DNA of 32,162 nucleotides. Origin: Thermoanaerobaculia bacterium (lineage in GTDB: Bacteria > Acidobacteriota > Thermoanaerobaculia > Gp7-AA8). Under the pieces are notes generated by a model. The model was not told the DNA's origin and made no database searches. It worked only from the letters and a program-made list of their open reading frames with translations. Numbering within the stretch: the first letter of the stretch is position 1; the number at the start of each line of letters is the position of its first letter. Position numbers and translations under genes: made by a program. Where the stretch lies: contig DATELS010000659.1 in NCBI GenBank assembly GCA_035276365.1, positions 1-32,162 on the forward strand, read 5' to 3'. This document shows, one piece after another, positions 1 to 32,162 of the stretch.

Positions 1-323
1 TCGAACGCGAGATGCGCGCCGTTGTCGAAGTCGAAGACGATACGCGCGAACCGCGGTTCCTCGGTTTTGTCGCGGTAGTACGCGAGATCGCCGGTCATGC
101 CGAAGTGGAGGTGCAGCCACGTCGCACCCGCATCGGCGAAGAGATGCTTGCCATGCCGCCGCACGCTCTCGAAGGCATGCCCCTTCAACTTCCGCGCGAA
201 GGTCTCCTTGCGAATGTCGGAGAGGATGCGCTCATCGCGCACGTCCACCCGCGCCACGCGCTGATGCAACGCGTGACGTGCGAAATAACGCGCAAAGACT
301 TCGACTTCGGGGAGCTCAGGCAT
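1..323 (-). CDS. mutM: Formamidopyrimidine-DNA glycosylase (Fpg/Nei family), N-terminal part; the gene's 3' end lies outside the window
   Basis: Not in the ORF track because it is open at the window edge. Reverse-strand translation from the ATG at 323-321 reads MPELPEVEVFARYFARHALHQRVARVDVRDERIL...HLHFGMTGDL. This includes the N-terminal PELPEVE catalytic signature of Fpg. Confidence 0.8.
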   Translation of the reverse strand, partial: MPELPEVEVFARYFARHALHQRVARVDVRDERILSDIRKETFARKLKGHAFESVRRHGKHLFADAGATWLHLHFGMTGDLAYYRDKTEEPRFARIVFDFDNGAHLAF

Positions 324-394
324 GTGCGGGCGTTACAATCAGAGCGGCCGGCGAAAGCACCTCAGTCCGTGCGGGCGGCGGCGGTCGAGTAACC

Positions 395-2167
395 CTACCC
401 CTTCCCCCTCCCGATCCACGCGTCGATCCTCTTCTCCAGCTCCTGCAGCGGGAGCGCGCCGGCGCCGAGGACTTCGTCGTGGAAGGCGCGGATGTCGAAC
501 TTGTCGCCCAGCGCTTTCTGGGCGCGGTCGCGGAGCTCGAGGATCTTGAGTTGTCCCACCTTGTACGCGAGGGCCTGGCCGGGCCAGACGATGTAGCGGT
601 CCGTCTCCGCCTGGATCTCCACCTCGTCGATCGCCGAGTGGTCGCGGAAGTACTGCACCACCTGCTCGCGCGTCCACTTCTTCGAGTGCAGCCCCGTGTC
701 GACCACCAGGCGAATCGCGCGCAGCATCTCGTCGTTCAGGCGGCCGTAGTTGCTGTACGGATCCTGATAGAAGCCGAGCTCCTTGCCGAGGCGCTCCGAG
801 TAGAGCGCCCAGCCCTCGACGAACGCCGTGTAGCCGCCCTGCTGGCGGAACGGCGGCAGGTCCGTCAGCTCCTGTTGAATCGAGAGCTGCATGTGATGTC
901 CCGGCACGCCCTCGTGATACGCCGTCGACTCGTTCGACAGTGTCTTGCGCTTCGTCGCCTCGTACGTGTTCACGTAAACGCGTCCCGGACGCGATCCATC
1001 CGGCGATCCCGTCTCGTACGACGCGCCCGCCGCCTCCTTCTCGCGGAACGGCTGCACCGGCACGACCTCCAGCTTCGCCTTCGGCAGACGTCCGAAGAGG
1101 TCCGGCAGCTTCGCGTACATCTGCTCGATGAACTTGCGGTACTGCGCGAGGATGAACTCTCCCGACTTCGCCTTCAGATCCGGATTCGACTCGATCGATG
1201 CGTTGAACGTCTTCAGATCGCTGAAGCCGAGACTCTTCGCGACCGACAGCATCTCGCTCTCGATGCGCGCCACCTCGCGCAGTCCGATCTCGTGAATCTC
1301 CGCGGGCGTCATGTCCGTCGTCGTCTGCCAGCGCGCGTAGAACGCGTAACGCTCCTTGCCGTCGGGGAGCGACCAGATGCCGACGTCCGTGCGTCCCTTC
1401 GGCGCGTATTCGTCGCGCACGAACTTCGCGAAGCGTTGATACGCGGGGATGACATCGCGTTCGATCGACGCCTGCACTGCAGTGCGGATGCGCTGCTTCT
1501 CCGCGTCCGAAATGTCCTTCGGGAAATTCGTCAGCGGCTGGGCGAATGGCGACGCGTCCCCTTTCGCGTCCGCGATGCTCTGCGCCTGCTCCGCGACTTT
1601 CTGGAGGAGAAACTTCGGCGGCATGAGTCGCGACTTCATGCCGGTCCGCATATTGACGATCGTGTCGTCGAGTCCTTTGCCGAACTTGCCGAGGCGCACG
1701 ATGTAGTCGTCGTAGTCCTTCACCGTCGCGAACGGCAGCGCGGAGGGAAGCTGCGCGGTGCCGAGGTGAACGCCGCCCATCTGATTGACGGGCATCTGCC
1801 ACTGACGAAACTTCGCGGCCTCGAGACTCGTGCGGAGGTCGCGCACCATGAGATCGCGATTGAGCCGCTCCTGCTCCGTGAAGCCGCGCGTGTCGATTGC
1901 CTGGAAGCGCGCGAGGAACTTGCGCGTCATCGCCTCGTCCGCGTGCACCGCTTTCTCCGAGACGTCCGTCACTTCCGCGTTGTAGCGACGGTCGCCGAGG
2001 ATCGACGCGAACTCGGGATTCGTACGGAGCACATACTCCCACTGCTCGTGCAGCAGATCGCTCAGCGCCTTGCGGCGGCGATCGAGATCTTCCGCGGAGA
2101 GCTCCTGTGCGGCGAGGCTGCCGGCGAACGTGAGAAGAGTGAGCGCGGCGAAGGCGAGCTTCTTCAT
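395..2167 (-). CDS. DUF885 family secreted protein (metallopeptidase-like)
   Basis: 590-aa ORF with signal peptide MKKLAFAALTLLTFAGSLAAQ. Contains the DUF885-typical YHEGVPGHHMQ motif, and its length fits the family. Confidence 0.8.
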   Translation of the reverse strand: MKKLAFAALTLLTFAGSLAAQELSAEDLDRRRKALSDLLHEQWEYVLRTNPEFASILGDRRYNAEVTDVSEKAVHADEAMTRKFLARFQAIDTRGFTEQERLNRDLMVRDLRTSLEAAKFRQWQMPVNQMGGVHLGTAQLPSALPFATVKDYDDYIVRLGKFGKGLDDTIVNMRTGMKSRLMPPKFLLQKVAEQAQSIADAKGDASPFAQPLTNFPKDISDAEKQRIRTAVQASIERDVIPAYQRFAKFVRDEYAPKGRTDVGIWSLPDGKERYAFYARWQTTTDMTPAEIHEIGLREVARIESEMLSVAKSLGFSDLKTFNASIESNPDLKAKSGEFILAQYRKFIEQMYAKLPDLFGRLPKAKLEVVPVQPFREKEAAGASYETGSPDGSRPGRVYVNTYEATKRKTLSNESTAYHEGVPGHHMQLSIQQELTDLPPFRQQGGYTAFVEGWALYSERLGKELGFYQDPYSNYGRLNDEMLRAIRLVVDTGLHSKKWTREQVVQYFRDHSAIDEVEIQAETDRYIVWPGQALAYKVGQLKILELRDRAQKALGDKFDIRAFHDEVLGAGALPLQELEKRIDAWIGRGKG

Positions 2168-2223
2168 GACGCGAAGTCTATGCAGAAAGCGGGTTCCACA
2201 TTTGCAACAGAACCGCTACTGCC

Positions 2224-2607
2224 GTGCCCGCAACGACGCCGACGCGCCGCGCCCTGGTGGTCGAAGACGATCCCGCGATCAGCAAGCTCGTTCAGAAGCT
2301 GCTCGCGCGGAGAGCGTTTGAGATCGACGTCGCGCACGACGGGCGCACCGCGGTCGAGCGTCTCGACAACACGAAATACTCGGTCATCGTCCTCGACCTC
2401 ATGGTGCCCGGCGTCGACGGTTTCGCCATCATCGACTATGTGAAAGAGCGCGATCTGCGCGTGCCGGTCGCGGTCGTCTCCGCCGTCTCGCAGCAGGCGC
2501 TGACGCGGCTCGATCTCGACGTCGTGAAAGTCGTGATCTCGAAGCCGTTCGACGTCGATGAGTTCACCAAAGCAATCGTGACGTTGTGCGAAGACGACGC
2601 GTCATGA
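2224..2607 (+). CDS. Single-domain response regulator (CheY-like receiver)
   Basis: ALVVEDDP...VIVLDLMVPGVDG...ISKPFDVDEF shows the canonical receiver motifs (DD pair, phospho-Asp context, KPF). Confidence 0.85.
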   Translation: MPATTPTRRALVVEDDPAISKLVQKLLARRAFEIDVAHDGRTAVERLDNTKYSVIVLDLMVPGVDGFAIIDYVKERDLRVPVAVVSAVSQQALTRLDLDVVKVVISKPFDVDEFTKAIVTLCEDDAS

Positions 2608-2616
2608 ACAGGCTTT

Positions 2617-2630
2617 CGTTTTGCAAAACG
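2617..2630. promoter_or_regulatory. Perfect 14-bp palindrome CGTTTTGCAAAACG; candidate operator site
   Basis: Seen directly. It is AT-rich against a GC-rich background, lies 10 nt after the receiver gene stop and 20 nt before the small-ORF ATG, and has no spacer. Confidence 0.3.
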
Positions 2631-2649
2631 TTGCACGGAGACTGACCTC

Positions 2650-2829
2650 ATGACCGCACCGCTCGAGCTCGTCGAGTGCACGCACTGCCAATCGTTCTTC
2701 GCCGCCGCGTCGTCCGAGGAAGTGTTCTGCCACGCGACGAAGCGGTGCCGCCGCGAGAAGGTTGCGTCACCAAACGATTACCGCCGCGACACGTCGACGC
2801 CTCCCCGGCGTGCGATCATCCGCGGATGA
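2650..2829 (+). CDS. Small (59 aa) Cys4 zinc-ribbon-like protein, below the ORF-track cutoff
   Basis: ATG at 2650 is preceded by GGAG at 2637-2640. Product is MTAPLELVECTHCQSFFAAASSEEVFCHATKRCRREK... with a CxxC-x13-C-x5-C pattern (FCS/TRASH/CGNR-like). Third codon positions are strongly G/C. The stop overlaps the DUF2911 ATG as ATGA. Confidence 0.4.
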   Translation: MTAPLELVECTHCQSFFAAASSEEVFCHATKRCRREKVASPNDYRRDTSTPPRRAIIRG

Positions 2830-3341
2830 AGAAACTCCTCCCTCTGCTTTTGCTGTCCGCCGTCGTTGTATCCGCACAGGAAGCGAAGAAGCCGCTCAGC
2901 CCGCCCGCGAAGACCGTGGCGACGATCGGCGGAAAGAAAATCACCATCGATTACAGCGCGCCCTCGAAGCGCGGACGCGCGATCATGGGCGGCCTCGTGC
3001 CGTTCGACCAGGTCTGGCGCACCGGCGCCAACGCGGCGGCGACCCTCGTGACCGAGGGCGACATCATGCTCGGAACGGTGCATGTGCCGGCCGGCACGTA
3101 CACGCTCTACACGCTGCCGGGCGCAAAAGCGTGGACGCTCATCGTCAACAAGCAGACCGGCCAATGGGGCACGAACTACGACGAGTCGCAGGACCTCGGC
3201 CGCGTGAAGATGACGCTCGCGAAGACCGACGCTCCCGTCGAGACGTTCGTCATCGGCATCGAGTCGAAGTCGCCGAAGAGCGGCCTGCTCACGCTGACGT
3301 GGGAGAACACGCAGGCGAGCGTGCCCATCATTTCTCACTGA
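2826..3341 (+). CDS. DUF2911 family secreted protein
   Basis: Signal peptide MKKLLPLLLLSAVVVSAQ, then the family-typical GRAIMGGLVPFDQVWRTGANAAATL...AGTYTLYTLP. The track ORF starts at 2676, but the ATG at 2826 gives the signal peptide. Confidence 0.8.
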   Translation: MKKLLPLLLLSAVVVSAQEAKKPLSPPAKTVATIGGKKITIDYSAPSKRGRAIMGGLVPFDQVWRTGANAAATLVTEGDIMLGTVHVPAGTYTLYTLPGAKAWTLIVNKQTGQWGTNYDESQDLGRVKMTLAKTDAPVETFVIGIESKSPKSGLLTLTWENTQASVPIISH

Positions 3342-3378
3342 CCTGTATTTTTCGGTGCGCGTCGTGTGACTTCCTCAC

Positions 3379-5277
3379 GTGGAGAACACGACGCGCTTTC
3401 TGCGGCAGGCGGGCGCCTTCGGGCGCCGTCGCGCCCTGTCGGCGCTGAGCCACGACATCGTCTGCGAGCACGATCTCAACGGGCGGATCCTGCACGTGAA
3501 TGCCGCCGCGGCTCGCGCGATCGAGTACCGCGCGGCCGAGCTGCGCACGATGAACGTGCGCGACGTCCTCCATCCGGCCGCGCGCGGCGACTTCGAGATC
3601 TACCTGCGCACGCTCGAGGCGGAAGGAACCGCCGAAGGATTGATGGTCGTGCGGACGCGCTCCGGCCAGCGGCGCATCTGGCAGTACCGCAAGGCGCTGC
3701 GCCGCACGCGCGCGAACCGTTCCGTCGTGCTCGCGCTCGCGCATGACGTCACCGAGCGGGAGAACGCGCTCGACGCGCTGCGCCGGAGCGAGCGCCACTT
3801 CCGCACGATCATCGAGTCGGCGTCGGACATGATCCTGATCGTCGAGCCGGTCGGCGACATCACCTACCACAGTCCCGCCACCGAACGCCTCCTCGGCTAC
3901 TCCGCGGAGGAAATCGACGGCCGTCATTTCACGACGTTCGTGCACGCCGATGACGAGCCGCGCATCCGGGACTTCTTCCGCACGCTCGCGGACGAGTCGC
4001 CGTCGCTCGACGTGCGCATCCGGCATCGCGACGGCTCATGGCGCTGGTTCTCCGTCGTCGCGAGCACGGTGCGCAAACCGGGAGGCGTGAGCGCGCTCGT
4101 GGTGAATGGACGCGACATCACGGACCGCCGCCTCCTCGAAGCCCAGCTCGAGCAAGCCAAACGGCTCACCTCCCTCGGCCACCTCACCGCGACGGTCGCG
4201 CACGAGTTCAACAACGTGCTGATGGGCATGCAGCCGTTCGCGGACTTGATGCAGCGGCCGGGCGTGTCGCCGGAACTCGTCGCGAAAGGCGCGACACACA
4301 TCGCGAACTCGATCGCGCGCGGGAAGCGCGTCGCACTCGACATGCTCCGCTTCACGCGTCCCGCGCAACCGGCGACGGCGCCGCTGTCGCTCGACGAGTG
4401 GTGGACCTCGCTGCGCGCCGAGTTGCAAGCGACCCTCGGATCGCGCATCACGTTGACGTCGTCATTCGGCGAGCCGCTGACCGTGCTCGCCGATGGCGGA
4501 CAAATCGCGCAAGTGCTGTCGAACCTCGTGTCGAACGCGCGTGACGCAATGCCGCACGGCGGTACGGTGTCGGTGTGCACGCGTCATCCATCGCCGGGCG
4601 AGTCGTTCGCGTTTGGCGTCGTGCCGAATCCCGAGAACTTCGCGCAGATCAGCATCACCGACACCGGCTGCGGGATGGCCGAGGATGTGTTGCGCCACGC
4701 GTTCGATCCGCTGTTCACGACGAAGCAGATCGGCGGCACGGGACTCGGGCTCGCGGTCGCGCATCAGGTGATGGCGAAGCACAACGGCTATGTGTTCGCG
4801 GAGAGCGAGCCGGGACTCGGCACGACGTTTCATCTCTTTCTGCCGCTCGTCGCGCGCGTCGAGGAAGCGGCGACGCGTGAGGACGCGCAGCCGATGCTGC
4901 GCACGAAGCGCGTGCTCGTCGTCGACGACGAGACGCTGATCGGCGAGGGACTGGCGGAGGCGCTGCGTGACTGCGGCATCGAGGCGACCGCGGTGCCGAC
5001 GGGCGGCGAAGCCGTCGATGCCGCGCGAAGCATGCGCGCCGAGGCGGCGGTCGTCGACATCTGGCTGCCCGACATCGATGGGATCGAAGTGGGCATGCGT
5101 CTTCGCGCGTTCGATCCCACGCTGAAGATCGTGTTCGCGAGCGGCCACGGAAGCGCGTCGCACGCGCTCGAACGCTGCGCGCCCGCGACGTTCCTGCAGA
5201 AGCCTTTCGCGATTCATGAACTGCTGAACGCGATCAGCTCGCTGGAGAACGACAATCCGACACCTGTCCAGGAATAG
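3379..5277 (+). CDS. Hybrid sensor histidine kinase (PAS-PAS-HisKA-HATPase_c-receiver)
   Basis: Two PAS-like regions; H-box ATVAHEFNNVLMGM; N/G boxes NLVSNARDAM, DTGCGM and GGTGLGLA; C-terminal receiver RVLVVDDE...VVDIWLPDIDG. Confidence 0.9.
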   Translation: MENTTRFLRQAGAFGRRRALSALSHDIVCEHDLNGRILHVNAAAARAIEYRAAELRTMNVRDVLHPAARGDFEIYLRTLEAEGTAEGLMVVRTRSGQRRIWQYRKALRRTRANRSVVLALAHDVTERENALDALRRSERHFRTIIESASDMILIVEPVGDITYHSPATERLLGYSAEEIDGRHFTTFVHADDEPRIRDFFRTLADESPSLDVRIRHRDGSWRWFSVVASTVRKPGGVSALVVNGRDITDRRLLEAQLEQAKRLTSLGHLTATVAHEFNNVLMGMQPFADLMQRPGVSPELVAKGATHIANSIARGKRVALDMLRFTRPAQPATAPLSLDEWWTSLRAELQATLGSRITLTSSFGEPLTVLADGGQIAQVLSNLVSNARDAMPHGGTVSVCTRHPSPGESFAFGVVPNPENFAQISITDTGCGMAEDVLRHAFDPLFTTKQIGGTGLGLAVAHQVMAKHNGYVFAESEPGLGTTFHLFLPLVARVEEAATREDAQPMLRTKRVLVVDDETLIGEGLAEALRDCGIEATAVPTGGEAVDAARSMRAEAAVVDIWLPDIDGIEVGMRLRAFDPTLKIVFASGHGSASHALERCAPATFLQKPFAIHELLNAISSLENDNPTPVQE

Positions 5278-5376
5278 GACGGATCACTGGCGGACTCGAA
5301 AATACGCAAGTCATTGAAATCATGACACTTGCGCGAATCTACATCATGGCAGCCGCCTTGCGCTTCAGGTCGCCCG

Positions 5377-6231
5377 ATGAGAAAACGCATTCTGGTCGTA
5401 GATGACGAAACGGCGATCGTCGAGGGCGTCTCGCTGCTGCTCGACTTCGAAGACATCGAGAATGCCGCGGCGACGGATCGCGACGGCGCGGTGTCGATCC
5501 TCTCGGAGATGTTTTTCCCCGTCGTGATCACGGACCTCTGTCTACGCACGGTAGATGAGGGGCTCGGGCTCATCGACGACGTGATGCGACTGAGTCCGAA
5601 CACGAAGGTGATGGTGCTCAGCGGCTACGTCGACGCGAAGATCGAGGACGAGTTGATGCAGCGCGGCGTGTCCGCGGTGATTCACAAGCCGGCGCCGAGC
5701 GACGAGTTCCTCGCCGCGGTGCACGAGCTGCTCGAGGAGATCGAAGAGGAAGCGCAGAAAAGCGACCGCGATCTCGAACAGCTCTACCTCACCGCGCGGC
5801 GGAAGCTGATGTCGATTCCGCAGAAGCGCTTCGGACTCTCGCCCGATCGCGCGGAGGATGTGCTGCAGGAGGCGTGGCTGCTGTTCCTCGAGAAGCGCGG
5901 TTTCATCCGCTCCGCGACGGCGTGGCTCGCGGGCGCGGTCGTGAATCTGTCACGACAACATCTCGATCAATGCACGCGGCGACGCGAGTCGCTCGAGCCG
6001 GACGAGACGCTGGAGCTGTTGTTGGACGACGCGAACGATCCGCGCGACACGATCGCGGTGCGTCAGGCGCTGGCGAGCATCGACGATCGCGCGCGCACGC
6101 TCTGCGCGCTCATCGGCATGGAAGGTCTGTCGTACGACGAAGTGAGCGAGTTGACGGGGATGCCGCTGGGCTCGATCGGCCCGCTGTACATCCGCGCGAA
6201 GAAGAAACTGAAGCAGGCGTTGGAGCACTAA
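5377..6231 (+). CDS. Receiver domain fused to an ECF-type sigma-70 domain (REC-sigma2-sigma4)
   Basis: N-terminal receiver: RILVVDDE...VVITDLCL...HKP. C-terminal region-2-like AEDVLQEAWLLFLEK...AWLAGAVVNLSRQHL and region-4 HTH LSYDEVSELTGMPLGSIGPLYIRAKKKL. The ATG at 5377 is preferred over the track start at 5329. Confidence 0.75.
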   Translation: MRKRILVVDDETAIVEGVSLLLDFEDIENAAATDRDGAVSILSEMFFPVVITDLCLRTVDEGLGLIDDVMRLSPNTKVMVLSGYVDAKIEDELMQRGVSAVIHKPAPSDEFLAAVHELLEEIEEEAQKSDRDLEQLYLTARRKLMSIPQKRFGLSPDRAEDVLQEAWLLFLEKRGFIRSATAWLAGAVVNLSRQHLDQCTRRRESLEPDETLELLLDDANDPRDTIAVRQALASIDDRARTLCALIGMEGLSYDEVSELTGMPLGSIGPLYIRAKKKLKQALEH

Positions 6232-6241
6232 CGCCCAACGC

Positions 6242-8551
6242 CTACTTGATCGCGATCGCCCTCGCCTGCTTGATGTCCGTCACGCCTTTGAACGCCTTCT
6301 CGACCGCGTCCTGCATCAGCGTGCGCATGCCCTGCTGCATCGCCAGCTTGCGGAGCTGATCGATCGGCGCGCGGCTCTGCACCGCGCGCTTCAACTCGTC
6401 CGAGCCGGTCAACAGCTCGTGCACGCCCATGCGGCCTTTGTAGCCCGTGTTCATGCATGCGGAGCAACCCTTCGGACGATAGAGCGTGAGCTCCGGCGAG
6501 TACGTGATGCCGGTGCCCGGCCAGTAGTCGTAGCCGTATGCCTCGATGATCTCCTCGAACTCCTCCGGCGTCGGGTGATAGCCCTCTTTGCATTTCACGC
6601 AGAGCACGCGGATGAGGCGCTGCGCCATGATGCCGAGGAGCGCGTCGGCGAAGTTGAAGGGATCGATGTTCATGTCGAGGAGACGCGTGATTGTCTCCGG
6701 CGCCGAGTTCGTGTGCAGCGTCGAGAAGACGAGGTGACCGGTGAGCGACGCCTCGATGCCGATCGCCGCCGTCTCGTGATCGCGCATTTCGCCGACCATG
6801 ATCACGTCCGGATCGGCGCGCAGGAACGAGCGCATCGCCGCGGCGAACGTGAAGTCGATCTTCGGCTGCACCTGCACCTGGCGCAGACCCTTCTGCGTGA
6901 TTTCGACCGGGTCCTCCGCCGTCCAGATCTTCATGTCCTCGGTGTTGATGAAGCCGAGCGCGGAGTGCAGCGTCGTCGTCTTGCCCGAGCCGGTCGGACC
7001 GACGACGAGACAGATGCCGTACGGCTTGGAGAGGATTTCCTTGAAGCGCGTGAGATTGCGCTCGCTGAAGCCCATCTTGTCGAGCGGCAGCGGCTTCGAC
7101 GCCGCGAGGATGCGCATGACGATGTCTTCATTCGAGTTCGTCGTCGGGATCGTGGCGACGCGCAGCTCGATCGTCCCCTTCGAATACTTGAAGCGGATCT
7201 TTCCGTCCTGCGGTTTGCGGCGCTCGGAGATGTCGAGCTTGGCCATGATCTTCAGGCGCTGCACGAGCGCGTTGCGGTGCGCGCCCGGGACTTCCATGAA
7301 CTTCTGGCAGTCGCCGTCGATGCGGATGCGGATCGTGCACGGATTGCGCGGACCGTCCGGCTCGACGTGAATGTCCGACGCGCCGCGCGCGGCCGCCTCG
7401 ATGATGAGCTGATTCGCGAGCTTGACGATGCCCGAGTCGGTCTCGTCGATCTCCGGCTCGGCGGACGGGATGTCTTCCTCTTCGACTTTTTCGCCTTCGC
7501 CGAGGGAGTCGAGGATCTTCGCCCAGTCCGCGGAGTCGGGACCGGATTCCGTCTCGAGCTTCTCACCGTACGACGCCGCGATGTACGCGAGGATGTCCTG
7601 CTTCATCGCCACCTGAAAGTCGTAGCGCGGCGCGAGGTTCATCGCGCGGATGCCGTCGAGGCGCGTCAGGTCCTGCGGGTCTTCGACTGCGACGACGAGC
7701 AGTCCCGGACGGCGTTCGACCGGCGCGGCGCCGTGCTTCTTCCAGATGTCCGCGGCGACGCGCTCTTTCAGATCGCCGGGGATGACCTGCGTGCCGTCGT
7801 AGTTGAACCACTGCGAGGAGTAGTACGTCGACAGCGAGCGGCCGATCTCTTCGCGCGGCACGTTGAAGTCCTCGATGAGGACTTTCTCGACCGTCGCGTT
7901 GTTCATGCGCGCGCTGCTCACGGCCTGCTCGAGGTCTTTCTCCGAGACGATGCCTTTGTCGATGAGGAGTCCGAACTTCGAGGGCTTGCTCTGCCGCGTG
8001 ACGCGGTGCTGGTTGTAAAAGGCGATGCCGAGGATGCGCGCGATCTCTTCGGCCGCGTCCTCGTCCTGCGCCGTGAACGCCGTGCCGTTCTTTTTGTTGA
8101 TGAGCTGCACGACGCCGAGGAGGTACTTCTCGAACATGATCGGAACGGCGAGGACGGCTTTCGTGCGAAAGCCCGTCTGCTTGTCCCAGCGCTGATCGAA
8201 GCGCAGGTTCGCGTGGAAGCGCTGCAGCTCGGCCGCGTCATACGCGTCTTTGATGTTGATGGTCTTCCGCGCGAGCGCGGTGAAGCCGGCGATGGAGGCG
8301 AACGACTTCGGGACGCGGATCTCTTTCGGCACGTCGCCGATTTTCTGGAGCGAGTAGAGCTCCTGGTTCTTCGTGTCAATGGCGTAGATGGTCAGCCGCT
8401 CGGCCTCGAGGAGCTCGAGGATCTTGTCCTTGAGCGTCATGAGGATGTGCGGAATCGACTCCGCGGCGTTGATCTGATTCGTGATCGGAGTGAGCTTCTT
8501 CCGGAACTCGAGCTCCCTCTCCATCGAAGACGGCGCGGCCTGAACGGTCAT
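6242..8551 (-). CDS. GspE/PilB-family secretion ATPase with N-terminal GAF domain
   Basis: GAF-like N-terminus (about aa 30-180), then a T2SSE_N region. Walker A is GPTGSGKTT, with Asp/His boxes and C-terminal tetracysteine CVKC...CSAC. Confidence 0.85.
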   Translation of the reverse strand: MTVQAAPSSMERELEFRKKLTPITNQINAAESIPHILMTLKDKILELLEAERLTIYAIDTKNQELYSLQKIGDVPKEIRVPKSFASIAGFTALARKTINIKDAYDAAELQRFHANLRFDQRWDKQTGFRTKAVLAVPIMFEKYLLGVVQLINKKNGTAFTAQDEDAAEEIARILGIAFYNQHRVTRQSKPSKFGLLIDKGIVSEKDLEQAVSSARMNNATVEKVLIEDFNVPREEIGRSLSTYYSSQWFNYDGTQVIPGDLKERVAADIWKKHGAAPVERRPGLLVVAVEDPQDLTRLDGIRAMNLAPRYDFQVAMKQDILAYIAASYGEKLETESGPDSADWAKILDSLGEGEKVEEEDIPSAEPEIDETDSGIVKLANQLIIEAAARGASDIHVEPDGPRNPCTIRIRIDGDCQKFMEVPGAHRNALVQRLKIMAKLDISERRKPQDGKIRFKYSKGTIELRVATIPTTNSNEDIVMRILAASKPLPLDKMGFSERNLTRFKEILSKPYGICLVVGPTGSGKTTTLHSALGFINTEDMKIWTAEDPVEITQKGLRQVQVQPKIDFTFAAAMRSFLRADPDVIMVGEMRDHETAAIGIEASLTGHLVFSTLHTNSAPETITRLLDMNIDPFNFADALLGIMAQRLIRVLCVKCKEGYHPTPEEFEEIIEAYGYDYWPGTGITYSPELTLYRPKGCSACMNTGYKGRMGVHELLTGSDELKRAVQSRAPIDQLRKLAMQQGMRTLMQDAVEKAFKGVTDIKQARAIAIK

Positions 8552-8598
8552 TGGACGATTCTCCGTAAAGTGCGGAAAAGAATAGCAGACGCGGCGAA

Positions 8599-10407
8599 CT
8601 AGATTCCGGTGACTCTGACCACCTCTTCGAAGCTCGTCACGCCTTCCGCGAGTTTGCGCAGCGCGCTTTGCCGCAGCGTGCGCATGCCGCGTTTGATCGC
8701 CATGTCCTTGATCTTCAGGAAATCCTCGCTGCGGTCGATGAGGTCGCGGATCGCGTTGTCGATCGGCAGAATCTCGAAGATGCCCGTGCGGCCGTAGTAG
8801 CCCGTGTTGCGGCAGCGGATGCAGCCCGCGCCTTCCTTCACGATGATCCGTTTGCCCGCGGGTGCCTGCAGGTTCAGCATGCCCGCCTCCTCCGTCGTCA
8901 GCGGGCGATTGCGTTTGCAGTCCTCGCAGATCTTGCGGAGGAGGCGCTGCGCCATCGCGCCGATCAGCGTCGACGAGATGAGGAACGGCTGAATCTCCAG
9001 ATCGATGAGACGCGTCACCGAAGTCGCCGCATCATTCGTGTGCAGCGTCGAGAAGACGAGGTGTCCGGTGAGCGCGGCCTGCACCGCGTTTTGTGCAGTC
9101 TCGTGATCGCGAATCTCGCCGACCATGATGATGTCCGGGTCCTGGCGGAGGATCGTGCGCAGCGCCGACGCGAACGTGATCCCGATCTTCGTCTGCACCG
9201 CGGTCTGGTTGAAATCGTCCGACACCATTTCGATCGGATCCTCGATCGTCGTGATGTTGATCTCCGGCGAGGCGAGACTCTTCAGCGCCGAGTACAGCGT
9301 CACCGTCTTGCCCGAGCCCGTGGGACCGGTCACGAGGATGATCCCGTGCGGACGCTTGATCCACTCCGCGAACGTCTTCAGCTCATCCTCGTAGAAGCCG
9401 AGGCCGTGGAGATCGCGGAGCATGACGTCGGGGTCGAAGATGCGCATCACGATTTTCTCGCCGAACGCCGTGGGCAGCGTCGACACGCGCAGCTCGATCT
9501 CCTTGCCGTCGCGCTCCGTCTTGATGCGGCCGTCCTGCGGGCGGCGCTTCTCCGCGATGTCCATGCGGCACATCGTCTTGATGCGTGAGCTGATGGCCAT
9601 GTTCGCCAGCTTCGGCACGCGCTGGATCTCGTGCAGCACGCCGTCGATGCGGAAGCGGATCACCGCGTGCTCGCGCTTCGGCTCGACGTGGATGTCGGAC
9701 GCGCGCGAGTCGTACGCGTGCTGCAGCAGATAGTCGACCGCGTTGACGATGTGCGCGTCGCTGGTCTCGATCTCCGCGCCCGACTTCAGCTTGATGTACT
9801 GCTCGAGGTTGCCGAGGTCGATGGCGCCTTTGTTGAGGTCGCGCTCGGCCTTCGTCACGGACGCGCGGAAGCCGTACTGCTCGTTGATCACGCCCATCAC
9901 GTCCGACTCGGCCGAGACGACGATCTCGAGATCGAGCTTCGCCATCGGTCGGTAGGAGTCGATGGCGATCGTGTCGAACGGATTCACCATCGCCACGATG
10001 AGCTTTCCGTCGCGGATCGCGACCGGAACCATCTTGTTCTTGCGCGCAAACGGGCGGGAGATGCGCGACTCCACCATCTCGACGTCGAGCTTCAGCGCGT
10101 CGATCTTGAAGAACGGCAGATGCGCGTCTTCGGCGATGAGTCGCGCGAGCAGGAAGTCGTCGATGCGCGTGCCGTTGCCGCTCGCGTCAGTGAGGTTCAT
10201 CGACGCCAGGATCTTGAACGGACTCGCGTCTTCCTCCGCGCGCGACTTCGAGCCGCGCGCCTGCAGCCGGAACTGCCGGTCCGCCGACTCGATGTCGTTG
10301 CGCTGCCGCTCGTCGATGAAGCCCGCGTTGAAGAGGAGAGTGCCGAGGTACGAGACGGTGATGTCGCGGGAGGTGCGCGGGATCGGGACGTTCGTGAGCG
10401 TGGACAT
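8599..10407 (-). CDS. GspE/PilB-family secretion ATPase (second paralog)
   Basis: T2SSE_N region, Walker A GPTGSGKTVT, tetracysteine CEDC...CIRC. Confidence 0.85.
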   Translation of the reverse strand: MSTLTNVPIPRTSRDITVSYLGTLLFNAGFIDERQRNDIESADRQFRLQARGSKSRAEEDASPFKILASMNLTDASGNGTRIDDFLLARLIAEDAHLPFFKIDALKLDVEMVESRISRPFARKNKMVPVAIRDGKLIVAMVNPFDTIAIDSYRPMAKLDLEIVVSAESDVMGVINEQYGFRASVTKAERDLNKGAIDLGNLEQYIKLKSGAEIETSDAHIVNAVDYLLQHAYDSRASDIHVEPKREHAVIRFRIDGVLHEIQRVPKLANMAISSRIKTMCRMDIAEKRRPQDGRIKTERDGKEIELRVSTLPTAFGEKIVMRIFDPDVMLRDLHGLGFYEDELKTFAEWIKRPHGIILVTGPTGSGKTVTLYSALKSLASPEINITTIEDPIEMVSDDFNQTAVQTKIGITFASALRTILRQDPDIIMVGEIRDHETAQNAVQAALTGHLVFSTLHTNDAATSVTRLIDLEIQPFLISSTLIGAMAQRLLRKICEDCKRNRPLTTEEAGMLNLQAPAGKRIIVKEGAGCIRCRNTGYYGRTGIFEILPIDNAIRDLIDRSEDFLKIKDMAIKRGMRTLRQSALRKLAEGVTSFEEVVRVTGI

Positions 10408-10419
10408 GGCCGTCGCCGC

Positions 10420-11583
10420 CTAGTGTACTTCCAGCAGAAACCCCTTGAGGTACTCCCCTTCCGGCGCGTGCAGCGACACCGGATGATCGGGTCCCGCGGT
10501 GAGGCGGCGCACGAACGAGACGCGTCGTCCGGCGTCGAGCGCGGCGGCGAAGATGACTTTCTGGAAGAGGTCGAGCGACATGTGACCGGAGCAGGAGAAG
10601 GTCATCATCCGTCCGCCCGGCGCGACCATGCGCAGCGCGTGCAGGTTCACGTCTTTGTAGCCGCGCGCGGCGCGCTCGACTTCGTGGCGGCTCTTCGCGA
10701 ACGCGGGCGGATCGCAGACGATGAAGTCGAACGGCCCGTGTTTCTGACGCACGTACTGGAACGCGTCGGCGACGACGAACTCGGCGTCGCTTCCGTTCAG
10801 CTTGTGATTCTCGCGCGCCTGCTCGATCGCCGGCGCGGAGATGTCGACGTTCGTCACCGACGCCGCGCCGCCCGCAGCCGCGTACACGCCGAACGCGCCG
10901 GTGTAGGAGAAGAGATTGAGCACGCGCTGATTCGCGGCGAGCATTCGGGCGAGACGGCGGTTCTCGCGCTGATCGAGAAAGAAGCCGGTCTTCTGTCCAT
11001 GCGCGGCATCGACGCGAAAGCGCAATCCTGACTCGACGAACTCCGTCGCGCCGTCGCCTTCGTCTTCGGTTGGCAGTTGCTCGAGCGCGCGCGCAGGAAT
11101 GTCGTTCTTGAAGAAGATCGCGCGCGGTGCGAGCTCGCGCTGCAACGTGTCGACGATGAGCGGCTTCACCTGCTCGGCGCCCGCGTTCGCGATCTCGACC
11201 ACGAGCACGTCGCCGTATCGATCGACGATGATGCTGCTGAGGTCATCGCCCTCCGCGTGAATCACGCGCGCGGCATTCGTCGCGTCATCGAAGAGGAATG
11301 CACGACGCGCGATCGCAGACGAAATGCGACTCGCGATCACGTCCGCGTTCAGCACTTCTTCGCCGAACGTGAGTGCGCGCAAGCGAATCTGCGAGTGTCG
11401 GGAGTAGAAGCCGCTCGCGATGCGCTTGCCTTCCGCATCGACGAGATCCGCGAACGCGGCGTCTTCGGGTCCGCGCTCCGAATGAATCGCGCCCGCGAAG
11501 ATCCACGGATGACGATTCGCCGCGACGCGTTCTTTTCCGCGCTTGAGCACGAGCGTGCGCCGCCGTGCAAAGAGTTCGTTCAT
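10420..11583 (-). CDS. rlmI: 23S rRNA m5C methyltransferase RlmI-like (PUA + class I SAM methyltransferase)
   Basis: Strong resemblance to E. coli RlmI throughout: RHPWIFAGAI, LNLFSYTGAFG, DPPAFAKS, RGYKDVN, FSCSGHMS, PEGEYLKGF. Start is the ATG at 11583 or the GTG at 11595. Confidence 0.8.
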   Translation of the reverse strand: MNELFARRRTLVLKRGKERVAANRHPWIFAGAIHSERGPEDAAFADLVDAEGKRIASGFYSRHSQIRLRALTFGEEVLNADVIASRISSAIARRAFLFDDATNAARVIHAEGDDLSSIIVDRYGDVLVVEIANAGAEQVKPLIVDTLQRELAPRAIFFKNDIPARALEQLPTEDEGDGATEFVESGLRFRVDAAHGQKTGFFLDQRENRRLARMLAANQRVLNLFSYTGAFGVYAAAGGAASVTNVDISAPAIEQARENHKLNGSDAEFVVADAFQYVRQKHGPFDFIVCDPPAFAKSRHEVERAARGYKDVNLHALRMVAPGGRMMTFSCSGHMSLDLFQKVIFAAALDAGRRVSFVRRLTAGPDHPVSLHAPEGEYLKGFLLEVH

Positions 11584-11586
11584 CGC

Positions 11587-11592
11587 TATAAT
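11587..11592 (+). promoter_or_regulatory. Consensus TATAAT -10 hexamer 8 nt upstream of the ATG at 11601; possible leaderless transcript
   Basis: Seen directly. There is no SD between it and the ATG. A weak -35-like GTGCAA lies 16 nt upstream. Confidence 0.3.
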
Positions 11593-11600
11593 CACGCCGA

Positions 11601-12107
11601 ATGTCCGCTCCGCGAGCCAAGCAGTTCCATACGCAGTGCCAGGAGGAGGTCTATCGCCAGATCAAGACCTACCTCGACGAGCTCACCGAAGAGCACTTCG
11701 ATGACGCCGATCACTGCGACTTCTATCTCAAATATGGCTCGACGGTGCTGGAGATCTCGATCGACCCGTACGAGGAAGACGACGCGATCATCGAGGTGCT
11801 CGCGTTCTGCGTGCAAGGCGTGGAGTCGAGCTTCGAGCTGATGCAGGAGCTCCTGCGCCTGAACTCGGAAGTGCCGCTGGGCGCCTTCAGCATGGTCTCC
11901 GGCGACATCTTCTTCTCCCACTCCTTCCTCGGCCGCCGCCTTCCGCCCGAGCAGCTCATCGCCTCGCTCGACAGCGTCGCCAGCACCTCGGATCTCTACG
12001 ACGAGCGCCTCGTCGCGCGCTACGGCGGCGAGACCGCGCTAGAGCGTCTGCGGAGCACCGCGAAACGGAACCGCTCGCTTGTGACGCAAACCCCACAGAA
12101 CAATTGA
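11601..12107 (+). CDS. YbjN / T3SS-chaperone-like family protein (putative sensory transduction regulator)
   Basis: The pattern YGSTVLEISID...IIEVLAFCV...ELMQELLRLNSEVPLGAFSM...IFFSHSFLG...EQL...YDERLVARYGG matches my recollection of the YbjN-like family. Confidence 0.55.
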   Translation: MSAPRAKQFHTQCQEEVYRQIKTYLDELTEEHFDDADHCDFYLKYGSTVLEISIDPYEEDDAIIEVLAFCVQGVESSFELMQELLRLNSEVPLGAFSMVSGDIFFSHSFLGRRLPPEQLIASLDSVASTSDLYDERLVARYGGETALERLRSTAKRNRSLVTQTPQNN

Positions 12108-12142
12108 AGGACGCGGCACATCCATTGCTCTATTCATCAGCG

Positions 12143-12748
12143 ATGAAGACTCGAATGCTGGTGATGAGCTGTGTGGCGTCCGCGCTTCTCTGCGGTGCAT
12201 GCACGGGCGGCAGCGAGACCGCGGCGTCGCAGGAAGCCGCGCCCGCGCGTGAAGCGCCCGCGACCGCGCAGGCACAGGCGCAGCAGGTCGACGCGCATCA
12301 GGCGATCGACACGATCAACAAGGCCATCCCGATCTACTCCGGCGCCGACTATCGCGATGACCTCACGCGCCGCGACGAAGTCATGATCCGCAGCCGCTAC
12401 GGAGCGGGTGCCGAGGTGTACACGCTGGCGACGGATGACTCGTTCCCGCAGGTCTATCACTACTACACGACGTATCTCGCGCAGTTCCGCGCCTTCCCCG
12501 CGCAGGACCCGCATCCGCCGGAAGGCAAGGACTGGCGCACGCTGGAAGTGAAACTGAACGACGCGATGCAGGACCCGTTCATCCCCGGCGAAGCGCTGGA
12601 TCGCAACGGCAAGCAGGTGACGCTGCAAATCGCGGAGACCGAGGCAGAGCCGAGGACGGTGATCCGGTACATCGTCACCCCCGCCCCGGCCGCGCCTGCG
12701 CCGGCCGTTGCGGCGAATCAGGCGACAGTTGCGACGGTTGCGCGGTAA
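12143..12748 (+). CDS. Secreted or lipoprotein-like hypothetical protein
   Basis: N-terminus MKTRMLVMSCVASALLCGACTGG is a signal peptide with a Cys-containing lipobox-like end. Ala/Pro/Gln-rich linkers follow. No recognisable domain. Confidence 0.6.
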   Translation: MKTRMLVMSCVASALLCGACTGGSETAASQEAAPAREAPATAQAQAQQVDAHQAIDTINKAIPIYSGADYRDDLTRRDEVMIRSRYGAGAEVYTLATDDSFPQVYHYYTTYLAQFRAFPAQDPHPPEGKDWRTLEVKLNDAMQDPFIPGEALDRNGKQVTLQIAETEAEPRTVIRYIVTPAPAAPAPAVAANQATVATVAR

Positions 12749-12827
12749 AGTCTCAAAGTCGTCAAGTCTCAAAGTCTCAAAGATGGTTCTCCTTTGAGAC
12801 TTGAAGACTTTGAGACTTAGAGACTTT
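12749..12827. repeat. AT-rich composite inverted repeat built from AGTCTCAAAG units; predicted long hairpin
   Basis: Forward units at 12749, 12765 and 12773; reverse units CTTTGAGACT at 12792 and 12808. 12749-12774 pairs with 12792-12817 at 25 of 26 positions. The repeat ends 3 nt before the USP ATG. Confidence 0.7.
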
Positions 12828-12829
12828 CG

Positions 12830-13609
12830 ATGTTCCGTCGCATCCTCATCCCCACCGACTTCTCGACCGCCGCGGAGTGGGCGTTCGGCGATGCTGTGCG
12901 CATTGCGGGGGCGAGTGGCGGGGAGCTGATCATCCTGCACGTGCGGATGACGTGGGCGTCGGATCCCGATCAGTTGCGCTTCCCTGCCGATCCGTCGCTG
13001 TACGAGTATGTGGAGCGGCAGGAGCTGGAGCGCGTGCGCGATCGCGTGCGTCGTGCGAACACGTCCGTCGCGTCGCGACTGATCGTGCGACAGGCGCCGA
13101 ATCCGGGCGCGGAGATCAGCAAAGTGGCGAAGGAAGAAGGCGTCGATCTGATCGTCATCGCGACGCATGCGCGGCATCACGTCGCGCATCTCTTCGTCGG
13201 CTCGACGACGATGTCCGTGCTCAGCGATCCTCCCGCGCCGGTGCTCGCCATCCGCTACGGCACGCGCAAGCGCACGTCGATGGACTGCGTCGTCGTGCCG
13301 GTGCACTTCGGACAATCGTCGCATCGCGCGCTCGAGCTCGCAGGACGCGAGGCGCGCGAAGTTCACCTCGTGACGGTCTGCGCGGAGAACGAACACGATC
13401 GCGCGCAGGAGCTGCTGCGCGATGCGTCCGCGAATCTGGCGAACGCGAAGACGGCAATCGTGCGCGGCACCGATCCCGAGGAGGAGATCATCCGCTACGC
13501 GTCGAAGGTCGACGCCGACGCGCTCTTCCTCAACGCCGCGATCGAACCGAGCCGCCGCAAGATCGACATGATCCGCCACGCGCCGCTGCCGGTGATGATC
13601 GTGCCGTAG
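12830..13609 (+). CDS. Universal stress protein, tandem USP domains
   Basis: RILIPTDFS...LIILHV...DLIVIATHARHHVAHLFVGSTT..., followed by a second USP-like half. Confidence 0.8.
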   Translation: MFRRILIPTDFSTAAEWAFGDAVRIAGASGGELIILHVRMTWASDPDQLRFPADPSLYEYVERQELERVRDRVRRANTSVASRLIVRQAPNPGAEISKVAKEEGVDLIVIATHARHHVAHLFVGSTTMSVLSDPPAPVLAIRYGTRKRTSMDCVVVPVHFGQSSHRALELAGREAREVHLVTVCAENEHDRAQELLRDASANLANAKTAIVRGTDPEEEIIRYASKVDADALFLNAAIEPSRRKIDMIRHAPLPVMIVP

Positions 13610-13610
13610 G

Positions 13611-16436
13611 TCACCCGCGTAGCGCCTCCACGAACTCCCCCACGCTCCCGAATCGTTCCGCCGGTTTCTTCGACAGCGCCCGATCGACCGCCGCGGCGAC
13701 GTGCACGGGCACCGAGCGCACGCGCTCGCGCAGCGGGATCATCGGCACGTCCGTGTGGCCGCGCACGACGGATGCGAGATCGGTCGCGCCGCCCAACGGG
13801 TGCTCGCCGGCGAGGAGCTCGTAGGCGATGATGGCGAGGCTGTACTGATCCGCCCTCGTGTCCGCCGCATGCCCGCTCAACACCTCGGGCGCCATGTACA
13901 TCAACGTCCCGACGACTCCCGCGCTGTGTCCCGACTGCACGAGCGTCGCCTCGTCTTCGCCGATCGGCGTCGTCATCTTCGCCAGTCCGAAGTCGAGCAC
14001 GCGCGCGCCCGTCGCGGCGTTGTGTCCGCGCACGATCATGATGTTCTCCGGCTTCAGATCGCGATGAATGACGCCGACGCGATGCGCCGCGTCGATCGCC
14101 TCGCCCACCGGACGCAGAATCGCGAGCGCGTCCTCGTAAGGCTGCGGTCCGGAGGCGATCGTCTTCCGCAGCGTGTCGCCGTCGAGGTACTCCATGACGA
14201 GATACGCGTGACCGGAAGGCAGCACGCCGAAGTCGTGAATCGTGACGATGGCCGGATGCCGCAGCCGCGCGACGATGCGCGCCTCACGCTCGAAGCGGGT
14301 GCGCATCGACGAGCTGCCGACGAGATGCGCGAGCAGCACCTTCACCGCGACCGGACGATTCAGCCGCGTCTGCGTGGCCTGATACACCGAGCCCATGCCG
14401 CCGCGTCCGAGGAGTCGGGTCACGACGTACTTTTCTTCGATGATGCGCGGCACGCCCGACTCGGGCACGAGCGTCTGCTGATCGTGCTCGCACTGACTCT
14501 CGTTCGCGGCATAGCAGCGACCGCAGCGCGGGCAGAGTTGCAGCGCGTCGCTGAGATGCAGATGCACGGGCGCGGACGACGTCGACGGCGACCACACCAG
14601 CGACGGCGACTGCTTGAGCCGCGTGTAGTCGAGCGTGAGCGCGAGCTGCGCGCCGAGCGTGCGCAGCAGATCGCGATCCTCCTTGCTGTACGGCTCTTCG
14701 GATTTGCGCTCGCCGAGGACCATCATGCCGACGAGACGCTTATCGATCATGAGCGGCACGATCAGATACGCGTCCGTCGCGCGCAGCCACTCGCGCTCCG
14801 ACTCGGGTAACCGTTGCAGCAGCGCGCGCGTGTGGCGGCTCGGGATATCGAGCGGATCGTCGTCGGCCGCGAGCAGCGTCGCCAGCGTGCCGTTCGCAGG
14901 CAACACTCCCGCGTCGGTCAGAACGCGGCCGTCTTCGCCGAAGTCCACCGCGCCGATGCTGAAGCCGCGATGCAACGCCGCGGCGTCGGGATCGAGCTGC
15001 CACAGCGAGAGATGCTTCGGATGCAGCGCGCGATCGATCTCATCGAGCGCGGCGCGCGCGATCGTCAGGATGTCCGAGCCGCTGCGGATCATCGACACGA
15101 CGTGCAGCAGCAGGTGCCGCGCGTCGTACTGCTCGCGGAAGAAGCGGCGGTCGAGCGACTCCAGCACGCGTTTGCGATAGCGAATGACGGCGACGAGAGG
15201 AAGGATGAGCAGGAGATACATCGCGGGCATGCCGGTGAGCAGCACGGCGAGCGAGTCGCGTCGATGCGCGTACAGAAACGCCGCGAGTCCGATGACCGGC
15301 AGCGACATCAGCACGAACAGCGTGCCGCGCGCGAGCGCGTACTGAATGCTGTTGCGCACGAGTACGCGGATGTTGAAGAGGCGGTGTCGCACGACCGCGT
15401 ACGCGTAGATCGCGGAGCCGAGCATCGTCGTCGGAGCCTGCAGCAGTCCGACGAATTCCTCCCACGCGCGTCCCGCGTGCAGGAGACTGACGAGCAGCCC
15501 GAGAATGAACGCGGTCGTGCCGGGGAGCAGGGAGAGGAACACGAGCTTGAGACGCCGCCGCGCGTTGGCGTTGCGCATGCGCGCGAAGCGCACGGCGAGC
15601 ACGATGAGCGACGCGAAGAGCAGCGACGCGCCGATCGTCCCGAATGCGTCGCCCCACGGCAGCGGCGCGGGACGCACGTCGCCGTCGAGACGCCGCAGTC
15701 CGTGCGCAATCGATTCAATGACGACGGGCACCGCGGCGAGGTACGGGACGAACTCGCACACGCGCCGCACCCGCACGCGCTCGGACGGAAAGATGATCGC
15801 GAAGTGGAGGCACAGCGGAAAGAAGCCCGCGCTGTAAATCGCGTCGACGAGGAAGAACGGCAACCGCAGCGACTGCGGCAGCGCCTCGAGGATCGCGCCG
15901 AAGCCGGACATGTTGTACGCGAACATGCCGCCCGCCCAGTACGCGAGCGAGAGCGCGGAGATGCGCGCGTCTTTGCTGTCCGGACGCAGCTTGAGCAGCG
16001 CGACGCTGAGCGCGAGCATCCAGATGTGGAGCGGGAAGTTGAGGTATCCCGAAATCGCGGAGACCGCCCTCCGCGTCCCTCCCCGCAAATCCCGCTGCCT
16101 CATCTCCTCGGACAGAATCGGCGTGACGAGCAACGTTCGCGCGACGCCGCCGCGCTCGAGGACGATCGGCACCGGCTCGCCCGCGCGCGTGAAGAAGAGA
16201 GGAACGACGCCGGGTCCGACCGCGTGTCCGTTGAACGAGACCACGACGTCGCCTTCGCGAATGCCCGCCGCTTCGGCAGGAGTGTCCGGGATGACGACCG
16301 TGACTTTGCGCGTCACGCGCGAGTAGTCGAAGCCGACCGTCGGCCGCGTGATGCGGCTGGTGAAGTTGAAGATGACCATCACTGCTGCGACGATCACCTG
16401 GATCCAGCAGAGCATCACCAGCGGCTTGGTTTTCAT
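13611..16436 (-). CDS. Membrane sensor Ser/Thr protein kinase (TM-PDZ-polytopic membrane region-GAF-Zn ribbon-Hanks kinase)
   Basis: PDZ-like DTPAEAAGIREGDVVVSFNG, then about 8 hydrophobic helices and a GAF-like region. Then CPRCGRCY...CEHD and a kinase domain with GRGGMGSVY, AVK, HRDLKPEN and DFGLAK. Confidence 0.85.
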   Translation of the reverse strand: MKTKPLVMLCWIQVIVAAVMVIFNFTSRITRPTVGFDYSRVTRKVTVVIPDTPAEAAGIREGDVVVSFNGHAVGPGVVPLFFTRAGEPVPIVLERGGVARTLLVTPILSEEMRQRDLRGGTRRAVSAISGYLNFPLHIWMLALSVALLKLRPDSKDARISALSLAYWAGGMFAYNMSGFGAILEALPQSLRLPFFLVDAIYSAGFFPLCLHFAIIFPSERVRVRRVCEFVPYLAAVPVVIESIAHGLRRLDGDVRPAPLPWGDAFGTIGASLLFASLIVLAVRFARMRNANARRRLKLVFLSLLPGTTAFILGLLVSLLHAGRAWEEFVGLLQAPTTMLGSAIYAYAVVRHRLFNIRVLVRNSIQYALARGTLFVLMSLPVIGLAAFLYAHRRDSLAVLLTGMPAMYLLLILPLVAVIRYRKRVLESLDRRFFREQYDARHLLLHVVSMIRSGSDILTIARAALDEIDRALHPKHLSLWQLDPDAAALHRGFSIGAVDFGEDGRVLTDAGVLPANGTLATLLAADDDPLDIPSRHTRALLQRLPESEREWLRATDAYLIVPLMIDKRLVGMMVLGERKSEEPYSKEDRDLLRTLGAQLALTLDYTRLKQSPSLVWSPSTSSAPVHLHLSDALQLCPRCGRCYAANESQCEHDQQTLVPESGVPRIIEEKYVVTRLLGRGGMGSVYQATQTRLNRPVAVKVLLAHLVGSSSMRTRFEREARIVARLRHPAIVTIHDFGVLPSGHAYLVMEYLDGDTLRKTIASGPQPYEDALAILRPVGEAIDAAHRVGVIHRDLKPENIMIVRGHNAATGARVLDFGLAKMTTPIGEDEATLVQSGHSAGVVGTLMYMAPEVLSGHAADTRADQYSLAIIAYELLAGEHPLGGATDLASVVRGHTDVPMIPLRERVRSVPVHVAAAVDRALSKKPAERFGSVGEFVEALRG

Positions 16437-16494
16437 GTCAGCGGATGGGGCTGATTGTACGCCGCGCGTGGTACCGTAACGCCGCGGCGCGCGT

Positions 16495-16569
16495 GCGGGG
16501 TTAGCTCAGCGGTAGAGCATCTCGCTTACACCGAGGGGGTCGGGGGTTCGAATCCCTCACTCCGCACCA
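16495..16569 (+). tRNA. tRNA-Val (anticodon TAC), CCA encoded
   Basis: Hand-folded cloverleaf: acceptor GCGGGGT/ACTCCGC, D stem GCTC/GAGC, anticodon stem TCTCG/CGAGG with loop CTTACAC, T arm GGGGG-TTCGAAT-CCCTC. Confidence 0.9.
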
Positions 16570-16593
16570 GCCTTGCATTAGACTGCCCCGCCA

Positions 16594-16968
16594 ATGCCGT
16601 TTCTCGCGCGCAAACCGCGCCTCCTCCTGCTCGACGACGACCCTTCGATGCAGCGCCTCGTCTCGGCGATGCTGAAGAAGGAAGGCTACCGCGTGGACGT
16701 CGTGTCGTCCGGCGCGCAGGCGATCGAGAACGTCCGCGCGAACGAGTACGACGCGCTGCTCCTCGATGTCATGACGCCGACCGAAGGCGGGCTCACCGTC
16801 ATCCGCTACCTGCGCAAAGCCAACGCGGCGATGCTCAAGCGGATCGTGCTCGTCACCGCGTCACCGCAGTCGGTGCTGCACGCGGTCGAGAAAGAAGTCT
16901 TCGCCATCGTGCACAAGCCGTTCGAAGCCAAAGAGCTCGTCTCGACGGTGAAGCGGATCACTACTTAA
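16594..16968 (+). CDS. Single-domain response regulator (CheY-like receiver)
   Basis: RLLLLDDDP...ALLLDVMTPTEGG...VHKPFEAKEL. Paralogous in layout to the receiver at 2224-2607. Confidence 0.85.
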   Translation: MPFLARKPRLLLLDDDPSMQRLVSAMLKKEGYRVDVVSSGAQAIENVRANEYDALLLDVMTPTEGGLTVIRYLRKANAAMLKRIVLVTASPQSVLHAVEKEVFAIVHKPFEAKELVSTVKRITT

Positions 16969-17343
16969 ATGATGCGACTCAAGCTGACAGTTCTCCCGAA
17001 TCAACTCGCGATCTGCCGTCTGGCCACCGATGCGGCGATGCCGTCGTGGGTGCGCGGCACGTTCGTCTCCGCGACGCGCACGCCTGACGAGCTGTCGCTC
17101 GTCTGCGACGAGGAAGGGATTCCGCGCGAAGTGAACGCGCAGCGCGGCTATCGCGCGATCCAGGTCATGGGTCCGATACCGTTCGAGGCGACCGGCATCG
17201 CGGCGTCACTCGTCGCGCCGCTGGCGCAGGCGAAGATCAGCGTGTTCACGATCGCGACATACGAAACGGATTACGTGCTCGTCAAAGAAGATGTGCTCGA
17301 CGCGGCGATGGACGTGCTGCGCGTCGCGAACGACTTCTTGTAG
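16969..17343 (+). CDS. ACT domain-containing protein
   Basis: The pattern LKLTVLPNQLAICRL...SLVC...IQVMGPIPFEATGIAASLVAPLAQAKISVFTIATYETDYVLV is typical of small ACT_7-like proteins. The ATG directly follows the receiver stop (TAAATG). Confidence 0.65.
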   Translation: MMRLKLTVLPNQLAICRLATDAAMPSWVRGTFVSATRTPDELSLVCDEEGIPREVNAQRGYRAIQVMGPIPFEATGIAASLVAPLAQAKISVFTIATYETDYVLVKEDVLDAAMDVLRVANDFL

Positions 17344-18419
17344 ATCTCGATCACCGACATCAAAAGCGAGAAGACGAGCGGACCGATGACGAGTCCGACG
17401 AAGCCGAACGCCTGCAGGCCGCCGAGGACGGCGAAGAGGAGCGGGATCGCGGGAAGCTGCGCTTTCCCCTTCATCGCCCACGGCCGCACGATGTTGTCGA
17501 TGAGCGACACGGGCAGCAGTCCCCAGATGATGAGGAAGATGGCGCGCCACCACGGACCGTCGCCCGTCGACGCGGAGATGACGAGGTAGATCGAGGCCGG
17601 CACCCACACCGCGGCCGCGCCGACCATCGGCACGAGCGAGAGCAGCGCCGCGACCGCCGCCCAGAACCACGCGCCGGGTACGCCCGCGATCGCGAGTCCG
17701 ATGCCGGTCATCGTCCCCTGCGCGAGCGCGGTGAAGAGCTGTCCGCGAAACGTGGCCTCGATGACGTCGCGCACTTTGTCGGCGAACTCGCGGTCGTAGC
17801 GTTTGGGCAGCGGGGAGAGCACGGAGAGTTGTTCGAGGATGGCCTCGCCTTCCACGTAGAAGAAGAACATGGAGAGGAGCATCAGCGCGAAGCCGAGGAC
17901 CATGCCGGCAAGGCCGCCGATGACGGCGCCGCCGTTGCGCGCGACCCAACCGGGGATGCGCTGCATGGCCGGCAGAACGAGTCGCTCGGGGCTCAATGTC
18001 GCGGGATCGAAGTTCGGTGCGAAGCGGCGGATGAAACTGAGCGAGGAGGAGACGTCGATGCGGCGGATCATCGCCTGCGCCTCGCCGGACTGCAGTTTCT
18101 CGACGACGACGTTGGCTTGCTGGACGAGAAGAATGGAGAGGACGAGCGCCGGGATGACGAGGATGACGGTGATGCCGAGGAGCATGACGACGGCGGCGCG
18201 GTTGGAACTGCCCTTGAGTCTCGCGCGCCATTTTTTGAAGAGGCCGAAGGTGAGCGTCACGAGGATGACCGCGAGCAGGATGGCGGTCATGAAGGGCCAG
18301 AGAATGCGGAACGCGGCGTACAGGAGCACGAGGGCGACGATCGCGAGGAAGATGACTCCCGCGAGCCGCCATTGCGGTCGCTGCTCGAGATCGGATTCGA
18401 TCAGTTGGGGTTCGCTCAC
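17271..18419 (-). CDS. AI-2E family transporter (PerM/UPF0118)
   Basis: About 8 TM segments and family-like length. The GTG start at 18419 is preceded by AGGAGG at 5-nt spacing. The upstream part of track ORF 17271-18884 is not coding. Confidence 0.75.
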   Translation of the reverse strand: MSEPQLIESDLEQRPQWRLAGVIFLAIVALVLLYAAFRILWPFMTAILLAVILVTLTFGLFKKWRARLKGSSNRAAVVMLLGITVILVIPALVLSILLVQQANVVVEKLQSGEAQAMIRRIDVSSSLSFIRRFAPNFDPATLSPERLVLPAMQRIPGWVARNGGAVIGGLAGMVLGFALMLLSMFFFYVEGEAILEQLSVLSPLPKRYDREFADKVRDVIEATFRGQLFTALAQGTMTGIGLAIAGVPGAWFWAAVAALLSLVPMVGAAAVWVPASIYLVISASTGDGPWWRAIFLIIWGLLPVSLIDNIVRPWAMKGKAQLPAIPLLFAVLGGLQAFGFVGLVIGPLVFSLLMSVIEIYKKSFATRSTSIAASSTSSLTST

Positions 18420-18473
18420 ACGTTCCTCCTCGCGCGATGTCGCGTGTACCGCACGTTGTATCATCCGCGCCGC

Positions 18474-19046
18474 TTGAAGGTTCAACCGACTGCGCTTCCC
18501 GACGTTTTGCTGCTCGAGCCGAAGGTGTTCGGCGACGCGCGCGGCTGGTTCATGGAGACGTTCAACGTGGAGTTGTTTCGCTCGCACGGGCTGCCGACGT
18601 CGTTCGAGCAGGACAATCAGTCGCACTCGACGCGCAATGTGGTCCGGGGGCTTCACTACCAGCTCGAGCGTCCGCAGGGAAAGCTGGTGCAGTGCGTACG
18701 CGGCGCGATTCTCGACGTGGCGGTGGACATCCGCCGCGGCTCGCCGACGTTCGGCCGGCACGTTTCCGTCGAGCTGTCGGAAGAAAACCGGCGCATGCTC
18801 TGGATCCCGCCGAAGTTCGCGCACGGCTTCGCGGTGCTGAGCGAGGAAGCGGATGTGCTGTACAAGTGCACGACGCGCTGGCACCAGCCGAGCGATTGTT
18901 CGCTGCTCTGGAACGACCCGGAGCTGGGCATCGACTGGCGCGTCTCGGCTCCCTCGCTCTCCGCGAAAGACGAGACCGGGAAACCGTTGCGCGAGGCGCG
19001 GTTGTTCGAGTACGATGCGCCGCCTTCGGGGAATGGAGTTCGGTGA
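18474..19046 (+). CDS. rfbC: dTDP-4-dehydrorhamnose 3,5-epimerase
   Basis: LPDVLLLEPKVFGDARGWFMETF...RGLHYQ...QGKLVQCVRGAILDVAVDIRRGSPTFG...LWIPPKFAHGF. Start is the TTG at 18474 or the GTG at 18444. Only the 3' third of track ORF 17829-19046 is real. Confidence 0.9.
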   Translation: MKVQPTALPDVLLLEPKVFGDARGWFMETFNVELFRSHGLPTSFEQDNQSHSTRNVVRGLHYQLERPQGKLVQCVRGAILDVAVDIRRGSPTFGRHVSVELSEENRRMLWIPPKFAHGFAVLSEEADVLYKCTTRWHQPSDCSLLWNDPELGIDWRVSAPSLSAKDETGKPLREARLFEYDAPPSGNGVR

Positions 19047-19074
19047 CCCGAGGTTAGCAAGGATTCTTCAACCG

Positions 19075-19151
19075 GGGCGGTAGTTCAGCCGGTTAGAACG
19101 CCGGCCTGTCACGCCGGAGGTCGCGGGTTCGAGCCCCGTCCGCCCCGCCAA
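19075..19151 (+). tRNA. tRNA-Asp (anticodon GTC), CCA encoded
   Basis: Hand-folded cloverleaf: acceptor GGGGCGG/CCGCCCC, D stem GTTC/GAAC, anticodon stem CCGGC/GCCGG with loop CTGTCAC, T arm GCGGG-TTCGAGC-CCCGT. Confidence 0.9.
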
Positions 19152-19162
19152 AAAGCTCTCAT

Positions 19163-19187
19163 GCGCCGCCGGAAGGCGGCGTTTTTT
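19163..19187 (+). terminator. Intrinsic terminator after tRNA-Asp
   Basis: Stem CGCCGCC, loop GGAA, stem GGCGGCG, followed by TTTTTT. Confidence 0.75.
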
Positions 19188-19203
19188 GTGTCCCTCCGTA
19201 GAA

Positions 19204-19465
19204 ATGGAGATCGAGATGCAGCCGGCCGCCCTGGCGTCAGCGGCCACCGCCACCCGTCTCACCATCTACCATTGCGACGCCAACTTCAACCAGGCCGTCG
19301 GCGCCCAATTCACCGTCTGGTGGTCGTGCACGACCGACTGGCCGTCCTGGGGCACGACGTCCATTTTCAAGGGAGTTCATCGCCAATTGGGATGACTGCG
19401 AGTCCGGCACGCAGACGAGGACCTGCTGGACATACAACAGTGCTGCGGAACATGGACACAGGTGA
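19204..19465 (+). pseudogene. Possible frameshifted small Cys/Trp-rich protein gene
   Basis: GGAG lies upstream of the ATGs at 19204 and 19216. MEIEMQPAALASAATATRLTIYHCDANFNQAVGAQFTVWWSCTTDWPSWGTTS has high GC3. The coding-like signal continues in the +1 frame (FIANWDDCESGTQTRTCWTYNSAAEHGHR*) after about 19370. Confidence 0.3.
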
Positions 19466-19570
19466 ACTGCCCATAGATGAAGAAACACAAGTGCGCCGTA
19501 CGCAACAAGCACTCGACTCTCTCCAACTGGATACTGCCGATCGACAATTTCTTTCGAATTACCTGCGACC

Positions 19571-19622
19571 CCCGGCCTGTCATGTGCCGGAGGTCACGGC
19601 TTCGAGCTCTGTCCGCCCGCCA
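19571..19622 (+). repeat. Degenerate copy of the tRNA-Asp 3' half (att copy 2)
   Basis: CCCGGCCTGTCATGTGCCGGAGGTCACGGCTTCGAGCTCTGTCCGCCCGCCA aligns to the anticodon-arm-to-CCA part of the intact tRNA, with a 2-nt insertion and several substitutions. It is followed by AAAGCTCTCA and a hairpin at 19639-19657. Confidence 0.75.
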
Positions 19623-19860
19623 ATCTAAAGCTCTCACCAGCCGCCACTTTGGTGGCTCTTGCGTATATTAGTGCGTTGCGTTAGAAAGTTGTAACTCGCA
19701 AGCTGACTCGCAAGGTCGCGATTCTCTGGGACGCGAAAACCTGCGTGGAAACAGCTTCGCAAAGTGCGTGATGTTTCACGTTTCGGCGTGAATGTTCCAC
19801 GGAAAATGGGCGCCGACCCCATGCAGCCCAACGAGCCGGTGATCGGCGGCGGAACGGCCG
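19623..19860 (+). repeat. Conserved non-coding left-arm module, copy A (homologous to 26162-26345)
   Basis: Shared blocks: CTAAAG.T.TCACCAGCCGCCA hairpin; ACTCGCAAG direct repeats at 19694 and 19706 plus GACTCGCAAGGTCGCGA; TTTCGGCGTGAATGTTCCACGGAAAATGGGCGCCGAC at 19781-19817. Confidence 0.65.
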
Positions 19861-20355
19861 CCGGAGGTGATGGGTGGAAGAACGCGCAAACGCGTGCTTC
19901 CGCCTTGGTTAGCGATAATGGCGTGCACTCGCTGTTCTGTAGCCCTCCCCTATCCTGGAAGAAATAGTAGTCGTAAAGGGCGGGTAGGGATGTCCTCTTA
20001 GCAAACGGCGATCGCCGTGCGGTTCACCGCGGGCACCCGACCGAGCGCGTATCATAACGTCCACGCTGATAAGAAACTCTTCCTTGCACGAGAGCTCGTA
20101 CACGATCATGTTTCCCCGTTACGGCACGTTCGCAGACACCATCGCCGCGTCATGGAAGCGCCTAGCCATCGAGTCTCCGCGCGACGTGTGGCACATGATC
20201 GTGTTGGCGACACGAGCGAGCTCGCCGTGCGCGCGTTGCGCAGCGCGGCGTCACGAATTCGTCCCGTCCTACGTCGACTTGCTCACGCGCGTGACTTCGC
20301 GGCGCGCCGATCGACACGCACTGGATTACGTATCTCGACGCCAAGGGCATGCTCG

Positions 20356-23004
20356 ATGAGATGGTGGAGATCGTCGCGCGGCGAAGTGACGCGACATCTG
20401 CTTTTGGCGGTCGCAATAGCCGCGCTTTCGTGCCGCGGGCCGGTCGGAAAGCGCGATTCAGCAGGCTCGCCTGTCGATCGATTCCAAGCCGTCGAGGCGG
20501 CTGAGCGCGCATGGCGGCATCAGAAGACCGTGGACAATGCGGCGATGCGCGGCCGCGCACTGGAGTCAATACCGCTCCCGACGGCTGCGGCGAGCGCGTG
20601 GCTGGATGCGGGCGACACCAGGCGCGCCGCAGCGCTGACGCGGCCGACGCATCGGATGCGATGGGCACGCTGGCGCGACTCGTCGCGTGAGCTCGACGTC
20701 ACGATTGTTCGCGACTTCGCGCAGGAGTTGCGCATGTACGGCGAGGACGAACTGCTCGACGCGTGGGCACGGAACGGAGACGGGGCCTCGCTGACCGAAG
20801 CGGAACGGATCGGGAACGCTCTCGCGGCGGCGGGCGGCGACGCGCTCCTTGCGGATGCTACACGCATTCTTCGGCAGGCAAAAAACGCTCACGCCCTCGC
20901 CGAGGCACACCTACTTTATGCGCGTGGCCGGCGAAGCTACTCACGCCAGCAGATGACCCGAGCAATCAAGGAGCTTCACGCGGCAGAAACGCTTTTTTCC
21001 GCAGAACAAAGTCCATTCGCTTTCCGCGCCGCAATGTACGAAGCGACCGCCGCTTACTACGCGGCGCGCTATGACGACGCGCTTCGGAAGCTCGAGTCCA
21101 TTCCGTTGATTGAGAGGTACCCGGTCCTGTTCGGGCAGGTGCAGTGGGTGATCGGCCTGATCACTTTCTCCCGCGGACTGACGAACGAAGCGCTTGCGGC
21201 TTACAAGAGATCTTTTGCTGCCTTCGAACGCGCCGGAGAAACCGAAAGTCGTGCCGGAGTTGAAGCGTTGCTCGCGCAAACTTACCGTGTTGTCGGACAG
21301 GATGAGATCTCTGCGGAGTATCAGCGTCGAGCACTCACATCATTGGCGATCATTGGTAGCAGCCGGCGGAGCCACGCCATCCTTACCGATGCCGCGCGCG
21401 CCGCAGCATTACAAGGAGCGCCGCTTACGGCTCTCATCTTTCAAGAACGCGTCGTCACTCTTGCGCGACTGTCGAAGGATCCGGTATCGATCGCTGACGC
21501 GCTCATCGGGTACGCCGTGTATGCGGCGGCCGCCGGCGAGCGCGCGCAGGCCACGACCACGCTCGGCGAAGCGCGGCGAGCCGTCGCTGCTGTTTCTGAT
21601 TCAGCCATGCGCGACCGCTCCGTGGCGAACCTCATGGCGGCTGAAGCCACCGTGCTGCGTACATTCGACCCGGCGAGCGCGGCTACGGCGGCCGAAACGG
21701 CGATCGCGCATATGCAACGGCTCGGTCACCGGATTCGCCTCGTGCAACTTCACCTTGAGGCAGGGCGCGCGCTCGATCGCATCGCACGTCCAATCGACGC
21801 TCTTCGGCATTGGGAAGAGGGCATCACGGAATGCGAGCGCCAGCGTGACGACCTCACGGATGATGAATACAGGCGGACATATTTCGAAACGTGCCATTCG
21901 CTCTTCGAAGAGGCGATAGGCGCTCTGATCACGCGAAGGGAATGGGTACGGGCGCTGCGGCTCGCGGAACGAGGTCGCGCCCGATCCCTGTTGGACATGG
22001 TGATGAGGCGATCGCAGGCTGCATCGCCCCGCATGATCGCGCCGCGTGGAGTGTCGATCGTCGAGTATTCAGTGTTGCCTCACCGTCTCGTAACTTGGGT
22101 GGTGAACAGCAACCGTGTCTTCGTCGTGTCGCGAGCGATCGACCGCGATGCGCTGCGTCGTGAAATTGGCTCGCTCGCCGCTGCCCGGGCGAACGATCCC
22201 ACCTCTGCAAAGCGCGTTCATGAACTCTTGCTCGAGCCTGTGCGCGAACAACTTGCGCATCGTGTGATCTTCATCCCGGATGATCACATCTACCGCGCGC
22301 CGTTCGCCGCGTTGCAGGATGCGAACGGGCACTTCCTGGTCGAGCAACATGAGATTTCAATCGCGCCCAGCCTGACATTGCTCGATGCAATTCCGCCTGC
22401 GATACGGGGTGCGCCTCTTGCCGTGTTGATCGGCGCGACCAGCGGAACTGCCCGTCACCCATCCTTGGCTGCAGCGGCCCGCGAGATCCGGAGTCTCCTG
22501 TCGATTTACCCGGAGGCGGTCGTCGTCGAAGGGAAGAATGTCACGCGTGCGAATGCAGTGGAAGCGATGGGGCGTGGTTCGCTGATCCACTTCGCCGGCC
22601 ACGCCATCGAGGCCGCAGAAACCGTCGATCCAGCTCTCGTCCTCTACAACGAATTGCTCTATCCGCGGGACATTGCTGGCCTAACACTCAAGCAAACCAG
22701 ACTCGTAGTTCTCGGCGCTTGCGGAACCTCGGACGGTCGTATCGGCAGCGAAGGGCCCCTGAGCATAGGCCGTTCGTTTCTCGCTGCCGGCGCACGGCAG
22801 GTTCTCGCTACACTGTGGGCGATTGAAGACAATCGCTCCTCCCGATTGCTTGTGAATTTCCATAGGATGCTGGCACGTTACCCGCGCGCCGCGGCAGCAC
22901 TCCGCGAAGTGCAGATTCAGGCGATCCGCAGCGGAGCGACGGTTTCAGACTGGTCCGCTTTCGAAATACTTCAAACCACTTCTGACGAGGAGGCGTACGA
23001 ATGA
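20356..23004 (+). CDS. TPR-repeat CHAT-domain (caspase-like) protease, paralog 1, with N-terminal hydrophobic signal or anchor
   Basis: The C-terminal CHAT region has catalytic-dyad contexts LIHFAGHA and LVVLGACGTS. The central region is TPR-like. The N-terminus MRWWRSSRGEVTRHLLLAVAIAALSC is signal-like. Start is the ATG at 20356 or the GTG at 20386; the track start at 20017 gives an Arg-rich, non-protein-like extension. Confidence 0.85.
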   Translation: MRWWRSSRGEVTRHLLLAVAIAALSCRGPVGKRDSAGSPVDRFQAVEAAERAWRHQKTVDNAAMRGRALESIPLPTAAASAWLDAGDTRRAAALTRPTHRMRWARWRDSSRELDVTIVRDFAQELRMYGEDELLDAWARNGDGASLTEAERIGNALAAAGGDALLADATRILRQAKNAHALAEAHLLYARGRRSYSRQQMTRAIKELHAAETLFSAEQSPFAFRAAMYEATAAYYAARYDDALRKLESIPLIERYPVLFGQVQWVIGLITFSRGLTNEALAAYKRSFAAFERAGETESRAGVEALLAQTYRVVGQDEISAEYQRRALTSLAIIGSSRRSHAILTDAARAAALQGAPLTALIFQERVVTLARLSKDPVSIADALIGYAVYAAAAGERAQATTTLGEARRAVAAVSDSAMRDRSVANLMAAEATVLRTFDPASAATAAETAIAHMQRLGHRIRLVQLHLEAGRALDRIARPIDALRHWEEGITECERQRDDLTDDEYRRTYFETCHSLFEEAIGALITRREWVRALRLAERGRARSLLDMVMRRSQAASPRMIAPRGVSIVEYSVLPHRLVTWVVNSNRVFVVSRAIDRDALRREIGSLAAARANDPTSAKRVHELLLEPVREQLAHRVIFIPDDHIYRAPFAALQDANGHFLVEQHEISIAPSLTLLDAIPPAIRGAPLAVLIGATSGTARHPSLAAAAREIRSLLSIYPEAVVVEGKNVTRANAVEAMGRGSLIHFAGHAIEAAETVDPALVLYNELLYPRDIAGLTLKQTRLVVLGACGTSDGRIGSEGPLSIGRSFLAAGARQVLATLWAIEDNRSSRLLVNFHRMLARYPRAAAALREVQIQAIRSGATVSDWSAFEILQTTSDEEAYE

Positions 23005-23903
23005 GTGAGATCACGGTCGTCCTTTCCGGCATCGTCCTTTTGGTCTCGTCGAATGCGTATCTGACGACGGGCGGCAGCAACGCCATCAGCTCCGCGATCG
23101 CCGTTGAGGCGCGAACGCCCATCGACAGCGCCTACGACATAGACATTCCCGTCCACAACGCGATGTTGACCTTCCTGAAAGCGGATGTGGACGGAGGCGC
23201 AACCATTGACCCTGACAAGAGGCTTGAGCCCGCCAAAGAGGGAGATTCTCACGAAGGCGTTGACCTGATCGTGCTGCAGCTTCGCGGTGATCGTGTCCAG
23301 CTCGGCACGGGCGGCGCGGTCTGCGGTGGCTTACCCGCCTCAACGACGAACGCCCGCGACTCGTTGCAGACGCTGCCAAGACTCAGCGAAATTGTTCGGC
23401 CGGACGTGACACTGCGTTCCGGCACCTTTCCCGTCGGCACGAACTTCACGGGAATGGATAAAAGCCGCGTGGCGGCGTGGCTCGACATTCGGGGCGGACA
23501 TCTCCGGGCTACACACACAGAGGATGAACGCCCACGCTATGAGGAGGTGGAGTTCCGGCCTACGCGACGTCGTGCTCGAATTTCGCCACACGTGCTCTGG
23601 ACCGCCCCGGCGGGAGTAGATTGCGTCGTTGTCACACCGTTCGCCGCTGGAGGGAAAATGATCAAGATCGTTCTGAATCCTGATCGGGACATCCGCATCG
23701 GCTTTCACAACATGGCGGACATGTCGACGGGCGAGCTCGTACCGGGCATTGCGTACGACTTCGAGCTGTTCTATCGCCTCATCAACAATTCACCCGTTAT
23801 TCCTCCCCTCCCTTACACCTTGGCAGAAATCGAAATCGAGACGGGAGGTCCGGGTCCCGACGGCCTCACGGGCGTAAATTGCGGGCCGCCGCGTGTCCGT
23901 TAG
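23001..23903 (+). CDS. Hypothetical 300-aa protein translationally coupled to CHAT paralog 1
   Basis: The ATG overlaps the CHAT stop (ATGA at 23001-23004). GAGGAGG lies 7 nt upstream. The composition is protein-like, and I recognise no domain. Confidence 0.7.
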   Translation: MSEITVVLSGIVLLVSSNAYLTTGGSNAISSAIAVEARTPIDSAYDIDIPVHNAMLTFLKADVDGGATIDPDKRLEPAKEGDSHEGVDLIVLQLRGDRVQLGTGGAVCGGLPASTTNARDSLQTLPRLSEIVRPDVTLRSGTFPVGTNFTGMDKSRVAAWLDIRGGHLRATHTEDERPRYEEVEFRPTRRRARISPHVLWTAPAGVDCVVVTPFAAGGKMIKIVLNPDRDIRIGFHNMADMSTGELVPGIAYDFELFYRLINNSPVIPPLPYTLAEIEIETGGPGPDGLTGVNCGPPRVR

Positions 23904-24288
23904 GCCGCCTGCCTTCCACCAGTCGCAGCAGCGTGAACATGATTATCTCTGCAGCAAATCGCGCGCCGACGTTCGTGTCTCACTCCAGTCTCGCCAGCGG
24001 AACCGGTGAGCGCGCGATACACGCATAACGTCACGAAAGGCTGGCAGGTTGGGCAAGCGCGTAGTTGAGCATCGCTAGCGACATAGACGCGTAGTGCCGG
24101 CGTGTCTTGGCCGCCAGCAATTCGACCTCGTCGAGCAGCCGGCGCGCATTTGCGTATCGTCCGCGCGATGATCTCGTGCGGTTGGGAGGCTCACGGGTGA
24201 ACGGGTGAATGATCTGAATTTGGCGCCGAATGAGAGGTTGCGGTCGACGGCCTCGTAGGCCCCCCGGGGCGAAAAGGAGACCTTCCAC

Positions 24289-24329
24289 GCGCCGCTCACT
24301 CAGCCAAGTGAGCCGGTCGTGAGCGGCGC
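24289..24329 (-). terminator. Possible terminator hairpin downstream of the minus-strand operon
   Basis: An 11-bp perfect inverted repeat, GCGCCGCTCAC and GTGAGCGGCGC, with a 19-nt loop. It lies 25 nt past the stop at 24354, and the T-tract is only weak. Confidence 0.3.
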
Positions 24330-24353
24330 GCTAATGCACGACTTACAGGAGGC

Positions 24354-25367
24354 TTACTCGAAGAGCCTATAGACCAGGCCTGCAAGGAGCTGTTTGTCGT
24401 ATTCGAACCCGAGGTCTTCGCCTGTGCGATACCGAATAACGAATCCAATCTTCTTATCCGGCTGCATCATCTTGAGCGCTATGTCGGCATGGAACTCAAT
24501 GTCGCGATCGTCGCCCTTCATCGGCTTGCCAGCCTTGAGGTCTACGGAAATGGAGTACGGAAATGCCGGACGTTTCGGACAGGGCTTAGTGGGGTCGCAA
24601 AGGAACGCCTTGAAGTCCCGAATGAATTTGCGGCCGGCCGCGCGGTCCGTCGCAATCGACAACGGGATCTCGGCAGTGAAAGCGAGTTGAATTTGATCGA
24701 TTGCGATCGTCTTGTCCGAGGCGGCAGGATTCTTCGTGTCGTTGTCGACGAATGCGTTGTAATAGGTCAGAGCGAGCATCGGGTTTTCGACGTCGGCTCC
24801 CGTAATCCCTTTGAGGGCCATCAGTGCTGGAATCTGGAAAACGACCTTCGTGCCGAGGCCCCCGATCAGTACACCTTTCCAGTCCGCGTCATCGTTTTTG
24901 GCGATGTCGGCGAAGCGTCCGCGCGCCTCAGCGAACGGAATCAGATCAAACCCGGTCCTGCCCTCGCCGAGCTCGCAGCTGCCGAACGGATCGAAATCGT
25001 CTTCGACGAGTTTAATGGTTGCGAGCTCCACTCCCAGATCCGCGACCCGATCCTTGTCGTCGGCATAACTGAACTGTCCATTGAGCTTGTAGTCGACATA
25101 CGGCGTCCAGCCTGCGTCGATGTCGCCCCCGCTGTTCCAAAGCAGATCGCTTCCTTTGACAACGAGCGCCTCCGTGCCAACTTCAACGTCGAACGGTGTC
25201 GATTCACCGCTGGGAATGTCCGCTTTCTCGAGTAGGCCGCATTCTGCTGCCTTGTCCGTGTTGTTTATCGTCGTGTCTTTCTTAGTGTCTGTCTTCGTTT
25301 CCTGTGCCCAGCCGGGGGCCGTGAGAAGGGCCGCCAGGACGGTGACACTCACAATTCGTGCGCGCAT
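24354..25367 (-). CDS. Secreted beta-rich hypothetical protein (possible outer-membrane protein)
   Basis: AGGAG lies 5 nt before the ATG at 25367. Signal peptide MRARIVSVTVLAALLTAPGWA/QE. Alternating hydrophobic strands run towards the C-terminus (IGFVIRYRTGE, LLAGLVYRLFE), and there are four Cys. Confidence 0.7.
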   Translation of the reverse strand: MRARIVSVTVLAALLTAPGWAQETKTDTKKDTTINNTDKAAECGLLEKADIPSGESTPFDVEVGTEALVVKGSDLLWNSGGDIDAGWTPYVDYKLNGQFSYADDKDRVADLGVELATIKLVEDDFDPFGSCELGEGRTGFDLIPFAEARGRFADIAKNDDADWKGVLIGGLGTKVVFQIPALMALKGITGADVENPMLALTYYNAFVDNDTKNPAASDKTIAIDQIQLAFTAEIPLSIATDRAAGRKFIRDFKAFLCDPTKPCPKRPAFPYSISVDLKAGKPMKGDDRDIEFHADIALKMMQPDKKIGFVIRYRTGEDLGFEYDKQLLAGLVYRLFE

Positions 25368-25375
25368 AGGCACTC

Positions 25376-25780
25376 CTAGTAGAGAGCTTTGATGTCGGTT
25401 TCGTCGAGGCCGAGAGCCGACGCGAAGAACATGGCCGAGTCGAAATCGTCCAGCCTGCCGCCAGCGCTCATCAGGTCGGCATCGCTCGAATCACCAATAC
25501 TCTGCGCTTGGGACAAAACGAGAGGTTTCATGTGTGAAAACAGGAATCCGGCGTATTGACGGACTTTCTGGATGCCGGCCGCACGAAGCTCCGCGGGATG
25601 TGCCGTCTGCCATGAAATGCCTTCCTTGAGCAGCCGGTTCGGCAGGAACTTGTTCATCAACCCGGCCTCTCGCACCCATTCGTGCGGCTCATCGAGTTCC
25701 TGGGCAATAGGGTCGTCGGGCATCTTCTTCCAGCGAGCTACCGCCAGACGCATCGCGATCACCTTCGGGTCTGTCGCCAT
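25376..25780 (-). CDS. Hypothetical 134-aa cytosolic protein, first gene of the minus-strand pair
   Basis: Strong SD (AAAGGAGAACACTATG). The stop lies 8 nt from the next gene's ATG. No recognisable domain. Confidence 0.65.
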   Translation of the reverse strand: MATDPKVIAMRLAVARWKKMPDDPIAQELDEPHEWVREAGLMNKFLPNRLLKEGISWQTAHPAELRAAGIQKVRQYAGFLFSHMKPLVLSQAQSIGDSSDADLMSAGGRLDDFDSAMFFASALGLDETDIKALY

Positions 25781-26097
25781 AGTGTTCTCCTTTCAGGGAA
25801 GTGAGAGGGCCACGAACTGCAAATTCCCCGCGCTTCCTCGATCGTCGACCGCTCTGTTCGACGACGCCCCTACCTCGGCCGACGGAACCGGGCGACGCGG
25901 AAGCGAAAGGAGGAGGCGATGGAGACGTCCGACGGCACGAGGAGCGATCGTTCGGTAGAACGAGCGATCAGACCGCAAAGTGACACGCTCAGCTGCGTGC
26001 TTCGCGGGGCAACTGCAGCGGTAAGGCCTGCAGCCGATGCCAGTAGCGCTCGCGAAAATGCCCGGCGCGAGCGCGCCCCTCACCCCACCGCAAGCAC

Positions 26098-26161
26098 CAG
26101 CGGTTAGAACGCGCGCCTGTCACGCCGGAGGTCGCGGGTTCGAGCCCCGTCGGCCCCGCCA
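26098..26161 (+). repeat. Partial copy of tRNA-Asp, D-loop to CCA (att copy 3)
   Basis: CAGCGGTTAGAACGCGCGCCTGTCACGCCGGAGGTCGCGGGTTCGAGCCCCGTCGGCCCCGCCA differs from the intact gene by 1 gap and 3 substitutions, with a perfect run of more than 30 nt. It lacks the 5' acceptor strand, and its anticodon stem is disrupted. Confidence 0.85.
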
Positions 26162-26345
26162 AACTAAAGTTTTCACCAGCCGCCAATTCGGCGGCTTTCG
26201 TGTTTTGTGGCGGATCGCAAGAAATCGCAGACTCGCAAGGTCGCGAGTTTCGCCAGCGGAAATTTGCGCAGGCCCGCGACCAGAAGGCAAAAGTTAAGCA
26301 TTTCGGCGTGAGTGGTCCACGGAAAAAGTGCGCCGACGAAGCGGC
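26162..26345 (+). repeat. Conserved non-coding left-arm module, copy B (homologous to 19623-19860)
   Basis: Hairpin AGCCGCC-AATTC-GGCGGCT with a T-rich tail. ATCGCAAG, ATCGCAG and ACTCGCAAG repeats at 26214-26239 plus GGTCGCGA. TTTCGGCGTGAGTGGTCCACGGAAAAAGTGCGCCGAC at 26301-26337. Confidence 0.65.
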
Positions 26346-26523
26346 GGCCGACGATTGGCGGCGGTGGAACAGTGGCTGGCGTGCTGCGACAGAGCGTGAC
26401 GCTAACGCGCGCTGCACGTCCCCAACACGAGATCGGCGGGCGACCGTGCGTCACGACTCCATCAGGTCGACGAAGTGCACGTCGTCGTTCGTGACTTTCC
26501 GTTACATCGACTAGCCCAAAGGG

Positions 26524-27231
26524 TTGTTTGCTGCGCAATGTCGGACCGCTGGCTGCAACGAGCAAATAAGCACGCTCCTCGATGCGGTGCATAAGCCTGC
26601 CGCCCCACACGATGAAGGCTCATTTTTCGGCGCCTTGCTCGACGTGCGCTTTGGGCCGGAGGGACTGAGGGATCACGTCGTCGCTATCCTCAATCGGCTA
26701 AAAGATCGCCAGATACACGACACCGACCATGCCCTCTTTGATGCTCTGTGTTATGTCGCCGCCTGTCATGCCGTCGGCATCACTGGCATCAATGAGAAAG
26801 TCCTCGCGGATCTAGTCAATATTCCTAACGGCTGGGTGCAAACACGGGTTGTGAATCCACTGGGCGAAGAAGCTGCAGCCGTTCGAAGCGCGGCACACGT
26901 AGTAACGCGTCACAGTAAAGTAGCTCGCGCGATCCTAGTTGCCGCCGAAAAGGATCTTGGTCCTGATATCGCAGAAATCTGGAGCTGCATAGTTCGCCAA
27001 ACCGCACGAACCGCGAAGAATGGCGGAGTCAGCCATGAGACTCATTCGAAGGTTCTCCACGCAGGCGCAAAATTGCAACGCGCCCTGCCGCAGCAGTTTA
27101 CTGAGCATCGTCGTAAGGAAATCGCCGTTGCGGCAGCAACGGCATCAATCGCAGCCGAACCCGATCGGCTTTCCCGCATTGTTGATCTTAGTAAAACCTA
27201 TCGAAACGCAAGGGATTACACCGCTGAATAG
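26524..27231 (+). pseudogene. Fragment of a larger gene of unknown function; no ATG start
   Basis: The ORF opens with TTG and has no SD. It is followed 2 nt later by a second ORF in another frame, and G+C is lower. The helical, protein-like sequence reads like an internal or C-terminal part of a large protein. Confidence 0.4.
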
Positions 27232-27233
27232 AG

Positions 27234-27656
27234 GTGTTTCGCCAAAATCTTGCCAACCTTCCGTCGAGAATCGATTACCATTCGATCGTGCGAGGCTATT
27301 GGTATGAGTGGGGAGTGGCCGAGGGCGCAGCGGGAGACAGCGTTGCTCAGCGCGCCGCCGGCATATGGCTGCAAGGCCTCTCGCTCGCCGACCACCTAAG
27401 TACTGCCCCGATCACGATAGAAGATACCGGCATAGTTGTGCTGGCCTTGGGCTCGCATTCGGAAAACTCGCACGACCGAACTGTCCCTTCGCGCTCGCTC
27501 GGCGAGCCGCTTCGTATCTGGGCCGCGTTCCAGGTATGGGTTCGACTGCCAATTATTATCCTAAAGCGGCAAACTTTCTTGATACGCATGACACCGAAGC
27601 GGATAGGATCGACACGTCGCGCCCGAAAGATATTGACTAGGCGATCGGCTGGTTAA
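27234..27656 (+). pseudogene. Second fragment, probably continuous with 26524-27231 before a frameshift or stop
   Basis: The first half is protein-like (RIDYHSIVRGYWYEWGVAEGAAGDSVAQRAAGIWLQGLSLADHL). The second half degenerates into basic, low-quality sequence. Confidence 0.35.
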
Positions 27657-27732
27657 CATCGGCTGTAGTGCAATCGCACGGCGATCTAAGAGACACATTC
27701 CTCAAGCGACTGCTCCACCCGCGGACGTCTCC

Positions 27733-28263
27733 TTGATGATGCTACGCGAATTCTTTCCCATCGCGTCGAGAGTTTCACCCGCTAGCCTCCGACCTGTCAG
27801 CGCGACTGCTACGAAGAAAACCCTATTCGAATTTCGGAGTGACTTCGATGCACGGATTCATGCGGGCATTCAGCGGGTTTTGGCGAAGGCATGGCAGGCT
27901 GTGCCCGACCCTATGGCGGAGGAAGACCGTTTCAAGATCGCCAAACGAAATGCGCAAGACGAAATCGCGAGGTTGTCACCAAGCATCAAACGACAGGCGG
28001 AGCGTATTTCGAAACGCAGAAGTGGGAACCGCTTAAAGTGCCCAGTCAAACCGACGAAGGTGCCGCGTCATAAGACCGGGCATCGCGCCCGAAAAGCTAC
28101 CTGCTTCCAGCACGTCCAACGCCTGTCGAGCCATGAACCCGTGACAAATACCATGACCAGTTCAACGCTATTGACACAGCCCGAACTGGCGGCGACATGC
28201 GACTCTCTGCGCCAACGCGGACGGGATCGCGATCCGGCCACGCGTGCATTAGCGCAGTGTTAG
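27733..28263 (+). CDS. Questionable hypothetical ORF (176 aa) running into att copy 4
   Basis: TTG start, basic low-complexity middle, no recognisable domain. It may be non-coding or degraded. Confidence 0.2.
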   Translation: MMMLREFFPIASRVSPASLRPVSATATKKTLFEFRSDFDARIHAGIQRVLAKAWQAVPDPMAEEDRFKIAKRNAQDEIARLSPSIKRQAERISKRRSGNRLKCPVKPTKVPRHKTGHRARKATCFQHVQRLSSHEPVTNTMTSSTLLTQPELAATCDSLRQRGRDRDPATRALAQC

Positions 28264-28316
28264 ACCTGCGGCCTGTCACGCCGGAGGTCGCGGGTTCAAG
28301 CTGGTCCGCCGCGCCA
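28259..28316 (+). repeat. Partial copy of the tRNA-Asp 3' half (att copy 4)
   Basis: GTTAGACCTGCGGCCTGTCACGCCGGAGGTCGCGGGTTCAAGCTGGTCCGCCGCGCCA has a 28-nt perfect run (GGCCTGTCACGCCGGAGGTCGCGGGTTC) shared with the intact tRNA. The T-arm and acceptor are diverged. Confidence 0.8.
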
Positions 28317-28331
28317 AACTTCGCACTTGAT

Positions 28332-28361
28332 GCGCCGCCGAAAAGGCGGCGTTTTGTTTTT
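28332..28361 (+). terminator. Intrinsic terminator homologous to the one after the intact tRNA-Asp
   Basis: Stem CGCCGCC, loop GAAAA, stem GGCGGCG, followed by TTTTGTTTTT. ATGCGCCGCCG.AA.GGCGGCGTTTT is shared with 19161-19187. Confidence 0.75.
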
Positions 28362-28416
28362 GCAGATTGCTTCAACGGAAACGGCGTCTCCGTGACGAGT
28401 CGCTACACTACCGCCC

Positions 28417-31413
28417 ATGTTCGCGCTCCTCGCCATCCTCGGCGTCCTGCACGCAACGCCGGGGCCGCAGCGCGATGGCGTTGTCACCGCGTTTCTCGAC
28501 AGCCTCGCTGGCGCGAGTACCGATCCCCTCCTCCCCATCGCCTCGCCGGACGCGCTCGCGCTGCGCGATTGGCAACTTCTGCGCGCCGATCTCGAAACCT
28601 ACTCCTGCGTGACGATCCATCGTTCCGTCGTGACGGAAGCGCTGCGGACGGAGAACGAAGTCTCGTATGTCATCACCGTCGACGCGACGGGGATCGCGCG
28701 GGGCGCCGGGCATCGACCGTTGCGCGTGCCGAGCCGGTGGCACGTCGACGCCGTCCGCAACGCCGACGGCTGGCGGTTCCGCCGCGCGCTCCTCGGCTAC
28801 CGCGTCACCGCGCGGCAGTACATGAAAGAGCGCGATTGGACGCAGGAGCAGATCGAAGTCGTGGGCGGCGCGGAGCTCGAAGGCCTCTTGAAGACGATGG
28901 CCGATGAGCTGTCCGATCACGCCGAGCGCTTCATTCCGCAGATCGAGACACTGCGTGCGATCGCGCGCCGTCGCGGCCTCGCTCACGCCGACGTTTTCAC
29001 GACGCGCATGCTCTCCGTCGCCGCGCTGGCCTGGGGCAAGTCGCAGCAGGCGCGCGACTACGCGGAGGAAGCCTACGAGCTCGCAGAACAAACCGGAGAC
29101 GCCGACGATCTCGCCACCGTCGGCTTGACCCTCGGCACCACGCGATGGGTCGCGGGCGCCAACGACGCAGCGGATGCCTATCGCTGGTCCGCGTCGCTCA
29201 TGGATGTCGCCGACGATCCGCGCGCTTCGATGAAAGCGATGTACATGCACGGACTGCTCTTGATCTCGCACGGAGCGGTGCGCGGCGCAGTCGCGTCATT
29301 CAATGATCTCGCCGCGGCGGCGGAACGCTTCGATTGGACGGAGGGGCGATCGATCGCGGCGACGCAACTGTTCGCCGCGTATGAGGCCGTGCGCGAGACC
29401 GCGGGTGCACGCGGCGCCGCGCGTGATGCGCTCCATTACGCGGAGCGCCTGCACAACGAGCGCATGATCTCGATCGCCCGCTACAACCTCGCGATGGCGG
29501 AGTACGCGAGCGGCGATCGGGAAGCCGCGTCGGCGTTGATGACGATGCTCGCGGCGAGCAAGACCGCGACTCCCGCGGCGGCCGGGGCCGCGCGCCATCA
29601 ACTCGCGGAGATGTTGCTGCAAAGCGGCAAGATCGCGGAAGCGGACGCCGAGCTCACGCGCGCGCTCGAGGTGTCCCGCACTTCGCAAGACGTTCGGCTC
29701 ATCGCGTCGGTTTTGGATTCGATCGCACGTCTGAATCTGCAAGCCGGACGGCCCGAAGAGGCATTGCGCGTCGCCGACGAGGCCGAGGCGGTGCTGCGCA
29801 GCAAGCCGTCGGCCGTGGGCATGATGGGCATCGATCCGACGTGGAGCGTGCTCGCAACACGCGGCCGAGCATTGCGGCGCACGGGGCGCGTCGCGGACGC
29901 GCTGCTCGCGCTACAAATGTCGGTCGAACGCGTCGAGGCGCGGCGCGCGGAGATCGAAGCGGACGAGCTGACGCTCGCCTCGTTCATGCAGGACAAAGCC
30001 ACGCCGTATCGCGAGCTCGCGTCGCTGCTCATCGAGCAGGGACGCGTTCCCGAAGCCCTCATCATCGCCGAGCGTCTCCGCGCCCGCGCCCTCGGCACCT
30101 CCGTCGCGCGCGGCGGCGTCGAGCGTCTGCCGCCGATGTCCGCAGCGGACAAGAAGCGCTATGACGCGCTCAACGCCGCCATCGCGGAGCTGAATCTGAA
30201 GCTGCTCGCACATCGCGACGACTCGCTGCGCCGCACACTGCAAGAGCAGCGGCTCGAGCTGCGCGCATTCCTGTTCACGCTGTACGCGCAGCGGCCGGAG
30301 CTGAGCGCGCGCCGCGCGGAAGATCCGCAGATCGTGCTGGACGACCCGCACCGCCTCCTCCCCGACCGGGCGGAGGCGCTGCTGACGTTCACCGTGCATG
30401 ACGACGAGACGTTCGCGTTCTTCATCGAGCGACACGGCGAGCAGCTCGACGTCACGGTGCGCCGCGTGCGCGTGCGGCGCGATGCGCTCGAGCGCCAGGT
30501 CGACGAGCTCGTGTCGGCGATCGGACGACGCAGCCTCGACTATCGCCGCGGCGCACGCGCGTTGTACGACCTTCTCGTGGCCGGGTTCGAGCCGCGCAGG
30601 CGCGCGAAGAAGCTGTTGACGATCGTCCCGGACGGCGTTCTGTGGCGGCTTCCCTTCCAGACGTTGCTGCGACCCGATGGCGAGCCGTTGGTGACGCGAG
30701 TGGCGATTGCATACGCGCCGTCGCTCGCGCTACTGCGCGCGGAGCGACACGAACCGCATGCATCGCCCGATCTGCGACTGCTGGCCGTTGCCGATCCCTC
30801 CGTGCCGCACGCGACGCAGACGGCGGCGCGCACTCTCGCCGGCGCCGCGCGACTGACGCCGCTTCCCGATGCGCGGCGCGAGGTACGCGAGATCGCGGCG
30901 TTGTACGACAACCGCAGCCGCGTCCTGATCGGCGCCGATGCTTCGGAGGCGGCAGTGAAGCGGCAGCTCGGCGACGCGCGCATTCTCCACCTCGCGACGC
31001 ACGGCCTCATCGACGATGCGTCGCCGATGCATTCGGCGGTCGTGCTCAACGCCACCGGCGCGGACGACGGATTGCTCGAAGCGCGCGAGATCCTCGAGCT
31101 CGGACTGAGCGCCGACCTGGCCATCCTCTCCACGTGCGAATCGGCGCGCGGCGGCTTGAGTCCGGGCGAAGGCATGATCGGACTCTCGTGGGCACTGATG
31201 GTGGCGGGATGCCGCAACACGATGGTGAGCCATTGGAAAGTGGCGTCGCGCAGCACCGCCGATCTGATGATCGCGTTTCATCGAGCGCTGAAGCGTCCCG
31301 GCGCGACGTACGCGTCCGCGCTGCGCGAGGCGCAACTGGCGATGCTGCGCACGAACGAGTTTCGCCATCCGTTCTACTGGTCGCCGTTCGTCCTGATCAC
31401 GACTTCCCAGTAG
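28417..31413 (+). CDS. TPR-repeat CHAT-domain (caspase-like) protease, paralog 2
   Basis: The 998-aa ORF has a hydrophobic N-terminus MFALLAILGVLHA and a long TPR-like middle. The CHAT region has ILHLATHG and LAILSTCESARG dyad contexts and a C-terminal FYWSPFVL. G+C matches the core genome. Confidence 0.85.
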   Translation: MFALLAILGVLHATPGPQRDGVVTAFLDSLAGASTDPLLPIASPDALALRDWQLLRADLETYSCVTIHRSVVTEALRTENEVSYVITVDATGIARGAGHRPLRVPSRWHVDAVRNADGWRFRRALLGYRVTARQYMKERDWTQEQIEVVGGAELEGLLKTMADELSDHAERFIPQIETLRAIARRRGLAHADVFTTRMLSVAALAWGKSQQARDYAEEAYELAEQTGDADDLATVGLTLGTTRWVAGANDAADAYRWSASLMDVADDPRASMKAMYMHGLLLISHGAVRGAVASFNDLAAAAERFDWTEGRSIAATQLFAAYEAVRETAGARGAARDALHYAERLHNERMISIARYNLAMAEYASGDREAASALMTMLAASKTATPAAAGAARHQLAEMLLQSGKIAEADAELTRALEVSRTSQDVRLIASVLDSIARLNLQAGRPEEALRVADEAEAVLRSKPSAVGMMGIDPTWSVLATRGRALRRTGRVADALLALQMSVERVEARRAEIEADELTLASFMQDKATPYRELASLLIEQGRVPEALIIAERLRARALGTSVARGGVERLPPMSAADKKRYDALNAAIAELNLKLLAHRDDSLRRTLQEQRLELRAFLFTLYAQRPELSARRAEDPQIVLDDPHRLLPDRAEALLTFTVHDDETFAFFIERHGEQLDVTVRRVRVRRDALERQVDELVSAIGRRSLDYRRGARALYDLLVAGFEPRRRAKKLLTIVPDGVLWRLPFQTLLRPDGEPLVTRVAIAYAPSLALLRAERHEPHASPDLRLLAVADPSVPHATQTAARTLAGAARLTPLPDARREVREIAALYDNRSRVLIGADASEAAVKRQLGDARILHLATHGLIDDASPMHSAVVLNATGADDGLLEAREILELGLSADLAILSTCESARGGLSPGEGMIGLSWALMVAGCRNTMVSHWKVASRSTADLMIAFHRALKRPGATYASALREAQLAMLRTNEFRHPFYWSPFVLITTSQ

Positions 31414-32162
31414 TGCGCGCGAGGATCGCCTTCGCGTCGCGGTTCCCCTCCGCCGCCGCCTTGCGCAGCGCTGCCTCCGCCTCTTTCCGCAGACCCGCCG
31501 CGGCATAGACAACGGCGTGCAACAGCGGATCGTCGGGATGCGCGCGCAGCGCGGCGTCGATGTTCTGCTCGTCCTCCACCGACGTGATGCGAAACAACGC
31601 CTGCGGCTCATCGGCGCGCGGTAGCACTTCCTCCCCGGCGTCCGTGTGGACATCCACCTCCCATGCGTACGTCCGCCCCCGTGCAAGCGGACGCGTGGGA
31701 GTCCAGTACGGCACGTGCAGCGGCTTGCTGTGGAGGACGTCCTCGTCTCCCGAGTCGATGATGACGACGTACGTCGCGCCGGCGCGCGCGGTCCAGGTCA
31801 GGCGCGGCTGGGCGTCGCGGATCACACGTCCGACTGGATCGAGGGACGCGCGTGGAGCGTCGGTGGTATCGCGCAGCGTATCGGCGGCGGGAGTCAGCTC
31901 GGCAAGCGTCGGAGGAAACGGCAACGCCTTCTGTGCAATCGCGGCGGCGACCATTCGTTGCCACGTTGGACTGGCGTACGTTCGCAATGGCGTCTTCGGC
32001 ACAGGACGATGAACGACGACACGCGGTGCCGCGGGCGGCGGTTCGGGACGGCGGTAGAGCACAACCACGCAGACAATCAGGAGCGCCGCGGCAGCAGCGG
32101 GAAAGGCCCATCGCCATTGTGGCGGCCTCGGCGCCGGCAGAGCGCGTCGGGTCGCGCGGAGA
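31397..32162 (-). CDS. Single-pass membrane protein (anti-sigma-factor-like topology), partial; 5' end outside the window
   Basis: The reading frame stays open upstream of the track start at 32068 through ...PQWRWAFPAAAAALLIVCVVVLYRRPEPPP (a TM helix) to the window edge. The extracytoplasmic part has a beta-rich region and a C-terminal TPR-like helix pair. It overlaps the CHAT2 3' end by 17 nt, convergently. Confidence 0.6.
   Translation of the reverse strand, partial: LRATRRALPAPRPPQWRWAFPAAAAALLIVCVVVLYRRPEPPPAAPRVVVHRPVPKTPLRTYASPTWQRMVAAAIAQKALPFPPTLAELTPAADTLRDTTDAPRASLDPVGRVIRDAQPRLTWTARAGATYVVIIDSGDEDVLHSKPLHVPYWTPTRPLARGRTYAWEVDVHTDAGEEVLPRADEPQALFRITSVEDEQNIDAALRAHPDDPLLHAVVYAAAGLRKEAEAALRKAAAEGNRDAKAILARTTGKS

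Follow-up and report, generated by a model that had tools for sequence, protein, structure and literature searches.

The segment between 19.1 and 28.3 kb of the window, i.e., of the entire 32,162-nucleotide stretch of DNA analysed here, comes from an uncultured acidobacterium of Thermoanaerobaculia type and most probably consists of three integrative elements, now decayed, that lie in tandem at its tRNA-Asp gene; this reading is drawn from sequence comparisons, and we assign it a probability of roughly 85%. Serial integration into the 3' end of the tRNA gene, as proposed in a preliminary description of this DNA, gains support from non-coding arms shared with related loci, from a relative (L023) that has a symE-like gene and an integrase behind such an arm, from a break of synteny at the tRNA gene in comparison with locus L010 and from the different filling of the site among relatives. 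The features of the region are listed in Table 1.

Displaced tRNA-Asp copies and the islands between them

Table 1. Features of the tRNA-Asp region and its right flank, in order of their position in the window.
Feature	Position	Strand	Basis or remark
tRNA-Asp(GTC), intact (copy 1)	19074-19150	+	ARAGORN; Rfam RF00005, 71 bits
Intrinsic terminator of the tRNA gene	19163-19182	+	8-bp G+C-rich stem followed by a T-run
Island 1, 421-nt remnant, G+C 0.584	19151-19571		bounded by copies 1 and 2
Copy 2 of the tRNA-Asp 3' part, positions about 28-77	19572-19622	+	BLASTN
Element 2 arm (putative P' arm)	19623-19898	+	identity to L002, L003 and L023 arms
Island 2 cargo, CHAT-domain protein	20545-23004	+	PF12770 at 1.7e-46; gene call of 819 aa
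Island 2 cargo, 300-aa protein	23001-23903	+	ORF and gene call; start overlaps CHAT stop codon
Scar of integrase N-terminal domain, about 35 codons	24049-24153	-	tBLASTN
Island 2 cargo, three genes of 339, 134 and 96 aa	24354-26083	-	ORFs and gene calls
Copy 3 of the tRNA-Asp 3' part, positions 17-77	26101-26161	+	BLASTN
Element 3 arm (putative P' arm)	26162-26438	+	identity to L002 and L007
Scar of symE-like gene 3' end, 41 nt	26454-26494	-	DNA and protein identity to L002
Rest of island 3, G+C 0.57	26495-28258		ORFs, gene calls, composition
Copy 4 of the tRNA-Asp 3' part, putative attR-type junction	28259-28316	+	BLASTN
Terminator 3' of copy 4	28332-28352	+	terminator scan; homologous to that of the intact gene
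TPR-CHAT gene, 998 aa, outside the islands	28417-31413	+	PF12770 at 3e-67

The tRNA-Asp(GTC) gene is the sole tRNA called by ARAGORN in the region. A BLASTN search of the whole window with 19074-19195 as query recovered three further copies of the 3' part, in accordance with the preliminary description (E-values from 1e-13 to 9e-25). Alignments extend over 19572-19645 for copy 2 (81%, E 1e-13), over 26101-26163 for copy 3 (95% over 63 nt, corresponding to tRNA positions 17-79, E 9e-25) and, including the terminator, over 28259-28355 for copy 4 (82%, E 1e-20), which features a core at 28269-28297 with 29/29 identical positions. All three displaced copies lie on the plus strand in direct orientation and lack the 5' part, and no further tRNA-Asp fragment was found in the 6 kb checked beyond the window. 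The longest exact runs to the tRNA comprise 37 nt in copy 3 and 29 nt in copy 4, very close to the approximately 37 and 28 nt estimated earlier, while copy 2 is a recognizable tRNA 3' part but far more degenerate than had been implied, with an exact run of 11 nt, two extra nucleotides in the anticodon loop and the loss of one nucleotide. A perfect core of 27 nt is common to copies 1, 3 and 4, with visible damage in copy 2 only. Considering the fragments in the window together with those in six other loci, unbroken identity is seen only from about position 31 in the anticodon loop onwards. Terminator-like hairpins are present 3' of copies 1, 3 (26178-26196) and 4, and the previously reported homology of the hairpin following copy 4 to the terminator of the intact gene amounts to 92% over 26 nt in BLASTN.

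The host tRNA-Asp acceptor stem (GGGGCGG/CCGCCCC) exhibits a compensated 6:67 change relative to all relatives. Copy 3 carries G67, the base found in other lineages and not in the host; it pairs with C6 in the tRNA-Asp of the relatives and would mismatch host G6, which we count as support for a probable foreign origin of this copy. In copy 4, which retains the host-type C67, decay has affected the T-arm and the acceptor part.

The lower G+C content of the enclosed approximately 9 kb, formerly judged by eye, is borne out by computation: it is 0.601 for 19151-28316 as compared to 0.649 in the left flank (0.624-0.678 in 2-kb windows) and 0.685 in the right flank. In tetranucleotide usage, the region lies 0.28-0.41 from the flank profile, as against 0.12-0.21 for the sequence around it; both shifts are confined to 19.1-28.3 kb. 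The part encoding the CHAT protein of island 2 (about 20-22.5 kb) has a G+C content of 0.62-0.64, only marginally below that of the left flank.

Island 1 contains a single gene call, a 59-aa ORF at 19216-19395. The arm of element 2 comprises a terminator hairpin, direct repeats of ACTCGCAAG and the conserved block TTTCGGCGTGAATGTTCCACGGAAAA, and is 80% identical to the arm of L002 over 332 nt, 85% to that of L003 over 247 nt and 79% to that of L023 over 283 nt. The arm of element 3 matches L002 at 75% identity (357 nt) and L007 at 83% (240 nt). The sequences 3' of copies 2 and 3 had been noted to resemble each other, and indeed 19575-19817 and 26115-26337 are 70% identical over 244 nt (E 1e-17). 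Several searches of the arms gave no indication of a known RNA, a structured RNA or a small protein. Rfam at E<=1 matched only the tRNA within 18.5-29 kb, RNAalifold on seven arms returned a covariation term of -0.5 kcal/mol with only the terminator hairpin convincingly kept, and the small ORFs starting from the conserved block (19764-19967 and 26312-26494) show no conservation at the protein level, with indels between the copies that are not multiples of three.

With regard to cargo, the reading frame of the island 2 CHAT protein is open from 20017, upstream of the start of the gene call, and the protein is only 27% identical to the CHAT protein of the right flank. Neither the 300-aa protein nor the 339-, 134- and 96-aa proteins matched a family in Pfam, PHROGs, PADLOC or NCBIfam. 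In island 3, gene calling passed over the ORFs at 26524-27231 and 27234-27656 and accepted one at 27736-28263; a Pfam search assigned none of them to a known family. Across the cargo as a whole, PADLOC, PHROGs and NCBIfam gave only weak CHAT-related matches. In phage and plasmid collections the tRNA fragment alone matched, and a scan of viral contigs with the arm gave 0 matches.

Integrase and symE scars and their counterparts in related loci

A six-frame Pfam scan of the window at E<=1 detected the CHAT domain only and neither recombinase nor transposase. The earlier statement that no integrase is recognizable thus holds for profile searches, but two short scars survive, both on the minus strand, in the expected orientation. 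The first resembles the N-terminal part of the L012 integrase (59% over 32 aa, E 6e-7 against the window) and residues 152-186 of the L018 integrase (49% identity). The second shares 80% DNA identity with L002 over 41 nt and 64% identity with the last 14 aa of the L002 SymE-like protein. Weak tBLASTN matches at 23220-23405 (E about 18) lack collinearity and were dismissed as chance.

In other Acidobacteriota assemblies, eight independent loci have arms like those in the window directly 3' of tRNA-Asp or of a tRNA-Asp fragment, which agrees with the proposal that each internal junction is followed by an arm of the next element. In L023, rmlC and tRNA-Asp are followed by the arm, a symE-like gene, an integrase (residues 4-445, spread over three reading frames) and cargo; in L018, by a full-length integrase of 446 aa and HTH and TIR cargo. 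L010 is collinear with 9231-19150 of the window, and synteny ends exactly at the tRNA. Arrays with two and three copies similar to the one described here occur in L007 and L009. The content of the rmlC-tRNA-Asp site differs among L010, L018, L023 and L019-L021, a comparison between different species; a proven empty site in a same-species relative was not found. L019-L021 are from different species and have different downstream genes; they contain the tRNA with no tRNA fragment within 10 kb.

The integrases of the relatives appear to be divergent tyrosine integrases, judging from weak scores against PF00589. Four out of nine family members match this model (best E 4.5e-7), and the L018 protein reaches 20.2 bits (gathering cut-off 27.1) over model positions 18-170 of 172. 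When the alignment is read by eye against the catalytic set R, K, H-x-x-R, H/W, Y, the motifs LMRPKN, FRHTGAS and MMGDT..RHY fit Arg, Arg and Tyr, while both catalytic His positions are apparently replaced by F and D. The family profile had 0 matches among PDB sequences, and an AlphaFold2 model of one member (P0024) was too poor to place catalytic residues (pLDDT 43). The symE-like gene of L002 (581-1033) scores 35.1 bits against the SymE toxin family PF08845, above the curated cut-off of 29.

In bacteriophage lambda-type attP sites, arm-type binding sites reside in a non-coding arm. The arms described here may be comparable in that they are long and non-coding, carry ACTCGCAAG in two or three copies and are placed between core and integrase gene. 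They differ in that the repeats were not found at the opposite arm and that no excisionase was identified.

Integration model and alternative explanations

In the proposed scenario, each element would once have possessed a divergent tyrosine integrase and an attP consisting of a tRNA copy, which began in the D-loop or the anticodon stem and ran through the 3' end, together with a terminator. Crossover in the anticodon stem-loop would split the tRNA gene; the element's copy would rebuild tRNA and terminator, and the displaced 3' part would stay at the far end. The elements would stack up as integration recurred, either in the restored gene or in a displaced fragment, and later deletions would remove the symE-integrase modules, leaving arms, two short scars and cargo. 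The intact gene would accordingly be an attL-type junction, its 5' part chromosomal and its 3' part stemming from an element. Its flank resembles that of copy 4, whereas the simplest form of the model predicts an element-type flank at this position. We infer where the crossover took place, how the events were ordered and that the array is immobile at present.

At the right end, it is plausible that copy 4 keeps the ancestral chromosomal flank, as originally suggested. The host-type C67 agrees with this idea. On the other hand, an orthologue of the right-flank CHAT gene in L015 (73% identity) lacks any tRNA fragment within the 224 bases upstream of it, and its homology to the window starts only at 28401, so that the ancestral adjacency of the right-flank gene is unproven. 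A scan of GTDB genomes with the right-flank CHAT protein found nothing.

The array is likely to be fossilised, the term used in the preliminary description: copy 2 is visibly damaged, although the perfect core persists in the other copies. The latter fact bears on the alternative that the islands are alive, as integrase-less cassettes of tRNA 3' half, arm and cargo that an integrase of the relatives' family, supplied in trans from another place in the genome or by an incoming element, would excise or move in the manner of cis-mobilizable elements (CIMEs). A perfect common core of at least 27 nt in copies 1, 3 and 4 would suit such cassettes, as would the arm, which is 72-86% identical between the window and L002/L005, L003, L004, L006, L007, L008 and L023, loci with unrelated cargo, and whose homology in L003, L004, L006, L007 and L008 stops at the same block about 190 nt in. 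In addition, a 6-kb island in L007 consists of an arm and a displaced fragment with two large ORFs, among which no integrase was found, and accretion and cis-mobilisation of such elements are documented (PMC5704250). However, the damage to copy 2 lies within the presumed crossover region and the T-arm of copy 4 is decayed. The common end of the arm coincides with a minus-strand terminator-like site (26346-26331 at the inner end of the element 3 arm, from a terminator scan) and is therefore explicable without a recombination function, and ACTCGCAAG is not enriched in the window, island right ends included (8 matches versus 11 expected). Neither a circular junction nor a helper integrase was detected. 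We consider live cassettes unlikely. Even less probable, in our view, is that the tRNA-Asp 3' half and the approximately 190-nt arm form a portable attachment module by which cassettes are shuffled by an integrase in trans; if true, this would constitute an integron-like or CIME-like cassette platform in Thermoanaerobaculia.

It is very improbable that the arm is native to the 3' side of tRNA-Asp in this lineage and that the copies stem from duplication or homologous recombination of the tRNA with its flank and not from site-specific integration. The arm does occur directly 3' of the intact tRNA-Asp in L003, L006, L007 and L023, and its first approximately 60 nt, comprising the terminator, are also found 3' of the tRNA in L018 and L019-L021. 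Against a native arm, positions 60-190 are absent from L009, L010 and L018, a plain terminator and no arm comes after the last fragment both in the window and in L007, the two arms in the window are only 70% identical, and the arm in L002 and L023 shows linkage to symE and integrase. Finally, tandem tRNA genes are common and the sequence is metagenome-derived, but decayed tandem tRNA-Asp duplicates or a chimeric assembly can hardly explain that every copy lacks the 5' part and starts in the same region, that the composition shift is accompanied by integrase and symE scars and that similar arrays occur in the independent assemblies L007, L009 and L010. A second contig with different ends (ENA k141_884325) shows 1 mismatch over 13.7 kb; the k=141 in its name well exceeds the length of the repeats (exact over at most 37 nt), which makes an assembly join at them unlikely.

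Known systems and implications

The capture of islands behind tRNA genes is an ordinary, well-known route for foreign DNA into bacterial genomes. The tandem array of decayed elements favoured here shares several traits with the tDNA-integrated islands of the Islander catalogue, among which anticodon-centred attP sites occur and which include, among 3919 islands, 125 single-tDNA tandems with at least two members and 4 with at least three (PMC4383910). In the window, an intact, probably regenerated tRNA gene and displaced 3' fragments in direct orientation (three, all on the plus strand) bound the islands, the identity block begins in the anticodon region and extends through the 3' end, the cargo is accessory and the composition foreign, and presence at the same site varies among relatives of other species. 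Unlike Islander islands, none of the three window islands keeps an integrase, with only the 35-codon scar remaining, so that the Islander filter would reject them; moreover, the integrase of the relatives is divergent, matching PF00589 weakly, and the host belongs to an uncultured Thermoanaerobaculia lineage.

The islands also resemble CIMEs, which together with tandem accretion are described for ICESt1-type elements of Streptococcus thermophilus (Pavlovic 2004, Bellanger 2011, cited in PMC5704250). As far as these systems are summarized in that source, the window elements are similar in lacking integration genes, keeping putative attL and attR sites and being stacked at the 3' end of the target gene, and differ in that their parent elements show no conjugation or mobilisation genes and that the target is a tRNA gene. 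Both att flanks are in place, with copy 2 degenerate; integration and transfer genes are absent according to Pfam, PHROGs, PADLOC and NCBIfam; and derivation by deletion from an integrase-bearing element is indicated by the scars and by the homology of the arms to L023. In contrast to CIMEs, one att copy (copy 2) is damaged.

The array belongs to a known kind of element and alters no concept. It would establish tRNA-Asp as an integration hot spot in Thermoanaerobaculia, an uncultured soil class of Acidobacteriota, and point to a previously undescribed family of integrative elements with a conserved arm, a symE-like gene and a divergent tyrosine integrase. The cargo of this family is of the accessory or defence type (CHAT, TIR, STAND and SMODS proteins as well as peptidases). 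Integrase-based finders would miss such elements, which matters for island annotation, and the junctions described here provide candidate attP and attB sites for the phylum Acidobacteriota.

Repeat array and cargo

ARAGORN predicted an intact tRNA-Asp(GTC) gene (copy 1), and a BLASTN search of the window with this gene and its terminator as query returned three further direct copies of its 3' part, which confirms the four-copy array proposed in the preliminary description. Exact runs reach at most 37 nt in copy 3, 29 nt in copy 4 and 11 nt in copy 2, which has gained 2 nt in the anticodon loop and lost 1 nt; the cores of copies 1, 3 and 4 are intact. Hairpins of the terminator type follow copies 1, 3 and 4. 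As had been suggested, the flanks behind copies 2 and 3 are homologous (70% over 244 nt, E 1e-17). The 6 kb beyond the right end of the window contain no further tRNA-Asp fragment. Misassembly is unlikely because the exact repeats lie far below k=141, given in the name of an ENA contig that has other ends and, along 13.7 kb, differs from the window at a single position.

Coordinates of tRNA genes, repeat copies, island genes and scars in the window
Feature	Position	Strand	Evidence
tRNA-Val	16495-16569		ARAGORN
tRNA-Asp(GTC), intact	19074-19150	+	ARAGORN
Copy 2	19572-19645		81%, E 1e-13 (BLASTN)
Copy 3	26101-26163		95% over 63 nt, tRNA positions 17-79, E 9e-25 (BLASTN)
Copy 4	28269-28297		29/29 identical; 28259-28355 at 82% including terminator, E 1e-20 (BLASTN)
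CHAT-domain gene, island 2	20545-23004		PF12770, E 1.7e-46
Gene without family match	23001-23903	+	
Gene without family match	24354-25373	-	
Gene without family match	25376-25780	-	
Gene without family match	25793-26083	-	
Gene without family match	27736-28263	+	
Integrase N-terminal scar	24049-24153	-	tBLASTN with integrase N-terminal part
symE-like 3'-end scar	26454-26494		beyond copy-3 arm; match to L002 gene
TPR-CHAT gene	right flank, first gene		998 aa

The lower G+C content of the enclosed DNA, previously judged by eye, was borne out by computation: it amounts to 0.601 for 19151-28316 vs. 0.649 for the left flank (minimum of 0.624 in 2-kb windows) and 0.685 for the right flank. Values for islands 1, 2 and 3, i.e., the segments between successive copies, are 0.584, 0.609 and 0.570, the part with the CHAT gene being just slightly under the left flank. 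Tetranucleotide distances to the flank profile are also higher inside (0.28-0.41) than outside (0.12-0.21).

CHAT is the sole recognisable domain inside the islands, and the five other island genes had no match in Pfam, PADLOC, PHROGs or NCBIfam. In line with the earlier statement that no integrase or transposase is recognisable, a Pfam search (E<=1) of the six-frame translation of 19152-28316 returned neither a recombinase nor a transposase. The TPR-CHAT protein of the right flank shares only 27% identity with the CHAT protein of the island and is thus not a recent duplicate. Two convergent genes lie behind its gene (window 28417-32162), and this three-gene layout is kept in a distant relative (L016 10001-14918, 34% identity), where one partner carries a zf-HC2 anti-sigma-like domain; the three genes may constitute a conserved CHAT module.

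Conserved arm and integrase family

The stretch conserved behind copies 2 and 3, here termed the arm, was searched with two patterns. The first, comprising two blocks common to both flanks, retrieved one JGI metagenome contig (L002), the second six stretches from GTDB genomes, one of them duplicating L002 and all stemming from Acidobacteriota MAGs (Thermoanaerobaculia and 'gp7'). The arms are well conserved; those of these loci are 72-86% identical to the window arms over 180-357 nt and are located directly 3' of an intact tRNA-Asp in L003, L006 and L007 and of a tRNA-Asp 3' fragment in L002/L005 and L008; the arm of L004 is partial. The arm is made up of a terminator hairpin, preserved by compensatory changes in L006, two or three ACTCGCAAG direct repeats and an invariant block, TTTCGGCGTGA-TG-TCCACGGAAAA. 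At this block, the inner end of the copy-3 arm features a minus-strand terminator-like hairpin with a T-run, and other loci show differing hairpins there (judged by eye). The conserved 130 nt are thus framed by two terminators facing each other. The arm is a putative protein-binding P' arm of attP. In L003, a tRNA-Asp fragment and the arm start (4109-4205) precede a DDE_5 transposase gene (4749-5537), and an insertion sequence seems to have split this arm.

Beyond the arm, L002 encodes on the opposite strand a SymE_toxin-family protein (PF08845, 35 bits) and an integrase-like protein represented by its C-terminal part; this part returned 62 homologues, mostly from Thermoanaerobaculia and all short (80-252 aa). 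Truncated integrases are located 73 nt from tRNA-Asp in L009, where two more tRNA-Asp fragments downstream complete a three-copy array, and next to a tRNA-Asp fragment in L010. Frameshifted copies reside beside tRNA-Arg(CCG) in L012 (8799-8875) and L013 (8747-8823), indicating a change of target specificity within the family. The L009 and L010 integrases are cut immediately upstream of the motif EREQAAWN, where the L012 and L013 frameshifts also occur; recurrent decay or a hot spot could account for this and for the shortness of all 62 homologues. L018 carries, in this order, rmlC, tRNA-Asp, a full-length 446-aa protein matching both halves of the integrase family, and HTH, DUF433 and TIR genes. 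On the 1.58-Mb contig L023, rmlC and tRNA-Asp are followed by the arm (85% identity with L002 over 385 nt, 79% with the copy-2 arm over 283 nt), a symE-like gene, an integrase with residues 4-445 spread across three reading frames, HTH, and HATPase, SMODS and phosphoribosyltransferase cargo genes. The integrase family is probably a divergent tyrosine recombinase; PF00589 was matched by four of nine members (best E 4.5e-7), with L018 at 20.2 bits, under the cut-off. Neither searching PDB sequences nor AlphaFold modelling gave a usable result for the family. Among the cargo of related tRNA-Asp islands are TIR-STAND (L004 4762-7200), TIR (L018 14144-15334) and HATPase plus SMODS-like genes (L023 2429-5315), typical content of anti-phage defence islands.

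The integrase scar in the window matches L012 (59% over 32 aa, E 6e-7) and L018 residues 152-186 (49%) and shares strand and arm-to-integrase order with L023. In island 2, symE and the larger part of the integrase gene would have given way to the CHAT operon.

The insertion site in relatives

The window is collinear with L010 over 9231-19150 (68-82% DNA identity), including tRNA-Val, response regulator, AI-2E transporter, rmlC and tRNA-Asp genes, and homology ends at the latter. The contents of the rmlC-tRNA-Asp site differ among L010, L018 and L023. In L019-L021 the terminator comes directly after the site, followed by an M16 peptidase gene, and no tRNA fragment occurs within 10 kb, which makes these loci candidate empty sites, though of different species. 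The right-flank CHAT gene has its closest orthologue in L015 (73% identity), where a different gene and no tRNA fragment lie upstream and homology to the window starts at 28401.

Farther left, the window contains adjacent minus-strand paralogues (6560-7024 and 8887-9351; 71% over 470 nt), the second with an L010 counterpart identified as a GspE/PilB-type ATPase by MshEN and T2SSE domains. Two plus-strand ORFs are separated by an 81-nt intergenic palindrome (12747-12827) that forms a long hairpin; it consists of AAGTCTCA-like units in tandem plus the complement of these units.

Origin of the copies

In all fragments compared (window, L002, L003, L007, L009 and L010), the uninterrupted match to the tRNA begins at position ~31, the anticodon-loop start, at the latest, and left parts vary by locus. 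This pattern is consistent with the anticodon-centred attP class of Islander, a catalogue of tDNA-integrated islands (PMC4383910). Host and foreign 3' halves can be distinguished by a compensated change at pair 6:67, G6:C67 in the window vs. C6:G67 in all relatives examined (acceptor stems GGGGCGG/CCGCCCC vs. GGGGTCG/CGGCCCC). Position 67 is C in copies 2 and 4 and G in copy 3; copy 3 and its arm therefore derive from an element adapted to another lineage. As entry into the functional gene would give a G6-G67 mismatch, we infer that this element entered at the displaced fragment (attR), which resembles accretion onto CIMEs, i.e., cis-mobilizable elements (PMC5704250). The host-type C67 and the decayed T-arm of copy 4 agree with its being the displaced ancestral 3' end. 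The terminator of the intact gene is closer to that of copy 4 than to the arm terminators, and this does not fit the simplest model; it could be due to gene conversion or to element 1 mimicking the native terminator.

Tandem tDNA islands and their decay are already well documented: Islander, which demands an integrase in every island, lists 125 tandems with at least two islands and 4 with at least three (PMC4383910), and decay and accretion have been reviewed (PMC5704250). In agreement with the serial integration into the tRNA 3' end originally proposed, the region is a four-copy att array around three decayed integrase-less tDNA islands. These islands are CIME-like and belong to a tRNA-Asp-specific element family in Thermoanaerobaculia.

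Follow-up and report, generated by a model that had tools for sequence, protein, structure and literature searches.

What does a caspase-like protease of the CHAT family control when it is carried on a genomic island together with a single overlapping gene whose product resembles nothing known? A growing number of reports cast CHAT and caspase-like proteases as switches of immunity and cell death in bacteria and, to our knowledge, very few of their partners or substrates have been described. The window analyzed here, the whole 32,162-nt stretch of contig DATELS010000659.1 from a Thermoanaerobaculia bacterium, contains a CHAT gene followed immediately by a 300-aa orphan gene, a pair that an initial annotation put forward as an undescribed defence or cell-death module. 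The protease gene has the following features:

20356..23004, + strand: helical-repeat plus CHAT (caspase-like, clan CD) protease gene, 882 aa (ORF list, Pfam, full-length homologues)
20398..20433, + strand: N-terminal hydrophobic segment LLLAVAIAALSC, aa 15-26, a lipoprotein-type signal with a lipobox-like ALS-C
22204..22962, + strand: CHAT catalytic domain, aa 617-869 (Pfam PF12770)
22588..22602, + strand: HFAGH motif with the catalytic His, aa 745-749 (sequence read, alignment)
22714..22725, + strand: GACG motif with the catalytic Cys, aa 787-790 (sequence read, alignment)

In the ORF list the reading frame is open from 20017, where a GTG occurs, to 23004; the part upstream of ATG 20356 has no homology to relatives, and ATG 20356 is a plausible start. 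The 882-aa protein matched Pfam CHAT (PF12770) with E = 1.4e-46 and 159.7 bits against a 24-bit cut-off, and its catalytic His and Cys were invariant in an alignment with four homologues (H858/H862 and C902, given in ORF-995 numbering). The initial description of a TPR-CHAT protein of about 880 aa with an intact dyad held for the CHAT domain, the length and the HFAGH and GACG motifs, and less well for the TPR repeats: the Pfam search returned no significant TPR match for the window protein, and its relatives gave weak or faint matches to TPR_12, TPR_2 or TPR_11. No SAVED or other sensor domain was matched on it in Pfam. The window encodes a second CHAT protein, which has only the catalytic domain in common with the partner-linked one.

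A basic MRWWRSSR stretch precedes the hydrophobic segment LLLAVAIAALSC, and the window CHAT, as well as those of two related loci (L002 and L005), matched a PROSITE-like lipoprotein signal pattern, which was used in place of a trained predictor. An N-terminal hydrophobic anchor was found in 12 of 12 partner-linked CHATs, with flanking charges that lean towards an N-in orientation, though for roughly one in three the topology is ambiguous. N-termini of this lipoprotein or signal-anchor type suggest that the protease is attached to the cell envelope and that its helical repeats and CHAT domain most likely lie outside the cytoplasm.

The two genes meet at a short overlap:

22987..22993, + strand: Shine-Dalgarno GAGGAGG, 7 nt before the partner ATG and located within the CHAT 3' end (sequence read)
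23001..23004, + strand: ATGA stop/start overlap (TGA 23002-23004, ATG 23001-23003)

The overlap, which together with the strong Shine-Dalgarno sequence had been read correctly at the outset, implies translational coupling of the CHAT and partner genes. The same order recurs elsewhere. Upstream DNA could be read for 13 family members, and in every one the partner lay directly behind a full-length-homologous CHAT gene. Junctions ranged from -20 to +22 nt across the homologous cassettes, and one remote partner paralog (hhalign probability 96%) also directly follows such a CHAT gene; co-occurrence of this kind was a check that the initial annotation had proposed. This linkage persists in otherwise unrelated neighbourhoods. 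The CHATs that precede partner homologues are 28-52% identical to the window CHAT over their full length, and the two proteins diverge together, CHAT identities of 51, 52, 47, 33, 30 and 28% paralleling partner identities of 56, 43, 36, 31, 32 and 23%. These sequence comparisons support a dedicated, co-inherited CHAT-partner module.

The pair lies on an island, the boundaries of which are copies of a tRNA gene end:

19090..19152, + strand: 3' part of tRNA-Asp (tRNA gene 19074-19150), attachment-site copy at the left end of stacked islands
26101..26163, + strand: direct repeat of the tRNA-Asp 3' end, 95% identical, right boundary of the island segment

The repeated tRNA-Asp 3' end is 63 nt long, with a degenerate copy at 28257-28319 (71%) and a partial one at 19586-19626; Rfam matched two tRNAs and nothing else in the window. 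The segment that carries the pair spans approximately 6.5-7 kb and is integrase-less. GC3 is 0.67 in the CHAT gene and 0.70 in the partner gene, compared with 0.84-0.88 in resident genes. The repeats and the low GC3 support the view, already taken in the initial annotation, that the pair is island-borne and horizontally acquired. It is best read as a rare soil-bacterial module that is self-contained and apparently horizontally mobile.

Most relatives carry a third gene behind the pair, which encodes either a signal-bearing protease or DUF6345. The protease is trypsin-like at loci L014 and L019, reprolysin-like at L017/18 and L015/16 and papain-like at L005, DUF6345 occupies the position at L007/8 and L010-12, and all third-gene products have signal-like or lipoprotein-like N-termini. 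DUF6345 gave a probability of 0.1% against CHAT by hhalign, and no link of DUF6345 to any peptidase clan was found. With a signal-bearing protease of exchangeable catalytic class or DUF6345 following in most relatives, the ancestral cassette thus has the look of a proteolytic cascade in the envelope or outside the cell. The CHAT enzyme would head this cascade and the window copy would be a minimal two-gene version. The third gene is missing from the window, L001, L003 and L020, so the cascade part is not universal. Surroundings differ between loci. The L019 cassette adjoins a TIR-domain gene, an S24 peptidase and other CHAT genes, and TIR and caspase/VWA genes occur in the neighbourhoods of L019 and L010; further cassettes sit among housekeeping genes (trp and aro genes, an ABC transporter, arginase). 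No caspase gene adjoins the CHAT gene in the window.

The partner gene represents a genuine family, and a rare one:

23001..23903, + strand: partner gene, 300-aa orphan all-beta protein (alignment of the family, AF2 model)
23010..23051, + strand: conserved hydrophobic N-terminus ITVVLSGIVLLVSS, a predicted core beta-hairpin and not a signal peptide
23841..23903, + strand: disordered C-terminal tail, aa 281-300 (AF2 pLDDT, motif conservation)
23868-23888, + strand: TGVNCGP, the best-conserved linear motif of the family (alignment)

The family comprises 38 clusters among 1.84 billion representatives, and taxon labels, available for two members, assign both to Acidobacteriota. Conservation of the 300-aa ORF, which the initial annotation had made a test of its proposal, was evident at 54-58% identity in three other contigs and at approximately 23% at the lowest in others. 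The family was not found in viral contigs or plasmids. The early statement that the partner bears no known motif was upheld in every library tried: the protein had no match in Pfam, NCBIfam, PADLOC or PHROG and none by sequence in the PDB, and searches of 33 family members gave zero matches in Pfam and zero with the PADLOC models.

The AF2 model of the partner reached a pLDDT of 89.9 and a pTM of 0.88. Its strands at aa 4-10 and 12-16 have a pLDDT of 94-96 and its last 20 or so residues are disordered (pLDDT below 50 at aa 281-287 and 294-300), much as the initial annotation's beta-like N-terminus and Gly/Pro-rich C-terminus had foreshadowed. The N-terminus is acidic or uncharged and lacks a basic n-region, no signal peptide was found, and apart from the core hairpin there is no membrane-active segment. 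Foldseek of the model against the PDB and BFVD gave a best E-value of 0.25 with a TM of about 0.1 and nothing at E <= 0.001. The fold predicted by the model is apparently new and, with no PDB or BFVD neighbour for so confident a model, does not appear gasdermin-like or toxin-like; the gasdermin-like, pore-forming or toxin fold that had initially been suggested for the partner was not recovered.

In the family alignment, G10 (across 33 sequences), H52, L94, G96, F185, P187, P271 and C294 are invariant, and C108, W160, C208, N237, D253, E255 and Y258 are among the near-invariant positions. The tail motif follows a linker of variable length, and its core, Cys-[Gly/Pro]-Pro, is retained even in the most distant clades: the residue after the Cys alternates between Gly and Pro and is followed by Pro, and the remote paralog ends in ...GFCGPESRP. 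The clade linked to DUF6345 has a Cys cluster of the form C-x4-C...C-x2-C, and in another clade the linker contains a second pair of Cys, spaced by 4-5 residues. By what is generally known of proteases, Gly or Pro followed by Pro behind the tail Cys fits a poorly cleavable docking or pseudo-substrate element better than a scissile site.

Taking these features together, we tentatively favour a CHAT protease anchored in the envelope, whose cognate regulator or substrate docks through its tail, the pair often standing at the head of a secreted-protease cassette. The partner, co-translated and without an export signal, would act as the cognate regulatory subunit of CHAT; its tail may occupy the active site or the helical-repeat groove in the manner of a pseudo-substrate, and docking would silence the protease in the producing cell until export or triggering. 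Localisation, tail docking, the inhibitory direction and the biological role (antagonism, nutrition or defence) are all inferred. The closest precedent for such a latch would be the staphopain-staphostatin operons of Staphylococcus (scpAB, sspABC), in which the gene of a secreted cysteine protease is co-transcribed with that of a beta-barrel inhibitor that stays in the cytoplasm, as part of a cascade of secreted proteases of differing classes. Here too, a signal-less all-beta protein is encoded immediately downstream of a predicted exported cysteine protease, secreted proteases of other catalytic classes may join the operon, and the partner appears specific to its own protease, as seen in the co-divergence. 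In contrast to staphopain, which is papain-like, the protease is a CHAT enzyme (clan CD). The partner is three times larger than staphostatin and has no sequence or fold match in the PDB, where staphostatin structures are present, and the putative docking element is a C-terminal tail rather than a barrel loop. The partner is also more elaborate than known dedicated protease inhibitors, with its 300 aa, invariant or near-invariant H52, D97, R186, N237, D253 and E255 and three Cys, and could itself be an enzyme or effector.

Other CHAT systems offer partial parallels. In type III-E Craspase, the TPR-CHAT protease Csx29 cleaves the neighbouring Csx30, and the present module similarly places a helical-repeat CHAT protease beside an adjacent gene product on which it may act; it differs in the membrane or lipoprotein N-terminus of CHAT and in a partner unrelated to any solved structure. 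Neither Cas7-11/gRAMP, a CRISPR array, Csx30/31 nor RpoE was found in the window or in 20 related loci (ORFs, Pfam). An assignment of the protease to Csx29 was rejected, the NCBIfam model NF041237 scoring 20.8 bits against a 300-bit cut-off over residues 784-833 only. Bacterial gasdermin systems pair a gasdermin with a caspase-like or CHAT protease, and here as well the protease gene adjoins a partner of approximately 300 aa with a removable-looking short C-terminal element, whereas the systems differ in gene order and in the export signals that the protease carries. The partner was rejected as a gasdermin, with no Pfam match in 33 members and no Foldseek match in the PDB, which includes gasdermins. 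Borvo consists of a large protein with a C-terminal CHAT domain (BovA), the sole PADLOC model touched by the window CHAT; it is a single-gene system, in contrast to the obligate second gene in every cassette examined here. Identity with BovA was likewise rejected (23.4 bits, E = 4.8e-6, residues 748-843, profile positions 512-604 of 720). A proteolytic cascade from SAVED-CHAT to PCaspase has been described in a type III-B CRISPR/CBASS locus (bioRxiv 10.1101/2023.06.23.546230). The likeness is that CHAT is encoded with a second protease, suggesting a cascade; the present module differs from it in having no SAVED sensor or cyclic-nucleotide module, in second proteases that are signal-bearing and vary in class (trypsin-, reprolysin- or papain-like) or are replaced by DUF6345, with none in the window copy, and in an extra invariant partner protein.

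On the model of Csx29-Csx30 and protease-gasdermin pairs, a membrane-tethered CHAT could instead face the cytoplasm, sense a cue through its repeats and cut the partner tail or linker to free a beta-domain effector, with the third-gene proteases as added outputs. We consider such a substrate switch somewhat unlikely. The strict linkage, coupling and co-divergence of the genes would suit it, as would the architecture of a globular domain, a disordered linker of variable length and a motif conserved at the end, which recalls autoinhibited effectors freed by cleavage; the island position of the window copy, the genes adjoining L019 and the precedents for CHAT enzymes that act on the product of a neighbouring gene or start a cascade to a second protease point the same way. 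The partner model, however, is unlike gasdermins, pore-forming toxins, Csx30 or anything in the PDB or BFVD, it has no membrane-active segment beyond the core hairpin, and none of the 33 members is matched by PADLOC. In addition, export or lipoprotein-like CHAT N-termini would part the enzyme from a cytoplasmic partner, signal-bearing third-gene products are unusual for abortive-infection effectors, and the residues behind the invariant Cys, Gly/Pro-Pro, make a poor site for cleavage. A strict anti-phage abortive-infection or cell-death system, in which the proteolytically activated partner kills the cell, seems to us improbable. Island position and low GC3, the TIR and caspase/VWA genes near L019 and L010 and the CHAT proteases of Borvo, Craspase and gasdermin systems with weak BovA and Csx29 matches are in keeping with it, yet those matches do not extend beyond the CHAT core that such proteins have in common (for BovA, 23 bits and about 95 of 720 positions; for Csx29, 20.8 bits versus 300), other neighbourhoods are of the housekeeping type (trp/aro, ABC transporter, arginase), viral contigs and plasmids lack the family, protease and accessory proteins bear export signals, and no toxic fold matches the partner.

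The partner could also be an enzyme, a metal- or redox-binding protein or an export or maturation chaperone beside CHAT and the secreted proteases (e.g. for modification or folding before export), and neither substrate nor inhibitor. Many of its conserved residues are polar or of metal-binding type (H52, C108, C208, C294, D253 and E255, besides the clade-specific Cys clusters), and by gene coupling the signal-less partner is always co-expressed with signal-bearing proteins. Against this, no enzyme or chaperone family is similar in sequence or fold and conservation is strongest in the disordered terminal motif, as is typical of a docking peptide; we hold this role to be unlikely. The defence or cell-death role first assigned to the pair is not specifically supported, given the export-like N-termini and signal-bearing third genes a PADLOC comparison in which none of 33 partners was matched, and a CHAT that only grazed the Borvo (PADLOC) and Csx29 (NCBIfam) models in its catalytic core. 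On sequence and model evidence, the features of the module seem to point to envelope or extracellular proteolysis with a cytoplasmic regulator at least as much as to an intracellular abortive-infection switch. The envelope-anchored protease with its cognate regulator might even be one step of a previously undescribed caspase-like cascade, unlikely as this fuller version is, in which anchored CHAT, gated by the Cys-Gly/Pro-Pro latch of the partner in the manner of a cysteine switch or pseudo-substrate, would on release activate secreted proteases of the Ser, Zn or Cys class that can replace one another. Bacteria would then possess, outside the cytoplasm, a counterpart of caspase cascades that serves antagonism, predation or defence, and the partner would represent both a new fold and a CHAT regulator or effector of a new class.

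The practical value of the module is limited by the rarity of the family, which has to date been seen only in uncultured soil Acidobacteriota-type genomes. Confidently modelled and missing from Pfam, NCBIfam, PADLOC, PHROGs and the PDB, the partner family deserves a family definition. What is new is a subfamily of CHAT proteases that is probably anchored by a membrane or lipoprotein N-terminus, has an obligate partner that co-evolves with it and shows no recognised fold, and is joined by a swappable third gene, which usually encodes a protease with a signal. Should the partner prove to be a latch or substrate, the module would provide a compact new model for the silencing and release of clan-CD proteases and would carry the biology of CHAT beyond immunity in the cytoplasm to the cell envelope.

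The island-borne CHAT protein and the 300-aa orphan protein encoded directly behind it (hereafter the partner) form, as judged from sequence, a translationally coupled, strictly co-inherited and co-diverging pair in which the catalytic dyad of the CHAT protease is intact. The features of the cassette are as follows.

Features of the CHAT-partner cassette in the window
20017-23004, + strand: open frame of the CHAT gene; ATG at 20356 gives 882 aa
22588-22602, + strand: HFAGH (aa 745-749), motif with the catalytic His
22714-22725, + strand: GACG (aa 787-790), motif with the catalytic Cys
22987-22993, + strand: GAGGAGG, 7 nt upstream of the partner ATG
23001-23004, + strand: stop/start overlap read from the sequence (partner ATG 23001-23003, CHAT TGA 23002-23004)
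23001-23903, + strand: partner gene, 300 aa

The Pfam CHAT domain covers residues 617-869 of the 882-aa protein (E = 1.4e-46; 159.7 bits against a 24-bit cut-off), and neither the dyad His nor the Cys varies when the window CHAT is aligned with four homologs. By both domain and dyad, the protein is a bona fide member of the CHAT family. The intact HFAGH and GACG contexts, the ATGA overlap and the GAGGAGG sequence before the 300-aa reading frame, all reported in the initial annotation, were confirmed. Its label of TPR-CHAT protein stands for the CHAT part; the TPR part is weakly supported, with no significant Pfam TPR match in the window protein and weak or faint matches to TPR_12, TPR_2 or TPR_11 in its homologs. 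Helical-repeat region is the better term for the N-terminal ~570 residues.

A CHAT gene of ~880-1120 aa lies directly upstream of the partner in every family member with readable upstream DNA, with -20 to +22 nt between the two genes. These members are the window copy, an Acidobacteriota MAG and the partner homologs P0002, P0003, P0004, P0041, P0043, P0044, P0046, P0028, P0019, P0016 and P0008; homolog P0040, whose contig ends too soon to show an upstream gene, lies outside this count. The linkage is strict and solid and agrees with the dedicated pairing originally proposed; partner homologs unlinked to CHAT genes, which would have contradicted that proposal, were not seen among these members. 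The partner-linked CHATs are homologous to the window CHAT over nearly all of the latter, and the two proteins diverge in step: at CHAT identities of 51, 52, 47, 33, 30 and 28%, the partners share 56, 43, 36, 31, 32 and 23%, respectively. Neighborhoods vary among cassettes and include an ABC transporter, a TonB receptor with HigBA, trp/aro genes and two-component systems. The sole neighborhood resembling a conflict or defense island is on contig L019 (9957-14987), where the cassette adjoins a TIR-domain protein, an S24 peptidase, a CHAT fragment and another large TPR-CHAT gene. Contig L005, which carries a close homolog of the window pair, also holds a second, convergent cassette (4890-7704, - strand) in the order CHAT C-terminus, 273-aa remote partner paralog and papain-like peptidase with a lipoprotein signal. 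This paralog was matched to the partner by hhalign (probability 96%, E = 1.5e-9), and the partner superfamily is therefore wider than HMMER detects.

The pair sits in an island beside a tRNA-Asp gene, and the remaining features of the window are listed here.

The tRNA-Asp repeats and other genes of the window
6242-8551 and 8599-10407, - strand: two adjacent resident PilB/T2SSE-type ATPases, one with an N-terminal GAF domain
13611-16436, - strand: resident PDZ-GAF-Ser/Thr kinase, 941 aa
19074-19150: tRNA-Asp gene
19090-19152: 3' 63 nt of tRNA-Asp, the repeated segment
19586-19626: partial copy of the tRNA-Asp 3' end, 41 nt
26101-26163: repeat of the tRNA-Asp 3' end, 95% identity
28257-28319: repeat of the tRNA-Asp 3' end, 71% identity
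28417-31413, + strand: second helical-repeat/TPR-CHAT gene, 998 aa (Pfam CHAT 3.4e-67, TPR_12 9e-12)

The tRNA-Asp 3' end, present in four direct copies or remnants, bears the signature of stacked integrations at one tRNA, and the sequences directly following two of the copies are related (19616-19817 resembles 26155-26337). The CHAT gene has a GC3 of 0.67 and the partner one of 0.70, compared with 0.84 for the second, resident-looking CHAT gene and 0.88 for the kinase gene. Horizontal acquisition of the pair, as initially suggested, is well supported because of these repeats and because GC3 of the pair falls below that of the resident-looking genes. No ORF between 19.1 and 28.4 kb gave an integrase match, and none of suitable size matched a recombinase. 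Other ORFs of the island (24354-25373 and 25376-25780 on the - strand, 26524-27231 and 27733-28263 on the + strand) include a 339-aa protein with a clear signal peptide. None had a convincing match in Pfam, PADLOC, NCBIfam or PHROG (27733-28263 in a Pfam scan only), the sole PHROG match of 26524-27231 being at chance level (E 0.038), and none is conserved beside cassettes in other contigs. The second CHAT gene begins about 100 nt after the last att-like repeat, shares only the catalytic domain with the island CHAT (27% over 382 aa) and has no partner-like ORF downstream.

The partner represents a real, rare and unannotated protein family. A word-indexed protein search, which retrieves few members of the family, yielded only three relatives, at 54-58% identity. 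A profile search run exhaustively against 1.84 billion cluster representatives returned 38 proteins at E <= 1e-3, 24 of them at E <= 1e-30. The majority have ~280-330 aa and align with the entire query profile, and eight shorter ones (103-201 aa) look like fragments. The initial annotation had seen no known motif in the partner and, indeed, the window protein has no match among the models of Pfam, NCBIfam, PADLOC or PHROG. The 33 aligned family members likewise gave no meaningful Pfam, NCBIfam or PADLOC match, and no PDB sequence matches the family profile. Only two members carry a taxon label, both Acidobacteriota (one MAG and Thermoanaerobaculia bacterium HYC87919.1); all others come from soil or forest metagenomes. 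A GTDB genome scan recovered one locus, two metagenome scans added no relatives, and none were found on viral contigs or plasmids.

In the 33-sequence alignment, G10, H52, L94, G96, F185, P187, P271 and C294 are invariant, and C108, W160, C208, N237, D253, E255, Y258 and a PPxPY motif are nearly so. The linker after PPxPY varies greatly in length and leads to [DN]xx[TS]G[VIL]NCGP, the linear motif most strongly conserved in the family, which sits a few residues short of the C-terminus. This tail reads DNCPPLADE in the most distant clade and GFCGPESRP in the remote paralog, leaving Cys-[Gly/Pro]-Pro as the common core. Total Cys counts are odd (3 or 5), with the tail Cys the universal one. The DUF6345-linked clade (alignment A5, P0041-P0047, columns about 108-134) has an invariant, zinc-ribbon-like C-x4-C ... 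H ... C-x2-C cluster that is absent from the window clade, and in a further clade the linker contains two additional Cys, 4-5 residues apart.

AlphaFold modeling of the partner depended on alignment depth: four sequences gave a pLDDT of 42, and 33 gave a confident model (pLDDT 89.9, pTM 0.88, 235 residues at pLDDT >= 90). The predicted fold is almost entirely beta. Residues 4-16, the hydrophobic and beta-like N-terminus of the initial annotation, are modeled as a core hairpin (pLDDT about 95) and therefore do not form a signal peptide, which the invariant G10 and the missing basic n-region also speak against. Residues 281-300, including the NCGP motif, are disordered in the model. A gasdermin-like or pore-forming fold, which the initial annotation proposed to look for in the partner, was not found: Foldseek returned nothing at E <= 0.001 in the PDB (best E 0.25, TM about 0.1) and nothing significant in BFVD (best E 0.32). 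Because of these Foldseek results, together with the lack of any family-model or PDB-sequence match, the partner is not considered a gasdermin, a known pore-forming toxin or Csx30. Compared with PDB and BFVD structures, the modeled fold may be new.

A hydrophobic segment is present at the N-terminus of all 12 full-length partner-linked CHATs. A PROSITE-like lipoprotein signal pattern, applied by script, matches the window CHAT N-terminus (MRWWRSSRGEVTRH-LLLAVAIAALS-C) as well as the homologs on contigs L002 and L005; in the remaining CHATs the segment is one transmembrane or signal-anchor helix, with flanking charges that favor N-in but are partly ambiguous. At 20017-20451, the window CHAT has no counterpart of the ~110 residues (anchor and first helical repeat) with which its closest homologs begin. 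Similarity starts near nt 20452, and no remnants of this region were detected upstream of the ATG at 20356. Part of the short window N-terminus aligns with a homolog helix (HLLLAVAIAALS versus HVLNDLAAAYLT). That the window N-terminus is again hydrophobic, despite its lack of homology to the ~110 residues that open its closest relatives, suggests that the anchor matters.

A third gene, mostly co-oriented and 0-130 nt downstream, occurs in most relatives.

Third genes of the related cassettes
DUF6345: four distinct loci (L007/L008 8898-10412; L010; L011 8901-10433; L012 9031-10452), 470-520 aa, signal or lipoprotein N-termini
Trypsin-like peptidase: two loci
Reprolysin-like metallopeptidase: one locus on the same strand, a second on the opposite strand
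Papain-like peptidase: the paralog cassette of L005

Every third-gene product has a signal-like start, with a lipobox-like motif in three of them. A third gene is absent from the window, L001/L002, L003 and L020 cassettes, and tblastn revealed no DUF6345 remnant in the window, L001/L002, L003 or L005. The DUF6345 proteins, which follow the partner in the most distant clade, are essentially absent from the literature apart from a passing mention in one paper, match nothing in the PDB and showed no tie to any peptidase clan. Their conserved ETHG and LHSCE motifs recall a Cys/His hydrolase; assignment to the clan-CD peptidases, prompted by these motifs, was not supported by hhalign against the CHAT alignment (probability 0.1%).

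The CHAT and third-gene products thus have signal-like or anchor-like N-termini, and the partner is signal-less and bears its conserved tail motif on a disordered tether. We infer that this tail docks on the cognate CHAT. The reading that we rank first, tentatively and by analogy, is that the partner is a cognate regulator of the CHAT protease. Staphopains of Staphylococcus are secreted cysteine proteases guarded against by staphostatins, co-transcribed, cytoplasmic, all-beta inhibitors, and their operons also encode secreted proteases of other classes that together form an activation cascade. If the CHAT domain were exported, as the lipoprotein signals suggest, and the partner stayed in the cytoplasm, the partner could not be a physiological substrate after export, and the arrangement would most resemble this staphopain/staphostatin logic. 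The Cys-[Gly/Pro]-Pro tail would then be a pseudo-substrate or docking peptide, a role that suits it, given that an invariant Cys followed by alternating Gly or Pro and then Pro makes a poor scissile context.

That same context weighs against the partner being a substrate, or an effector released by cleavage, as could apply if the CHAT domain faced the cytoplasm; by analogy with Csx29-Csx30 and with the SAVED-CHAT to PCaspase cascade, the latter as outlined in a preprint (bioRxiv 10.1101/2023.06.23.546230), this is conceivable though rather doubtful. The partner could also act independently as an enzyme, a metal-binding protein or a chaperone, a reading compatible with its invariant His and Cys and its clade-specific Cys clusters that we regard as unlikely. 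A strict anti-phage role in abortive infection is more improbable still: nothing specific points to it, and contacts with defense models are limited to the catalytic core (a 23-bit partial match to BovA and a 21-bit match to Csx29). The defense or cell-death module of the initial annotation drew no backing from PADLOC, in which the partner had no match and the CHAT protein only the partial BovA one.

Measured against the defining features of Csx29/Craspase, Borvo, SAVED-CHAT and gasdermin systems, the protease belongs to none of them. The module would work like known systems of a clan-CD protease plus a dedicated neighbor, but it differs from them in its orphan partner with a possibly new fold, the predicted membrane or lipoprotein anchor on the protease, the conserved Cys-Gly/Pro-Pro tail on the partner, and an interchangeable signal-bearing third gene, usually a protease. 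We infer the function of the module throughout; the combination of strict linkage and an orphan fold, in a rare family confined to uncultured soil bacteria, would somewhat surprise a specialist.
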